Positions 1 to 64,000 of a stretch of 64,000 nt of DNA are shown here, one piece after another; within the stretch, counting starts at the first letter, position 1; the number at the start of each line of letters is the position of its first letter. This stretch comes from Catajapyx aquilonaris (taxonomy: Eukaryota). The stretch lies in NCBI GenBank assembly GCA_000934665.2, contig KZ538307.1, forward strand, positions 1 to 64,000. Direction: 5' to 3'. The notes under the pieces are model-generated. The model worked only from the letters and a program-made list of their open reading frames with translations. It was not told the origin of the DNA and ran no database searches. Made by a program: the position numbers and the translations under genes.

Positions 1-2
1 TG

Positions 3-302
3 ATGTCACCACGACTCACTCATGTGACAGTGCGATACACAGCAAGCCTTACAGATCAGTTGATGGCAGATGTATTGGCACGCAACAAATTTGAGCATCT
101 GCATGAGTGGGAGATGGAGTATTGCAACAATGTGACTGCAGCTCCTATTAAGAGGCTTCTGGGGCTGCAAAATCCACTCCGAGTGTTGAAGCTGTGGGAG
201 TGCAGGAAGATCACTCAGGCAGATGCAGAAGAGCTCTGGGAACTCAAAAGCAAGAATAAGTGGGAGATATATTATAACCTAGTGTTAAGCTCTCTGTGGT
301 GA
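3..302 (+). CDS. 3' end of an upstream gene; LRR-containing (F-box/LRR-like) protein C-terminus, 5'-partial
   Basis: Open frame from the window edge to TGA at 300-302. Translation has Cys-containing LRR-like units (LHEWEMEYCNNVT, LRVLKLWECRKIT). The rest of the gene lies outside the window. Confidence 0.55.
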   Translation: MSPRLTHVTVRYTASLTDQLMADVLARNKFEHLHEWEMEYCNNVTAAPIKRLLGLQNPLRVLKLWECRKITQADAEELWELKSKNKWEIYYNLVLSSLW

Positions 303-2416
303 ATTAATAATTCACATTTTCCACACTCCAGTTCCAACTTACAGTAGGATTCTAGGACTGCATTTATTCAGAACATTTGTCAACTTGAAGAATTTAGTTT
401 GATCACTAGATGTGATATGGTGTTTCCAGACTTTCCATGAAGTGTGCATGAAGAGAATTTCTCTGGTTGCACATGACTGCTAACTAAGTTGCCTCCTCAA
501 ATAAAGATTTAAGTGTGTGTCATACCACTCCCCTAGTAAAAATTGTCCACCATGACTAGCTGTCACCCATCCAATCCCCCAGGTCTTAGCCATCGTCCTT
601 CCTAGTCCTCCTCGTAGGGTAATAGAGTGCAACCAGTATGTAGCAGGATCTCTGGGTTTTACAATATTATCTCGAAGGGACATGTTTGGACAACCTGCCC
701 CCAAGGCCAGCTGATTTGCATATAGACAGGTTTCTGTATTTAAAAATTGTCTGTATCTTTCAAAGGAATCAGCGATTTGTAGCTTGCAACTAGTTGTGTA
801 GTGTGGTCATGTCAGTGTAATGATTTTTGCTGAGCTTGTCTCCATAGTATAAGGTTCTCTTAAGTCCAGTCCTTCTCTGTAGTTTTCTTATGTGCTGATT
901 GAATTGAACTTGCAGAAATGACACCCATAAGTTAGCATGCTTCATGGATGGTCTGGAAAAATAAAATTACAGTTTGTGTTGTGAACTAAATATAAATGTT
1001 GGGTTTGGAGGAATGAGAAGGTAATTTTTGTAATAAACCTTTCCATGTATCTTGCACAAGGATGAAGTATTTCCACATTAACGGAATTGTCATGTGACTT
1101 GCTGATTTCATGACAAAGGGCAATACTTATATCTGAATCTCTTGCTCTGCTCATTAGCAGGATTTCAGCTGTCTTCATAATTAGTTTTTTCCCAGTTTTT
1201 ATGAAACCTGTTGCTACAGGTAAAGGGCACAGTTTTGACAAAATGCACAGGAATGGCAGGGCCCTATTTTCAGGTAGACAAAGAACTTGCCGCAAGTTTT
1301 TCAGTAATAGAGTAAGCCCTTTAGGAATGGAAATGACTATCAGTATCTAGCCTGAATTTTTACAGATGTGGTGAAAAATTATGTAATGTACAAGTGTTGT
1401 ATTCCAAGTAAAGTGTTTGCAGAAGGCTTGGTTTTGTATTGTTGCAATTAACTTATTCTGGTTTAGTGTGCATTATGCTGGGTGTCACATCAGTTTTCTT
1501 GCCAAATATTTGCCTGATGACAGTTCACTTGCCATACATATCCACCTGATGGGATATATTCAGAATGAATCATGCATTATTCAGACACCTCTAGTCTGCG
1601 TACCAGACAGGATTTCAGAGTATTGCGGAACTCAGAACAGTACAGACAGTGGGCCCTCTGCTAAGCCCAACTCACCTGCGATTATTACCATCATGAGTGT
1701 TACCATTGATGGATGCCCCTTTGACCTATATTATTGCAAGCTGCTATTCTTTGTTATTGATATCTGTTGATATAGAACTGAACTGAGACATTATGCTGCT
1801 CTGATGTACCCAGCACTGTAAAAATAAGGGAGGCAGGCAATCCCCTTGAGCAGATATTTCCTGAGTCACTTGGCATCAGCCACCTACAGTCTGGAGAAAA
1901 TTAACCATTCACTAGGAAATCACCAATAGCAAACAAAATAATGTCATTAGCTCCAGCCAGTCCATATTTGCATTTATCATCAGTTCATTTTTATTCTCCA
2001 AATGTTTATTTTGAAAAACACGCGACTGCTGACTATATATATGTCCAAGAGCTAATTAGCTGTTGGTATGACGGAATCCTTAATTTCAGGGTCAGTTCTG
2101 TCATACTGGGGTGTGTATTGTACATTTGTACTATTGTATTATCAAACTTGCCGGCACCGTACCGTACAGTACGTACGTGGGACGTACCTGGTACGTACTA
2201 TCACCAGAGAGGTCGCGTTTTCCTCATCGAGTTATGCCCTTAGGTTACGCCCGCAGTTCGAAAGACCGGGTCCCATCTCCCCAGCACGAATCGAATGGGT
2301 GACCGATCATGCGCTCACATGTGACCGTACGTTGTGTACCCTGTGAACCCGACTCTGGGACGGGGAGAGAAACGCGCCCTCTTCCGACTGCAACCTTCCG
2401 GTCTTCCCGATCCAAG

Positions 2417-5400
2417 ATGGCTTCCCTCAGGTTGGCTGCGTCTCTGCTCACCTCTTCCCAGGCACGGTTCTCCTACGCTGCAGGTAAGGAGGGACCTCTT
2501 TCTGGCAGGGGTACGGGCCCCGGGGCCACCCCGGGGCCCACGCCTCCAAGTTGACACCTCCAATTTGGGCCTTTTCGGCGGGTGACAGGCCAGTCTGCGC
2601 CGGGTTTCAGTCACCGGCTCTCAGGTGCTGGGAGGGCAAGAAAAGGTCACGTGAGCCCTTCTTTTCAATCGGCTTGTTTTTCACATTATGTGCAACTTGT
2701 AACAGAATGTAAGTATTCAGGGCCACACTTCATAGGCTCATAACGCAACTAGGGTAACAGGATGGAGGATCATGACGCAGCGGATTATTCTCAGGCGGTT
2801 GCTTACTTACTTTGGGGCGAAAATCGACCAAAGTCGAAAGGTAAATGCTGTAGTCGCACTTAACTGATACAAGATAGTATTCCCCAGAGTATGGTCTACC
2901 ACTTAAGTTTATTCACCATTGGGTTATACCAGCTGCAGTTGCTGTCTGACCAAGTTACCTGGTGGGCAAGCATAGCCAAATAACTGTTAAGTGAGCATTA
3001 ATGTATTTGAATGGCCCATTTTAGTTAGAATTTTTTTGACACTGAGCTGCTTATTCTGAATAAGTTACTTTTAGGGGCAACAAAGGCAGCTGCTACTTTT
3101 GGTGAGTAATAAATCTGGAGCTCAGTTTCATGGCCTCAGGTCTCTGCCTGGAAGTGGTGAGCAAGTGACCCACAAGTTTCCCCATGTTTGTGTCACCTGG
3201 TTTTTGTTTTTGTGCTCAAAGGGGGAATTTGTTCTCAGAGAGCACAAAAGTGCAAGGTATAGACTTAATTTGTGACTGGGGAGGCCACCTCAGATGTACA
3301 GGGGAATGGTCTCAATAGGTCACAGCTGTTTGAAATGGTTTCATGTAATTTTAATCCTGCAGAGTCACAAATATAATTTTCATGGGCTCTGACCAGGGGA
3401 GTCAACACTGAAAAATGGGCTTGTAAAATGTAGAACATGCCAGGCAAGCATTCCTGCAGGTGTGCCAATCCTGCAGGTTTCTGAGAGCTATTATTCATCA
3501 CTCGCACCCTTCCTCTCCCTTGCAATAGGTGACTTTATAACTGTGACTGTTGACTGATATCAATACCAGTCTCATGGAATTCAATGTACATGCACAGGCC
3601 ATCATGGCAAACAAGCCTTCTGATCTATGGTTAGTTAACATGATATTTTTAATTGCCTGTAAAAGTAACTGGGTCATTCCACTACAAGCCAGGAAATGTG
3701 TTGGCTCTACCTACTTCGATTTTCATACATTGTTTCAGTCATTATGTTCACTCACGGCATATTCCCACCAAGATGGGGATACCAGCGATGACCATGTACA
3801 ATCCACCTGGACATCTTGTACGACCAGTATAATAAATCCTCTGGTGACTGGTCAGGCCACGCAATTTTCGTGGCAAAGCATTAGGCCGCTGTATCCATAG
3901 GCAAGACATTGCAAAATGTCTTGCCTATGGGTACAGCGGCCTAATTCCCAATCTTACATAGGTTTTTCAAAATTTCCCAAATCAGGGCATCTCGCAAATT
4001 TGCAGTTTTCGACCCAAAGTTTAGGCATGTGGGACTGGATCAATATTCATTGTTGTTGCGGATTTTCTATTTTGCGATAAACAGGAAGTACATCGTGGGC
4101 TTTAATGTCAATGGTAAATTTGGTTTCCAACATTAATAACGTCGGCCGGCGATCAAAACCTCGTAACTCCTCAAGACCAAATTTTACAGGAAGGACAAAA
4201 AGCATTTTGTAAAATCATGTTTTCTGTTCATGCTGACAATTATTCCTACAGTATAGCATAACGTAAGCCTTACCTTTCATGAGGATGATGTTGAATTCAT
4301 GTACACCGTTGCAAAGTTGTTCAAAGGGACTTACGAGGTACATAAGTCCATTTTCGCGCAAAATGGAGTTACGAGGTTTTGATCGCTGGCCGACGATAAG
4401 CACATAGTGAATATTTCAAGTGAGGATCCTATTCTGAATGTCACCACCACCACCAAGGGAATCATCTCCTGTCAAATTGCTTGGCAATTCTACAAGAAAC
4501 TAAGGGATACATGTATACTGTAGTACTTTTTAAAATCATATTTACCAATCCCCTCACTCATGTATGTACTGTACCCTGCACGTGATAAAACATCGATTGT
4601 GATCCTTTCCATAAGTTTATTGATGTATGATTTATAGCCTTACCTGTGCTTTAATTAGTCTAATACATGCCAGTTCATTTTTTGTCTGCATGTCTTGGAC
4701 AAGGAAAAGAATCAGAATTTCATATGCTTATTTCCTAGACTGTTGTGAAAACATTAGATGTAATAATAATATATTTTGATATATCATCTTTGATATCAAT
4801 TTTCCAGGAGAATTTTAAATCTATTATTATTTATAATTTCTTCACAACAGTGTAGGAACTATGAGCATATAAAACTATGATTCTTTTCCTTGTCCAAGAC
4901 ATGCAGAGAAAAAATGAACAGGCATATATTAGATTAATTAAAGCATAGGTAAGTCTATAAGTTTTACATCAATAAACTTATGGAAATGGTCAATATCGGT
5001 GTTTTATTATGTACGTACATGAGCGAGGTGATTGGTAAATACAATAAAAAAGTACAACAGTCTACATATATATCCCATGGTTTCTTGCAGAATTGTGGCA
5101 CAATTTGAAAGGAGGAGATTTTCCTTGTGGAGCATGACTTTCAGAATTGGAGCCTCGTTAAAAAATTTGCTACGTACTTATTACTGTTGGAAACCAAGTG
5201 TATCATATATGATCGACTTCCTGCTTAACCCCTTCAGCCCCAGATCGGCCCGAACCACACAGTTTTCGGCTTACGAAGACTCCGAAGATACGGACAAGAT
5301 ATTTTGCAAATAATAACAGCTATACTTACGAGATCTGGGAAAACCCTATGAATGTGTCTGGAACCATTTTACTCGTCTAGAAGTCCCTAAATTAATTTCC

Positions 5401-7474
5401 AAAAAAGGGCTATAATAACTCGAAATTGGACTACTGCCGCCCAACTTTTAGGCTGATTTAATTATGAAATGCGTGAAAATATGCGGAATAACAACCTTGA
5501 GAACCATGCCAGAGGAATTTGCTGAAATCGTTGTGCTTTGCGAGAAATAATTTAATACTTATTTGCGGCTTTCTAGCACTTAGGAAAACTCCTAAATGAG
5601 TATGAGATGAGTTCTCTGAAATTGTCGTACTTCATGAGAAACAAATAAATTTGGGAGTTTTCCGAAGTTTTCTGAAGTGCCAGAAAGCCGCAAATAAGTC
5701 TTTATTTATTTCTCGCAAAGCGCAACGATTTCAGCAAATTCCTCTGGTATGGTTCTCAAAGTTGTTATTCCGCATATTTTCACGCATTTCATAATTGAAT
5801 CAGCCTAAAAGTTGGGCGGCAGTAGTCCAATTTCGAGTTCTTATAGCCCTTTTTTGGAAATTAATTTAGGGACTTCTAGACGAGTAAAATGGTTCCAGAC
5901 ACATTCATAGGGTTTTCCCAGATCTCGTAAGTATAGCTGTTATTATTTGCAAAATATCTTCTCCGTATCTTCGGAGTACGCGTAAGCCGAAAACTGTGTG
6001 GTTCGGGCCGATCTGGGGCTGAAGGGGTTAATCCCAGGAAAAAACAGCAAAAAAAATGAAAATGGATAAAGTCCCTCAAAAATCTTTCATGTCTGTTATG
6101 CCAACCACTTTGACTCAGCATTTCTGATAAGGTCAACATTACATCACACGCATATTGCCAATAGATTCCTTGTGATGCCCTGCTGCTATTGCTTGGTGTA
6201 ATATGGAATGAAGTTATACACTCAAACAAAAAAGCAGCTGGTCCAATTACATAAGATGGCAAGGTAAGCTTCTGCTTCCTGGGCCTTCTTCTTTTCCCTC
6301 CCTTGTCGCTGACTACCCATTATAGGGAAATGTCGTGATAGTGATGATGATGACAGAACTAATGAGTGTCGTGCACTTATTGACTATGCTTGCAAAACTG
6401 TGGTGGGATCCACCCTCTGGATTTTAATTGAGATTGATACGTTCAACGGTAGAGTAATAATACATTATGCAACCAATATACAGTTGCATCCGGATATAAC
6501 AGACTTCAAGGACCACAGAAATGAGTCTGTTATAACCATGGTCTGTTATAGCCAAATACACAGGTAATATATGGAAGAATGGCGGGACGGGCCTTTTGAG
6601 TATGTTATAACCGAAAATCTGTTGTAGCCGATGCTGTTATATCTAGATTCAACTCGTAACCGTTTCTTAAAATAAATATAAAATACGAATTCTACAATTC
6701 CACTTCATCTGGCACTCATCAGACACCTTCTGGCCCTCATTCACATTGGCTCATCTATATTATTAATACACTACTGCACCCATAACTCCCCCCAAACCGT
6801 ATGGCCTACAGCGTTGGGAGTGCTGTCAAAATTTTGCCTGTGAGTTCTATATACCACCACTTTTGTTTTTTTGGAAAAGTGACCAGGGAATACGTAAATC
6901 GCAAATACCACGATGCACGAGGTCACAAGGCAACGAGGCCAGCTCCAGGGAATTCCCATCTCTCTTGCTCGGCTCTCAGGTCGCCACCTGCTCGCCAGCT
7001 CGCCAACTTCTCAACGTTCCTGTTGGATGTCGTTATAGTCACATGTCGCTTCGATGCTGCTCCCTGCTGAGCCTCTCTCATGGCCTTAGAATACTCAGGT
7101 CTGGACACTACCCTCGTATCTCCTCTTATCACCTATGGTGGTCTAACAACAACATGCCAGAGGTGACCTCATGAGAGCGCTTTGCCCGCTTTTCTTCAGG
7201 GGCTAGACCAGTGGCGACACACCAGACTCAGTAGGAGAGAGGCAACTCGCTTCTCTTCTACTGAAGTTCAGAGGAGTCCGGTAGAGTCTTAAGTAGAAGA
7301 GAAGCAAGTCGGCTCTCTTATACTGAGCCCGGTGGCGTCGCCACTGGTTTAGTCCCTAAAGTAAACTGGGCAAAGTGCTCTCAAGCGGTCACCGCCCACA
7401 AACCGGCCCATCAGATCCCCAAAGGTGTTAAGAGGAGATATGAGGGTAGTGTCTGGGGGCTGGCCTCTCTCTCT

Positions 7475-7508
<34 letters not shown>

Positions 7509-10474
7509 CCTCCGTCCTGCTGTTCGACAAAGTAACCTTACTGGAAGACGTGGTAGAGAGGAAAACAGGTGTGGGCAACATAGGCAACCTGATCATGAAC
7601 ACCATCCTCATCACCGTGGCAAGATNNNNNNNNNNNNNNNNNNNNNNNNNNNNNNNNNNNNNNNNNNNNNNNNGAGAGAGAGAGAGAGAGAGAGAGAGAT
7701 ACTAACAATTTGTGCCAAATTTTGGCCACTGGCTACCTAGTGAGGGGTTTAGAGTTCATCCCATTGGTTTGCATGCGAGTTGGCGGGGTTCAAAGTTAGA
7801 CATAGTTGTAATCATAACACATTTGTTAGCGTGCAAGTGCCTCATTTCGATGTCTTCAATTCTGATTTTTGTCAATCCATTGACAATTTCCTGACAAGGG
7901 CGACAATGTATAGTATATGCAGCATCAAGGTATCTGAACCTGAATTCATGCTCCCACATTGAAGCCCAAATAGAAACAAATTTTTAAAATGAGACATTTA
8001 GGTACTTTTATACCATGAAACTGTAAGGATCAGAATCTCTGGGTTGTAGCTTTTCATGGGGATACCTCAGTGACATAAGAACACCTTCGCAGATATTTGT
8101 GTGAGTTATTAATTTTGTTACTATTTCCAAGATGTTTTGTGGTCTTGTGATATTTCGCAATGGTGTATTTCACTGATGGGTTGCAATTTTTCAGCTCCAA
8201 GACTATGCCGCAGCTTCACCATGACATCGGCCATGAATGGAACACACGTCAACTACGAAGTGAAAAATGGTGTTGCTGTTATTCGTTTCGATTCACCAAA
8301 TTCAAAGGTAACCAAAGAGAGAAGTGGAAGCCATCAAGTGATAAATTTGAGTTGACTCATTAAAGCATACTTCTTTCAAAATAGGTGAATACATTAAATC
8401 AAGATGTGATGCAGGAGGCTGAAGAGGCATTCAGGGCAGTTCAAAACAATGCTGCTGTCCAGGCTGCAGTTTTGATTTCAGGCAAACCTGGCTGCTTTAT
8501 AGCTGGAGCGGACATCACCATGTTGGAAAAGTGCAAGACTGCACAGGAAGCTGAGACCCTATCTCATGGAGCTCAGCTGGTTCTAGGAGAGATTGAGGGT
8601 AGCACTAAGCCATACGTGGCAGCCATCTCTGGGTCCTGTCTTGGAGGAGGCCTGGAGGTATGATTAGTACAGGGTATATTGTGCTATTATACAGTGAAAC
8701 TTGACAGTAAATGAATTCAGTGGTGAAGATCTGAGTTTATTGTATTACTGTTTGGTATGTAATGTTCAGGACTAAATGCTCCTTGGCTTTCGAAATGCTG
8801 GATGTGCAGAAAAAAAAAAAAACAAGATTTGACTGAACTACACAATGTATGATGCTGGTTGCTGGCTGTCAGTTTATTCAAAGGAACATTCTCCACTGAA
8901 AATTATTGCCGGTCAGACCAAAGTGAATATTCTTCACTAACTTTGGAATATTGTGATTCCACGAAGCTGTTATTTTTACCCTGCTATTTATGCTAATTAC
9001 CAGTATTGTCATGTACCAGGTTGCCCTTGCCTGCCATTATCGAGTTGCTGTGAAGGATCGCAAAACTGGTCTGGGTGTCCCAGAGGTCATGCTGGGCCTG
9101 CTTCCTGGTGGTGGAGGGACCCAGCGCCTCCCCAGGCTCATATCTGTCCCATCTGCATTGGACATGGCCCTCACTGGAAGGACCATTGTTGCAGATAGGG
9201 CCAAAAGGATGGGTCTGGTGGACCTGCTTGTGGATCCCTTGGGACCTGGGCTTAAGCCACCTGAGGTTCGGTGAGTGTCCTAATTGTTGAGATATACATT
9301 TTAAATTAAAATGAAAAATTTACTAGTCAAGTTAATCTCATTGGGTGCTATTTCAAGTCAGCATCTTTCTGTGGTTTAGTGTAGTACATTAAACCATGTG
9401 ACCTGGTACGGTGCACTAAGGACATTTACATCAAGAGTTGTGTTTAGACTTGTGCTGACTTACTGCAGGGATTAGTGTGGTCTAACAAGTGGAGTAGTTG
9501 ACTTAGGCCACTGCAAGGGGGACCCTTCTGCAACTAGAGTTGCACCAGCACTACACTAACAATGAGTGTTTCACTAATTCAGCCAAATATGGCCAAGTAT
9601 AATCTTTTGCCTGGTAATTACTGCAGGCTGTTGCCGCAATCCTACCCCACTCTAGTAACTGCCTAAAAACAGATAAATGTACAGTCAGAACTCAGGAATA
9701 TAAAACAATGTTTCTTGAGAAACACAAAAGTCATCATTCAGGAAGAATCAAAAGTTTCCAGATGGGAAAGTTTCTGCTGCATCCAAGATTCATAAGACAG
9801 GTTTCAGAGTATTGTAACTGGGTGCTGATGGGGCTCTCACTCAGTATAATTATTCATTTCATTAGGACAATGGAGTATTTGGAGGAGGTGGCAATCCAGG
9901 TTGCTCGTGACCTGGCAGCAAAGAAGGTTAAAGTGAACCGCCAAGGGTCGATGATGGACCGCGTCATGAAATTTGCCCTTGGTTTCAACTTTGTGAAGGA
10001 CCAGGTGTTTACAAGAGCTAAGGCACAGGTAATGAAGCAGACTCAGGGACTGTACCCAGCCCCTCTCAAAATCCTGGAAGTAATCAGAGCAGGTCTAGAC
10101 AAAGGCCTAGACCAAGGATATGAAGCGGAGAGGAAAGGGTTTGGCCAACTGGCTGTCACCAAGGAGTGCAAGGGACTCATTGGACTTTTCCATGGGCAGA
10201 CAGAATGCAAGAAGAACCGTTTTGGCAAACCAAAACAACCTGCTCAGTAAGTATTTCTAACTTCAGCTTTTGATTTGGCACATATGATGAAACCTAAATT
10301 TATCGTTGTTTTTTAACACTGATTGATTCAGGAATGTGATAAATTTGGTGACCTATAAAAATGAGAATTGAAAAAATTTACATTTGCCTGTGTGTATTTT
10401 CGCCAACAAACAACATACACCAATGTTATTTTTTTCACTCTCAAGTCAATTTTGCATTACTTTGTTTTTAAAGT

Positions 10475-10508
<34 letters not shown>

Positions 10509-13500
10509 TTTTTCATTACCCCACGGGGGGAGTTACATACTCCTTAGGGGGGGTGGGTTACCACCTTTGGAAATTTGTGTTGGAGCGGGTTTAAGAATAA
10601 TCTTAATTAGTATGCTCCAAGGGTGGGTGGGAGGGGATGTGCAAAGTGCAAGTGCAATGTCTCTAATCGTCATTTTGTGAACTCCCCCGGGTGGCTTAGT
10701 CTGTCGGAAATTGCCACCCGAAACGAAGCCAGAGATGGCCCAACTCTGCACGAAAGAAGGTGGGAACCCCGGGTGGGGATTGAACCCGGGACCTTAACTT
10801 CCGTGGGCGCGCGCGTTACCGCGGCGCCACTCCGTCTCCCCATGAAAGTGTTAAATTTGTTTAGCATCAGTTTTCTTTTTTTATTGAACAATGAACATTC
10901 CATATTTATTTTACTCTTTCACTCGACTTTTATGGTGATGTAATGAGCTTGCTAAAGTGCTCTGATAGACTCGCACACATGAATTGCTTCAGTCAAACTA
11001 GCCACTGGTTTGGGTTCGGCTTTCTTATTGGCTTGTTGTCTGGCAGGTAAAGGTGTGTGCACAAGCTGGCTAGAATAGGTCATGGCGAGATGGAGAAGCC
11101 AATTTTCATATGCCATTCTTCCTTGACTCCTTCACTCATTTTAAATGTTTCAAATACACTCAAAAATGCAATTTCTAGTGAGCTTGTGAAGGCACTTTAA
11201 GACGTGTGCAACATAGCACAGCTAACTTTGCTGAGTCCAAACTGTGAATACTTGTTACACGAAGTTCCAAATACATAACTGCTGTTATTACTACAGATTC
11301 AGTGTTAACATTTGCATATGTGAATGGTTTTGTTCTGTCTTAAAAACAGTCTCCAGTTACGTTATTCAGGACTATATTTGTGAAAGGTAGATGAGGGAAA
11401 ATGATAAGTGAAAGAACAATAGATGTGGGCTAAATTCCCATTGTCTAAATAGGATTTATTCCGAGAACAAGAGATCAAGGTTTCACTGTTTTGGAATTTG
11501 TGCTTAATTTTTTTTGTTGTCATGTATTGTATTAGGTTGCACCAGGTGGGATTTTTTTTATATAGTTCTCTATTAGGATGACTTAATGATTTGGACAATT
11601 GGCAATTTATTGCTTTTTGACACAAGGAACCGTAGAAATTATCATTTACAAGTACAGTACAGTATTGGTCATATATCGAGGCAACTTCCAGGGACATTTT
11701 CCGAAGCGGCAGAAGAAGGAATTGAAGATAAGCATACTTACAAGCCGGGCGAGCAAGATTCCTTCTTCTGCCACTTCGGAAAATGTCGCTGGCAGTTACC
11801 TCAATTTATGACCAACACTGTACCACTCATAAAGAATGGTACGACTCTATGGACAAAATGTTTATTCTGTTCCCAACCCGTGGCTCACCAGCATGTTTTT
11901 AGGGGTCATGAGGAAGGCTGGGAAAAGGCAATTAAAATCAAGAAAAAAAAGAAGAAAAAAACAAGGCAAAGTAAGAAAAGGGGAAATTCATCTCAAATCT
12001 ATGTAAGCATTGGACCAGGTTGAACATTTTGGTAATAAAAAATTTCGGAAAAAGTCTGGAGGGGGTCATATGGGTTGCCAGAGATCTAGGACAAGTTGTC
12101 CATAGTATCGCGACGAAGTCAGGTTGGGATTAATGCTGGATAGTCAGAATAAAGTTATTGTCTTAGGTTATCATGTTTGGTTTTGTCTATAGTTGATGAA
12201 ATTCAGAAGTGATGCTTGAATGGGTTTTCCAGTATTGTGTTGTTAAGATCCCAAATGTTGAATGTGCATTTGGTCTCTCAAGAGATATTGATATTGTTAT
12301 TCTACATGAACCTGCTCACTATTTTAGGACTCTGGCTGTGCTTGGGGCTGGTCTGATGGGTGCAGGAATCGTGCAAGTATCAGTGGACAAGGGGTACCAT
12401 GTCATCATGAAAGATATGACATTGCAAGGACTTGCTAGGGGGCAGGGCCAGATTCGTTCTGGATTTGATGCTGCTGTCAAGAGAAAGAAGTTCACCACGT
12501 AAGTAAAATGCAATTGGCACACTGCACATTGCCTATGAAAGCCATCTTACTGAGTTTGCTGTCTGCTCAGATGCAAAAAAAAAAGGGGGGTGGGGGGGTG
12601 GGGGGGGGGAGCAGGGTCCAATTTATTTGATGGAATATGGAAAGTCTCTGGAATATTCTCTTAATGATATGTATTTATGTGCGTGTGATTTATTACTATT
12701 ATTATTCCAGGGCTGAACGAGACAGGATCTTGTCTGGCTTGGATTCTACCTTGAATTATGATAACTTTAAAAAGGTGGACATGGTCATCGAGGCAGTGTT
12801 TGAGGATATTAATGTGAAGCACAAGGTGATTAAGGAGGTGGAGCAGCATATTTCAGAGCACTGCATATTTGCCTCCAACACTAGCGCATTGCCCATCACC
12901 AGGATTGCAGAGGCCAGCAAACGCCCAGATAAGGTTAGGAGTCATTAGATTTTTAAACTTCCTGTCACCTTGCCATCTGTTTGCTGTCGCTTCACCTGTT
13001 TCTAAGAGAAACGAAATTACTGTTGCAAGACTGTATTAAATCTAGCATCTCCTGCAATATTAATAGACTAAATACAATACTTGTCCTTATTAATACAATA
13101 CTTGTACTTATTTTGTCGAATACAGGTCATTAACTCATTATTCTAGTCTTGTTAGATTGTTCATAGGTTTTCAAAAGTTCTGTGCCCACAGAAAACCTCC
13201 TGAGAGTGTGGTAGTCATATTACTAGGGTAATATTTGTACCAGAAACATTGCCACCAAATTGAACTGAACCATTTTCCTCCAGGTAGTCGGCATGCACTA
13301 CTTCTCTCCAGTGGACAAGATGCAACTGCTAGAAATTATCACAACTGACAAAACCTCTCCCGACACTGCTGCTAGTGCAGTGCAAGTGGGACTGAAACAA
13401 GGGAAAGTAGTAATTGTGGTAAAGGATGGCCCTGGCTTTTACACCACGCGAATCTTGGCCCCAATGCTGGCAGAAGCTATTCGCCTCCTGCAAGAGGGAG

Positions 13501-16112
13501 TGGACCCTAAGGATTTGGATAAGCTTACAAAGCAGTATGGATTTCCTGTTGGGGCTGCCACCCTGGCTGATGAAGTTGGGATTGACGTTGCTGCTCATGT
13601 GGCTGAGGACCTTGGCAAAGAGTTTGGGGCCAGGTTCGCTGGAGGGAATCCAGAACTTCTCAAGGAGATGGTTGCCAAAGGATATCTTGGTGGGTTCAGT
13701 TCAAGTGTGCATGGACCTTAAAAACCCACACCATATGGTTCTGCCCTCTGACATATTATCAATAATTTGATTGACTAGGTAACACTAAAGGCCAAAACAC
13801 AAAAAGATTTTGCGGCAGCGACAAGCGGCAAACGCGTGCCCCGCCAATTATTATTAATTATTGGCAACAATAAATCTAAATAATAAATATGCCGCAACGC
13901 GTGCCGTTTGCCGCGCGACTTTTTTTTGTGAAATGGCCTTAAGAAGCAGGGATAGAGCAGCAGAGTTGTTTTGTGTATTCAAGACTCGCATGTAATCATG
14001 TAATGTGCATATATCCTATTGTGGTAGCCATTTTGCAATAATGGAATGACTGGGACATGTGCTGTACTTACTTTGACCTTTGTTTACCGACTCCTAGTCG
14101 ACAGGAATCTGCCAAACTCAATCCTGGAACTTCAATCTCTTCCACTTTCCATGGAAATGGACTCGCAATGATGTGAGTAAACGTAGTAAACATCGACAAA
14201 AATAGAACCAGGAATAGAACACTGTTTACGTCCATGTTTACTCATATTGTTGAGAGTCCATTTCCATGGAAAGAGGAAAAGTGTGAAGTTCCAGGGGTGC
14301 ATTTGGCAGATTTACATTTACTAGTAGTCAGTAAACAAAACAGAGATGTAGGGTCGAAGTAAGGGCGGGCCGCGTATAACAGCATAAAAATAGCTTTAAG
14401 CAGTTTTTATTTGTTCAAGTGCCATAAAAGTAACTTAGCACTGGTGTGAACCACTTGGTGTCAGAACTCAGTGTGTCCCAGTATATTGGGGGAACATGCC
14501 ACACATTATTTAATCCTTCTGTGCTTAAACTCAGTTGGGAAAGATCTAATGTACGGAAAACGAGAGAACGATCTGACTCCATCGTTTCTTCCATTGTTGA
14601 TTTTTGTTGACACTGTTTACTCATATTGTTCTGTTATTTTACATTGTGACCAACCAAGCTCATCATTTTATTTGACATAGAGAACTTCGACTTACAGAAG
14701 TCTTACTGTATTTGTACCAAATCAATTTTGCTATGTACCTCCTGGTAGATAATACTGATTTTGGTAGATCTCCTTTAGGTCTTAAAGGGTAACTTTCACT
14801 TTCTGGCTGTGTTACTAAATTCTAGGTCGCAAGTCAGGAAAGGGCTGCTATGTATACACCCCTGGTGTAAAGGAACGTAATGTGAATGAGGGTGCCTTAG
14901 AAATCCTGAAGAAATACAGCCTGGAACCAAGGGGATCCACTGAAACCATTGACAGGCAGCTGAGACTCGTCTCCAGATTTGTCAATGAGGCTGTACTCTG
15001 CCTGCAGCAAGGAATACTCAACAGCCCTGTGAGACTTATTTATATTTTTTCATGTGTTGGATATAACATATGTATTGAAATAGCATCCCTTTTTTTGTTT
15101 CATCCATTTTACTTAGAGCAAGAAGTGATGCCATCATGATATCACTATCCTCTCCAGCATTACCTGCTCTGGTAAGTGGTAAAGCTGGAGAGGAGAGTGA
15201 TGTCAGGATGATGTCAAATAAATTTAGAGAACCAAAAAACTAACCCATAGTATCGATTGAGTCAAGAAGGTACCAAACGTAACGTAATGATGCATTTTTT
15301 TTCTACATCAGCAAATCTGTTTGTGTGTCACTACAAAAATATGTTATTGGGGTGATAAACGGAGAAAATGGGCTTCTGTAACTTGAATTCGAATCACCAT
15401 TTGCATGCCACTAGGACCTGGAAGACAAGAGTAAATAAGAAGTGTCGCTACACTGCCATTATTCATGAAAATTTAGGGAATAGATGGATCAGCATTACTA
15501 TCATGCCTTTGTAGGCTATTTTAATCTAGTCGCATAGGAAAATAGCCAGCTAATTGGACAGGGCAAGTTTGGATGTGGAAGAAGATACTAAGCTGCTAGA
15601 TTTCAGTCAACTTTCTTGTTTGCTTTAGCTTGCCTGCCCTCTGCAGTTGTAGGTGACGGCAAAATTAATTCACTTGGAGGCAGATCTCTGAAATTCATTG
15701 TCTTGCTATTAGTGACCTAGAACTGGACATGTTTTTCCAGTTCTGAAACTCCTAAAACCATTTTGTAGTGACATGTAAACAAAGTCATTATGCAGTTGCA
15801 TCACAAAATGAATTGTGATATTTACAGCTGGATGGTGATGTTGGAGCTGTATTTGGCCTTGGCTTCCCACCATTTACTGGTGGCCCCTTCCGCTTTGTTG
15901 ATACCTTCGGTGCAGCCAACCTGGTGTCTAAGATGAGAGAGTATGAGTCCCTCTATGGAGAGGCTTTCACCCCCTGCCAGCTGCTGCAAGACATGGCTTC
16001 TGAACCCTCAAAACGGTTTTACCCTTCATCTGGTGCTGCTGCATCATTCACCACCTACCAGGAAGAGAAGGTGAAGGATGCACCTCGGGAAAAGGCACGA
16101 GCTTCTTTGTAA
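2417..16112 (+). CDS. HADHA: Mitochondrial trifunctional enzyme subunit alpha (enoyl-CoA hydratase / 3-hydroxyacyl-CoA dehydrogenase), 10 coding exons, about 790 aa
   Basis: join(2417..2483,8195..8307,8385..8657,9020..9270,9866..10246,12328..12498,12711..12933,13284..13689,14826..15028,15828..16112). All introns GT-AG with consistent phases (2373 nt). Arg/Ser/Ala-rich presequence [20 protein letters not shown]; hydratase motifs [32 protein letters not shown]; Rossmann [47 protein letters not shown]. Confidence 0.97.
3884..3941. mobile_element. 58-bp palindromic mini-MITE (GGCC termini, Harbinger/Tourist-like)
   Basis: GGCCGCTGTATCCATAGGCAAGACATT ... AATGTCTTGCCTATGGGTACAGCGGCC is a near-perfect hairpin flanked by TA on both sides. 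Confidence 0.6.
4140..4395. mobile_element. 256-bp MITE with about 31-bp TIRs and a 4-bp ATAA target-site duplication
   Basis: CGTCGGCCGGCGATCAAAACCTCGTAACTCC / GGAGTTACGAGGTTTTGATCGCTGGCCGACG; ATAA at 4136-4139 and 4396-4399. Confidence 0.8.
5229..6027. mobile_element. Non-autonomous piggyBac-type foldback element, 799 bp, with about 360-bp TIRs
   Basis: TTAA (5225-5228) CCCCTTCAGCCCCAGATCGGCCCGAACC ... GGTTCGGGCCGATCTGGGGCTGAAGGGG TTAA (6028-6031). Arms nearly identical; no transposase ORF. TTAA TSD and CCC/GGG ends are piggyBac hallmarks. Confidence 0.9.
6481..6656. mobile_element. Tc1/mariner-pogo-type MITE
   Basis: TA-CAGTTGCATCCGGATATAAC ... GTTATATCTAGATTCAACTCG-TA, with repeated subterminal (T)GTTATA motifs. 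Confidence 0.65.
7162..7393. repeat. 232-bp degenerate palindrome (probable MITE)
   Basis: About 105-bp arms: GGTGACC..GAGAGCGCTTTGCCC..ACCAGTGGCGAC..GCTTCTCTTCTACT and its reverse complement ending GGTCACC. Confidence 0.75.
7465..7698. repeat. (CT)n and (GA)n microsatellites flanking an assembly gap (N run 7626-7673)
   Basis: Directly visible. Confidence 0.9.
10480..10844 (-). mobile_element. tRNA-derived SINE, family A (copy 1), in HADHA intron 5
   Basis: Minus-strand head GGGGAGACGGAGTGGCGCCGCGG (A box) ... GGTTCAATCCC (B box); A/TAAA-rich tail; flanking repeat AAAGTGTTAA (10470-10479, 10845-10854). Homologous to 34610-34941. Confidence 0.9.
13789..13939. mobile_element. PIF/Harbinger (Tourist)-like MITE
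   Basis: TAA-AGGCCAAAACACAAAAA ... TTTTTGTGAAATGGCCT-TAA (3-bp TAA TSD), with internal inverted GCGGCAAAC/GTTTGCCGC motifs. Confidence 0.7.
14067..14363. repeat. About 300-bp degenerate palindrome (foldback MITE) in HADHA intron 8
   Basis: CTTTCCATGGAAATGGACTC / GAGTCCATTTCCATGGAAAG, AATCTGCCAAA / TTTGGCAGATT, CCTGGAACTTCA / TGAAGTTCCAGG. Confidence 0.75.
15126..15216. repeat. 91-nt hairpin in HADHA intron 9
   Basis: TGATGCCATCATGATATCACTATCCTCTCCAGC pairs with GCTGGAGAGGAGAGTGATGTCAGGATGATGTCA (33-bp stem, 3 mismatches when G:U is allowed). Confidence 0.7.
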
Positions 16113-16985
16113 AATGATCAGGAAATTTGGTGAGTGGTATGTGTTCTTAAAAAGGTAATGAAATGAGGTTGTCAAGTTCTTGATTGATCTTCAGTGATTT
16201 CTGTTCTATTTTGTTTAAGACAAGCAGGCAAATAGAAATGAATGCAACTATGTGCTAATTTGAATTGGACATGTTTAAACGTCAATGCTGAAATAATTAA
16301 AATGTTGTTCTGAAGATGAAATACCGGAATCCATATGATTTTGATATGTACTCATTTGATTCAATAATGTACTGTTCAGGTATAATTTTCAATATGTTTA
16401 TGGGGTGTCTACTGGAAGCAGAGGGATGGGCAGAGTGAGTGTAGGTACCCAATAAGGAAATATTGGCAGTCCATTTTTGTCATTGGTTCATGCAGAACTT
16501 CTGCCTGTACCTTCACTGCAAAATCACTGACAAGTGAGTAGATAACCTAAACCTAGAGGAACTCATTTTCGGTTGCAAAAAGAAGCTATGTGTTGTGTTT
16601 GGACATGCATTATTCAGGTGCTGTTTACTTGTTTGTTGCAATTTTTGGTGCACATGAGATATGTTTTAGACACAACTTCATGTTTGCCTGCTACCAAGTG
16701 CCTCATTCAACACTTGAGTCTGATAATAATGGGTATGATTCCTGAGGTGCTTCAAAATGAATATTTTTAACGTCCCTCTCCCTTTTGTCAACCCCTAACT
16801 ACCATAACCACAGCAGATGCTATGGATAATAGTATTAGACATTCCTCTTGGGATATGAAAATCTGTCCATGACAGTTGTATGATATACACGTGTAATTCT
16901 TGGCATCCAGATTAAAAGAACTTGTTTGGTTTGCATACAAAGAGTATCATATCATTACGCAGCTTGAGGGGGAGAGGTGGTTGAT

Positions 16986-19900
16986 TCAGTAGAAGTTGGT
17001 CTTCTGGCAGTTGTATTCCTGCTCCCTGAGTTTGGAGACACACCGTGAGCATGTGTGGATGGGGTCATGTTGGCAGAGGTTCATTTCTTTCTTGGCATCC
17101 AGCAGAGCAGTTGATTCCACCTCATCCATGAACTTGTTTCGACTCATCTCAGGGGAGGTGAGACCTGTAGAGCACTTGTGGTACACAAGTGGGTTGCATT
17201 CTGGTGGTGGGCATGGCACAAGCTGAAAGTATGAGCCAGAAATTTATTGGTGGAAGTCAAAGGAGATATTGTATGAAGTGGTGATGAGTTTTGTGTAAAT
17301 CGACTGTAGTTTCAGAAGATCTGTAGGGTGGCCGAAAAGTCTTGCATCAATGGGTGAATACAATAAGAAATAATCCCATGGGTAAAACCTACAAAATATT
17401 TTCAATGTGGTTCCCACCAATGTCAAAACGTAACTGTAGGTGTGTTTTCATGTTCTGTAGATTGCGGGACACCACGTCTGGGGAAATGGTGCAGCATTCT
17501 GCAGCAATACGCTGATGCAGATGATGCGTGTCCCTCATCTTCACAGTGTAACACTTTGGATTTCAGAACATGAAAACATGCCTGCAGCTATACAGGGTCT
17601 CCACAATGAACCTCCCTAGTTTCAAAGAGCGATGAAAAATATAAATACGGAAGCATATGAGGTTTTGGTTATTTCCATGGTCTGGAGATGTATCAAATTT
17701 TATTCTAAATTTTTGGAACTGCATATGTGATGCGGTGGTGCTCCTGTGGGGGAAGATGCAAACATAGCATCTACAGAGGGAAAAATTCAAGTTGTGTGGT
17801 GGTTAGCCGAACTTAATTTGATCACAGGAGTTCTGGACAAGCTGAATATTTCGCATTTCCACAACTCAAAGCAGAGTCTATGCAACTTTTTATATTTTAT
17901 ATTTTATATTTTATATTTTATATTTTGTTTAAATTAGATTACCCCTTGATACAGCCATAAACCGTTTTAGGGGGGTGGGATACCACCATCAGTTTTCAAG
18001 TGTTTTTTTACAACTTTTTCTTCATTCTCTGGTGCAAGGAAACGGACATTGGGAAAGGATAGGAATTGTTGGGGAGGGGACACTTGTGCAGGTGCAATGT
18101 CATGAAACCTTTGGGCCATGTGCAGTCCCCCAGGAGGCTAGGTTGCCAGACACCTCCAAGGTGCAGGTGAGAGACCCTCCCGATGCAGGTGAAAGGAAGT
18201 TCCCCAGGCAGGGATCAAACCTGGGGCCTTTCACTCAGCAAGCCGAGACGTTACCATCTTGGCCACCACAACTCCCCAGAGTCTATGCAACTGAAGTGGA
18301 CAGACCAAATAATGACATGTCCTCCATCACCCCTGACATGCTGGAGAGAACCTTGGGGGAGGGAGATTTTCTATCTTGATACTAAAGGAGCAATGGTGGA
18401 AGGCTACTTATTTTTTTACATAAACTTGATGATTGTCCCTTCTCATTTGTACAATTTCGATGCCATGATCCAGTGACTTATGTAGTAGTAGCAAGTGAAC
18501 ACTAGGGAGGTTCATTGTGGTCACCCTGTAGTGTGAATTGTGACATGGGACAGAACTTTTCCGCCACTCTGTACGACCACTTAAATAAAACAGATCATTA
18601 AGCTTGGTCGCATATATTTACAAGGGGTGTTTCCAGGATGGTTTTGGCCATGAATTGCTGCATTGGTGGTGTGAAGCCATTCAGGTGGCCAAAACCATCT
18701 TTAGGTTTGCATGTACCAGAAGCAGATTTATTCTAAATGGCTTGTAAAACAGTTTTCAGGCCTGAAATTCGTTGATACATGATCCCAAGTACACAGGATA
18801 TTAATACATGGGCTGTTTCATAAGTCATGGTGCATATTTTTAAATTCAAAAACAATAACACATTCGGAGATGACTTTACTAAGTTTTGAAACTTCGGTGA
18901 TTGCAATATTATCTGGTATATAGATGTCGCCCATATAATTATCGCCGGGGAGGGGAGGGGACGGGACGGGACATTGGAACTCTGTCTCAGTGAGGGCAAT
19001 AGTTTCCTTCAATGGATTGTGGATGGCGCATGGCTATGGTCATATTGCTCTGACTTGTCCCACACTCGAAAGCAAGCTCCCATGTCCATCAGCAAGTGTC
19101 CTGCATGCAACATTCAACAGCTCCAAGCGCGTCAGGCTGGGGCTGTCTTAGGGCGATGGTGTGGTGGGGGTGTCACGGTTCCCTTTTATTTTCCTGCCCC
19201 CCTTGTGATATGGGCGACATCTATTTACCAGATCAAATAATTATTGTAATCTCTGGGAGCTTCAAAACATAGTAATGTTCATCTCGGTATGTGTCACTGT
19301 TTTTGAATTTTAAAATATGCGCCATGACTTATGAAACAGTCCATGTATCTATGGAGTCACTCAGCATGCTCTTGTATGAGTAAAAATGCTACTTTAAATA
19401 ATAACATTCCACCAAGTAGATGTTTGATCTGAAGTACAACCATTTGAGGAGCTCTGGAACAGAGAGGTCTGTGTCATAATGGGTTAGAATGGGATATACA
19501 TATATTTTTTCCTTCTTTGCTGTTTATACAGATCACACATTTGGAATTGTTAGTGGGAATCAATCTATGAGTGCCACCAACTAGCTAGTGTTCTACTAGA
19601 CATGAACTTATAACACACAATATAACACCACCATCATGACATTTCCCTGTAAGAGGTAGTCGGTGATGAAGGAAGACTCAAGTTAACTCCACATATGAAA
19701 TAAATTAAAACTGATAAAAATAAAACTATAACTACCTGTCCCCTCCCCCCAACCCTGGCATCTCCGATGATGGACAGGGTGGCAGATACCCTGAGTTACC
19801 ATGTGCCGGCCAGCAGGATCCTGTCCGGCCACTCCAACACCCTGGCTGCCCAGTCTACTTCACTCCCTCCTAAGTTATGGCATGCAGGCCCTACTTCGCT

Positions 19901-21516
19901 GCGTACCGAGCTTCGGGGCTTTCCCCGCCCACCCGATCCCGTGGCCGCCTGGTGTGTGTAATTGTCTATGTGAATGCTCCTGTCGTCATCTGTGTACCTC
20001 CTTCCTCAGTACTCACCCCCATTAATTATAACCTACACCATTTATGCCTATCTAAACACTGGAGCAGGTTGGTGTAGGGGATAAGGAGCCCGCCTGCTAA
20101 TCAGGATGTCCTGGGTTCGAATCCCGTGGCCAGCAACCCTGACCATGGTTTTCTGTGGTTTTCCACGGTGTCCCCCCCCCCTCCAGGACAATTCCAGGGT
20201 CGTTTTCGTAAAAATAGGCCACAGCCGCTTCCTTCCTTCCCTATCCCTGGTCCCATCCAATGGTGGTAATCCACCCCCCTAAGGGTGAAAACGGCTGTAG
20301 CACAGGGTATGATAAATAAAACAAAGAAATTATGCCTATCTAAACAAGCACCCTTAGCCTCAGACATGTCCATGGTCCTCTTGACACATGACCATCTCAG
20401 CTTAACGCTAGCAACACTTATGCTTAAGACACTTATATTACCTCATTAAGTAGGATTTATAAACATTTCAAGAAAAGGGCAATGAAATATATTTTATGAA
20501 ATTAGAACATGGACTCACTTTTGTCGGGAGGATGGGAAACCTGGGTGCCCTGTAGTGGTCATGTGTGGTGCTGAGGTACAAAGATTTTGGCTCAGGTTCA
20601 TACTTGTGGGTGAGAACTTTTCCTTCTTCATTGGTTCGATCCACATCAGTGTGGCAGAGTGAAAATGTGTTGACCACGCTACGGCGTTCGGAATAGTCTC
20701 GCATGGACTTAATGTGGTGGATGCCCTGCTCCATGGCTTCCTGTGTTTGATCGAAGGTACACTCATTATAATCAGGGTACTTGTGATAATCTGAAGGAGC
20801 TTCATAGCACATTGTTTATAGGCCAATTAATCTACTTACACGAGTAGTTGGGGTGGGAATGTCATTGTAGAGAGTCCCCCAGCGATGGTAACTGGCTCGG
20901 AACTGGTTGATCTCCGGGGCAGTTTCTGCATCATAGTCTTTTGGGTAAGACTGCCTCACAACATGCCTGGAGAGAATTTTATGTTTCAAATTTGCTGTGT
21001 TCTGTATGTTGTGTAAGTTAGTTAACATCCATATCAGTAAAAACAATCCAGAAGCTAATAATTTCCACCCACTTCTGTCACTTCACCATCAAGTTTGGCT
21101 TTGAATTACACAAACACCATTATTAAGCCTGTTTATTAGGCTTTCAAGAGTAGCCTATATATTATTACCCTCAAAACTTGCACAAAGGTGTAGAAGCAAT
21201 TGGAAAAGTTTCAGCAAGAATTTTTCAGATATAAATGCAAGCTACCTTATGAAGCATATAAGTGCATAAGTGTTTGGTGCACACATTGTTAAAATAAGAA
21301 CAATATTAAGGAAGATTTTGGAAAAGGTTTGAAAGGTGGGTGTTTATTAAAGGATTCTACAGTGTCCTGTATTGAATGCCTGTCAGATTCCCACCTACCA
21401 CTCACATTGAAAGTACCTTACCATAAACTGTTTAAGACCCGTGGGTTGTATTTCATGTCGGGACTCCTGAGGAGGAGGGTCCCTGGCCTGTCTTTGTAAC
21501 ATGGAGCTGGTATCAT
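16986..21516 (-). CDS. CFAP95: Cilia- and flagella-associated protein 95 (C9orf135 family) homolog, 4 coding exons, about 239 aa
   Basis: complement(join(16986..17222,20519..20779,20840..20966,21422..21516)). Spliced N-terminus MIPAPCYKDRPGTLLLRSPDMKYNPRVLNSLWHVVRQSYPKDYDAE..SYHRWGT matches my recollection of the C9orf135 N-terminal block (ERKGSLTLRS..KY..PVL..WH..R.A.PK.YD.E..TYRRLGT); downstream STTHDHYRAP and LVYHKC..NKFMDE also align. Exon 1 is absent from the ORF track; the intron-2 boundary is slightly ambiguous. Confidence 0.8.
17888..18276 (-). mobile_element. tRNA-derived SINE (family B) in CFAP95 intron 3
   Basis: 16-bp TSD CAGAGTCTATGCAACT (17872-17887, 18277-18292); head GGGAGTTGTGGTGGCCAAGATGG..GGTTTGATCCC; (TAAAATA)n-like tail. 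Confidence 0.85.
18807..19345. mobile_element. Tc1/mariner-type MITE, 539 bp, with about 130-bp TIRs
   Basis: TA-CATGGGCTGTTTCATAAGTCATGG..TAGATGTCGCCCATAT / ATATGGGCGACATCTA..CCATGACTTATGAAACAGTCCATG-TA. Confidence 0.8.
20059..20329 (+). mobile_element. tRNA-derived SINE (family C, short form)
   Basis: 17-bp TSD TTATGCCTATCTAAACA (20042-20058, 20330-20346); A box TGGTGTAGGGG, B box GGTTCGAATCCC; A-rich tail. Confidence 0.9.
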
Positions 21517-21591
21517 GGTTTCTGCTACTCTTCTAACCCACGTTCCGTCACACTGAACCACACAATTAATTGAAACTGGCCTTGTCAACAA

Positions 21592-21670
21592 AGTCAGTTG
21601 TTATAGAAACCAAATAAGGATATATTATGCTAGAGTACGTATCCTTATTTGGTTTCTATAACAACTGACT
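21592..21670. promoter_or_regulatory. Perfect 31-bp inverted repeat carrying two RFX X-box motifs, 75 bp upstream of the CFAP95 ATG
   Basis: AGTCAGTTGTTATAGAAACCAAATAAGGATA - 17 nt - TATCCTTATTTGGTTTCTATAACAACTGACT. GTTGTTATAGAAAC (21597-21610) and its inverted copy (21652-21665) fit GYTRYY-N1-3-RRHRAC. The hairpin is certain; the regulatory role is inferred. Confidence 0.6.
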
Positions 21671-22434
21671 CTGTGCAGGATGGCCACAGAACAGTACTGT
21701 CATGTGCAAAAAGTAGGTGCATGGTTATAAAATGGGGTTAACGACATGAGTACACAACGAATTTGTACTGTGCCCTATTAAAGGTGGTTGCCATATTAGG
21801 GTAATACCACGTAATACCCACTTGTTGCTTGTAAGAGTACTTTCTGTCAATTTTCTCTGCCAGACATACTCTGGCATGCTCTGGCACATCAGTACTAACC
21901 CAAGGTAAAGGCCATGATGAAACAAACACTGGAGTTCTGATGACTGTGCAGCCCGAGGATACATCTGGCCGAAACACATTCGTTTGACAGATAGTAAGTG
22001 GAACAGGGCCAGCTTATCCTAAAATACTTAATCAACTGAAACCTTTTTTTGTGGGGTAAGATCATCTCAACCACTCAATTGGAACAACTTACATGAATGT
22101 AGCAAATTATAAAAAATAGATTATGCTGAGTGAAACTCATGGTCTTGAAATTAGACATTGAATTTATATTAGGTAATACATGAAAATGCCAAGAAAGAAA
22201 CTGGAATAAATTCAATTATCAAGAACTGATTCAGCTCTTGGTCATTTTTAAAGGGTACAAAATGCAACGTGTAGTACAAAATATAAGTTTATGATCCGTA
22301 TACAATGGCAGTTGCAAGGGGAATTATTTCTATACTGAAAGGAGGTTGATATTGCTCTGATTTCCTTCAGTCCTTTTATGTGATGGTGGTCTTCTTTTGT
22401 ATTTCCTTCCGGTTCATTTTTAAACCCCAGTTTG

Positions 22435-25400
22435 CTATTTCTTGGGAGTTTTTGCCCTAGCTTCAGACATTTTGGGTTTTCCTTCCTTTGAGATTTTGGG
22501 ACCCGGTTTGGCTGGTTTCTTTTCAGCTTGCTTCTTTCTGGAAGAACTTATCTTTCTTCGCACAGATGCCATGCTACCTGTGGCTGAGGTGGTTCCATGG
22601 AGTGTCTCTTGTTGCAAGGCATCCCTCTCCTGCTGCACGAGCCGCTTGTGACGCCAGATTTCCTCCTGCTCATAGTCTACCTTGGTACACTCCCAGATTA
22701 TGTCACAAAAGTCCAAGAAGTTTATCTGAAACAATGGGTAATTGTAATGTAACTTGCTGAGAAGCTTTATTTTCAGAAATTAATATGAACAGCCACATGG
22801 GGCACTATATGCAATATTAATTCTGGGAAGGGTTGATTTCACTGCAAGCAATGATAAGGTGTATATTTTTTGGTATTTGCATGCTATAGCTAATCATCAG
22901 TCATGTGTTTCAGTGTTTGTGTGTACTGGCACTGATATTGAATTACTTTACTACACGTATGGGTATGTGCCACATTGCAGTTATTGTGAAAGAATTGTGG
23001 TCACTAGTTCCATGCTGTCAACCTGAAGAAAGACGTCAAAGAAAATATTTTGGGGAAAAAGTGAAATGTAAAATGGGAAATATTTAAATAGTTAGAATGA
23101 GGCAGATCTAAAAGCCATCATATGTCGAAGGCCAGTATACTGTTAGTACTGAAGTCAGTTAGTCTTGTACCTCAAACTCCATGTAGAGATCTGTCCCATC
23201 TGGTCCGCCAATAATGTTCGGGTAAAGTTTCCTCATCTCCTGCACCAGATGATCTACTCTGACGTACTTGAGCACTCCATCTAGGTTAATCGGTTTCACC
23301 TGAGGACACTTGTCCTTCTCTGCCAGCACTTGTTGCACTGCATCATCAATGGTTGTGGTCACTTCTGCATGGGCCGTATCCATTAGCCTCATCTCCTCCT
23401 CATGTTCAGCAATAGTCTTCCCTACTATCCGGCGAATGAGGTCTCGTGCAGCTATGGGTGCCCCATTGGAATTCCCACATGCACAGAACAGCTCGTACAT
23501 GAGTAACAGAGGTGGAAGACCCTCTCGATGCCACGGCTTTTCATCACCCCACCACCACGACCTGGCATTTTCCGCAGCGACTTCCGCATCTGCGGTGTAT
23601 GGTGGCTTAGGAGGTGCCCTTCCACTATAGCAATTGGGGAGCACATCTTCCTCAAGGAGAGTTCGTAGGGCCTTGGCCATTTTGGGGATATATCGAGTGA
23701 TCCTTTCTTCTTCGTTCTCATTTTCATTCTTCTTCTCATTTTCTGATGCCTCTTGAGAGACCGTTGGAGGGCAAGGGTCCCAGTAAAGGAGCAAAGCTGC
23801 AGTACACAAGTACTCCAGAAATTGATGGAATGCCAACTCCTCAAATGGGTTGTGATTCAGGCCACCCACTATTTTGGCTGTAAATGTATAAGAAAAGCAC
23901 ACATCATAAATACAGTTTTGTACAATTCACCTCTTGGGCCCTCTTTAACTTACTGTACTTCACTTCAAGTCTTGATGGGGTGAGGCGCTTCTTTTCCAAC
24001 TGGGCTTCCCTTGCGATGAGCCAACAACCCATCTTGGTCATGGTGCTGACACCATCCAATGGAGGTGTGCATTTCCCACTTCCCAGCCAAGCATACCGGT
24101 TGTACACATCCCTGAGCTTGTCCACATACTGCAGCACCATTTTGCCCATCCAGATAGACTCTTTCACAAGTTCGGGTTCATCCTCTTCTCCCAGAAAGTG
24201 GGCCAAGAACACTTTCCAGTCGCAAAAGTGGCTTGAGACATGGAAGGGCACCACTTTCTTTTCCTGGTTGCACATCAACTTGTCAACACGAAAGAGGCCC
24301 GTGAACACCATTCCGTTAGGAGTGGTGTAGGTGCCTGACCCTTGACGCAAATTGTTGCACCACTCTCCCTCGTATATGGCTCCTGAGGAGTACCTCATAA
24401 TTCCAAACCCATGCCTACATCCGTTGAGCCACTGCCCTGTGTAGGAGGTGCGGAAGGTCTGGGCCATTGGGAGGAGAGTGGGCACATACCACGTGTGCTT
24501 CCCGTAGCCGTTGGGTTTGCCATGCCCCCACTCCCCAGCGTAGCTTTGCATCACCTGGAAATGGGACGGAAACGATCAATTATGTTGTCCTCAGATTTTC
24601 CCTTCGTGCCATAGGAAAAGCAGTGCAAAAAAGTTCATGTAGGCTTGAATCGGCTATCTAAAATAGGAAATAAATAAAAACGAATGTCCCAGGAAATGTT
24701 TCAAAAGGGAGGAGGCAATTTCATAAAAGTTCCAACTACGCGTACATTAAATACGGGTTTAAGGTAGTCTCTCACTCTCTAGGCACGTGTGTACTGTACA
24801 ACATAATTCATCTCCTTCCTTCAGAGATGACGCTGCCAACAGTGCCCAGAACTGTCGCCAAGAAGTATCCCATCGTAAATTTTGGTTCCCGAGTGCTCTG
24901 CTCCTCATTTCCAACCTTCTGACAGCAACTGCGAAATATCTCACATCATGTTGTCCTTCTCCTGTCCATCTCTTCTGCTTTTATCACGAGAGATTTTTAT
25001 CGGGCGAATTCCTTTCACGGAAGAAAGGACTGTGCAGTGTAAACTTCATCTCATATCAAACAATATTAATATCCCGCATTTTTTACTTGCTGTGTAGTAT
25101 GTAACCTACCTTCTTTATACGTGTAGGCCTATAACAATAATTATTGTCTTGCTACTCCAGTATGTGAATAGGGAATTGTCTTTTTGTTGTGTGCATTAAC
25201 AAAAGTACAATCGTGGCAACCTCTAGGAATAACGGCCCTTTCATAATAACTGTTGCACCACATTCTTTGGCACTTCGCAAGTCCTGTGCATGCAACTGAT
25301 TTATCTGTGCAAGTACAGTGTCGTCTTTCCCTGCTTCAACGTGCCGAGACATGTCATACCCTTGCATCATGCCTTGCATGACGGAATTCAATGTGTAGCG

Positions 25401-26562
25401 AGAGAGTGGAAGTAAAGTGCATGAGGTTAAAATCCGCCAGTTCTTTTTTACTGGTCAGATGTATAGTAAAATAATTGCACTGTTGCACTTTTGAGAGCGT
25501 TGACGCCACACACGGCCGGGGTGGTGTATACTCCCCACTTTTGTAACGAGTTGTGCATTATTTATACTTGAGGAAACAACTTGTTGGAAGCAACATTCTG
25601 TTAAATAAATGCATCCAATAATACGTGTACTTACACATCCGTTCTTGTCTTTCCAGATCATGGTTCCTCTCCCACACTTGATTCCTTCTAACCAGTGCCC
25701 CCTGAAGACATTTCCAGTTTTGTAGTGCCGCTCACCCCATCCCTGCCTCATCCCGTTCATGAGGTAACCATCAAAGTAGTCTTGTGGTCCGTCGTATAAT
25801 ATTCTCCCCTGAAACAGGATTCAATAATCTTCATATCCTGTAGCTTCTACACTGCGAATGTTTCTCATGACGTTTCACTAACCTTCCCGTGTATCTTCCC
25901 GTGAGACCAATCCCCCGAGTATCCCCGTTTGTGGTCCTTAGTCCTGAAGGTCCCAAGACCGTGTTTGAGCCCATTGAGCACTACACCCTTGTAAGTACTG
26001 TGGTCATCCCACCTGTAGAAGCCACATCCGTCAAGTTGGTTGTAGTTGAGGTCTCCTTCGTATATGATCCCGTCATCCCACTCCAGTCGTCCATTCCCGT
26101 GCATGTACCCATTGACAAATGTACCCTCGTAGTACAGGCCAAGTCCGTAGTCCACACGAGCCCAGCCGTGCAAGTAGTTGTTCTCTAGCACCCCGCAGTA
26201 CCTGGAGGAATATGCAAGTGTTAACTTGGGTTCAACAAGTTCAGTATAGCCGTGAACTCTGACCTGGGGATCGTGTGCGGTGCGAGTTCCATCACGAATT
26301 TGGGCGGCAATCTCGGGGCCGGCGGTAGGTCGGATTCGGGTGTCACTTCAGGTATCAGCAAGCTAAGGGTAAATTCCAGGGAGGGGCTCCTCTCTTTGAT
26401 CGCTTCTTCGTCCTCTTCTCCGGGGTGGGCAATGGACATGAGCGATCCATCTTCGTTCTCTCTGCCTGACCCAGTACCTCTGCCTGTTCGACTGGTGACG
26501 CTGCCGCGTGGATCTGATGTCTGTCTGCCCTGCTTCTTTTGTGGTTTCGGTTTCGGCCCCAT
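22435..26562 (-). CDS. RSPH10B: Radial spoke head 10 homolog B-like MORN-repeat protein, 6 coding exons, about 796 aa
   Basis: complement(join(22435..22725,23171..23877,23954..24554,25635..25808,25883..26201,26264..26562)); GT-AG introns with consistent phases (2391 nt). Tandem MORN repeats (YEGTFVNGYMHGNG, YEGEWCNNLRQGSG etc.) followed by RSPH10B-like C-terminal blocks (NPFEELAFHQFLEYL, EFEINFLDFCDII). Confidence 0.85.
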
Positions 26563-26576
26563 TTTGCCTCTGTGTG

Positions 26577-26590
26577 GTTACCAAGCAATC
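26577..26590. promoter_or_regulatory. RFX X-box-like motif in the RSPH10B/CFAP65 divergent intergenic region
   Basis: GTTACCAAGCAATC is one mismatch from GYTRYY-N1-3-RRHRAC and lies 14 bp upstream of the RSPH10B ATG. Confidence 0.45.
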
Positions 26591-27352
26591 GACTATGGTG
26601 GTTGATCAACAATGGTTTTGCATTCTTTCGTCTGCTGGGCCCGTCACTCCTGACTGCAACAGGAGATTCATATGTCATTCAGAGATCTCACGGTTAGTAT
26701 GCCACCTGTCTTTTGCATTATGCTTCATTGTTTTCATTAGAAGTCATATAGTGATATTTCAATACTGATTTCTGCATATGGAAAGAAAGCTTAACGTAAC
26801 TTGGTACGGGATGAATCGGTGGACAAAAAACAACAAGCTGGTCTTATCCACCAGAAGAAAACTTTGGGAAGGCCACAGAGCGATTCTGAAATTAGCACCT
26901 TGTAGAATCTGATTTCGCCTTTCCATCACAGTGTCAAACGCGTCTAGTCGGTTGGAATTGAGAAAACAGGAGGAGTGTTTTTGCAAGTATAAAGGAGGTG
27001 GCAGCAGGCCGTATGCCAAAACTGGAATCTGGAATGAAGGCTGCTGGGTGCACAAGGTGGGGAGGGGGGGGGAGGGGTGTGGCTTTATGTTTGTTTGTGT
27101 GATTGGGCCAAGGATTAAAGCTGAGCACCGCCAAGGCATGCCTTGGACACTTATCTCCATGCAACAGCTGCTGCACAGGAATGGTCCACTTTAGACATAA
27201 CTTCGTGTCGTCGCTTGGCTTTAACTCCACGTTGCATCACACGCATTGTTGGAGTCCACGCAATTGCTTTTGTAGGTTTTAATCAGTCCCAGATATTCCC
27301 ATCTATTGATAAACATTTTTTTGGTTACATTTTTGGTCAGCTCTGAGCAACG

Positions 27353-30300
27353 ATGCAGTGGCCTTCGTACAAGGTGCCAAGAGCGGAGGAGCCTGCTGGT
27401 GTCATCATAGTGAGGTTTGACAATGTCATGGTGGAGCGTACTCAAATCAAGCACGTGTTCCTCGTCAATAGTCGCACAGTGAGTCCATCTTCTAAGACCA
27501 TGCTGCATCACCATAATGCGCACAATTTCATATGGTGCCAGGCGTTACAGTGAGGCTGAGGCATTTTTTGCATGCTTTTGTCCCCCCCTTTTTTGCAGGG
27601 CGGAGCTTGCAAAATAAGAGCAGTGAGGACCTTGAGGGGGGCGAAGGTTTTCGGGGGGTTGCATGAAGAGAGAAGGCCGGGACAGCCATCTCTTTTTAGC
27701 TGTCTGCATTTTGCTAACAGGAACATGTCTCTCATTTCAGACCTTAATGGGGACGATGGAGATTGCATTTTGAGGGTACATATAGTAACAGATGGCCTAT
27801 TTGTCTGGATAGGGAACTTAGCGACATTCCAAAATGCAGGTGCACATATATTTTTTAAAAAAATTACGGGGAGTCCGGTGGTTAAAAATGAATCACAGGG
27901 TGGCAGAAGAGAGGTAGAAAAAATGGAACATCAGAAGTGACTCCTGCTTGGCTCTCCTTCTTTGATACTTGGCAACACTAGTGGGGCTTTAGGTTTGGTT
28001 ATGTGGAGGCCAGAATAGTGCGCAGTGTGGAGTGAGAGGTGGCGAGAGGTAGGGGACACACTTACGTGTTGCTATAGTGTTTTGGCCGCTTCTCCCTCAG
28101 ATGTGTGTGGTGGTCACATGACCAGGTTGTTTTTACAAAAAAGTCTGGAGGATACAGTCTGCTGTTTCCAGCCATTCATGATAAAGTAGGGTACACTGCA
28201 CTGGGTGTTTGCGACCGAAATATGCTTCCTTGCTGTTGGCCTCTGAAGATTTTCTATGATGTCGATATACTGTATAGAATAAAGTATTTTGGGGAATACT
28301 GAAATCGACCAAATAATATAAAATTTAGCACGGACAAATAAAACCATTAGCGTAAAAATGGCACATTTTCTAACTACAAAAAAGAGGGACTTGTGCCTCA
28401 ATGGGACTATCGAACAAAAGTCTAATTAACATGACAACCGAAGAGATATAGCGATTCTAATTATAGCGGAATACAACGTTGACCTGGGGAGACCTACATT
28501 CGAGTGCAATCTCTTCCGCTTAAAAAAACATCCTTGAAATCCTATAGAATATGTAGAAATCTCTCGGAATTCCCTACAAAATTCTTCGAATGATGGTCTT
28601 CTCAGTTCCCTATAGAAGTAGCTGTTGTGTCACCCCACTGTGTAGCACCCAAGCCCACGACCATGGTGCGTCACATAATTATACTCGCACCTGCACCTCC
28701 TGAACAAAAGGGGACGTAGTGGTGTATGGAAAGCATATCTTCGACAGCATGCAGTGCACGTGCCAGAAAAGCATGGCCTCGAAGCACGTCCACCCACGCC
28801 CCAGTCTGTAGCACCGCCATAGTTAAAGGGGGGGCATTCCCCCGTTTGACAATGCGTCTTCGAGACTTGCCAACGTTTTGCTGGGTGCAAAATCTTGGCA
28901 TCGGCGCAAATGGTTTCGCGGGTAAAGAAGTAAATGTCCGACGCTTGTTGCTACGACGGTATGTGGCGTAATCGGCAAGGATCGACTCAAACGACGAGGC
29001 GGCTTCCGTTGTGGTAACGCGTCATGCCTTAGTCCCGTTTGACTAAAGAGGAAACAAGTGAATCCCCCATACCTTTTTCTTAACCCCCCCCCCCCCTTCC
29101 TCCTGATGCTTTTTGTAATCAGAAGCTCCTGGCAAAGACACAAGCGCTTCTTCCGGGTGTACAGTCTCGCCTCGAAGAAGCAGCTTTGACTAATGATGTG
29201 ACGTCGCGTTTCTTCACTCGTCTTCCGGACGCGCGCCCAAAATGCTTCCAGCTAACTTTTTTTTAAATCCTCTCCGGCCCGGCTTATAAGCATAAATATT
29301 AAACGTAGTCAGGTGTGGAGGTAAGATAGTGCAGGTGGCGCCAAAGACAGAGTTATGAAGTAAACAAATTCATCAAGGGCTTGGTTGGTTGGGTCTGCAT
29401 TGCTTGGGTGTGGGTAATGCTTGGCATGCTCTTGTCTAGTTTTTGCAATTCGAAGCTTGTCCTCTTTTTACGTTCTGTATGCGGGTAATTCTCATTTTTA
29501 AACAAAGATTAATTAATAGGAAGATATTTAGGAAGTTTGGAGTGTATAAAATGAGGGCAGGCACTAATAGTTGTTCTTAGAGTGCAGTGAGGGTCTGTTT
29601 GTTCTTATCATACTTTGCTGCTGTCAAAGCCAAGCCGAAGCTGTAAACATCGGTGTGCGCGGAGAGCTTTGCGTTGACTCTTTAGGATATCCTTTGGGTA
29701 AGATTACTTCTGGGGCTGAGGGTAATGAAGTGGTTGCCAAAATATGTCAATTTAAGTTTATGTTGCACAGAGAACACGTGGCGTCTGGTAACTTTTCTTT
29801 TTAGCAAAAACAAACAATGGGACGGTTTTTAAACAATATTTCCGATTCCAAAGAAAACGTATAGTTGTACGTGTTAGTGGCGACGTTGTGACTATAAATG
29901 TGATTGCAAAATTACAAAGAATTTGATACATACACATGTATAGGGTAGGATACCAAAGGTGCATGAATTTAGCCCATTCATGTTGTTGTATATTTATGAC
30001 TCATACGCATGCCACGTTTCCACAACTTGCAGATGAAACGACTTGTAAATCCATAGTGCTAAGTATTTCTGTAGAGAAAAGCAATTAGCAATGAGTAAGG
30101 AGTGTGAATCCAAAATGGATACTGCCCGAATACTTATGGCCTATGGCCAGCGGCATGATGGGTAACATCTGAGCGGTGACATGCGCTCTGAGTTAACCAT
30201 TCTGGCATTCTTCTGATCTCGAAAGTCAGATGATACAGATGGTCGCCTTGCTGAGAGTCAGGCCAATTCACGGTCCAGAACTTGTGATTATGCAGATTTA

Positions 30301-33300
30301 ACGGATTTTGTCAGTCACTAATGAATGGAGCAATGAAGAATTGCAATAAATTAGGCGCGCATGGTTGTAACATGCTATATATCTTAAATAATTGCTCAGG
30401 GAAAATGCCTTCTTGACAATAATGCTTGGTAGTAGTACGTAGATGTATTTTTAATGACATTTTTATTTTCCTCACATTTGTGCCAGGTTGGAGATTGCCT
30501 TGATATACACTACAGTATGATTCCATTGTACTATACAGTATGATTATTTGGCAATTAAATATAATATGTACACAGTAATAATAATATAATATGATAGGTA
30601 ATAGAACCCTGCCTGTGTTTCAGAACAATGGGGACATATGTAATAGTAATACCACACTCTCAACTACAATATTGGGGTCATCCACTGAATGCGCCGTAGA
30701 GCAGGTAAAGTCAGCACACAACATCAGTCATGCAGCGCCAATGCAATGAACAAGCAATGGTGTATGATGCACAATAACAGCCCCAAGTGTACTGTACATG
30801 GAACTTGTACAAATATTTCCCCTAGTCTTTGTCACTCCTTCACAATGTTGTGAAACTTCTCCACACATTTAGTTATCTCTGCTTCCTGGCAAATGTATTG
30901 CAGAAGCTGCATTTTTTGAAGAGGCGGTTTCCAAGAACGTGCTATTAATGGTGGCCACACTTACGCTCTCATTATCAGTTTTCCCCCCTTTTCATACTTA
31001 AAGTTTTTTTTAAAATCCCACTCGAGGCTCATATCCTGCACTATCCGAAGAGTTAAAACCGTTCGACACCCTTCGGCGTGAAGCGAAAAGAAGATGAAGT
31101 GTACTGGCCCCATTTTACTCCTCTCCTGCGATGCCTGCAAAAATAGGGTCCCCCCCCCCTCTCTACATATCCCCTGCCTTCCCTTCCTTACACACCACAA
31201 CACTAGTGGTCCCGGAGCCTGCTAAAAATTCGGCTTCCATCTTCTCTCATCCCCCCATCCCCAGCCGTGTCTGCCCCCACACAGCCCACTCTAGACTTGG
31301 CCTAGGTATACACCCCTCTTTTGCTATTCTGGGAAGCCAGCTAGGCATTCCAGGCCTGATGTTGAAGCTAGAAGGAAGGAGAAGGTGGAAGGAGGATGTA
31401 CCTGATCGACGATAGAACCTGCGAACATCGATATGGAAGGAGGAGGAAGAGGAGGAGTCTGATGTACAGGTGCTGCTCTTGCTACATACTTATCATGCTC
31501 ACGGGGATCCTGACCCGGAAGCACCACCAGGCACCTCAAGTCTAGTCGAGTGAGTGTCGTGCCATGTATCTATTGATGTTTTTTTTTCTTTTTTTTTCTG
31601 AGAAGTATGATTTTCCATGCGATGGGTACTCGAAATGTTGTAGTAGAGTGCACGTTATGGTTGACGTCATTTTTCTGGCGCTTTTGCAGATATGTGCAGC
31701 ACTCCAGCAACGGTCTTAGCCAGAAACTATTTGTTAGAAATTCATCTTGTACGTTGAATAAGATTTAACTTGTGTGAGTTCTAGGTATGTGGTAAAACCA
31801 TTTGAAGGGCTAATAGTAAAATATCACATATTCATGAATAGTTCTGACTTCATTGATTTGTCGTACATTATCATTAAATAACATACGACATAAAACTATT
31901 AACACTGCAGTGTGCTTGTACTGAGAAGTATATAAGAAAAGTCTATAGTTGGAGTACTTCAGTTAATTGGTACACGACTGGACACAAAAATAGTAGGCTA
32001 TTCACGTATATTTCGTAACGTTGGGGTGGTGAAACATTCTGGAACTGATTTTACGTTCTTTTTTCCGGAGTGATGTGCAACTCAAGTGTTGAAATAGGAG
32101 TGCAATGCAAAAAGTTACACATGATGAAAAACATATGGGGTTGATACCAGTCTATGCCACATTTTTGCGCCTTTTAGATCAAACCAGAGTTTGATAACAA
32201 AATTTTTGGAAACGTAGCATTCCGCTTCGTGAGTAACTTACCACTTTTGTCTAGGCATTCTCACGAGCCTTCTCATAAAACTCATGCCGCATTTGTTATT
32301 TTAAGTAGGCCTATAGAGTACCAATAATCCAACAAACCAAGTTCCGCATTGTTGAGGATAATTTTTCTTGTGGCTTGATTCAGATCGAGACCGGTACACT
32401 CTGTCCGGATCACGACCCGCTGGAGCAGATTGGATGGGAGACCTACCATGGTCAAGGAGTGAATCCTCGTGTCGTGGCCCTAGTGTTCTTCGTGTGACAC
32501 ATGGATGTGTGGTGGTGGTGGTGGCACCTCCCCTTCCTCCTGATGGCGTTGGGTACCACGTACTCTGCCCCACCGGACAGTCCCGACCAACCGCAGACAA
32601 CGCGAGCCCCTGGAGAAATGATATCTCTTTGCCACAACTTCACCAACGGAAACGACGACCTGTACGAGTTCTACTCCCCAAACTACCCCGGGGAGTACCT
32701 TCCGAACATGAGCTGTCACAAAGTGATTACAGCCCCCGAAGGCCACGTGGTCAAGGTGATCTTCATGGACGCGTTCAACGTGGAGCTGAGCGAAGGATGC
32801 CAGTACGACTACCTCGAAATTAAGGACGGTAACTCGGGTTCGGCTGTGGAGCTGGCACCAAAGTTGTGCGGACATGAGTTCCCGGATTTCATCCAGAGCA
32901 CGGATCGGTACATCTGGCTGCATTTCCACTCGGACAGGGAAGTGGGGTACACGGGGTTCAAGGTGCGCTACGAGTTTGTGAGGATTGAGACCACCAAAAT
33001 GCCGTCTGTGGAAGGGTGCAGGTACACCGTCGAGGGGTACTCTGGGAACATTTCCAGTGAGGATATCAACGGGTCGATGATACTGTTCACGGAGGAGACC
33101 AACGCTCCTCTGGACTGCATATGGACCATTCAGGTCCGCGATGGCTGGCAGGTCAGGCTTAAGTTCTTCCTCTTTAAGCTGCAAAAGCCCAACGAGTGCC
33201 AGAACAATTTTTTGCACTTGTACGAGCAGAAGGAGGAGGTGACGGACCACATTGTCAAGTTTTGCGGAACCATTGCTGAGAGTAAGAGCAGCACGTCCAA

Positions 33301-36300
33301 CGCGATGCAAATGAGATTCTTTGCCACGAAAGAAGCACTTAAGTCAAAATTTGAGGTGAGATCTGAGGTATTGCCAGGTGGGAATGTTTGTATACACTGC
33401 GGCCATTACCAGCTGTCACCGACACATCGTTCCTATCGTTACACAGTCCCTTGGAGAGATCCTGTTTCCTTTGTAATGACTGGCTTTAGTTATGCGGTCT
33501 TTATGAGGAATGTCCGTGTCGATATTCGACTATTTGGCACCCAAGGGGTTAACCACTTCGGTTCTCCGGTATACACCTGCAGTGGTACTCCCAGGTACTC
33601 CTTAGGTACTTTACTCTTTGGTACTCCTGGGTTCTCTTTGAATTTGGTACTCCAGTGTACACTTTACAGTCTAGTGGTTAACCCCTTATTACAGAGGGTC
33701 AGGTTACGGATTACGCGAGGAGCGAACTTTGCCATCATATCATGTAGTCATAAATCTTTCTGAGAGATAATATTTGCAGTTTATATTTGGAATACATTTT
33801 TAATAACTCCAAATAGTGTGTGCAATAATGCATTTTTGTTTTTTTGTGGTTTAATTTCTCACTGACGAGTTATGATATTCGAATGCTTTGCTTGTGGCAT
33901 TATAGGTTTTCTAAGAACGTCGGCGACAGCTAGATACAAAGCAGCGTATACACAGTAGTATGTAATACGAGTATTGCAATTTGTATTTTAAAGCAATATT
34001 TTAATCACAATGTGTCCAAGTTGTTAGTTGATGGATCATGCTACAGAACGCTTATTTTGATGTGCGTCTACTGGCACAATTAATTTATTGTTATTGTGAT
34101 TTTTGTGAAACTGCTGATATATACGAGTTTTATTTCCCATTGTGCACTTTTAAGGGTCAACATTATTTTATTTTATTCATATATACATTACACATCACCT
34201 GAGGTGGTATGTCTATGTTTAACTGGAATTTAGCAAGCACTCATTTTAGTTATTTGTTATTTGGGCTTATTTTAATACCGTACACTTTATACAGACTAAC
34301 GAGTAATTGCAAGCCAGGAAAATACGTATAATTTGTGCCCAGTTATTTAGAATGGCGTAGGACCGTATACCACGAATAGAATGACTAGCTTGTTCGCTGT
34401 GGTCTCTGGACAGATCGTGTTAGTGTGTGTTTATTCTCAAAAATGTTGTAGGCTATATTACTACATGAATTCACGAACTGAAAAGTGTTAACGCTGTCCA
34501 GTCGAAGATTTACTGTGCATATTGTGCAGTCCACCTTATAAAGCATCTCTGACAAATGGGATTACTTGAAGTGAAAAGATGGTCCTACACCAATTTCAGA
34601 GGTGTTTTAGGGAGACGGAGTGGCGCCGCGGTAACGCGTGCGCCCACGGAAGTTAAGGTCCCGGGTTCAATCCCCACCCGGGGTTCCCACCTTCTTTCGT
34701 GCAGAGTGAGACCGTCTCTGGCTTCGTTTTGGGTGGCGATCCTTTCACATATGCCACCCGGGGGAGTTCACAAAACGGCACATCAACGACATTGCACACG
34801 CACTTTGCACATCCCCTCCTACTTACCCTTGGAACACACTAAATACTATCTTAGTATACCGGTTCCACCCAAATGGTGGTATTCCACCCCCCTAAAGGAA
34901 ATGTAACTCCCAATGGGGTAATGCAAAAAAAAAAAAAAAAATTCAGAGGTGTTTTACATCCTGTACAAGACATTTGTCGACCGAAGTTACTTCATTTTGG
35001 TTGGGATTGTGGATAAGACTAAAATAAGGTCGGGGGTCACCTCTGCTTTAAAAACATATAATATGTGGACGACAACATCATGGAACTGCATGGATGTGTC
35101 TTACCAATATAGAGATGTGCCATCCAAATGTAATGACACTTATGACAAATCACTGTTCCATTATATTCATTTTCTTTCTCCCTCTCATCAAAATAATTTT
35201 AAGGAGTATATATCAGGAGATTACTCTAATTGAGTTTTAAAGTTAATCATCTTTAAAATACTGTGATGATCAGCTTCTACTCATTTGCGTTTATGTCCAT
35301 GATTATTATTTTCTCTTATCCGATAGTTTTAAGAATGACTAATCTATACCAAGGCTTGGTTTCATATTGTACATAACCATCAGGTCCTATTTATGTCATA
35401 CGAGTAATTGAAAAACTTATCCATATGCATTTTATGAGCTTTGAAAATCCCGATATGAAAATTATAATGTAGCATTTTTTTTCAACTTGATTTTGCCAGA
35501 CACCGCCCTGAAACTGAAATTATTTGTGTGTTTTTTTCTGTTGCTCCGAGGTAATATGGGAGGGAGGGAGAGTCCACCTATTGTACGTAGAAATAGGCCA
35601 ATAGGCACATGCATGAATTAAAATATTTGATGAAAAAGATGTGCAATGATGGTGGCCTAGACAAAGGATATAACCCAAAACATTATGAGATTTATCCTTG
35701 GTGCATGCAACCATCATTGCACATTTCACATGATATTATTTTTAATAATACAAAAGTGGTGTGGGGCTCCGAGGTACATATAGTAACGGGTAATTATTTT
35801 CGACACTTTTATAGCGGTGTGTAGAACTTTGCAACTCAGTCGATAGAAAAACCGAGTGTCAGCACTTATTTTTCTGCAGAAAGCCAAAAGTAGTACTTTT
35901 AATCAGTAACGATTTAAAATTAGGGACTAGCACTAGTTAGTACAGTACTTTTATTCAATCAATGCCTGAGTTGATTCAAAGTTTATGTGGCATGTGGAGT
36001 ATAAGGTATACTGCATATTATACTGTATATAGTAAGTTATTATTTTAAATCTAACACCTGAACGTTCTGTGCTCAGGACTAAGGGCTGTCAATAGCTACC
36101 TTGTGCAGTACATATAATTATGTGATGTTCAAATCTCGCTAGAAGACAGAAGATGTGTTCATTACCTCTTATTCAGCCTTATGTATCAGTCATCAAAGAT
36201 ACAACCTGATGGCTTTGATGTTGGAGCTTTTTAATCCAGTTCATATTGTTTAGAGCTTATCGTGCTAGACAGCGGCACTGTCTACGCGATTCAAAATCTC

Positions 36301-37479
36301 GCTCATTTCATGTGAACACTGTGAGCGATAACTACGTGCCATGTGATACGATTTTGTGCCACATGAAGTAGAGCAGCACTTTTCATGTGGCACCCTCACG
36401 AGATGTGTGTCAGCTCTGTGAATGCCCTCTTTAATAAAGTTATGAGGCACAAGAGGAGTCTTTTCATGAGATTCATCAAGGCACACATATACGCAGCACC
36501 AAGTAGAGCTTGCTGACGTACTGTTATGTACACAGCGGTACGCAGTCATATGAGTACATTATGTACTGTATAGCCTTATGGCCAACAGTAAAATAATTAC
36601 TGGAGCCCATTGAGACATTTGTGCAGTAGTGAAGATAGATCAGATCAGTACAGTATGTTTTTGTTGTCTTCTTGCTGCATTTGAGCATCTATGGTCTACT
36701 CCACCTAATTATACTCCGTCTCTTGGCACTTAGGCAGTGCACCAAGCTATACGAGTAAAAATACATTTAGGCCATCCCCCATCCGTGCTATGGCATTCGA
36801 ATCGACCACTCATTGTGAATGGGAATCTGATGTGCTAAACTAAATACTGTAATAAGCATACTACTCCGTATTACATTACAGTAAAACTATATCGGCTAGG
36901 TTTCCTAGAGGCCGCTGTTGAATAACCAAATCATGTATCATAAACAAGTTTGGCAAATCACGTGAGCGTGATTAGAGTAGACTTTTTCATGTTTACGGCT
37001 ATTGTCCCCATCGTCCGTTACGAGATTGAGACCGAAACTAACAATAACTCATTTTCGGCCAAAAGTGGACTTACCCTCTCCCCCCTTCCTCATCCTACCC
37101 CCAGACCGCCCCTTTCCCATTTAAAAAATCTATCCTAGCAAACTCATCTTTTAGACCTTTTTCATCAATCGAAAAAAGTCTTATAGCTCTGTCCGTCCGT
37201 CCGTCCGTCTGTTGACAGGTATCAGGGGGTTGGAGGAGGAAGGGAGGCAATGGTGATCTGGCGGAGGGGGCGCGGGCGGTCAGGGGTAGGGGATGGCGGG
37301 GGAAAGGGGCGGTGGAGGTAGGGGGCAGCCAGGGGGAAGGTGCGGATAGAGTGAACCCGGAACCCGAAAATCGCAAAAAAGTCTTATACTCGTAGCACGG
37401 CTCTGTCTGTCTGTCTGGTCTGGTGGGAATGGGCTGTAAGGGTAGAGGGTGGTGGGGGCAGCCAAGCGGATACCTGTCC

Positions 37480-37518
<39 letters not shown>

Positions 37519-40500
37519 TGGCCGTTCTATAAGACTTTTTTTCTCGAAAAAGTCTAAAACATCGCTACATATTGTTAAGTGCTGGTAAAATGTGTAGTAA
37601 TCGTATGCAAAATTATCATTTGGTGTAACATATAATATTATATTGTGCTTTACGACTGATACGACATTTCTTGTCACCTTCAGGTGATGTTTACGGCATT
37701 CCGCAACAAAAGCAAAGCAACCGAGAACTGCACCGACGACGAATTCGACTGCGAAGACAACACGTGTATCAGTGGAGCTCTGAAATGCGACGGCCCCAAG
37801 AACTGCCAGCACGAGTGGGACGAGAGCAAATGCGAGAACAAGAACGTGAAGAGCGACTTCGACCTGGCCAAGACCAGCAACCTGGTCATCCTGATCCTCA
37901 CCCTGCTAATGGGCTTCGGCATGCTCTTCGCCTTTGGCTTCCAGTGTGTCCGGAAGCTCAGGCAAGACAGGGAAGATATCCAGGAAGAGGTTCGACGCTC
38001 CAGGGAGCTCCTGGAGGAAGGAAGCGTCAGGGTGTCGGCTGCAGCCTCGGTACCAGCGCCGGTACCGTCGCAAGAGACGCTGCGCACCACCGGAGGAGGC
38101 AGCATGGCCAAGTACACCAACGGGGAAGTGGTGCTTGCGAACAGTTACAGTGCGGGTAACGCGGTGGACCAAGAGGTGACCGTGTACGGAGACTACGAGG
38201 AAGACGATGAGGAGGAGGAGCGGTGCGTCGAGATGCGGGACAACGCGTGCCAGACGCGAGACAGCCTGTGGGACACCAACTGGGACGGAAGCACCAAGGA
38301 GAGCGTAGCGTCCAAGCCTTCGTCGTCCTCCCCGGCGATACCACCTAGAATACCGATGGGCCGCAGGTTGAGCGAGAGGCCGCCCATACCCACCTCGCAG
38401 CAGGCCCACCACCGGCCGTCGCTTCCGACGACTTCGGCGACAACCGCGCCCACCGAACCGCGTACATTCCACGCCGAAGCCAAGATTGAAGTGGCCCCGG
38501 GACAGCAGCGCCCGTGCAGTTTAGATTCGAGCAAATCTGCTCCTGACGTAGTCGTCACTCACTGACCTTACCACACACACTACAACAAGTACACTAATAG
38601 TGCGGCTTATATTTATGTGCATTTTGCTCAGGTATACACGCAAAAGTTTAGGCAGTGTCGAAGGGGATTGAAAAACTAAGGTCCAACGGTTTGACTCTTT
38701 GTGCTTTTCATACAGTACCTGTCCTTACCAGTCTGGAATAAACCCGGGTGTAAACATGTGTCCGTTTTAATGTCCCCCCCTGCTGTGTTGTTTCAGCGCT
38801 CTGTGACCTTCACGATTGAGCATGATGGGAAGACACGTCCACTGGACAGGCTGTTCCGGTATGCACCAAACACCGGTGTCATCCCTCCGAAGAGCAAAAC
38901 TGACATCAAGCTGTCCTACAAGCCTCGCTTTCCGGACATGGAAAACCACGAGTTCTACAAAATCAATTGCAGCACCGGAAATTACTTTCACGTATACCTT
39001 TCAGGGAACTGCACTGGTAAGACTCTGACCACCCCACTGTCGCCTTGTAACACCACTGCCTTCTCGACCCACAGGACCACAGGTAGAGTCCCAGGACAAA
39101 GTTGTGCGATTTGGACACAACAAAGACGGGTGCGTGACAAGCAGGGTGATCCAGCTGTCCAACTTGTCCGAAACTCCGGCCAACTTCTACTTCGACGTGG
39201 ACCCCTTGTACAGTGCCTTCCGACTGGAGCCCACTTGGGGCCTCATCAAGCCCGGAAAGCAGCAACGCATAAAGGTCACGTTCCTTGGGAAGAAACCACA
39301 CGTGTACGCTAGGAAAGTTGTCTGTCTGATTCATTACCAGGTGAGTGTGCATAGGTTACATAGGCCTAGTACCAAGTTAACTGGATCCGGTTCTGTCCAT
39401 GTTGACATGCAATAAGATGGCCTACAAGTTTGCATATTATTGCTCTCATACGTTACGTCGTATCTAGACAGGGTCCACTTTACTTGATGTGCAATAATGG
39501 CTCTAGTGGGCTTGGCCTGATAATCTCCTGAGTAATAAACAAATCAAACCATAATTGATCATCTTGACATACACACTTCTTGCAGCCACCTATTTCCTTC
39601 CACTTCGTGTATACCAATACGAAAAAGTTGCTTCTGGATAGAATAGTCATCCCAGTTCATGAAATTGAGTTGCCAGAGCAGGAACGGTATGAAGCATATC
39701 TGGCCGATTCTTTGAGCGCATTTCAGAATCGAACCAATGTGTCTCTGCGAACCAGATTCTTGCAGTTTGGATTATGTGAAAAAGAAAAGGTAGCGTATGT
39801 CCAGCTAAAGGTTACAAACCTGTCTGATAACATGGTGACGCTCCTGTGGAATACAGGTACGATTATGATGTCCTGATATTGTTTGGAACTGGTTCTAACG
39901 TTACGTGTTCTAGTTCCGGAGCACGTCTTCCGAGTGTCGCCTGAAGCCATGTCTATTCCTCGGATGAACTCCGTGGAGTTTGAGGTGTCATTTAAGCCCC
40001 ATACCAGTGAAATGTTGTACAGCAGCGAAATTGAAGGGTACGTGCACCGTGCATGCAAGCACTGCCAGTGTTACCAAGGACGTGGAGACTTGTGCCTCTG
40101 TGCGGCTTGCAATCTTGATTCAACTGGCAAACTCAAGTCGTTGCCTTCCTGCATATCCTTCCGAGCTGAAGGTGAGGAATTATATTTTATCCTCGCATGA
40201 ATAGGCTGTCACAAATTAGGGGGTATTTTGGGTACTGGAACCATTTTTTTACCTGTCGTCTAAAAGCTGAAAGTAATAATGTTAAGATTATATTCTGCGC
40301 ACATGCTGTGCACAGGGTGTTCCAAGTTCGTGGGTAGTTTTTAGTTATAACTAATATCGTCCGAAGTAGTTATTTTTGTGTAGCTTGTTGAGCCGATCCA
40401 GCGGGTCCCTCATTATCACGCCTCATTATTATTACTATCAGGTGGTCGAATGTAGCAGTGGCTATAGAATATAGGGTATACCTGGACTGGGGCGCAACAG

Positions 40501-43500
40501 GCTACAAAAACATAACAGCTTCGAGAGAAATTTCCTATAACTAAAAGGACTAATATACTTGGAACACCTCGTATTATTTAAATATTGCAATTATTTATTT
40601 ATTTATTTTTTTAAAATTACACCCTTGAAGCCTTCAGGCTTATATAGGGGGGAGGTTTTTCGACCATTTTCAATCTCTCCGGTGCTAGGATGGAGGGGGG
40701 GACAGTGGTGCAAGTGCAATGTCTCATGGCGGAGGCCGTGTGCAGTCCCCCAGAGGGCTTAGGTTGAAAGACGACCCTCTAGGTGCGGGTAAGAGACCTC
40801 CCACAAACACCGCACCTCCTCCAGTGTGGGACATGGATAGGAAAGGTAGGAAGCGGCTGTGGCCTACGATTAGGAAACAACTCCGGTATTCACCTGGGGG
40901 TGACCGTGGGAAACCACAGAAAACCACGGTCAGAGTTGCCGGCCTGGGGATTTGATCCCTGGACCTCCCGATTTGCAGTCGGATACCAAATCCCCTCCGC
41001 TACCACTGCTTCGGTAAATATTGCAATTATAACAACAACAATGGGAAAATGCGGGAAGATGTGGCATGGGCTCAAACTCGAAAGTTGACAAATCAAGATG
41101 AAACCAATTATTTGTATGATCCGAATCCATGTGTGACTTTGGATTATTTTTAATTATTCAAATCCCCGTCCAGGTCATTCATGTCTAAAATTACTCCAAG
41201 AGGGATCACCTTTGGCTGAAGTGATTTGAATACAGGCCTACTGTCAAAAATGCATTTCTTACACTATTCTGATGAGTTTATCCTAAAAATTTATGTGACA
41301 CATCATAATGTGCCAGTTATCAATCTCTGATTTCAGGTCACAGTTTCAGGCCAGGATGCGAACCTTGGGCCCCTCATTTCATAATGAGGCCGAATGAAAT
41401 TTGGATGCCGCCCATGTATCCCGGATCAAATAGTGCTACTACTCTACTTCTCTCACCTAAGAGTGATCTTCCAGTCATGTTTAATTTTCAACTACCCCCT
41501 GACAGGTAACAATGACACTGACAATGAGCAGTTCACATACCGTACATATTGTAGGTACTGTATTGTACTGCAGGCTAGCATTGGGAATGTAAGCTAGATT
41601 GTTGACATTTATGGTAGCCAGTATTATACTGTATTTCAGATAATAAAATGACATCTTGATTTCTCAGCCCTTACACGATTAAGCCTTTGGAAGGATTGGT
41701 GATGGGAGGTCCCCAAGTCATCGTAGTTAACCTTCAACCAAAGGTGTCGAGCGAAACCACAGTTTATTTGGACAGATGTCGCATGCAGGTCAACGTCGTG
41801 GAAGAAAACGCCATTTGGTTCACTATACGCGGAGAAGTCCTTCTGCCCTTTGTAGATTTTGGAGAGAAGGGCATGGTTCTCTTTGACGACACCATGGTCG
41901 ATTCAGTGAGGAAAATTATGGTTCCTGTCATCAATACTACTAGAGAAAATGTGTGGTAAGCACTCCTATTGCAGCCTTGACCAAATATAATAATCAGTAC
42001 AACTTACTAGATGATACGTAATTATTTGATAGGTTTAAAGTTATTCATCCAGTGGAGGACGAAGAGAAGGATGAAAATTACGTAGCCGAGAAAAAGAAGG
42101 AGGAATTCACATATGTGTTTTCCGTTTCGGATCTGGAAAATCAGTATTTCCTGAAGCCAAATCAACGAATATTTCTGGAGTGGGTGTTCCAACCCGCTTA
42201 TGCAGAAACATATCAGCAAGTGCGACCATTGCGAGTTTCTTTCTTGAGCAACCCTGATGCTACATTTCTTCCAACGTTGATGAAACCAGACTGCATTCAT
42301 ACGCAAAACGTAATGGTCTCTTTGATGGGAAGAGGAATCAAGTCAGATCTCATTGTAAGGCATTATATCAAGCTGTCATCCAACCCACACAAACAATAAG
42401 TTATTATGTCATATATTTATTTTTAAATAGGGTGACCCAAAGCAAATGAACATGGGCTACTTGACTATCGGAAAAGAGTTTACAGAAAGATTGACCGTGA
42501 CAAACGAGAGCGACTGCGATATGGCCTTCTTCCTGGAAGTAACGTACTTACAGCCCTGCGAAACGTTTGACCACCAAGTGGTTCGCGCCGACGTGGTCAT
42601 TTCCCCTGCGGAAGGTAAGCTGGCCCCAGGAGAATGGACACCAGTGATGATGACCTTACGGCCCACTGAGGTTGGCACTTGCCACTTCCAAGTGTCGTAC
42701 AGAAAAGTCGGAGGGTCACTCAATCCGGTGACCAATTTCAAGTTCATCGGTGCAATACCTTACATTCAGATAACTGACATTGTGTGCGACGGGTCTGGAA
42801 TCATCATAGGAAGGTCACGGCTGTGGTCCTTGCTCGAGCTCAACAGGCTGAATGAGACGTGGAGAAAATTGCAATTTCCGGATAATTCAATGTTCGACAT
42901 TAAAATTCCGGGAGCGGTGGAGGGCACTGGTGACCTCCACATCAAGATGCGAATCACTAACCCGACAAAAGTACCTGCTGAGTGGGTAATGAAAGTGCCC
43001 AGGGTGAGACACGAGAGGGTGGAGAATCCATACTGGTACATCCCACCCCTACAACAGTTGTCTCCAGAGGATAATAGGATACAAACTATCCTGAAGGCCA
43101 ATATAATCGAAGTTGGTCCTGGAGAAGGTATCCTACAACCTTCCGAGTCCGTTGAAGCAGTTATCAAGTATAGGTTCACGCATGCCGGAGAGCATGACGT
43201 GCCCCTATCCTTCGGCGTCAGGCACCACAATGTGATCAATGCGCGTTTGGTGGGGAACACTATCCCGAAGACGACTCCGCTAGTGCAGGTTTTCACCAAA
43301 GAAGTGAACTTGTACGACGTCTCCATAGAGGATGCGGATCCTCCCATTCAGATCTTCTGGTTGTTCAATCCGACGCACGAGGAAGCTCCGTACAAGTTTC
43401 TTGCCAGCTCCTTCAAGAGCAGGGCCAAGCTGGACGTGGTGTGCTGCAATCCTGCAGGAACCGTCCCGGCACTGTCATGGCACCCAGTCAAATTCCGATT

Positions 43501-44808
43501 TCGACCAATGGAGGAAGGGGCTTACATGATGATGGCTCCACTTCAGGTAAACGGCCAGACAATGGTCACGGTGTTTCATGGAAAGGCCACCCTGTACGAC
43601 ATACCTCGAGAGGGAGAATTCCGAAAGCAACTTACGCCCAGGATACCCATGAACTCGGATGTGTGTCCGGTACGGCTAGATCCCGATCAAATCTTAGTGA
43701 CTACAGGTGTGGTGCCATTGGTAGAGCACAGAATCGTATACCTGACCAACACATCTAAAACTAGCATCATGTCATTCAAGTGGCATCCGACGTCGATCAG
43801 GGCGGTGGCAGATATCACTGTCGTGCCTCCAATTGGCAAGCTGAGCCCTGGGCAGCAGATCAGCTGCAAAGTAATGATGACCCCTGGCAATACATCATCT
43901 GCTTTCTCCGCTGAAGTATATTGCACACTGAGAGATGAATCAGCTCAGCTGTTGTACGAACGACAGGTCGAGTTGCACCTGGCTGACATAGAAATGGCCA
44001 AAACGGAATTCACCATTACAAAAAGGGAGCATAGTGAAGGAGTAAGTTGGGCAAGGACCTGGGTATTAATTATTACGTTCACATCTGAATCAATTTCACT
44101 AACAGAAAAGTTTTTTGCAGCGACCCATACGATTTGAATATCCAGGCAAACCACCATACCAGTCTGTTGTGCTGACCGCATGGGTCAGTTACACCACGAG
44201 GATGTATGCTTCTCTCAACTATCCTCTGGAAAGGCTTATGAAGTTACCTCCTCCGGGAGACATACCTCCTAAGTTCAATCATGCTCCTAAGCTGTCTATT
44301 TCCTTGGCTGAGTACAGTTGGTACATGCAGTTGATGAAGATGATCATAAAGTGAGTTCATTTTTTCAGTGCCCTACAATTACACCAGGTGCCAGGTGCAT
44401 TGTTATAGCCTTTTACTGATCCGTAGTTCCACACCCCGTACTATAACACATCCCTCGACATGTTTCAGAGACGCAGTCATGGACAAGGCATTCGTTACTG
44501 AAATGGACGTTGAAGGATGTCGACCCCTTCCATATTACCAACAGCTTCATGTCACAAACTTAGAAGCAGAAGCGATGAAAAAACAGCGCAAAATGTCTTC
44601 GACTATGATTAGCGAAGTGTTGGAGAGCGTACTGAACAAGTCAGTCGACCACATGGCGTGCGAGGGCGTTAGGGAAGCCTCCCGAATCCACCCCACACGT
44701 AACCTGGAAATATTTCTGGAGGAGAGGGACAGGTTCAGAAAGCAGAAGAAGACGCAACCACTGGGGACCAAGGACCTCATTCTACCTTTTACCCCTGACC
44801 CATACTAA
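27353..44808 (+). CDS. CFAP65: Cilia- and flagella-associated protein 65 (CCDC108)-like, tandem MSP/ASH Ig-like domains, 11 coding exons, about 1366 aa
   Basis: join(27353..27478,38797..39016,39075..39340,39586..39856,39914..40171,41337..41505,41668..41955,42033..42354,42431..44041,44121..44350,44469..44808); GT-AG, phases consistent (4101 nt). Motifs recalled from CFAP65: GNCTGPQV, IQLSNLSETPANFYF, RKVVCLIHYQ, RAEGHSF. Exon 41337-41505 is not in the ORF track. AATAAA at 44842-44847. Exon 1 (VRFDNVMVERTQIKHVFLVNSRT) completes the ASH domain that continues at 38797. Confidence 0.85.
29150..29326 (+). promoter_or_regulatory. Possible promoter / non-coding first exon of the nested Neto-like gene
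   Basis: CpG-rich patch with CRE-like TGACGTC (29199-29205) and a strong donor GAG|GTAAGA at 29321. Further donor-like sites near 31549 and 31785 and an acceptor at 32383 could form 5'UTR exons. Not provable from sequence. Confidence 0.3.
32501..38565 (+). CDS. Neto: Neuropilin and tolloid-like (Neto) protein: signal peptide, 2 CUB, LDLa, TM, cytoplasmic tail; 2 coding exons, 578 aa
   Basis: join(32501..33355,37684..38565), phase-0 GT-AG intron; in-frame TGA just upstream of the ATG. CUB motifs FYSPNYPGEY, CQYDYLEIKDG, LCG, LDCIWTI, KFCG; LDLa CTDDEFDCEDNTCISGALKCDGPKNCQHEWDESKC; TM LVILILTLLMGFGMLFAFGF; tail motifs VEMRDNACQTRDSL and SKSAPDVVVTH resemble insect Neto tails as I recall them. 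Confidence 0.85.
33553..33677. mobile_element. Small TTAA-flanked element with internal GGTACT repeats
   Basis: AAGGGG-TTAA-CCACT ... AGTGG-TTAA-CCCCTT; several GGTACT(C) units inside. Confidence 0.5.
34610..34941 (+). mobile_element. tRNA-derived SINE, family A (copy 2), in the Neto intron
   Basis: 15-bp TSD TTCAGAGGTGTTTTA (34595-34609, 34942-34956); A box TGGCGCCGCGG, B box GGTTCAATCCC; A17 tail. Confidence 0.92.
37149..37559. mobile_element. DINE-1/Helentron-associated (HINE)-like element
   Basis: Terminal AGAC(C/T)TTTT..AAAAAGTCT stem-loops, inverted AAAAAAGTCTTATAG repeats, (GTCC)n/(GTCT)n and (CAGA)n microsatellites, T/A-run flanks. Confidence 0.65.
38737..38742 (+). terminator. Candidate poly(A) signal of the Neto-like gene
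   Basis: Only AATAAA between the Neto stop (38565) and the next host exon (38797); followed by GT/T-rich TGTGTCCGTTTT. Confidence 0.55.
40313..40571. mobile_element. Tc1/mariner-type MITE
   Basis: CAGGGTGTTCCAAGT ... ACTTGGAACACCTCG-TA, with subterminal TTTTAGTTATA / TATAACTAAAA. Confidence 0.65.
40595..41014 (-). mobile_element. tRNA-derived SINE (family C head and body plus family B module)
   Basis: 16-bp TSD TAAATATTGCAATTAT (40579-40594, 41015-41030); body GACCGTGGTTTTCTGTGGTTTCCCACGG..TAGGCCACAGCCGCTTCC shared with the 20059 copy; (TAAA)n tail. Confidence 0.88.
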
Positions 44809-47800
44809 CGTTTGGATGTTTTTATCATACCTTACAGCTGCAATAAAATGCCATTATTGCCCTTTATCACTGAGATAGTCTACTCTGTCATTCTGGCTCT
44901 AGATACGACTATGCAGTCTGTGTAATTATTCTGCAGTGCCTTTTTGTGGCCTGAACAGGATGCAGAGGGTTCAGCAGCTGAAAGCTGATGGTGTTTTCTT
45001 TACAACAATAAAGTAATTTTTTAAAAAGCTAGTATACAAATTCAGGCAACACGTGGAGCATCTTTATTAATGTGATATTTTAGAGGCCACTAAAGAGGAG
45101 AGGGTGCTGGGATTGCTGGTTGTAACACGCGCCGAAGGAATTCACACTATAACTATATACAAGGAGCTGACTCTTCCGGGAAATGGTGGTCGGAAGGAGG
45201 GAGGGTGACTGTGAGAGTTCTCTGCCGCCAATGCCACTATCAACTCATCCTGACTCATTCTTGTGGGCTTTCCCTCTCTCTCCCCCCTACATTTGTTGCT
45301 TCAATTTTTGTATATTTGGATTAACCAACTCTGCTGATAAAATGCCGAGAAGCGTGAAAACAAACATACGGTACTCGAAAAATTCGTTCCGGTACTTGCA
45401 TGCTCAAGCTTTACAGGTTGTTGTTCCCTAATGCTGATTGAAAATGGGCCGGGTTTTCGTTCTATAGCTATAGTTAGTGCAGTACAGGTAGCCTGCCATC
45501 AACAACTAGAAATCCAAGGTCCGACATGAGAAAGCTCATATAGGAGAATTCTGAGAAGCAGAAGCAAGCTGCTAGTATAGAGACCTTGATAGAGACTTGG
45601 AGGAGAGACACCCCCATCAAATGATTGTGTTTATATGCGAAATTCATTGAAAGTGGGAGTGAAAAGCTCGGAATATTACATTAGTTACCACTGGAGTAAC
45701 TAGAGTAAATCTAGACTAAAATAGTGGGATCTCCTGAAGAAGCTTTAGGGTTCTGATACTTACACAACATTCACTATTGCAAACATGTCATATATAGGGG
45801 CATCACATTCCTTGCTTCAGCAAAAGGTAGCCTAATACATATCTCCTGATATCACTGATGCTTCCCTTCCGTGTATTCTATTTCCAATTCCATTGTCCAA
45901 CTCTCCCTCTCATCTTAACACTTCATTTTTTATTGCTCAAGTGAACTCGCAAGTTCTTTTACCCCTTCAATCAGTATGTTTCTCAGCCCAGCGTGGTGCC
46001 GAAGCCAATCCGGAAGACGGGTTTCCTTCGTCTGGTTGATGTGTCCTCTGTCATCCAAGAGGTGCTGGGAAAAGGGGGGTCCTAAAATACTTCTTCCCAC
46101 GAGCCGCTTCCTTTTCTGATGCTCCCCCTAACCCAAAGCAAACAAACGCCGCACATCCTGCCAAAAATACTACCTCATCAAACCATGTTACCTCAAAGGA
46201 AGGGGGTGAACGAGGGGCAGCAGAGAGAGGAGGGGAGGGGGGAGGGGACTTGAAACAAGCTGCCTTTTGCCACAAGTCTCTCCTGTAATTTTAAGGGCCA
46301 TCTTCCGGAATGCCGTTTCCAGACGTAGCCTTTCGCGAATGATAATTTTATGTGGGATTAGTAATGACAGAAGGGTGCTGGCATGGCAGACTTATGATGT
46401 TTACTAATGAAGTAAGCGCAAATATTGCATGCCAAGCTGGTCCAAAGCTCCTCCTGTGAGGAATAACTGAAAGGCCAGTAGCCGACGACTTTCTTTTATG
46501 TAACGTAGTGGAAAATTTATGTCCTTAGAGGCCTATATATAATTCTGATTCAAGAACAGCAATGTGCCTGAGACTCATGTGCCTACTCTGCGCAGAATCG
46601 TCGAGGGGCAGAAACTCTATTTATTCTAGCTCCTGTGCTCTGAACGTCACGTTTCAATCTATCAGACCTGCAGAAATGGGATGTATATTGGGTCATTGTT
46701 GCACCAACCCCTCGATTTCCTACTCCCTGCAAACCCGAACAAAACCGAGTTTACTCTTTCGCAATATCTCGTGTCCAAACACAACCGAAGAAGATTAGAT
46801 TTTCCCAGTGCAAATCGGATTATCCGTTTCCTTTCATCTCCCGACGTCACGCTGGTGCTCTCTGGCCTTATGTCACTGACATAGCGTGGAGCAGAGGCTA
46901 TGCAGCCATCTTTATTTTCACACAGTATGCAAGTTCTCCATAAACGAATGGGGCGGAGGTTGAGTGTGTGCTCCATTAGGCAATGAAAGAGTGGGGGAGA
47001 TCTCACCCCCAGTGGGGTCGTTTCAGGCAGCTGGGTCATTTTGCCTTCCCATTCTGTCTCTCTCCGACCCCACCCATGCCCGACCGTATAAATCTTATGG
47101 CCCTGGATCCATATTCCGACAGGACCTACCTATGTACTCAGGCTTCGATGGGTTCATCTCATTTCCATTTCTATGTGTGTGAGAACTCAACAGATGCTGG
47201 TCCCTTTTATGGGGGCTCTCTCTCTCTGATCAGTATGGTACATATTGCCTCTAGTAATTACATAGTAAACAATCGCTATTAAAAGTTACAAAACCTTTGT
47301 CAGCATAGGGTTTTATTGCAACTAGTAATTGTTTATAATTACAGGGGCAAGTTCATTGGTATAAGCAAAAAAATGCCTCTAGATAAGAGTGAACAACGCA
47401 ACAGGAGGGAAAATGCGCAAAATATAGGGGGTAAATAACTGACAACTTAAAAATAATGTTATGATGCCTAATTTCTGTAACGGTGAGGTTATGTTACGAA
47501 GATGGCTTCGGCTTCACTTTTTTATTGCCATTTTTTAGGAAGCGTGGAGGACGGTAGAGGGGTGGAAATTTATATCCGAGGCCACACACGTCGTGTTTCA
47601 GTTGGAAGCGGAGAATTAGCTACACTCGATGCTTTGCTACCATTTGGAACCTAAAGGATTCACCTCCATCTCCTCAGCACAGTAATCTTCGACGTTGGTG
47701 GTTTTCCTGGGTATTCACGGCTGGTGATTAGTAACTCTCATGTCACACTTTGATTCTGAAATCTTCACCTGTGACCTTTCAGCGCCCTAACTTAATTGCC

Positions 47801-48140
47801 CGCTGGAACCTTACCCTGAAAAATAATCCACCGCGTTTTTCCTCCCCACCTTTATTCTCTGTTTTTTTCAGTCTTCCATGATTAGGGGGCTCTCTCGGGT
47901 CCTTCAACAATTTTCAATGGGAGTGAAAAGGATTCATCAGCGCTCCCCTTTCACCGCACCTCAGGACCAGTTGAGTTACTCTTCAAGCTAAGGGTATGGA
48001 GCAGAAGACTGGGAAAAATTTCATAATTGGACGGGGGAGCTCTGCCTGGTAATTTAGCCTCCCCTTGGTATTCAACAACTATACTTTACTCCTCCCTTTC
48101 AGTGCCAGCTAGCAGTCATGTATTTGCAGTTCTCATCCGC

Positions 48141-48143
<3 letters not shown>

Positions 48144-48229
<86 letters not shown>
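48144..48229. repeat. (TAA)n microsatellite, about 28 units
   Basis: Directly visible. Confidence 0.95.
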
Positions 48230-48230
<1 letters not shown>

Positions 48231-50329
48231 AGTATCAACAATACTTCTGTGTTGTTCTTGAAGGTCTCATTCAGTAGGAGCAGTGCTTATTGGCAGAAGT
48301 GGATCCAAAATAAGCTGGATTTGTTTCCAGCTCGACAGAAGAGCCAATCCGCCGCTGCCATCAGTCAATGTCATGGCTTACCCCTTTTTATGCCATCCAG
48401 AGGGAAATTCTTTGTCCTGATTCACTCTGACGGATTTGTCGTCCATTCTCATCACTCAAGCAAATGTCAGGCAGCGTCACGTGATGTCTAGTGTTGATAA
48501 GCTGAGCCAATGATGAATTTATTTGCGAGATATCTCGGAAAAAGAACGTCCATTTTGGAGCGTGGTCAAAGCCACTTTCGACCTCGCCATTATTTTGGAG
48601 TCTCACGTGATATTTACACGAGCCTTTCGCATTTCCAACTGTATTTTTGAAACATAACATGTGGTTTCCAGTCATGAAAGTTGTCTTCCGGAATTGAGAT
48701 GTATGAAAAGGTCGGCATTTATTTTTGAGCAAGGAAATGCTCGACGAATGGTTTGTGCCTTCTAGTCATGCAGTGCGTGTTTTTCTTTTTATTTGTAAAT
48801 TTGAGGACGATAATGTAGGTCAGGAAGTCCCTTTTGGCTTCCTTTCAGTTCACGTCCAAGGGAATCAGGAGTCCGGAACCTCATTGATAGTACGTATTTC
48901 TAGGTTGCCATAGCCCTGCTTTTGCCAATATTTTCCCTCCGTCTCCCACCATCTGTGATTCATAACCAGTGTTTACACGGTCTCGAGGGGGGTCGAGTTT
49001 GCTCTGAGCTTGGCACGGTGGGTTAGAATCGATAGGATCACCGGCCCAGCAACATAGACAGACGGTGAAGGGAACAAAAATGCCAGGTTGGCCACCACTA
49101 AAGAAGTCATGTTAATGTTGACCTTGCACAATGGGAATGTTTAGCCCGTTTCAAATTTGATGCTCTCATTATTTCTCAGAATGGGCAGAAGTTTGTAGGC
49201 TATTTACTCTCTTACCGGATTGGCTTGGAGGCTTCATGCGATTGGTGATGCGCCTGGCTGGGTCTTTTTTTTTTTGCAACGATTGTCATCAAACTACGTT
49301 GTACATTACATGCAGTCTATAGCCTACATATACAGTAATATGATGGTTTGACCACATTTACACCTATTTTCCGTTTGTAATAATTTATTGAGCACCAACT
49401 ATACCTACCAACGGAATGAGATAATTGAATAGGTTTGTTCCCAGGTCTATATTGCTTACATTAACAATGGAAATCAGGAAGCTATAGCGAGCAAATATTG
49501 ACGGGTGTTCTTCACAATCCCAAAGGTTCATTATCAAATATCATCATTGATCGAGCCTGACTTCATGAGAGGAAGCATCCATTCGCATCCATTACTCTCT
49601 TTAATGGTTAAGTATATACACGCGGAGTCGCGGATAGGGCAAGAGTCTGCCTTTGATGAATGAAGTGGAACGAGGGGAGATAAAACGAATGCAGGGACCA
49701 GACAAAGTATAACTTACAGCATATCAAGATGATGGCAAGGTACAGCATACACCCCCTCCCCATATTTAATTGCTGTACAGGATTATCCAAAATTCTTGTC
49801 TAATTAATGTGGCTATTTGTTGGCACTAAGCTGCTTATTTTAGCAGTTACTTTTGCCAGTATGTACTTGCAGTTGTAAAATTTATGAACAGTTCACAATA
49901 CGCTGAATTGAATGTTTGAATGTTGAATCATCCATTCAACCTCCGAACTGCAAAGTATTTCCTATCAGGAATGGACCATTGGCGCAATTGGCATCTCATG
50001 CCAATGATACAACCCACTTTGTGCAGCCAGATCCCCTTGCAGACTTTAAAAAGGATGGGTATATATGCAACGTAACATCAGCAGCTAATACTTTTCAGTG
50101 ATAGCCAATGATTACAAAAAAGGAACTGCTAAGATAAGCAGAATAGTGTCAACAATTAATAGCCATATCAATCGGACAAGTATTTTGGATCACCATGTAC
50201 TGCACATTATCAAGAGCATATGTTAAAACTTAAAGCCCACCTGATATGAGTTGTACAGAATGTACAGTACTGACTAGACTAGTAGTCGTTAGTCCACATA
50301 CCCACTTGAACTTGGCGCTGACACCCCAC

Positions 50330-51169
50330 TCATTCCACCCCCCACCCCCCTCCCCCCCAAGTGGTGGCCGACATGGCAACCTGGCATGCACGCATGGCAT
50401 CGGGAAGGCAACCTTGAGTCTTGAGCTATTCTCTCTCCCTCGATCTCTACGTGAGTCGTGAGAGCTGTGTGTTTATCTCTGCAGCTGGCCAAGTACTGTA
50501 CTGTACAACTATCCGCACTTTGTGCTGGTGCAGCAATCCTGGTGGTGGTGTCAGCCATGTTGGCTCCAGAGAATCACCTGGCTGGGATGGGGGAGCCCAG
50601 TCGGTGGTCGGAGGGGGAAGGACGGCACCCCCTGCACCCCTTCTCTCCATCGCCCCCGCCGCCCCCCGTCCCGTCCGCCTGAACAGCCCGGTGTAGTTGG
50701 CCTGCCTGCCTGCCTGCCACAGGCTGCCGCTCCAGCCAGCGGCGGACGTGGGACTAGCGAGAAGGTCGGACTGCCTGGCTCTCAGGGGCCGCGCGCGAGC
50801 TGACAGAGAGAGACTGACTCATTCAGTGTTTTGACTGAGACTGCTCGACGACGCACGTAGTCTGGCCGCTGTCTCCACAAGTCTCGCTCTTTGTGGGGGG
50901 GCCTGCAGCAGTGTGCCCACGGGGAGGGCGAACCAGGGGGGAGGACGTGTACCACTCGGGCCTGTCACGGCCCAGGGGCAGAACCGGGGGCTGGGGATCC
51001 GGTGCACTGGGGAAGAGGAGTGGACTGACCGCATACACGGCGGGGGGTGGGAGCAACCATTTGTTGTTGCTTCTGCCTGCTGGACGAGGAGCAGCAGGAG
51101 GAGGAAGAGGAGGACGGGTTGGTCCCACTGCTCGTGCTGGTCCTCTGCTACCTGCCCACGGCATCATAC
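50330..51169 (+). promoter_or_regulatory. GC-rich promoter / 5'UTR island of an unidentified gene
   Basis: High GC and CpG, GA-rich tract, and arthropod Inr-like TCATTCAGT at about 50819-50827 leading to an ATG and donor at 51170-51208. Confidence 0.45.
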
Positions 51170-51207
51170 ATGTTGGGCATGTTCAAGAAGAGGTGGAAGC
51201 CTAAGAG
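51170..51207 (+). CDS. Putative short first coding exon (MLGMFKKRWKPK) of an unidentified gene that continues downstream
   Basis: CATAC-ATG at the end of the GC island, followed by donor AAGAG|GTCAGT (phase 2). No matching second exon identified in the window. Confidence 0.35.
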
Positions 51208-54200
51208 GTCAGTGTCATGCAGTTTGCACACACACTCCCATACCAACATTGCCCCTAGGCTCAAACACTTCACTGTCAAGGGCACATCCAGGACCACCAC
51301 AACATTGCCCAAATGCTGGGTGGTGGTATTGACAGGGTTATACACACTGACCAGAAAATAGTAATGAAGCCTGATCATTTCACTCACAACAAAGCATGCC
51401 GTGCATGCAGGCATTTGAGCCAGTCCATCAAGGTGGCATGTGCCATGGATTGATGACAGTTGCATTATCTAAGAAGCTTACAACTGAAGATTACCAATGC
51501 TGCAAACCAGATCACATATTCAACCACATGGTCTACTGATGGTGGTATTGCTTACTCCATCATTTCATTAGCACTCCACATTTTATTAGAAAAGCCTAGT
51601 TCTTTTACTCCTTGGCTTATGTGTGACTCTTGCAGGCATTGCTTAAATGCACCGTACCTGCATGGGTGACATATAATGATGTCAAATCTTGATGGTTGGT
51701 CTTCATTTCAAAAGTATTTCTCGTATCAGGTATACATATTGTGGGGTACTGTCTCGGAGGGTATCCTTATTTGCAAATATGATGTAGTCAGAGTAAAAGC
51801 TACAGTTGGCGTATAATCACTAAGGTCAAGTTACATTGTACTGTACATGAGCTGGTGTGAATGTAGGAAAATCTGCTGTCTTGGATCATTAGCTTGGAGG
51901 ATGTGCCATAAAAGTGGCATTTATTAATGCTTCTTGGTATGCCTTTAAGTATACACTGGTTTTTGGATGGCTCAGAAACCTGGTCTACTGGGATCCTAAT
52001 TGAGGATGAAAGTTGACAGTTACGAGCATGACTCAAATTACTTGCTGGAAATAAAAACCTAGTGTAAAGTCCACAGTTTCCTTCTTAATTGCTGTTGAGA
52101 AAGAGTTCACTGCATGCAGTCGTGGATGGTACAACTTTTACCGCATTTCCCCCCATATATAAAGTAACAGTATGCATGTGTAGAGTGTGGGAGTATTTCT
52201 CAGGATGTGATCACATTGAGCATGACCATAACGATATAATGCGATTTCACAACTAGGTCACTCTGAATAATAACTTGATCATTGCTGTGGTCCTAATTGG
52301 CTGATTAAACGTAAATCTGCTGCAGCAGTTTTGCGATACTGCAGACATTGCAGTATTGATTATCCTCCCACTTTTAAATCCACAGCCAACTTTGGACTCA
52401 GCACGTGATCCTGAAGAAAGCCCCAAAATGGATTATATGACACCTCATACTAGTGATCAATATTCACAACTGCAAGTGTAATTTTATCAGAGCACGATAA
52501 GATGGCTGAGGCCTCATTATGATGCATAGCTTGCTATAAATTACACCTGAGGGTGTAATAGCCCAGTGCGAGGGGTTGTTAATTTAAGTTATGCTATTGT
52601 TTACAGCACTCTTTTATTATCCTGGAAAATGTGACTTGTTTTATGCCACTCTATTTGATGCAGTTCTTGTCTATTTTAATTCATGAGCCTGTTTATAATG
52701 CATGCTAATGTCACATTGCCATATTGTAACTTGATATTAGCTTGAATAACACATAAATTAGTCCCAGGGTAATGTAATTGCTTGTTTTAATGTGGTGAGC
52801 CTGCGCAACATTATTTTGTATGCCACTTTAAATTATAAATGCAATAACCTGCTGTTTACAAATTGCATACAACAAGCACTTGCTAATTATTATTAAGCTA
52901 TAAGGAAGTAGAAAATTCAAAGTGATGAGTAGCATGTGCAATCCTCTCTTGGAGTCCTCTTCCTGGTTCGACTGGTCCTTCTTACATTGGTTTTATCCTG
53001 GTTTTATTAGTGTTTGTCTCAGTCAATAGTTGTGCCAAAATGGGGCGTTTTTGTTTGTCACTTTTCCTATTAAGGTAGGCCTTTGCCTTACCTTACAAGG
53101 AGCGCTCGCATTCTTGTGGTGCTACATTTTTTGTGGGATGGCAAGTGGAAGGAGGCAGGCATTTATTTTTATTACCTTCCCCTTCACAGCACCACAATTG
53201 TCATTATGATTCATAATATTGCATTATTGTAAAAAGCGGGACATTGGTTTGCCTCTCCTGTTTGTATGTGAGTAGGGTGCAACTGAGGTTTGCTGCTGCA
53301 AGGCCAATGACATTAATTTTATAATGAAGTGTAGTTTGGACCTTAGTTTTGGACACATGTTGTGGACTAGTTGGCAACTAATTTTAACTTTGCCACTGAG
53401 GTGTATGGTGGACTGCTGAGTGTAATATAGGGTACGGCTACTGGCTATTAGGTTGTGGCAGATGGAATTGAAAGAGGATATGAGCAACGCATGGCATGCT
53501 TGGGAAGGGTCAAGGAACGACTTACCCACAGGCTATGAGTCAGCATAATCAGAATTTCAATTATTACAATTCGGTGGGACCGTTTCCGCTTCAGATTGCA
53601 TTGGTGAGCGCGTAATCTTATATTGTAAAATGCTTGGTGACCAAATTCTGACAAAAAAATTCCACACCTGGACACTTGCTTTGTGACTCATCCTCTACCC
53701 GTTTCACTTTTTTCTAACCTCTCTTGCCACAAAGTACGTGACTTGAGAAAGTGCAGACATGTTTTTTTGGTCCGAAAGTCCTAGATTGGAGAGTAGGTGT
53801 AATAGCCAATTATTGGGCAGTTACGACATGGCAAGGGTTTCAATTCGGTCAGAGGGACAATACATGACTGACTTTTTTTCTCTTTTTTTTCTTTTTTTAC
53901 GCATCATTTTTTTGTCTCACTACACCGAGCGGAATTCTGGAGGTGAGTGGCAGCTTTGAAGGCCAAAAGAATTCCCAGCTGCACAATGGCAATAATGCTG
54001 GACGCGTTGCAATCCACTCGGGCTGACGGAAATCCAGCGAATTACTTCAATAGCATTCTTAATCTTGACGGGCTTCGTCTCTGGATAGGGGAAGAAGAAA
54101 AAATGAGATCCATTAAGAATGTAACGGTTTTCTACTGAGCCGTGAAAGCGGGCCATTAGGAAACAATGGGGCACGGCTTGGAAATGTATAAAGAAGGAAC

Positions 54201-57200
54201 TTCATTGAGAGCAAGTAGTTCGAATTTTCAAGACGATTTGAAATATTCGTGAGCGATTTTTTGGTGTTTCTTCGACTGAGAATCAGGAAATCGTGGTTGA
54301 GACAACCGTTCGATTTCACCCTTGTCAATCGGAATACACGTCTCTTGTTTTGTCGGAACAATGGTGCACGACCTCGTGTCACTTCAAAGGAGTGACATGG
54401 CCGACCCCTTCCTATTTCTCTAGCATTGTGTCCTGTAGTTTTTTTTTCTTCAAGACGTGAATGCTGAGGTCACTAGTGCCAATTATGGCATTTCAAACTT
54501 TGATGGATGGGGCACATTCTTTTGAAGGGTGTATGGGAAGCGGCTCCTTAGAAGGCAACAATGGGACAAAGTCGATTTTTTCTCACCAGTGCGGTGCGGC
54601 GATAGGAAGTCAGTGTCCGACCTAGACAGCTATCCATGGTTAAGCTTATTGAAATTTTTTATTGAATTGGGTACCCTAACATGTGCATTGCATCCAGTAT
54701 ATTTCTCAAGAATTGCGCCTCTACCACAAAGCTTTTTCCGATCAAGCTTTTAGTCAGGTCGAAAGGTCGGTGTCGGATCAACAGCTTGTTCAAACAGACG
54801 AAGATAAGAACAGGTTGACAGATCCTTGGAAAAGCATGTCCCAAGGACCTCCAGCACATTGTTGCGCGGCTGCAGCACAAGCTGGGCCGCATTATTTATG
54901 GAAAAATGTCGCGTGACGCTCGGCGTATAGCACGGATTGAACAACGTTGGGGGAGAGAGGGGCCCCTCTTTCGACGACTTTTTGTGACACTCCTGGTACA
55001 TTCAGGGGTCTCCCAGCATTATTCAGCTCCCATGTGGACTAGTCTCTATTGATTCCACGCACACACACAAAATAGGGCTCCTGCTTCGTTTATTTTTCGA
55101 TCGATCATTTTTGCACATATGCGAAAAAAGACGTCACTTGATTTGCAGGTTAATCTCTTGTTAAACTAGGTGGCAACACAGCTCGCTAGGCTGCACTACA
55201 GGGCTATTTTTGACTGCCATTAGGAATCTGGGAGTGCTGGCATCCATGGCCTTTCATGTGCGACTTGTTCACTATAACCCAGTGAGCGGTTGTATATTAT
55301 GCATTTAGAATGCGGACGGGACAATAACGACGGCCGAGTTTGCAGCACAATAGTAACAAACCTGGCCTCGACATAAACATAAAGTTTGGGCCTTTAAATG
55401 CTAATTGAGCGAGTAATGCGGTATCTACACCAGGGCTGGGAGAAAAAAAAAATGCGGACAGTATCATTAAAACCCCTTTTCGGCGCATTCCCAAATGGTC
55501 GGTAGTTTGCAAGCGTTTAATTTCTAGTCATTCGTGAAAAAAGCGAGCTAAACAGTAGGATGTTATTCACAAAATGTCAGCCGTTATAACGTTACTAGTT
55601 TCTTGCGCAGGCAGGAGCGCAAAAAACATGTAATGTAGCGTCAGTTTTTTTACGGTGCCTAGTTGCGGAGATTTACTGCAATCCGGAGGATTATCCAGAA
55701 TTTCTCATGCATGCTAAGAGCGGATGATGCAAAATTTAGTCATACCATTTTTTTTTGCGGGTAATCAATTATGACGCAGTCTGTATCACAAAAGAGTGGG
55801 AAGTCATAAGATAGCCTTATACCGGATAAGCTGACGTTGACCCCAGAATAAACTGAAAAAAGGGAGGGAAATAACTATTTTTTTGAGTTCACCCGACATT
55901 GACGGTATTATCGCAACTTGCAGAGACATCCACAATTTTCGATTACTCGCGTCTAACGTATTACTGCCGCAGGGTTAGGGCGACTGCAACAATATATAGT
56001 GTGAGCACAATGTGTCGTGTTCAGTATATGCAAGAGGAATCCCCCGGAGGAATCATGGCAGGTTTGGAGCGCTACCCTCTCGTGACATGACTCATCGCAC
56101 GTATAACTTTACCTGTAGGGCACTCGCAAAAATAACCGGCGCCAGTGGGGGACTTGCGATTCCATGTCACTTTTTTGCGGGCTTTTTTTGCTAAGGGGAG
56201 AACCGGTGAGGTAATCAAGCTCGGCTCAATAAACGGTAGGGCAGGTGTACAATCACCCCCCTGGAGTAACTGATGCATCACAGCTAGCATTGGATTAAGC
56301 ATGACCCCACGTATTAGTTGGTTAGTCTTGCTTTGCAGTTTGCAAGTCTGCGTGTCAAGTGTATGGGGCTCCTGGAACGGGGGCAATTCGCAAAGCACGA
56401 GAGCCATATGGATGCATATTTGATTAGGATAAGATTTGCACCCAAGGTTATTGGGTATCTAGATGAAGGTTGCTGTGCTGTGCATTCTTTGTGAGAAGAG
56501 GTAGGAGCCAGTGGAATCATGGGATGGAAAATGTTTGGGACTCAGGTTTGGGTAGTACTATGGTGAGTTTCAGGTATAGGGTTATTTTTAGTAGGTAGCA
56601 AGGTGACTGTAAGGAATTTATGGCTGAACTTGATATTTGGTGGAGGTCAGAATTCCTGCGAGGATACTGACAGCATGTCGTAGCATTCAGGAGCTCGATT
56701 TATTGGGGAGAAAATTACTTCTGACATTAATACGTTGCTTTCGGCGGTATAATATTGATGTCGAGTTATTAAGGATTGCAAAGTGTCATTTTTATAGTAC
56801 GGACTGTACCATTAGGGATTCTCGATAAAATACTTATACGTGCAGATAAGAGGAGCCTTACATTTGGAGCGGTCTATATGGAACCTATAGCCCCACTACA
56901 CTGTCTACATTGAAACGTTGCAATATCACATTTGATTGCGTAAATGCACTGTACAGTACAGTACAGTGCAGTATAAGTATAGCACTATATAGCAGCACTA
57001 AGCGTAATAAGCAAATGTCCCGGTATGATGTAATATGACCACTCTAATTAGCCCTGATTACAGTATGATCATGAACATGATGTAGGCTGCTACATTGTTT
57101 TCAGTGGAGTACTGTATTATACGCCATGTATCTTGTAGAAGGTGTGTGTGCTGGCCTGAATATGATAAAATACGGCAATTGTCGCAAAAGATGTGCAGTA

Positions 57201-60200
57201 GATGTGCAATCTGGCTAACATATCAATGGGAGACTATTCTGATGCTATTAAAATGCTAGTACAAATAACCGGACCGAATGTCCGCTGCACATTCATATGT
57301 GCATATGCGTTACTGTTTATTTTATAGTAACGCATGTGAGTGTGAGGCTATTATTTGTATGTTTGATGCTTCTCTAAAAATACAGTATCTATAGCTCGAC
57401 AGTTGTGTTATTTTCACGCTCTTCGGTTCCATTGTTTTCCCATGTCTTTTTTAAATGCAGAAAGAAAGAAAAGCTATTACCTAGGGGACGACCGTTACTA
57501 ATTTCGGGACAGACGGTAAGTCGCACCTAATTACTTCTAACGCTCCAGTGGTTGATCGTACCATTATATTCTCAGGCGAATTTTTAATGGTGGCCCTTTT
57601 TTACGGTATATCTGGTTCAGTAAAGCCACAAAGTGCATTGCGGGCGATTTAAAAAAGCCGGTATGCTATAGCTAATCTCGGTATTGCAATCATGTCTATG
57701 CATTTGCCTGTCGCCATTACTTTTATCAATCCAGTGAAAATTGCCGTGGCTCTCACATTCGGGCATTTCATGCCAAATTACACAGGACATATTAAGCTAG
57801 TGAAGCAACACTTTTTCAATCTGCAATGAAAGAACCCAACCCTAGATAATAATATCAGAAAAGGCAACATTTCCTACGCAGCGTTGATAATACTTCCCCG
57901 CCCAATTTTTTTTCCTCTTCCCCCTATACACCTTTGTGCATCCCGACTCTGAATGGCCCTATAGTGAAATAATTCATAATGGCCATTTGCGTTCAGCATG
58001 TGGAATGAAGCTTCTCTCGTGCGTATTTCCTGCGCCATAAAGCAAATCAGCGGGCCTGAAAGTGCGTGAGGCAGTTGCGTTTCGTATATAGGCAAAAGAA
58101 GGGGGGAGGGAGGATGGTATCATGCTGTTATCTATTTTCCGGTTTGGTTGTGTTCAATTTTTTGTGATCCACAGAGGGGATCCACCCTAAAGAGTGGTCC
58201 CCTACTTTTGGAGATATTTTCACACCAGATCCTCTTGATTTGGAGGTGAGAATTGTGGCTTTGAAGACAATGGCCGAGTTAGTTGTTCCTGGTAATATCT
58301 GGCTTCTAATCTAGGTATTGGGTACATATCGCGGAAGTTGCATTTGCAGGGTTACAAGTAGGTTGTTCAAAACTAAGGAGGCGGTAATAAGCTGTTTCAT
58401 GAAAAATTATTTTTCCAGTATAGCCTGCTGTTCGTTATCGGTAAATTCACATTTCATACAGCCATAACATTCACTGTATATAATACATACGCAAGTACAC
58501 ATCGTCTGTTATTACAGTTGGGTGTTTCCAATTTTGGTGAGCAGTTGGAATGAGTTGTTAAGACACACACTTGATGTTGGATGCTGCATAAGTATGAGAA
58601 GGGTAAGAAATATGGCCAAACTCGTAACACGATCGAATTATTTTATGAAGTTTGGATGTAATAATTTTGTTGGGGTTGAAAGCAAAACGACATGTTTTAC
58701 ACCACCTAAGTAATAACTTGTCCGGAGTAACTACTCGATGGAAAGGTGGAGCAGGTTCGTGATTGTGAGCATAAATAATTTTGAACGTTTAATTATTGGG
58801 AAGAGAATTTATTATTGCCCAAGCTATAGCTTATTTTCTCACTAGACTAGATGAATGAGGACAACTAAGGGACCGTCGGATACACTTATTACGAAATGAA
58901 ATTGCGACCGATTTGGAAATCTGGAGGGCAAAAGGAGCGTCCACGAAGAAAAATAACATGAAGGAACAATGGGGAGCTTTTGTGTTTTGGAGGCATCGTG
59001 GATTCCCACACCTTCAAAGAAAACCCTCCAGTAATTTGGCATAATTGGACGGTCTCACAAAAGGTTTCATTTTGTGTGGAGATCGTTATCCCCGCTTTGA
59101 CGTGACCCTACCTCTAGGGATACGTTTGGGGTCATAGATAGGTACCTAACTGGGTGCAGCTGAACAAAGGAGATGGGGATATCGCTACATGTTGGGCAAT
59201 TTTAGTCTTGTGTGTATTGTGCACGGGGTGAGTGCGAAGTATTGTAACTATAGACGATAAAAAAGGGGTCGACCTGGTCTAATTGCGAAACAATACTTTG
59301 AACATTTTTCAAATTATTAAAGTGGGGCGCATAAATTGCTACTTTCAAACGATCAATGTTTTACCTCCAATCGTATGTGCAAGTGAACTGAATTTCTGCG
59401 TGAAGTTGCAGGCTGTAGCACTTGTCAACATTTTGTTACCTTTACTGGCAACTGCCCTTTTCGGTGGACATTTTGACAGACTCTAACGACAAAATGAATG
59501 GACAGGTGCAAGTTGACCTTAAACTGGGGGCAGCCTTCATTTCATACCCGACCACGAAAGGGTTCCGTGAAACGTTTTGGGGAATTTTTCGAACCAGGGA
59601 GGAAATCATCGACATGCACCTTTGAGCTACCTGAATGAAAAGAGCCGGGCACGTGTTCGGTATACATTATAGGCGCTCCCTCCCATCATGCATCGTTGAC
59701 CACCTGCCCCGGTTCGTAGAGCTCGTCAGAGGTCATTCCACGCCATTCCCAGCCGCTTCCTATTATATTCCATCATAATCGCCAGAAATGTCACCACTTT
59801 CGAAAAACCTTGACCTCCAAAGCTATGTGCGCAACCATCTGAAAGGAGGTCCGACCTTTGTGTTGCCTCCTTTTTTTTCACCCTGGGACTATTCTGGCGA
59901 CATGCCGTCTAGGGATTGACCATGTGGGTGGCTGTAGTCGCCATTTGAGAACAGGGCGGGAAAAAAAGAGACAAGACCACATAGGGACTATGATGAATCG
60001 AGCTTCCAGGGGGGTCCCAGGGACTTGTGCGCAATTTTGGTGTCTGTACAAAGGAACATTTTTTTGTCGTTTCTGTGGGCACCTGCGACTTGTGCGAGAT
60101 TACTTTTTCTTGAATCCGACGGCCTGTTTGCTGTGGGAGTGATTCGTGAGCAGGTGGCCATGTTGTATCAGTGACAGGGCGAGACTTTTTCTGCGAGGAA

Positions 60201-63200
60201 TTTTTCATGGATGTATATGCTGGAGGAAAAAAAGTGACCATGCCAGGACTGGGTCTTTGTTCAGCAGTCTGGCAGATGGTACAAGTGCGGAATATTATTC
60301 AGAGCGTGCGTGTTAATTGACGTTGGGAATGAAAAACGGACGTGTTTTTGTGGCCGGTGTTTTTATTAGTGGCTGCTGTTGATTTTTGTTTGTTACAAGT
60401 TTGTTAGCGACTGAAAAGTGCATTGCACAGTTGTTTTTTATTTTTATTATTTGTCGCAGTCGCAGGCCTTTTTTTTTGTGGGTGTGCCAGATTCAAATCA
60501 GGCTGGATTTGTATGCCAAAGAAAATCGTCCTTGGAATATTTGGGAGGTAAAGAAGTCCGTTGGCCATATAAATCCGGCGCCGCTTCGATCGCCTTATCA
60601 GCACCTACCCTTTTCGACACACAAAAGGGAGCTTGATTATGTAGGTCCCAACTTTTTAACTTGCTCAAGGTGTGTAAATCGGAGCAAACACGGCGTTGTG
60701 ACTTGTCCGACTTTTCCTTTTTTGTTGTTGTTGTTGATGGTGTTCAGGAGGGTGTAGGTAGGGGAAAGGAAGCAATCGATACAAAACCCTCCCTTTTGTC
60801 GATATAAATTATCCCGAGGGCTGCCTTATTAGATTTCCAGGACCCTACCTCACGTCTTCGGTTTCCCTTGAGGAAAAGACGGGAAAAAACGGGATTGTGG
60901 TGGGGTTGGGGGAGACTTGTATCAAAGTGATGGGGGAAGGCCCTACCTACCCCCTTAGAAAATGTATGCTGCAGCGATGTGGAAGAGTAGATAAGGAGCT
61001 AAGAGGAGATGTGCTTGGCCACAGGAGCTTGCAACTAAAAGTCGTGCAGCTGATCATGATGATGAAGGTGGGCCCCCATGCTGAGGGGGATGCTGCATGG
61101 GGAATATTTTATCGTCGATCTGTGCGGCACCCAAAACTCAAAAATTGGGCGTGGAATTACACGGAGAATTGGGAAGGAAGTCTTTCACCTGATCGGATGC
61201 GAGTGGGAGTACAGGGTGGACGTTGATTCGATGGCACAACTGCTCAATTTGGTACAAATTGAGCAGAGAGTATATTGTAGGCGTTATTTTAAGCTTGCTG
61301 ACTGTTTGGATCAGATTTATGTGTTTCATTTTATTTTTAATACTATAGGAGAAAGGAGTTGACAGGTTAGGAGTGATTGTGTCACGAAGTGTAGAACAAC
61401 TAATCGCCACATGAGCTGTTGTCGCATTCAGCCACACGCGTTATTTTTTCTCTCCGTGCCTCTCATTTTTCTGATTGTATCTGCCAAACATGTAAAAGGT
61501 CTCGTATGACCTGCAGGTCACGCGCGGTTGCAGAGATGGGAAGTAAGCGACGTGTTGGACTTTTTCTCCCTTCATTCCTTTTCTTCGGATGAACTGCTAT
61601 CTGTACCAACCACGTGCCCATGTGCTCTAAGGGAGAGGGTTGGTATATAGTAGGCGGATGTGACTGTTGGTCCCCATTTTTGAAGAATGCAAGGGGTCTG
61701 GTACCCTAGCACTAGGACACATCACTCAAGATGGTTATCGTGGACCGAGTTGGAAGCTGAATGTAGAGGGGGTTGCAGGCCTTAATCAGGAGCTGCGGAC
61801 CACAGTTGGAACGTTACTGTAGTAGCCTACTGAAACTTATTCAGCTGGTGTATTTTTAAGCGGAATTTACAGTCTGTTACCGCTGAGCACATGATCCAAA
61901 ACTAATTTTCGCTTACAGCAGCTTATATGGGATAAACAAGTATAGAGAGAAACAGGCTGTCATATGTATTACTTACGGCTGCTTGCTGCCATTTTCCAAT
62001 AACTGTGCATTATAAGGTTCATGACTCATAATTTATGGGCATGTTATTTTGCCTCAAGAATCACCCAATTGTGCAAAATAAGATTAATGCTTGACTGGCA
62101 AGGCGACTGAAATTTCCGTGACAGCTGACCGACTTTAGCCTGGGTTTTAAAATAGAAGCGCGGAGTATTTTTATGGGACAGGGCATTTTGCAGGAAGGGG
62201 AAAAAATATGTAAGTCCTCCCTCCTTCCTGTGAAACTAGTTCACGCTTTAATGGGGAATCGAGCCACTTTCAGGGCTAATGTCTTCTCGGGGAGCAGGCC
62301 CTTGTGTTTGCACCTCCCACCCGGTCTCCCCTTTTGCGAACTGTTGCCAATCAGATAGTGTCACGATATAGTGAAAGAGGAAGGAGAGGCCGGGAACCTC
62401 TAAGACCCTGGTCCATGACTCACGAGGTTTCCGATAAGACTGTTGGGGTTGGTACTTAGTGGAGTGAGAAGAAATTCAACCTCCATTTCTCTAGTTTTTT
62501 TTTTCTATTCTTTCTTTCTTTTTAAATCCCCCCCTCCACCCTTCTCTGAGGTTGATTCTAAATGCTCACTGTGTAGCCTGGTTGGCAGGGAGTAGTTTGC
62601 ATTTCGAGCCAATAAAACTAGTGGGCTCGAAAACTGTTAGGGGCCTTTTGGCTCTGGCCCAGCAGGAGGAGAAATTGGAAACTTCCGTGGATAGAAAGCG
62701 AAGTGGTGGAAATTCGAATGAGGAAGCGGCTCCGTTTTAATTGCTATTTGCTAGTCTTAGAGTGCGAATAGGATAGTGCCGTGCGGCGGCGCGAAAACAA
62801 ATTCATCGGAGCATAAAAATGGCGGGGTGTAATTTCTGCATAATTGGTTGGCAAATAAACGCCCACTGATGGGGAGTAAAAATGGCCCTGAGACTGAAAT
62901 AGGCTTGTCTTCTTTTTTGCTATATGTTCCATGTAATGAAAATAACGGATTTGACCCGGAATTACTGAATGTTTGGGATCAGTAGTCCTTGATACAATAA
63001 TTGCCCATTTTGGGAAGAAAAGGCTGAATTGCAAATAAGGTTATCTGGCTGCCAGCGCCCCAAAAGCATTACTAAATCAAGGTTGCATGCTCTAAATTAG
63101 CAATTAATACCTCGCTGCAAGTTGGGGTTCGAGCCCTTGGGAACTTTGGTGGTGTTTGTGGACTACTATGCGTATTTTGCCATAGCTTTTACATAAATAT

Positions 63201-64000
63201 TTTCAGGCAGGCCTATTGTGTGAGACTGTTGGTGGAGAAGCAGTTTGACCATTCTAGTCACTCTGGTGGTTAATCCATCTTCATCCAGTATTTCTGAATT
63301 TTTCCCTACCCGCCAGTCTGTGAGCTAAAGCATCCTTGATAGACAATGCAACAATCTGGGCATATTAAAGGCGAGGACACATCCGAGAAGTGTCAGACAG
63401 CCTTGGAGGATGTCCATGGGCTAGGATTAAATAGTAACTCAACTTTCTAATCTACTAAAGGTAAACAGGAACGATTTGCAAAGCGCGAAGAGCTTGCTGC
63501 TCATAGTTCATTCAAGAGTGCTTCCAAATGCTCTAAGTTTAGCCGGCGCCCATTGCACAGGTATAAACCCCAAGGCGGATGAATCGGACAAGAAGGAGAG
63601 TTACGGACATGTCCTGGAGGCTTCTAATTTATTTTGGTACCACTTCCGGTACAACTGGATGCCCTCCAAGCAGAGTCCGGATTTAATGGCGATATATGTC
63701 GAGGCCGTTTTGAGCATTTAGTGAGGGTAACGGTCTCTCTCTATTTCGCCATATTTTTTGAAGCAGGTGAATGCACTCGTGTTTACAAACTTTTACTGTT
63801 GATGTGTAAAAAAGAGGACAAAGGCTTAAGCGCCAGGCATAGCAACCGGGGCCACGTTTGCAAAACGTTGCTCACTGACTGTCACCAGCGGGAACATTGC
63901 GGGGGTATTGTATTTCCTCGTTATGATGCTGGTGATTGGATCCGAGTGGTATTTGGGGCCGAGGGAGAATTGGCAAAGGGCTGACGACCTTCACCATCTG

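Follow-up and report, generated by a model that had tools for sequence, protein, structure and literature searches.

Gene pairs in which one protein-coding gene lies wholly within a single intron of another, so that their exons do not overlap, have been catalogued as including and nested genes in Drosophila melanogaster (PMC3814207). The cited part of that survey places 71.27% of the nested genes on the strand opposite to the host, leaving 28.7% (~29%) on the same strand. The same-strand nested genes are single-exon in 72.53% of cases, and nested genes tend toward testis bias (PMC3814207). For mouse and human, the cited part of a second study describes the two orientations as 'broadly similar' and long 5' introns as favoured (PMC11694760). 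An earlier note on the DNA analysed here had stated that nested genes are mostly antisense to their hosts. This holds for the Drosophila majority; the rarity that it implied for same-strand pairs was overstated, given the ~29% in the fly and the broadly similar orientations in mammals (PMC3814207, PMC11694760).

The present locus was analysed in a window of 64,000 nucleotides from Catajapyx aquilonaris (the whole stretch of DNA under study). From the predicted exon maps, it very probably contains a host and nested pair, with a Neto-like gene on the same strand in intron 1 of a short-type CFAP65 gene. The arrangement matches the Drosophila pairs in that a protein-coding gene sits wholly in another's intron without exon overlap, and it carries the same mis-splicing hazard as is discussed in the cited part of that survey. 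It differs from most of them in belonging to the minority classes, being same-strand with an intron-bearing nested gene, and the testis bias in the fly concerns the nested gene, while in the present pair it is the host that is flagellar (PMC3814207). As in the mammalian pairs, the nested gene occupies the host's first and by far longest intron, and the same questions of premature polyadenylation and isoform choice arise, although the Catajapyx pair is known from sequence alone; same-strand nesting is not unusual in the mammalian set as described in the cited part of that study (PMC11694760). The same-strand nesting of Neto and CFAP65 is a real yet ordinary arrangement, and falls in a known minority class. 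Judged by title and the start of the abstract, none of 10 papers naming both CFAP65 and Neto deals with gene arrangement.

The CFAP65-like host gene

The first coding exon of the CFAP65-like gene was placed at 27353..27478 on the forward strand. It comprises 126 nt (42 codons), is free of stops, opens with an ATG carrying A at -3, and ends in phase 0 at a consensus GTGAGT donor (ACA|GTGAGT); the sequence directly 3' of it is GTGAGTCC. Since an in-frame TGA is present at 27344-27346, just 5' of the exon, no 5' coding extension is possible within it. The predicted product is a short leader plus the opening strands of Ig domain 3. Exon 2 (38797..39016, forward strand) begins after the phase-0 acceptor GTGTTGTTTCAG|CGC (TTTCAG|CGC), on a codon boundary of ORF 38695-39309, and ends in phase 1. 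It encodes the remainder of Ig domain 3 (Pfam Ig_CFAP65_4th, E 2.7e-6; ortholog profile positions 258-332, E 2.4e-12). All exon coordinates, phases and splice signals that the earlier note had given for 27478 and 38797 were found on the sequence as described.

The join between these two exons was assessed with a profile built from 72 CFAP65 orthologs, by fusing each of 777 upstream phase-0 GT donors with 26 open codons to the exon at 38797. Donor 27478 ranked first of the 777: it reached 58.6 bits, where the mean was 40.7 (sd 1.0) and the best unrelated donor scored 45.5. Exon 2 alone gave 41.6 bits, and beginning instead at the in-frame ATG 38770 gave 41.1. The join extended coverage of the profile from positions 258-326 to 233-326. 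Taken by itself, the exon 1 ORF matched profile positions 232-260 with an E of 0.27, which is weak given that 3139 ORFs were scanned, with exon 2 taking over from position 258; it was the only weak match among the 3139 ORFs of the window that was collinear with the CFAP65 exons. No Pfam family was found for exon 27353-27478 alone. Exon 2 on its own covers only positions 12-76 of the 76 positions of Ig_CFAP65_4th, which fits the absence of the first strands from that exon. The rank and exact register of the join bear out the earlier proposal that the joined exons read as one continuous CFAP65-like domain start, and the peptide of the 27353 exon, once aligned to CFAP65 orthologs, fell in register with the start of Ig domain 3. 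These results support the prediction that the third Ig-like domain of CFAP65 is completed by joining exon 27353-27478 to the exon at 38797.

The downstream exons, all on the forward strand, continue this order. Exon 3 (39075..39340), with splice sites read from the sequence, carries Ig domain 4 (Pfam Ig_CFAP65_4th, E 2.2e-16; profile 326-416, E 3.8e-21). Exons 4 (39586-39856) and 5 (39914-40037) are separated by a 57-nt intron and were placed jointly by profile matches at 492-554 and 555-600 and by tblastn with residues 491-612 of the Anneissia ortholog. Further exons lie within ORFs 41309-41506, 41660-41956, 42022-42396 and 42431-44134, which give collinear profile matches; for the first three the ORF limits are given and the exon edges are approximate. 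The large ORF (42431-44134) matched the C-terminal profile with an E of 6.7e-91, and the Ig_CFAP65 9th, 8th and 7th families of Pfam scored over their cut-offs in this region (41309..44134). A probable C-terminal exon at 44350..44805 is weak, with a collinear profile match at 941-1032 (E 0.51) and no Pfam family. Apart from intron 1, the introns with defined edges measure 57, 58 (between exons 2 and 3) and 245 nt.

The Pfam scores in bits, with cut-offs in brackets, were 60.4 (27) for PF24507, 80.1 (24) for PF24816, 60.7 (27) for PF24291, 31.8 (25) for PF25248 and 34.2 (28) for PF25249. The best PDB matches were CFAP65 (9ijj_h, E 3.8e-17) and FAP65 (E 2e-11). The ordered profile matches ran from position 232 to 774 and then from 11 to 1032 of the C-terminal profile, and three orthologs were placed by tblastn. 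These specific families, structural matches and ortholog collinearity support the identification of the predicted host gene as CFAP65. It shares with CFAP65 and Chlamydomonas FAP65 (PDB 9ijj chain h; 7n61 chain 1B) the same CFAP65-type array of Ig-like domains, in matching order from domain 3 through to the C-terminal region, but lacks Ig domains 1-2 and shows only 20-31% identity to any ortholog found.

Ig domains 1-2 (profile positions 1-230) are common to most orthologs. Of the 3139 ORFs in the window (all six frames, 12 aa or longer), none matched them better than E 12, and tblastn with three CFAP65 orthologs likewise found neither domain in the window. Eight representative CFAP65 proteins also begin at domain 3, and the six of these that are named comprise five beetles and one sawfly; the model from the window aligns with the N-termini of the beetle and sawfly short forms. 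As these representatives also lack the two domains, their absence appears to be a lineage variant and does not undermine membership of the CFAP65 family. The frame and the alignment make it very likely that coding begins with the exon at 27353 and that the gene encodes the short, arthropod-type CFAP65, which starts at Ig domain 3. An undetected 5' exon may also splice in at 27358/27359 (atgcag|TGG).

The nested Neto-like gene

The Neto-like gene comprises two exons on the forward strand. Exon 1 (32501..33355; 285 codons) encodes a start codon, a hydrophobic leader and two CUB domains, and ends in phase 0 at the donor TTTGAG|GTGAGA. The intron of 4,328 nt (33356..37683) contains a SINE-like repeat at 34610-34941 and a (CAGA)n tract at 37480-37522. 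Exon 2 (37684..38565; 293 codons) begins in phase 0 after the acceptor CACCTTCAG|GTG and encodes an LDLa module, a single transmembrane segment and a long cytoplasmic tail, closing with the stop TGA at 38563-38565. The predicted protein is 578 aa in length, has a CUB-CUB-LDLa-TM layout and contains one stop. Hydropathy analysis gave one cluster of hydrophobic 19-mers at residues ~349-374 of 578, and the transmembrane segment was placed at residues ~352-372.

Exon 1 matched Pfam CUB in two stretches (E 2.6e-39), and the CUB pair aligned in one stretch with residues 56-282 of NETO2 (chain 7f56_E; E 1.2e-32). Cubilin exceeded NETO2 in overall score for this exon because it has many CUB domains; in the PDB comparison, NETO2 was the only full-length collinear match of the protein. 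The LDLa module scored 23.4 bits against Pfam Ldl_recept_a (E 7e-5), 0.7 under the cut-off of 24.1. For the LDLa and juxtamembrane part the best PDB match was again NETO2 (residues 295-354, E 6.4e-8); generic LDLa modules came no better than 4.8e-4. The top Atlas cluster for the CUB exon was 'neuropilin and tolloid-like protein 1' (score 0.94), and a word-index search with this exon (candidates of 231-737 aa) gave 223 candidates, none at E <= 0.001.

The Neto-like protein thus has in common with vertebrate NETO2 (PDB 7f56 chain E, with the kainate receptor) two CUB domains, an LDLa module and then a transmembrane segment, with near-equal residue numbering (query 56-281 against chain 56-282; LDLa against chain 295-354). 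It is divergent from NETO2, however, as the word-index search indicates, and has its own long, unrelated cytoplasmic tail. By analogy, a role as a helper of glutamate receptors is putative. The open frames, splice sites, CUB, LDLa and transmembrane order and NETO2 collinearity uphold the earlier description of an intact gene at 32501-38565 on the forward strand with its own stop and AATAAA, and support the prediction that this two-exon gene lies wholly between CFAP65 exons 27353-27478 and 38797, on the same strand.

A fusion in which exon 27353-27478 serves as the leader of the Neto-like gene was considered and rejected: the sole nearby acceptor-like site (ccctag| before 32484) is out of frame with the ATG at 32501, and exon 27353-27478 has an ATG of its own. 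The exon may also serve as a non-coding leader of that gene.

Intron 1 and the overlap of the poly(A) signal with the host acceptor

Intron 1 of CFAP65 (27479..38796, forward strand) is 11,318 nt long and holds the Neto-like gene. Eight further ORFs from both strands of the intron, compared with Pfam as possible genes or transposons, matched no family. A search for repeats bordering the Neto-like gene, which would be a sign of recent insertion, found only short or chance matches and the (CAGA)n tract. Self-BLAST detected one SINE-like copy, which is the one inside the Neto-like intron, and no tRNA genes were found.

The AATAAA of the Neto-like gene (38737..38742) follows its stop by 172 nt, precedes the host 3' splice site by 55 nt, and is the only such hexamer 3' of the Neto stop. 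Intron 1 contains five AATAAA hexamers where 5.0 are expected, so it is the position of the signal at 38737, and not its presence, that matters. Within ~60 nt this signal is followed by a likely cleavage CA near 38755, GT-rich stretches at 38757-38768 and 38782-38794, a candidate branch point TTAAT at 38767-38771, and the host acceptor at 38796/38797. The GT-rich sequence 3' of the AATAAA shares bases with the branch region and polypyrimidine tract of the host.

Interpretation of the nested pair

At the level of the DNA, the predicted exon structure and domain continuity are established, as are the intactness of both genes and their identity as CFAP65 and Neto-like. Start codon, splice sites, stop and poly(A) signal are all present in the Neto-like gene itself, and it is presumed to have a separate promoter. 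To produce a CFAP65 mRNA, the polymerase would need to read through the entire Neto-like gene, and the spliceosome would pair donor 27478 with acceptor 38797, passing over the Neto donor at 33355, the Neto acceptor at 37684 and the AATAAA at 38737. Suppression of an intronic poly(A) site, of the ordinary kind, would act on the host transcript. From the known biology of both families, the two genes would most likely be active in different cells: spermatids and ciliated sensory neurons for CFAP65, muscle and neurons for Neto. We infer, then, a 27478->38797 junction in RNA, separate promoters and segregation by tissue.

The signals may also interact more directly. The Neto 3' end and the host 3' splice site could form a compact switch, with polyadenylation factors and U2AF/U2 in competition for shared bases on each transcript. 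The transcript would then terminate as Neto, terminate as an in-frame chimera of exon 1 and Neto exon 2 (335 codons), or be spliced to CFAP65; the overlap could also shield the host from premature termination. This proposal is tentative, and we give it a rather low probability.

A reading without nesting would have the two genes in tandem, with CFAP65 starting 3' of the Neto-like gene (for example at ATG 38770) and exon 27353-27478 being an unused relic, or a rare alternative first exon, left when the Neto-like gene came there. The in-frame ATG at 38770 lies ahead of exon 2 without an intervening stop and could yield a CFAP65 product lacking exon 1, which alone reaches only E 0.27. We consider the tandem arrangement unlikely, however, as a start at 38770 brings no gain in profile score over exon 2 alone (41.1 vs 41.6 bits) and the resulting Ig domain 3 would lack its opening strands; joining exon 1, by contrast, raises the score by 17 bits and does so in exact register. 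Exon 1 has moreover kept its frame open, its ATG has A at -3 and its donor is the consensus GTGAGT. The ATG at 38770 is situated ~28 nt past the AATAAA, within the branch region and polypyrimidine tract of a strong acceptor, and so looks intronic rather than part of a first exon.

If the Neto-like gene were nested but an unexpressed or decaying copy, no processing conflict would arise. The failure of the CUB exon to find a close homolog in the word-index search and the LDLa score 0.7 bits under the Pfam cut-off would agree with decay, but the frame runs uninterrupted through the 285 codons of exon 1 and the 293 of exon 2, the splice sites are canonical and in phase 0, and the only stop is followed by a well-placed AATAAA. 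The CUB pair also matches NETO2 end to end (E 1.2e-32), and NETO2 is again the top match for the LDLa and juxtamembrane part (E 6.4e-8), making an unexpressed or decaying copy very unlikely. The sequence is unbroken across both host splice sites, with the Neto 3' end reaching the host acceptor within 55 nt, and neither intron edge shows a run of N or a long repeat that would invite a mis-join; the sole gap in the window (48 N) is distant, near 7.6 kb. An assembly artefact, in which an ~11-kb Neto-bearing segment was mis-joined or misplaced between two CFAP65 exons, is accordingly the least probable of these readings.

Read as a host and nested pair, the locus offers a clean, well-delimited case of the less common form of nesting: same strand, a nested gene with an intron, and a poly(A) signal abutting the host acceptor. 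Given RNA data, it would be a convenient natural test case for the way in which a complete terminal exon and its poly(A) site are passed over in a host transcript, and for whether host and nested genes exclude each other across tissues. For annotation, automatic pipelines are likely to skip the 126-nt first exon and begin CFAP65 3' of the Neto-like gene. What is known of the CFAP65 and Neto protein families is unchanged by the locus.

Neighbouring genes

Upstream of CFAP65, a divergent gene with MORN repeats, axonemal in type (FAP266/RSPH-like), has its start codon at 26560..26562 on the reverse strand. Its exon-bearing ORFs, all on the minus strand, are 26221-26577, 25865-26347, 25455-25820, 23904-24575 and 23159-23926. 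Pfam MORN was found in three of the four ORFs tested, and the best PDB match was FAP266 (E 4.4e-21), followed by MORN1 and RSPH1. As the divergent start codons of this gene and CFAP65 are ~790 bp apart, the two are probably under a common ciliary/flagellar promoter region. An X-box-like (RFX) motif with one mismatch is present in this interval (26577..26589); there are 13 such one-mismatch matches in the 64 kb, giving a ~15% chance of one in ~790 bp, and the motif is hence weak. The one perfect X-box match in the window, at 20126, is far from any start. A neighbouring HADHA exon bears out that the window is arthropod DNA: the named matches among its best 120 were all from arthropods, with crustaceans at the top (67-70% identity).

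Identity of the host gene

The window consists of animal DNA carrying spliced genes. The gene whose second exon begins at 38797 on the forward strand is CFAP65, as judged from its sequence matches. CFAP65-specific Pfam Ig families were detected above cut-off in the ORFs 39029-39412 and 42431-44134, and among solved structures the large CFAP65 exon was closest to CFAP65 (9ijj_h, E 3.8e-17) and the Chlamydomonas FAP65 (E 2e-11). A word-index protein search gave five matches, all of which were named CFAP65 or CCDC108. In the exhaustive protein search, 218 proteins reached E <= 0.001, and even the best were only 26-31% identical. An ortholog profile, comprising the first 750 residues of 72 CFAP65 representatives (each 1550-2000 aa long), was run against every six-frame ORF of 12 aa or more in the window (n = 3139). 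The CFAP65 ORFs, all on the + strand, matched the profile in collinear order: 38695-39309 at profile positions 258-332 (E 2.4e-12), 39029-39412 at 326-416 (E 3.8e-21), 39568-39873 at 492-554, 39877-40197 at 555-600, 41309-41506 at 624-678, and 41660-41956 at 684-774. Two CFAP65 introns, at 39017-39074 (58 nt) and 39857-39913 (57 nt), are very short against the 11.3 kb of the first. An in-frame stop occurs at 39874-39876, but it falls within the 57-nt intron and is no gene defect.

The first exon of CFAP65

The earlier note had placed an exon of the same gene at 27353-27478, 11,318 nt upstream of the exon at 38797, and re-reading of the sequence confirmed all of its coordinates, including the acceptor at 38797. 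The upstream exon (+ strand) is 126 nt long and comprises 42 stop-free codons. It opens with an ATG that has an A at -3 and an in-frame TGA two codons 5', and is followed directly by the donor GTGAGT. The exon at 38797 is preceded by GTGTTGTTTCAG and starts at a codon boundary of the ORF 38695-39309. In the profile scan, the ORF containing exon 27353-27478 matched positions 232-260 with an E of 0.27, just ahead of exon 2 and in register. The remaining weak matches among the 3139 ORFs had E values of at least 6, and none was collinear.

To score the junction itself, every + strand GT upstream of 38797 with 26 open phase-0 codons before it (n = 777) was fused to exon 38797-39015, and each product was scored on the ortholog profile. 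The donor at 27478 ranked first, with 58.6 bits. The second rank was taken by a shifted site within the exon-1 ORF (48.1 bits), and the best unrelated site reached 45.5 bits (mean 40.7, sd 1.0). Exon 2 alone scored 41.6 bits; the addition of exon 1 widened the alignment from profile positions 258-326 to 233-326. The assignment of the 27353 peptide to CFAP65 was thus upheld, the peptide aligning with the orthologs in register. Exon 2 alone fits the 76-position Pfam CFAP65 Ig model from position 12 onward only, which agrees indirectly. Based on the join test and this partial Pfam match, exon 1 is predicted to supply the first strands of Ig domain 3 that are absent from exon 2.

In most CFAP65 orthologs, two further Ig domains (about 230 residues) precede Ig domain 3. 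No match to Ig domains 1-2 was found anywhere in the 64-kb window by the profile scan or the ortholog searches. Eight of the representatives begin at profile positions 200-243, near their own N-termini, and six of these are named (five beetle proteins and one cluster including sawfly CFAP65). The CFAP65 model in the window aligns with these N-termini, with a Met, a short leader and a 'V-x-F-x-x-V' strand. As the beetle and sawfly proteins begin likewise, the predicted absence of Ig domains 1-2 is no anomaly for the lineage. For this CFAP65 gene (27353-44805, +), the short N-terminus could reflect a general arthropod feature. CFAP65 most probably starts at the ATG at 27353; an extra upstream exon could instead splice in at atgcag/TGG (27358/27359), and the nesting would be unchanged either way.

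The nested gene and alternative explanations

Within the first intron of CFAP65, exon 1 of the nested gene (32501-33355, +) encodes a hydrophobic leader followed by two CUB domains (Pfam E 2.6e-39), and ends in the phase-0 donor GAG/GTGAGA. Exon 2 (37684-38565, +), also phase 0, is preceded by CACCTTCAG and codes for an LDLa module and a single transmembrane segment, then a long tail terminating in TGA. The CUB pair matched NETO2 (7f56_E) in one stretch (query 56-281, chain 56-282, E 1.2e-32). The best match of exon 2 was to NETO2 residues 295-354 (E 6.4e-8), with generic LDLa modules at 4.8e-4 or weaker, and the top Atlas cluster was named NETO1. As a word-index protein search with the CUB exon gave no match, the gene is considered divergent, and 'Neto-like' is the proper level of claim from these matches. 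About 150 nt before the exon-2 acceptor, at 37393-37529, there is a (CAGA)n microsatellite between 25-nt inverted arms that are 88% complementary.

The description of this gene as intact, on the same strand, and with its own stop and AATAAA also held. The two open exons encode a product of 578 aa with one stop only, and a single AATAAA follows that stop, at 38737-38742, 55 nt 5' of the host acceptor. A dead Neto-like copy is disfavoured, both exons being long and open and having canonical signals. Two tandem genes, with CFAP65 starting at the in-frame ATG 38770 downstream of the Neto-like gene, are likewise disfavoured: this start gains nothing in profile score (41.1 bits), truncates Ig domain 3, and is situated within the acceptor signals. 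A mis-assembly could have placed the Neto-like segment between the CFAP65 exons, but the intron edges are without gaps and without long repeats. The nesting of the Neto-like gene inside CFAP65 is well supported by the sequence, and we regard it as likely.

Expression of the nested pair

The host transcript would have to read through the entire Neto-like gene. It would also have to bypass the nested gene's own donor, its strong acceptor and its poly(A) signal. Mis-splicing of the donor at 27478 (phase 0) to the Neto acceptor at 37684 (phase 0) would give an in-frame chimera of 335 codons, which runs to the Neto stop. Both genes could most simply function by being expressed in different cell types. 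CFAP65 is a protein of flagella and cilia, and arthropod motile axonemes are not known outside sperm and ciliated sensory neurons. In Drosophila, Neto functions at the neuromuscular junction. On reading of the sequence, the host intron's likely branch point and polypyrimidine tract share bases with the cleavage zone of the Neto-like gene and its GT-rich downstream elements. Given this overlap, polyadenylation and splicing could, speculatively, compete directly where the Neto 3' end meets the host acceptor.

Nested genes are common, and the pair is a further example of a known arrangement rather than a new phenomenon. A Drosophila study (PMC3814207) places about 10% of genes in nested structures. 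Of the nested genes, 71.27% are on the strand opposite the host, and among those on the same strand 72.53% are single-exon genes, a bias interpreted by the authors as selection against mis-splicing. The CFAP65/Neto-like pair belongs to the less common sub-class, being on the same strand and having a nested gene that contains an intron. For mouse and human, PMC11694760 describes nested genes as favouring long 5' introns, often the first, with the two orientations 'broadly similar'. No paper on a CFAP65/Neto arrangement was found: of the 10 that mention both names, none deals with gene arrangement, as judged by title and abstract start.

Neighbouring genes and repeats

A MORN-repeat gene on the minus strand (23159-26577, start codon 26562-26560) is arranged divergently to CFAP65, its start codon being about 790 bp from ATG 27353. 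Among solved structures it was closest to FAP266 of the Chlamydomonas central apparatus (E 4.4e-21), with MORN1 and the radial-spoke RSPH1 next. The head-to-head placement of two axonemal genes suggests a common ciliary promoter region. The sole RFX-type (X-box-like) motif of the interval 26563-27352, at 26577-26589, carries one mismatch, and its occurrence is close to what chance would give. The interval also holds a perfect 16-bp palindrome, CCAAGGCATGCCTTGG, at 27131-27146. Further upstream, on the same strand as CFAP65, is the multi-exon HADHA gene (mitochondrial trifunctional enzyme alpha; 8113-16109, +). For one HADHA exon, the named proteins among the best 120 matches were all arthropod, with crustaceans first at 67-70% identity. 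The window is accordingly taken to be arthropod DNA.

Dispersed repeat copies were identified at 10496-10840 and 34610-34941, 18073-18181 and 40695-40802, and 20076-20255 and 40827-40996. The copies are 76-83% identical, some inverted, and are spread over the intergenic region and introns of three genes (HADHA, the Neto-like gene and CFAP65). They are probably SINE-like elements. The tRNA search detected no tRNA genes. The only assembly gap in the window (48 N) lies within 7600-7700, inside a dinucleotide-repeat tract that translates as SL and ER repeats.

Follow-up and report, generated by a model that had tools for sequence, protein, structure and literature searches.

The closest described arrangement is viral: the internal poly(A) site of AAV5, (pA)p, reportedly characterized by Qiu, Nayak and Pintel (2004, J Virol 78:83). 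This site lies in an intron with its downstream element inside the 3′ splice acceptor, and its use is chosen by promoter, P7 and P19 RNAs ending at the site and P41 RNAs being spliced (PMC11359079). At the locus considered here a guest poly(A) signal and a host acceptor are predicted to overlap in the same way. AAV5 differs in being a virus with one compact transcription unit whose behavior was tested by experiment, whereas our layout is predicted from sequence. In AAV5, moreover, it is the RNAs started upstream that terminate at the site, whereas here the internal gene would end there and RNA from the upstream promoter would read through.

Partial likenesses are found in cellular genes. In the Drosophila pairs ytr-eIF6 and xl6-nop5, the poly(A) site of a same-strand guest falls within an intron of the host, which ignores it while the guest uses it (PMC3890989). 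Hosts do so in a donor-dependent manner and without overlap, deletion of the donor restoring use of the site, and the Discussion of that study weighs antitermination against reaching the acceptor in time as the basis of the bypass (PMC3890989). Its Results and Discussion report no overlap between a guest site and a host acceptor; the guest described below also differs from those of the fly pairs in being a two-coding-exon gene with phase-matched splice sites. Flies have 727 nested genes in the same direction as their hosts (PMC3890989), but 71% of fly nested genes run antisense to the host and, of those in the same direction, 73% are single-exon (PMC3814207), so that an intron-bearing, same-strand guest belongs to a minority. 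In C. elegans SL1-type and Ciona operons a poly(A) site likewise adjoins the splice acceptor of the next gene, but there trans-splicing acts on a polycistronic RNA, and neither a host intron nor an upstream cis donor is involved (PMC12582326). Mouse H13/Mcts2 resembles the present case in that a nested gene alters host elongation and intronic polyadenylation; it differs in that the effect is described as transcriptional interference at the nested promoter, with no overlap of a host acceptor (PMC13309782). In the open-access papers searched, we found no report of a cellular nested gene with such an overlap, or of this locus. A layout known from a virus is thus predicted here in an animal nested pair, the synapse gene Neto within the cilia gene CFAP65.

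The window analysed is a stretch of 64,000 nt from a 286-Mb assembly. Besides Neto and CFAP65 it contains what we take to be HADHA and an RSPH10B-like MORN gene (minus strand), named by reading frames and, for the MORN gene, by Pfam. Short conserved-looking coding exons lie at about 20420-21030 on the minus strand, the same as the RSPH10B-like gene and some 1.4 kb downstream of its stop.

The host gene was delimited with a CFAP65 profile made from 87 homologs of 1400-2100 aa, taken from a set of 155. Its first coding exon (27353..27478, +, 42 aa, with an in-frame TGA upstream at 27344-27346) was recognized because the frame 27347-27550 matches profile columns 273-300, a match that is weak alone (E 0.26). 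The second coding exon (38797..39016, +), an Ig-like domain by both Pfam and the profile, matches columns 299-372 and directly continues exon 1 without a gap. Among 1245 upstream phase-0 GT donors, the join 27478 to 38797 ranked first at 58.2 bits (mean 40.0, SD 1.0; exon 2 alone 41.0), and 38797 was the best of four in-frame AGs (58.4 bits). An exon start at 38716, which would use the AG at 38714..38715 (+), add 27 aa and read AATAAA as Asn-Lys codons, was rejected because it scored 46.1 bits, 12 below 38797; a CFAP65 gene starting without an intron after Neto was rejected as well (39.5 versus 58.2 bits). Intron 1 therefore spans 27479..38796 (+), 11,318 nt, from a GTGAGT donor at 27479 (+, phase 0; here D1) to an AG at 38795..38796 (+, phase 0; A2). 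The model runs to 1177 aa over nine exons with no stop, has collinear Ig-like domains with Pfam Ig_CFAP65 matches, and leaves the last exons outside. In CFAP65 intron 3 a possible micro-exon at 39472-39514, starting GPLYLM, gains about 3 bits on the profile and has no clean GT donor that keeps the acceptor at 39586.

Exon 1 was missed by tblastn with five long homologs and by Pfam on 12 upstream frames, and profile columns 1-272 were not found within 26300-38700; a likeness seen by eye at 26769-27190 was rejected. Thirteen of the 155 homologs begin at columns 180-330, and the named short ones among nine looked up, or their clusters, are from beetles or sawflies, the named clusters starting near column 270. 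At its N-terminus CFAP65 here is short by about 270 profile columns, a trait shared with the named beetle and sawfly proteins, and looks like a shortened insect form; on this ground the source of the DNA seems to be insect-like. It stands head to head with the RSPH10B-like gene (ATG 26562, minus), the start codons being about 790 nt apart. Between the two lies an X-box-like (RFX-type) motif at 26577..26589. The X-box pattern has two matches in the 64-kb window (26577 and 20126), and we presume the one at 26577-26589 to be a candidate ciliary promoter element shared by both genes; it suggests a ciliary promoter for CFAP65.

The Neto coding sequence, 32501-38565, lies wholly inside CFAP65 intron 1 on the same strand, as read from homology and open frames. 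Coding exon A (32501..33355, +) encodes a hydrophobic N-terminus, by eye a signal peptide, followed by two CUB domains, and is 40% identical to Eurosta Neto (E 1e-59). It is followed by a GTGAGA donor at 33356 (+, phase 0; D2). The acceptor of the last exon is the AG at 37682-37683 (+, phase 0; A1), and its coding part (37684..38565, +) specifies an LDLa domain, a transmembrane segment and a cytoplasmic tail ending at the TGA 38563-38565. The two exons give 579 codons without an internal stop and contain in full the CUB-CUB-LDLa-transmembrane architecture that defines the Neto family (PMC4408064). Among this locus and seven other CUB loci, the best match to Eurosta Neto is the one in the window; the C-terminal end bears a weak likeness to the last Eurosta Neto residues (E 2.4). 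Searches with exon B found no homolog among 7054 candidates, atlas matches staying under 0.9, and a metagenome scan with the same exon gave 480 pattern matches, none of which was confirmed; a look through an index of scanned DNA likewise turned up no stretch resembling this one. Drosophila Neto has 10 shared exons plus tail exons (PMC4408064); Neto here has two coding exons only, few introns being in keeping with the reported bias among same-strand nested genes.

A search of the host intron upstream of Neto revealed no clear core-promoter motif or Neto promoter. The strongest donor in that region, at 29320 (score 10.5), follows sequence with raised CpG (28.2-29.4 kb) and may mark an untranslated first exon of Neto. 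By eye, a tRNA-derived SINE occurs in two copies, at 34620-34830 (+) in the Neto intron and at 10640-10845 (-), and an element resembling an inverted repeat, with TCTG/CAGA runs, occupies 37090-37570, just 5′ of the Neto last exon.

From the Neto stop to CFAP65 exon 2 there are 231 nt (38566..38796, +) that would hold both the Neto 3′ UTR and the end of the host intron. Scanned for 20 hexamer-type motifs, this gap contains a single AATAAA, the candidate Neto poly(A) signal, at 38737-38742 (+), 172 nt past the stop and 54 nt from coding exon 2, and no close variant besides; the other motif matched, ACTAAT at 38593, is no poly(A) variant. A genome-wide DNA search that skips common words matched the gap to itself alone, and a repeat origin was rejected; an Rfam scan over 27400-39400 gave no matches. 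Two acceptor-like sites occur in the Neto 3′ UTR, AG 38630-31 with CTAAT upstream (stretch 38594-38631) and AG 38714-15 (stretch 38690-38715), both in phase 0 to exon 2 and at the 23rd and 28th percentile of control acceptors, respectively.

In metazoans AAUAAA precedes the cut, usually at CA, by 10-30 nt, and a U/GU-rich downstream element follows (PMC2874999). By this spacing rule, cleavage after AATAAA 38737-42 is predicted at the CA at 38755..38756 (+), 13-14 nt past the hexamer and within the canonical range. The downstream element of a canonical site has its counterpart in 14 GU/UG dimers at +12..+52. On the host side, the candidate branch point is TTAAT at 38767..38771 (+), the only YTRAY in the last 97 nt of the intron (38700-38796), with its predicted branch A, 38770, at -27, and the pyrimidine tract at 38772-38794 is 78% C+T. 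The 40 nt at 38755..38794 (+) would therefore be dual-coded, the GU/UG-rich element lying on top of the host branch point and tract. A preliminary description of this DNA had pointed to the only AATAAA after the Neto stop, 54 nt from the exon-2 boundary, and this is borne out as long as "only" is confined to the host intron, the next copies on the plus strand being at 39534, 41642 and 44842. It had also placed both the GU-rich element and the cleavage site on the branch-point and polypyrimidine region of the host; the element is indeed there, but the likely cut, at CA 38755-56, falls some 14 nt 5′ of the branch A.

Does this proximity call for an explanation? The AATAAA could be there by chance, or be used without any interplay with the acceptor, the GU tract being merely acceptor sequence; Neto might then end weakly here, at a non-canonical signal, or downstream, for example at 39534 through CFAP65 exons 2-3. 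Controls came from 78 introns (62 that lie on other contigs, in chaperonin and myosin genes, plus 16 from the window) and from 23 further acceptors. The chaperonin and myosin set drew on 116 of the 130 matches and gave 75 adjacent pairs, of which 69 were resolved and 62, scoring above 8, were kept; the extra acceptors are 23 of 33 eligible ones in proteasome and Ras loci, of which 40 out of 56 were used. All control exon boundaries are predicted, not RNA-derived. An AATAAA ending 10-65 nt before the exon was found at 7/78 and 0/23, or 7/101 control acceptors (95% CI 3-14%), two of them in CFAP65 itself, at 39586 (46 nt, AATAAA 39534) and 41668 (20 nt, AATAAA 41642). At intronic density an AATAAA is expected by chance in about 15% of 231-nt stretches, and one hexamer placed uniformly in the gap would have a chance of about 25% of falling in its last 10-65 nt. 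The proximity of AATAAA and acceptor alone is ordinary and within chance.

Six features were compared at AATAAA sites, and GU/UG content stood out. The 14 dimers in the 40 nt downstream of AATAAA 38737 rank first among 210 AATAAA sites (median 5), and none of the 101 control acceptor tails of that length reaches this number (median 6). In a set of 213 independent AATAAA sites, the number reaching the focal count was 2, 9, 5, 14 and 3 in five windows; for the 101 control tails it was 1, 2, 4, 0 and 0 at five tail lengths. A mononucleotide shuffle of the same letters gave p=0.0003 for the excess. Dimer counts at the host intron's four other AATAAA are 1-5; the copy at 41642 has 2, and the alternative at 39534 only 3. 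The GU/UG richness of the shared 40 nt thus exceeds that of the control tails and of most AATAAA sites. It fits a downstream element overlying the branch point and pyrimidine tract, and to judge from its composition it favors a true dual-use element. Together with a CA at the expected distance from AATAAA, it stands against mere coincidence.

Several observations limit this reading. GU/UG content was singled out from six features tried. Downstream of the first AATAAA past the stop of eight other genes in this genome there are 0-7 dimers, so that 8/8 are not GU-rich, and CFAP65's own has 5; GU content is accordingly unproven as a mark of real sites in this species. Either many of these GU-poor control ends are false sites or the species needs no GU elements. 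Within the 0.6-2 kb read at 22 control gene ends, AATAAA was present in 14 and absent in 8, and in only 5 did it lie within 231 nt. With a near AATAAA missing from many gene ends, the true end of Neto could lie at another place or depend on a non-canonical signal. Proteins of the CELF and TDP-43 type also bind UG runs, so the excess need not serve CstF. A "GG before AATAAA" context, seen at three chaperonin ends and the focal site, was not repeated at any of eight further sites. Weighing the ordinary proximity and the many distant or absent signals against the GU excess, the CA and the poor alternative at 39534, we consider a neutral coincidence somewhat unlikely, though a serious contender.

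Splice-site strengths bear on what each RNA could do with the shared segment. By matrices built from the 78 introns, D1 (27478) is at the 40th percentile of control sites, D2 (33355) at the 81st, A1 (37684) at the 92nd and A2 (38797) at the 41st; with a score of 12.2 against 7.5 for A2, A1 outranks every other acceptor of that intron, and the best GTs in the Neto last exon reach the 15th and 22nd percentile. The reading we favor, at roughly even chances, is that AATAAA 38737 is the Neto poly(A) site and that the outcome is set by the promoter of origin, not by a free local race. On Neto RNA, acceptor 37684 and AATAAA 38737 would define the last exon, with a cut near 38756. D2 would pair with A1 and the acceptor at 38797 would be left without a donor: as the donors in the Neto last exon are all weak, A2 would be partnerless and the poly(A) site usable. 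On CFAP65 RNA, D1 would still be unpaired, and intronic sites would be held down by the general rule that splicing prevails over polyadenylation. Human reporter experiments show intronic polyadenylation to be repressed by a functional 3′ splice site and to rise when that splice site is weakened or blocked (PMC13322065). Here the GU-rich element of the Neto signal would overlie the CFAP65 branch point and tract, the same 40 nt serving both genes; as the downstream element is finished no sooner than the acceptor, the site would have no head start, and U2AF/U2 could cover it.

Such suppression would be needed anyway, because CFAP65 RNA first meets the stronger in-frame acceptor 37684 and four other intronic AATAAA. 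The harder task of the host would be to skip A1, which prior splicing of the Neto intron or exon skipping might accomplish; the overlap does not account for this skipping. Fly Neto acts at the neuromuscular junction (PMC4408064), and taken with the X-box-like motif of CFAP65 this suggests that the two genes may seldom share a cell. Under the promoter-of-origin reading the overlap would be a host safeguard or a by-product of tight packing rather than a regulated switch, a part of the reading that we hold with the same divided confidence. Anatomy, homology gene models and the GU excess come from the sequence; use of the site, the branch point, the two promoters and factor binding are deduced from them.

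The preliminary description had gone further and proposed a compact binary switch at the shared ~60 nt. Regulated splicing/polyadenylation switches of the e(r)/SXL or IgM type yield both products from one pre-mRNA at a regulated ratio. Here CPSF/CstF and U2AF/U2 would compete on one pre-mRNA for the same 40-60 nt, the choice between ending, as Neto or truncated CFAP65, and splicing on being made by factor levels or by a UG-binding protein. The physical overlap, the GU excess and the middling host sites (donor at the 40th percentile, acceptor at the 41st) are consistent with this, as are the repression of intronic polyadenylation by 3′ splice sites (PMC13322065), the blocking of CstF64 at the downstream element as a common mode of control (PMC2874999) and the AAV5 precedent (PMC11359079). 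Against it, Neto RNAs have no usable donor and hence a single outcome open to them, fly hosts bypass nested sites that have no such overlap, and a switch between intronic ending and splicing was seen in just 16 of the 70 fly genes examined (PMC3890989). A regulated switch therefore seems improbable to us. With weak Neto donors, a stronger acceptor upstream at 37684 and the example of the fly hosts (PMC3890989), the shared segment is probably not where the choice falls; what survives of the earlier picture is its anatomy, namely a nested same-strand Neto, a sole hexamer and a GU-rich overlap, but not the local switch.

A choice could also be made upstream, with CFAP65 exon 1 spliced to 37684 and the RNA ending at the poly(A) site 38737 as an alternative last exon. 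The product would be an in-frame 335-aa membrane protein joining the CFAP65 N-terminus to the Neto LDLa-TM-tail, and the reciprocal join, 33355-38797, would fuse CUB-CUB to CFAP65. The four splice sites share phase 0, an open frame runs through either crossed join (336 and 358 codons tested), and no acceptor in the host intron scores higher than 37684. A phase match is, however, common by chance (roughly one in three by our estimate), each gene in its normal form is intact and fits its family, and selection against such mis-splicing is a reported rule (PMC3814207). We regard this alternative as very unlikely.

More ambitious than the promoter-of-origin reading is a selected cellular dual-code element, in which the 40 nt would be kept both as a CstF element for Neto and as a U2AF/U2 site for CFAP65, with mutually exclusive binding; we think this a long shot, on a par with the regulated switch. 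If true, such a dual-code lock would be an AAV5-like device in an animal gene and, with the four phase-matched sites, could make Neto, CFAP65 and possibly in-frame chimeras exclusive by cell type. If the site is unused or the overlap inert, the locus would be no more than a densely packed nested gene of the usual kind. Same-strand nesting puts functional poly(A) sites into host introns in hundreds of cases; here site and acceptor emerge together and share bases, so that this locus could separate steric occlusion from timing.
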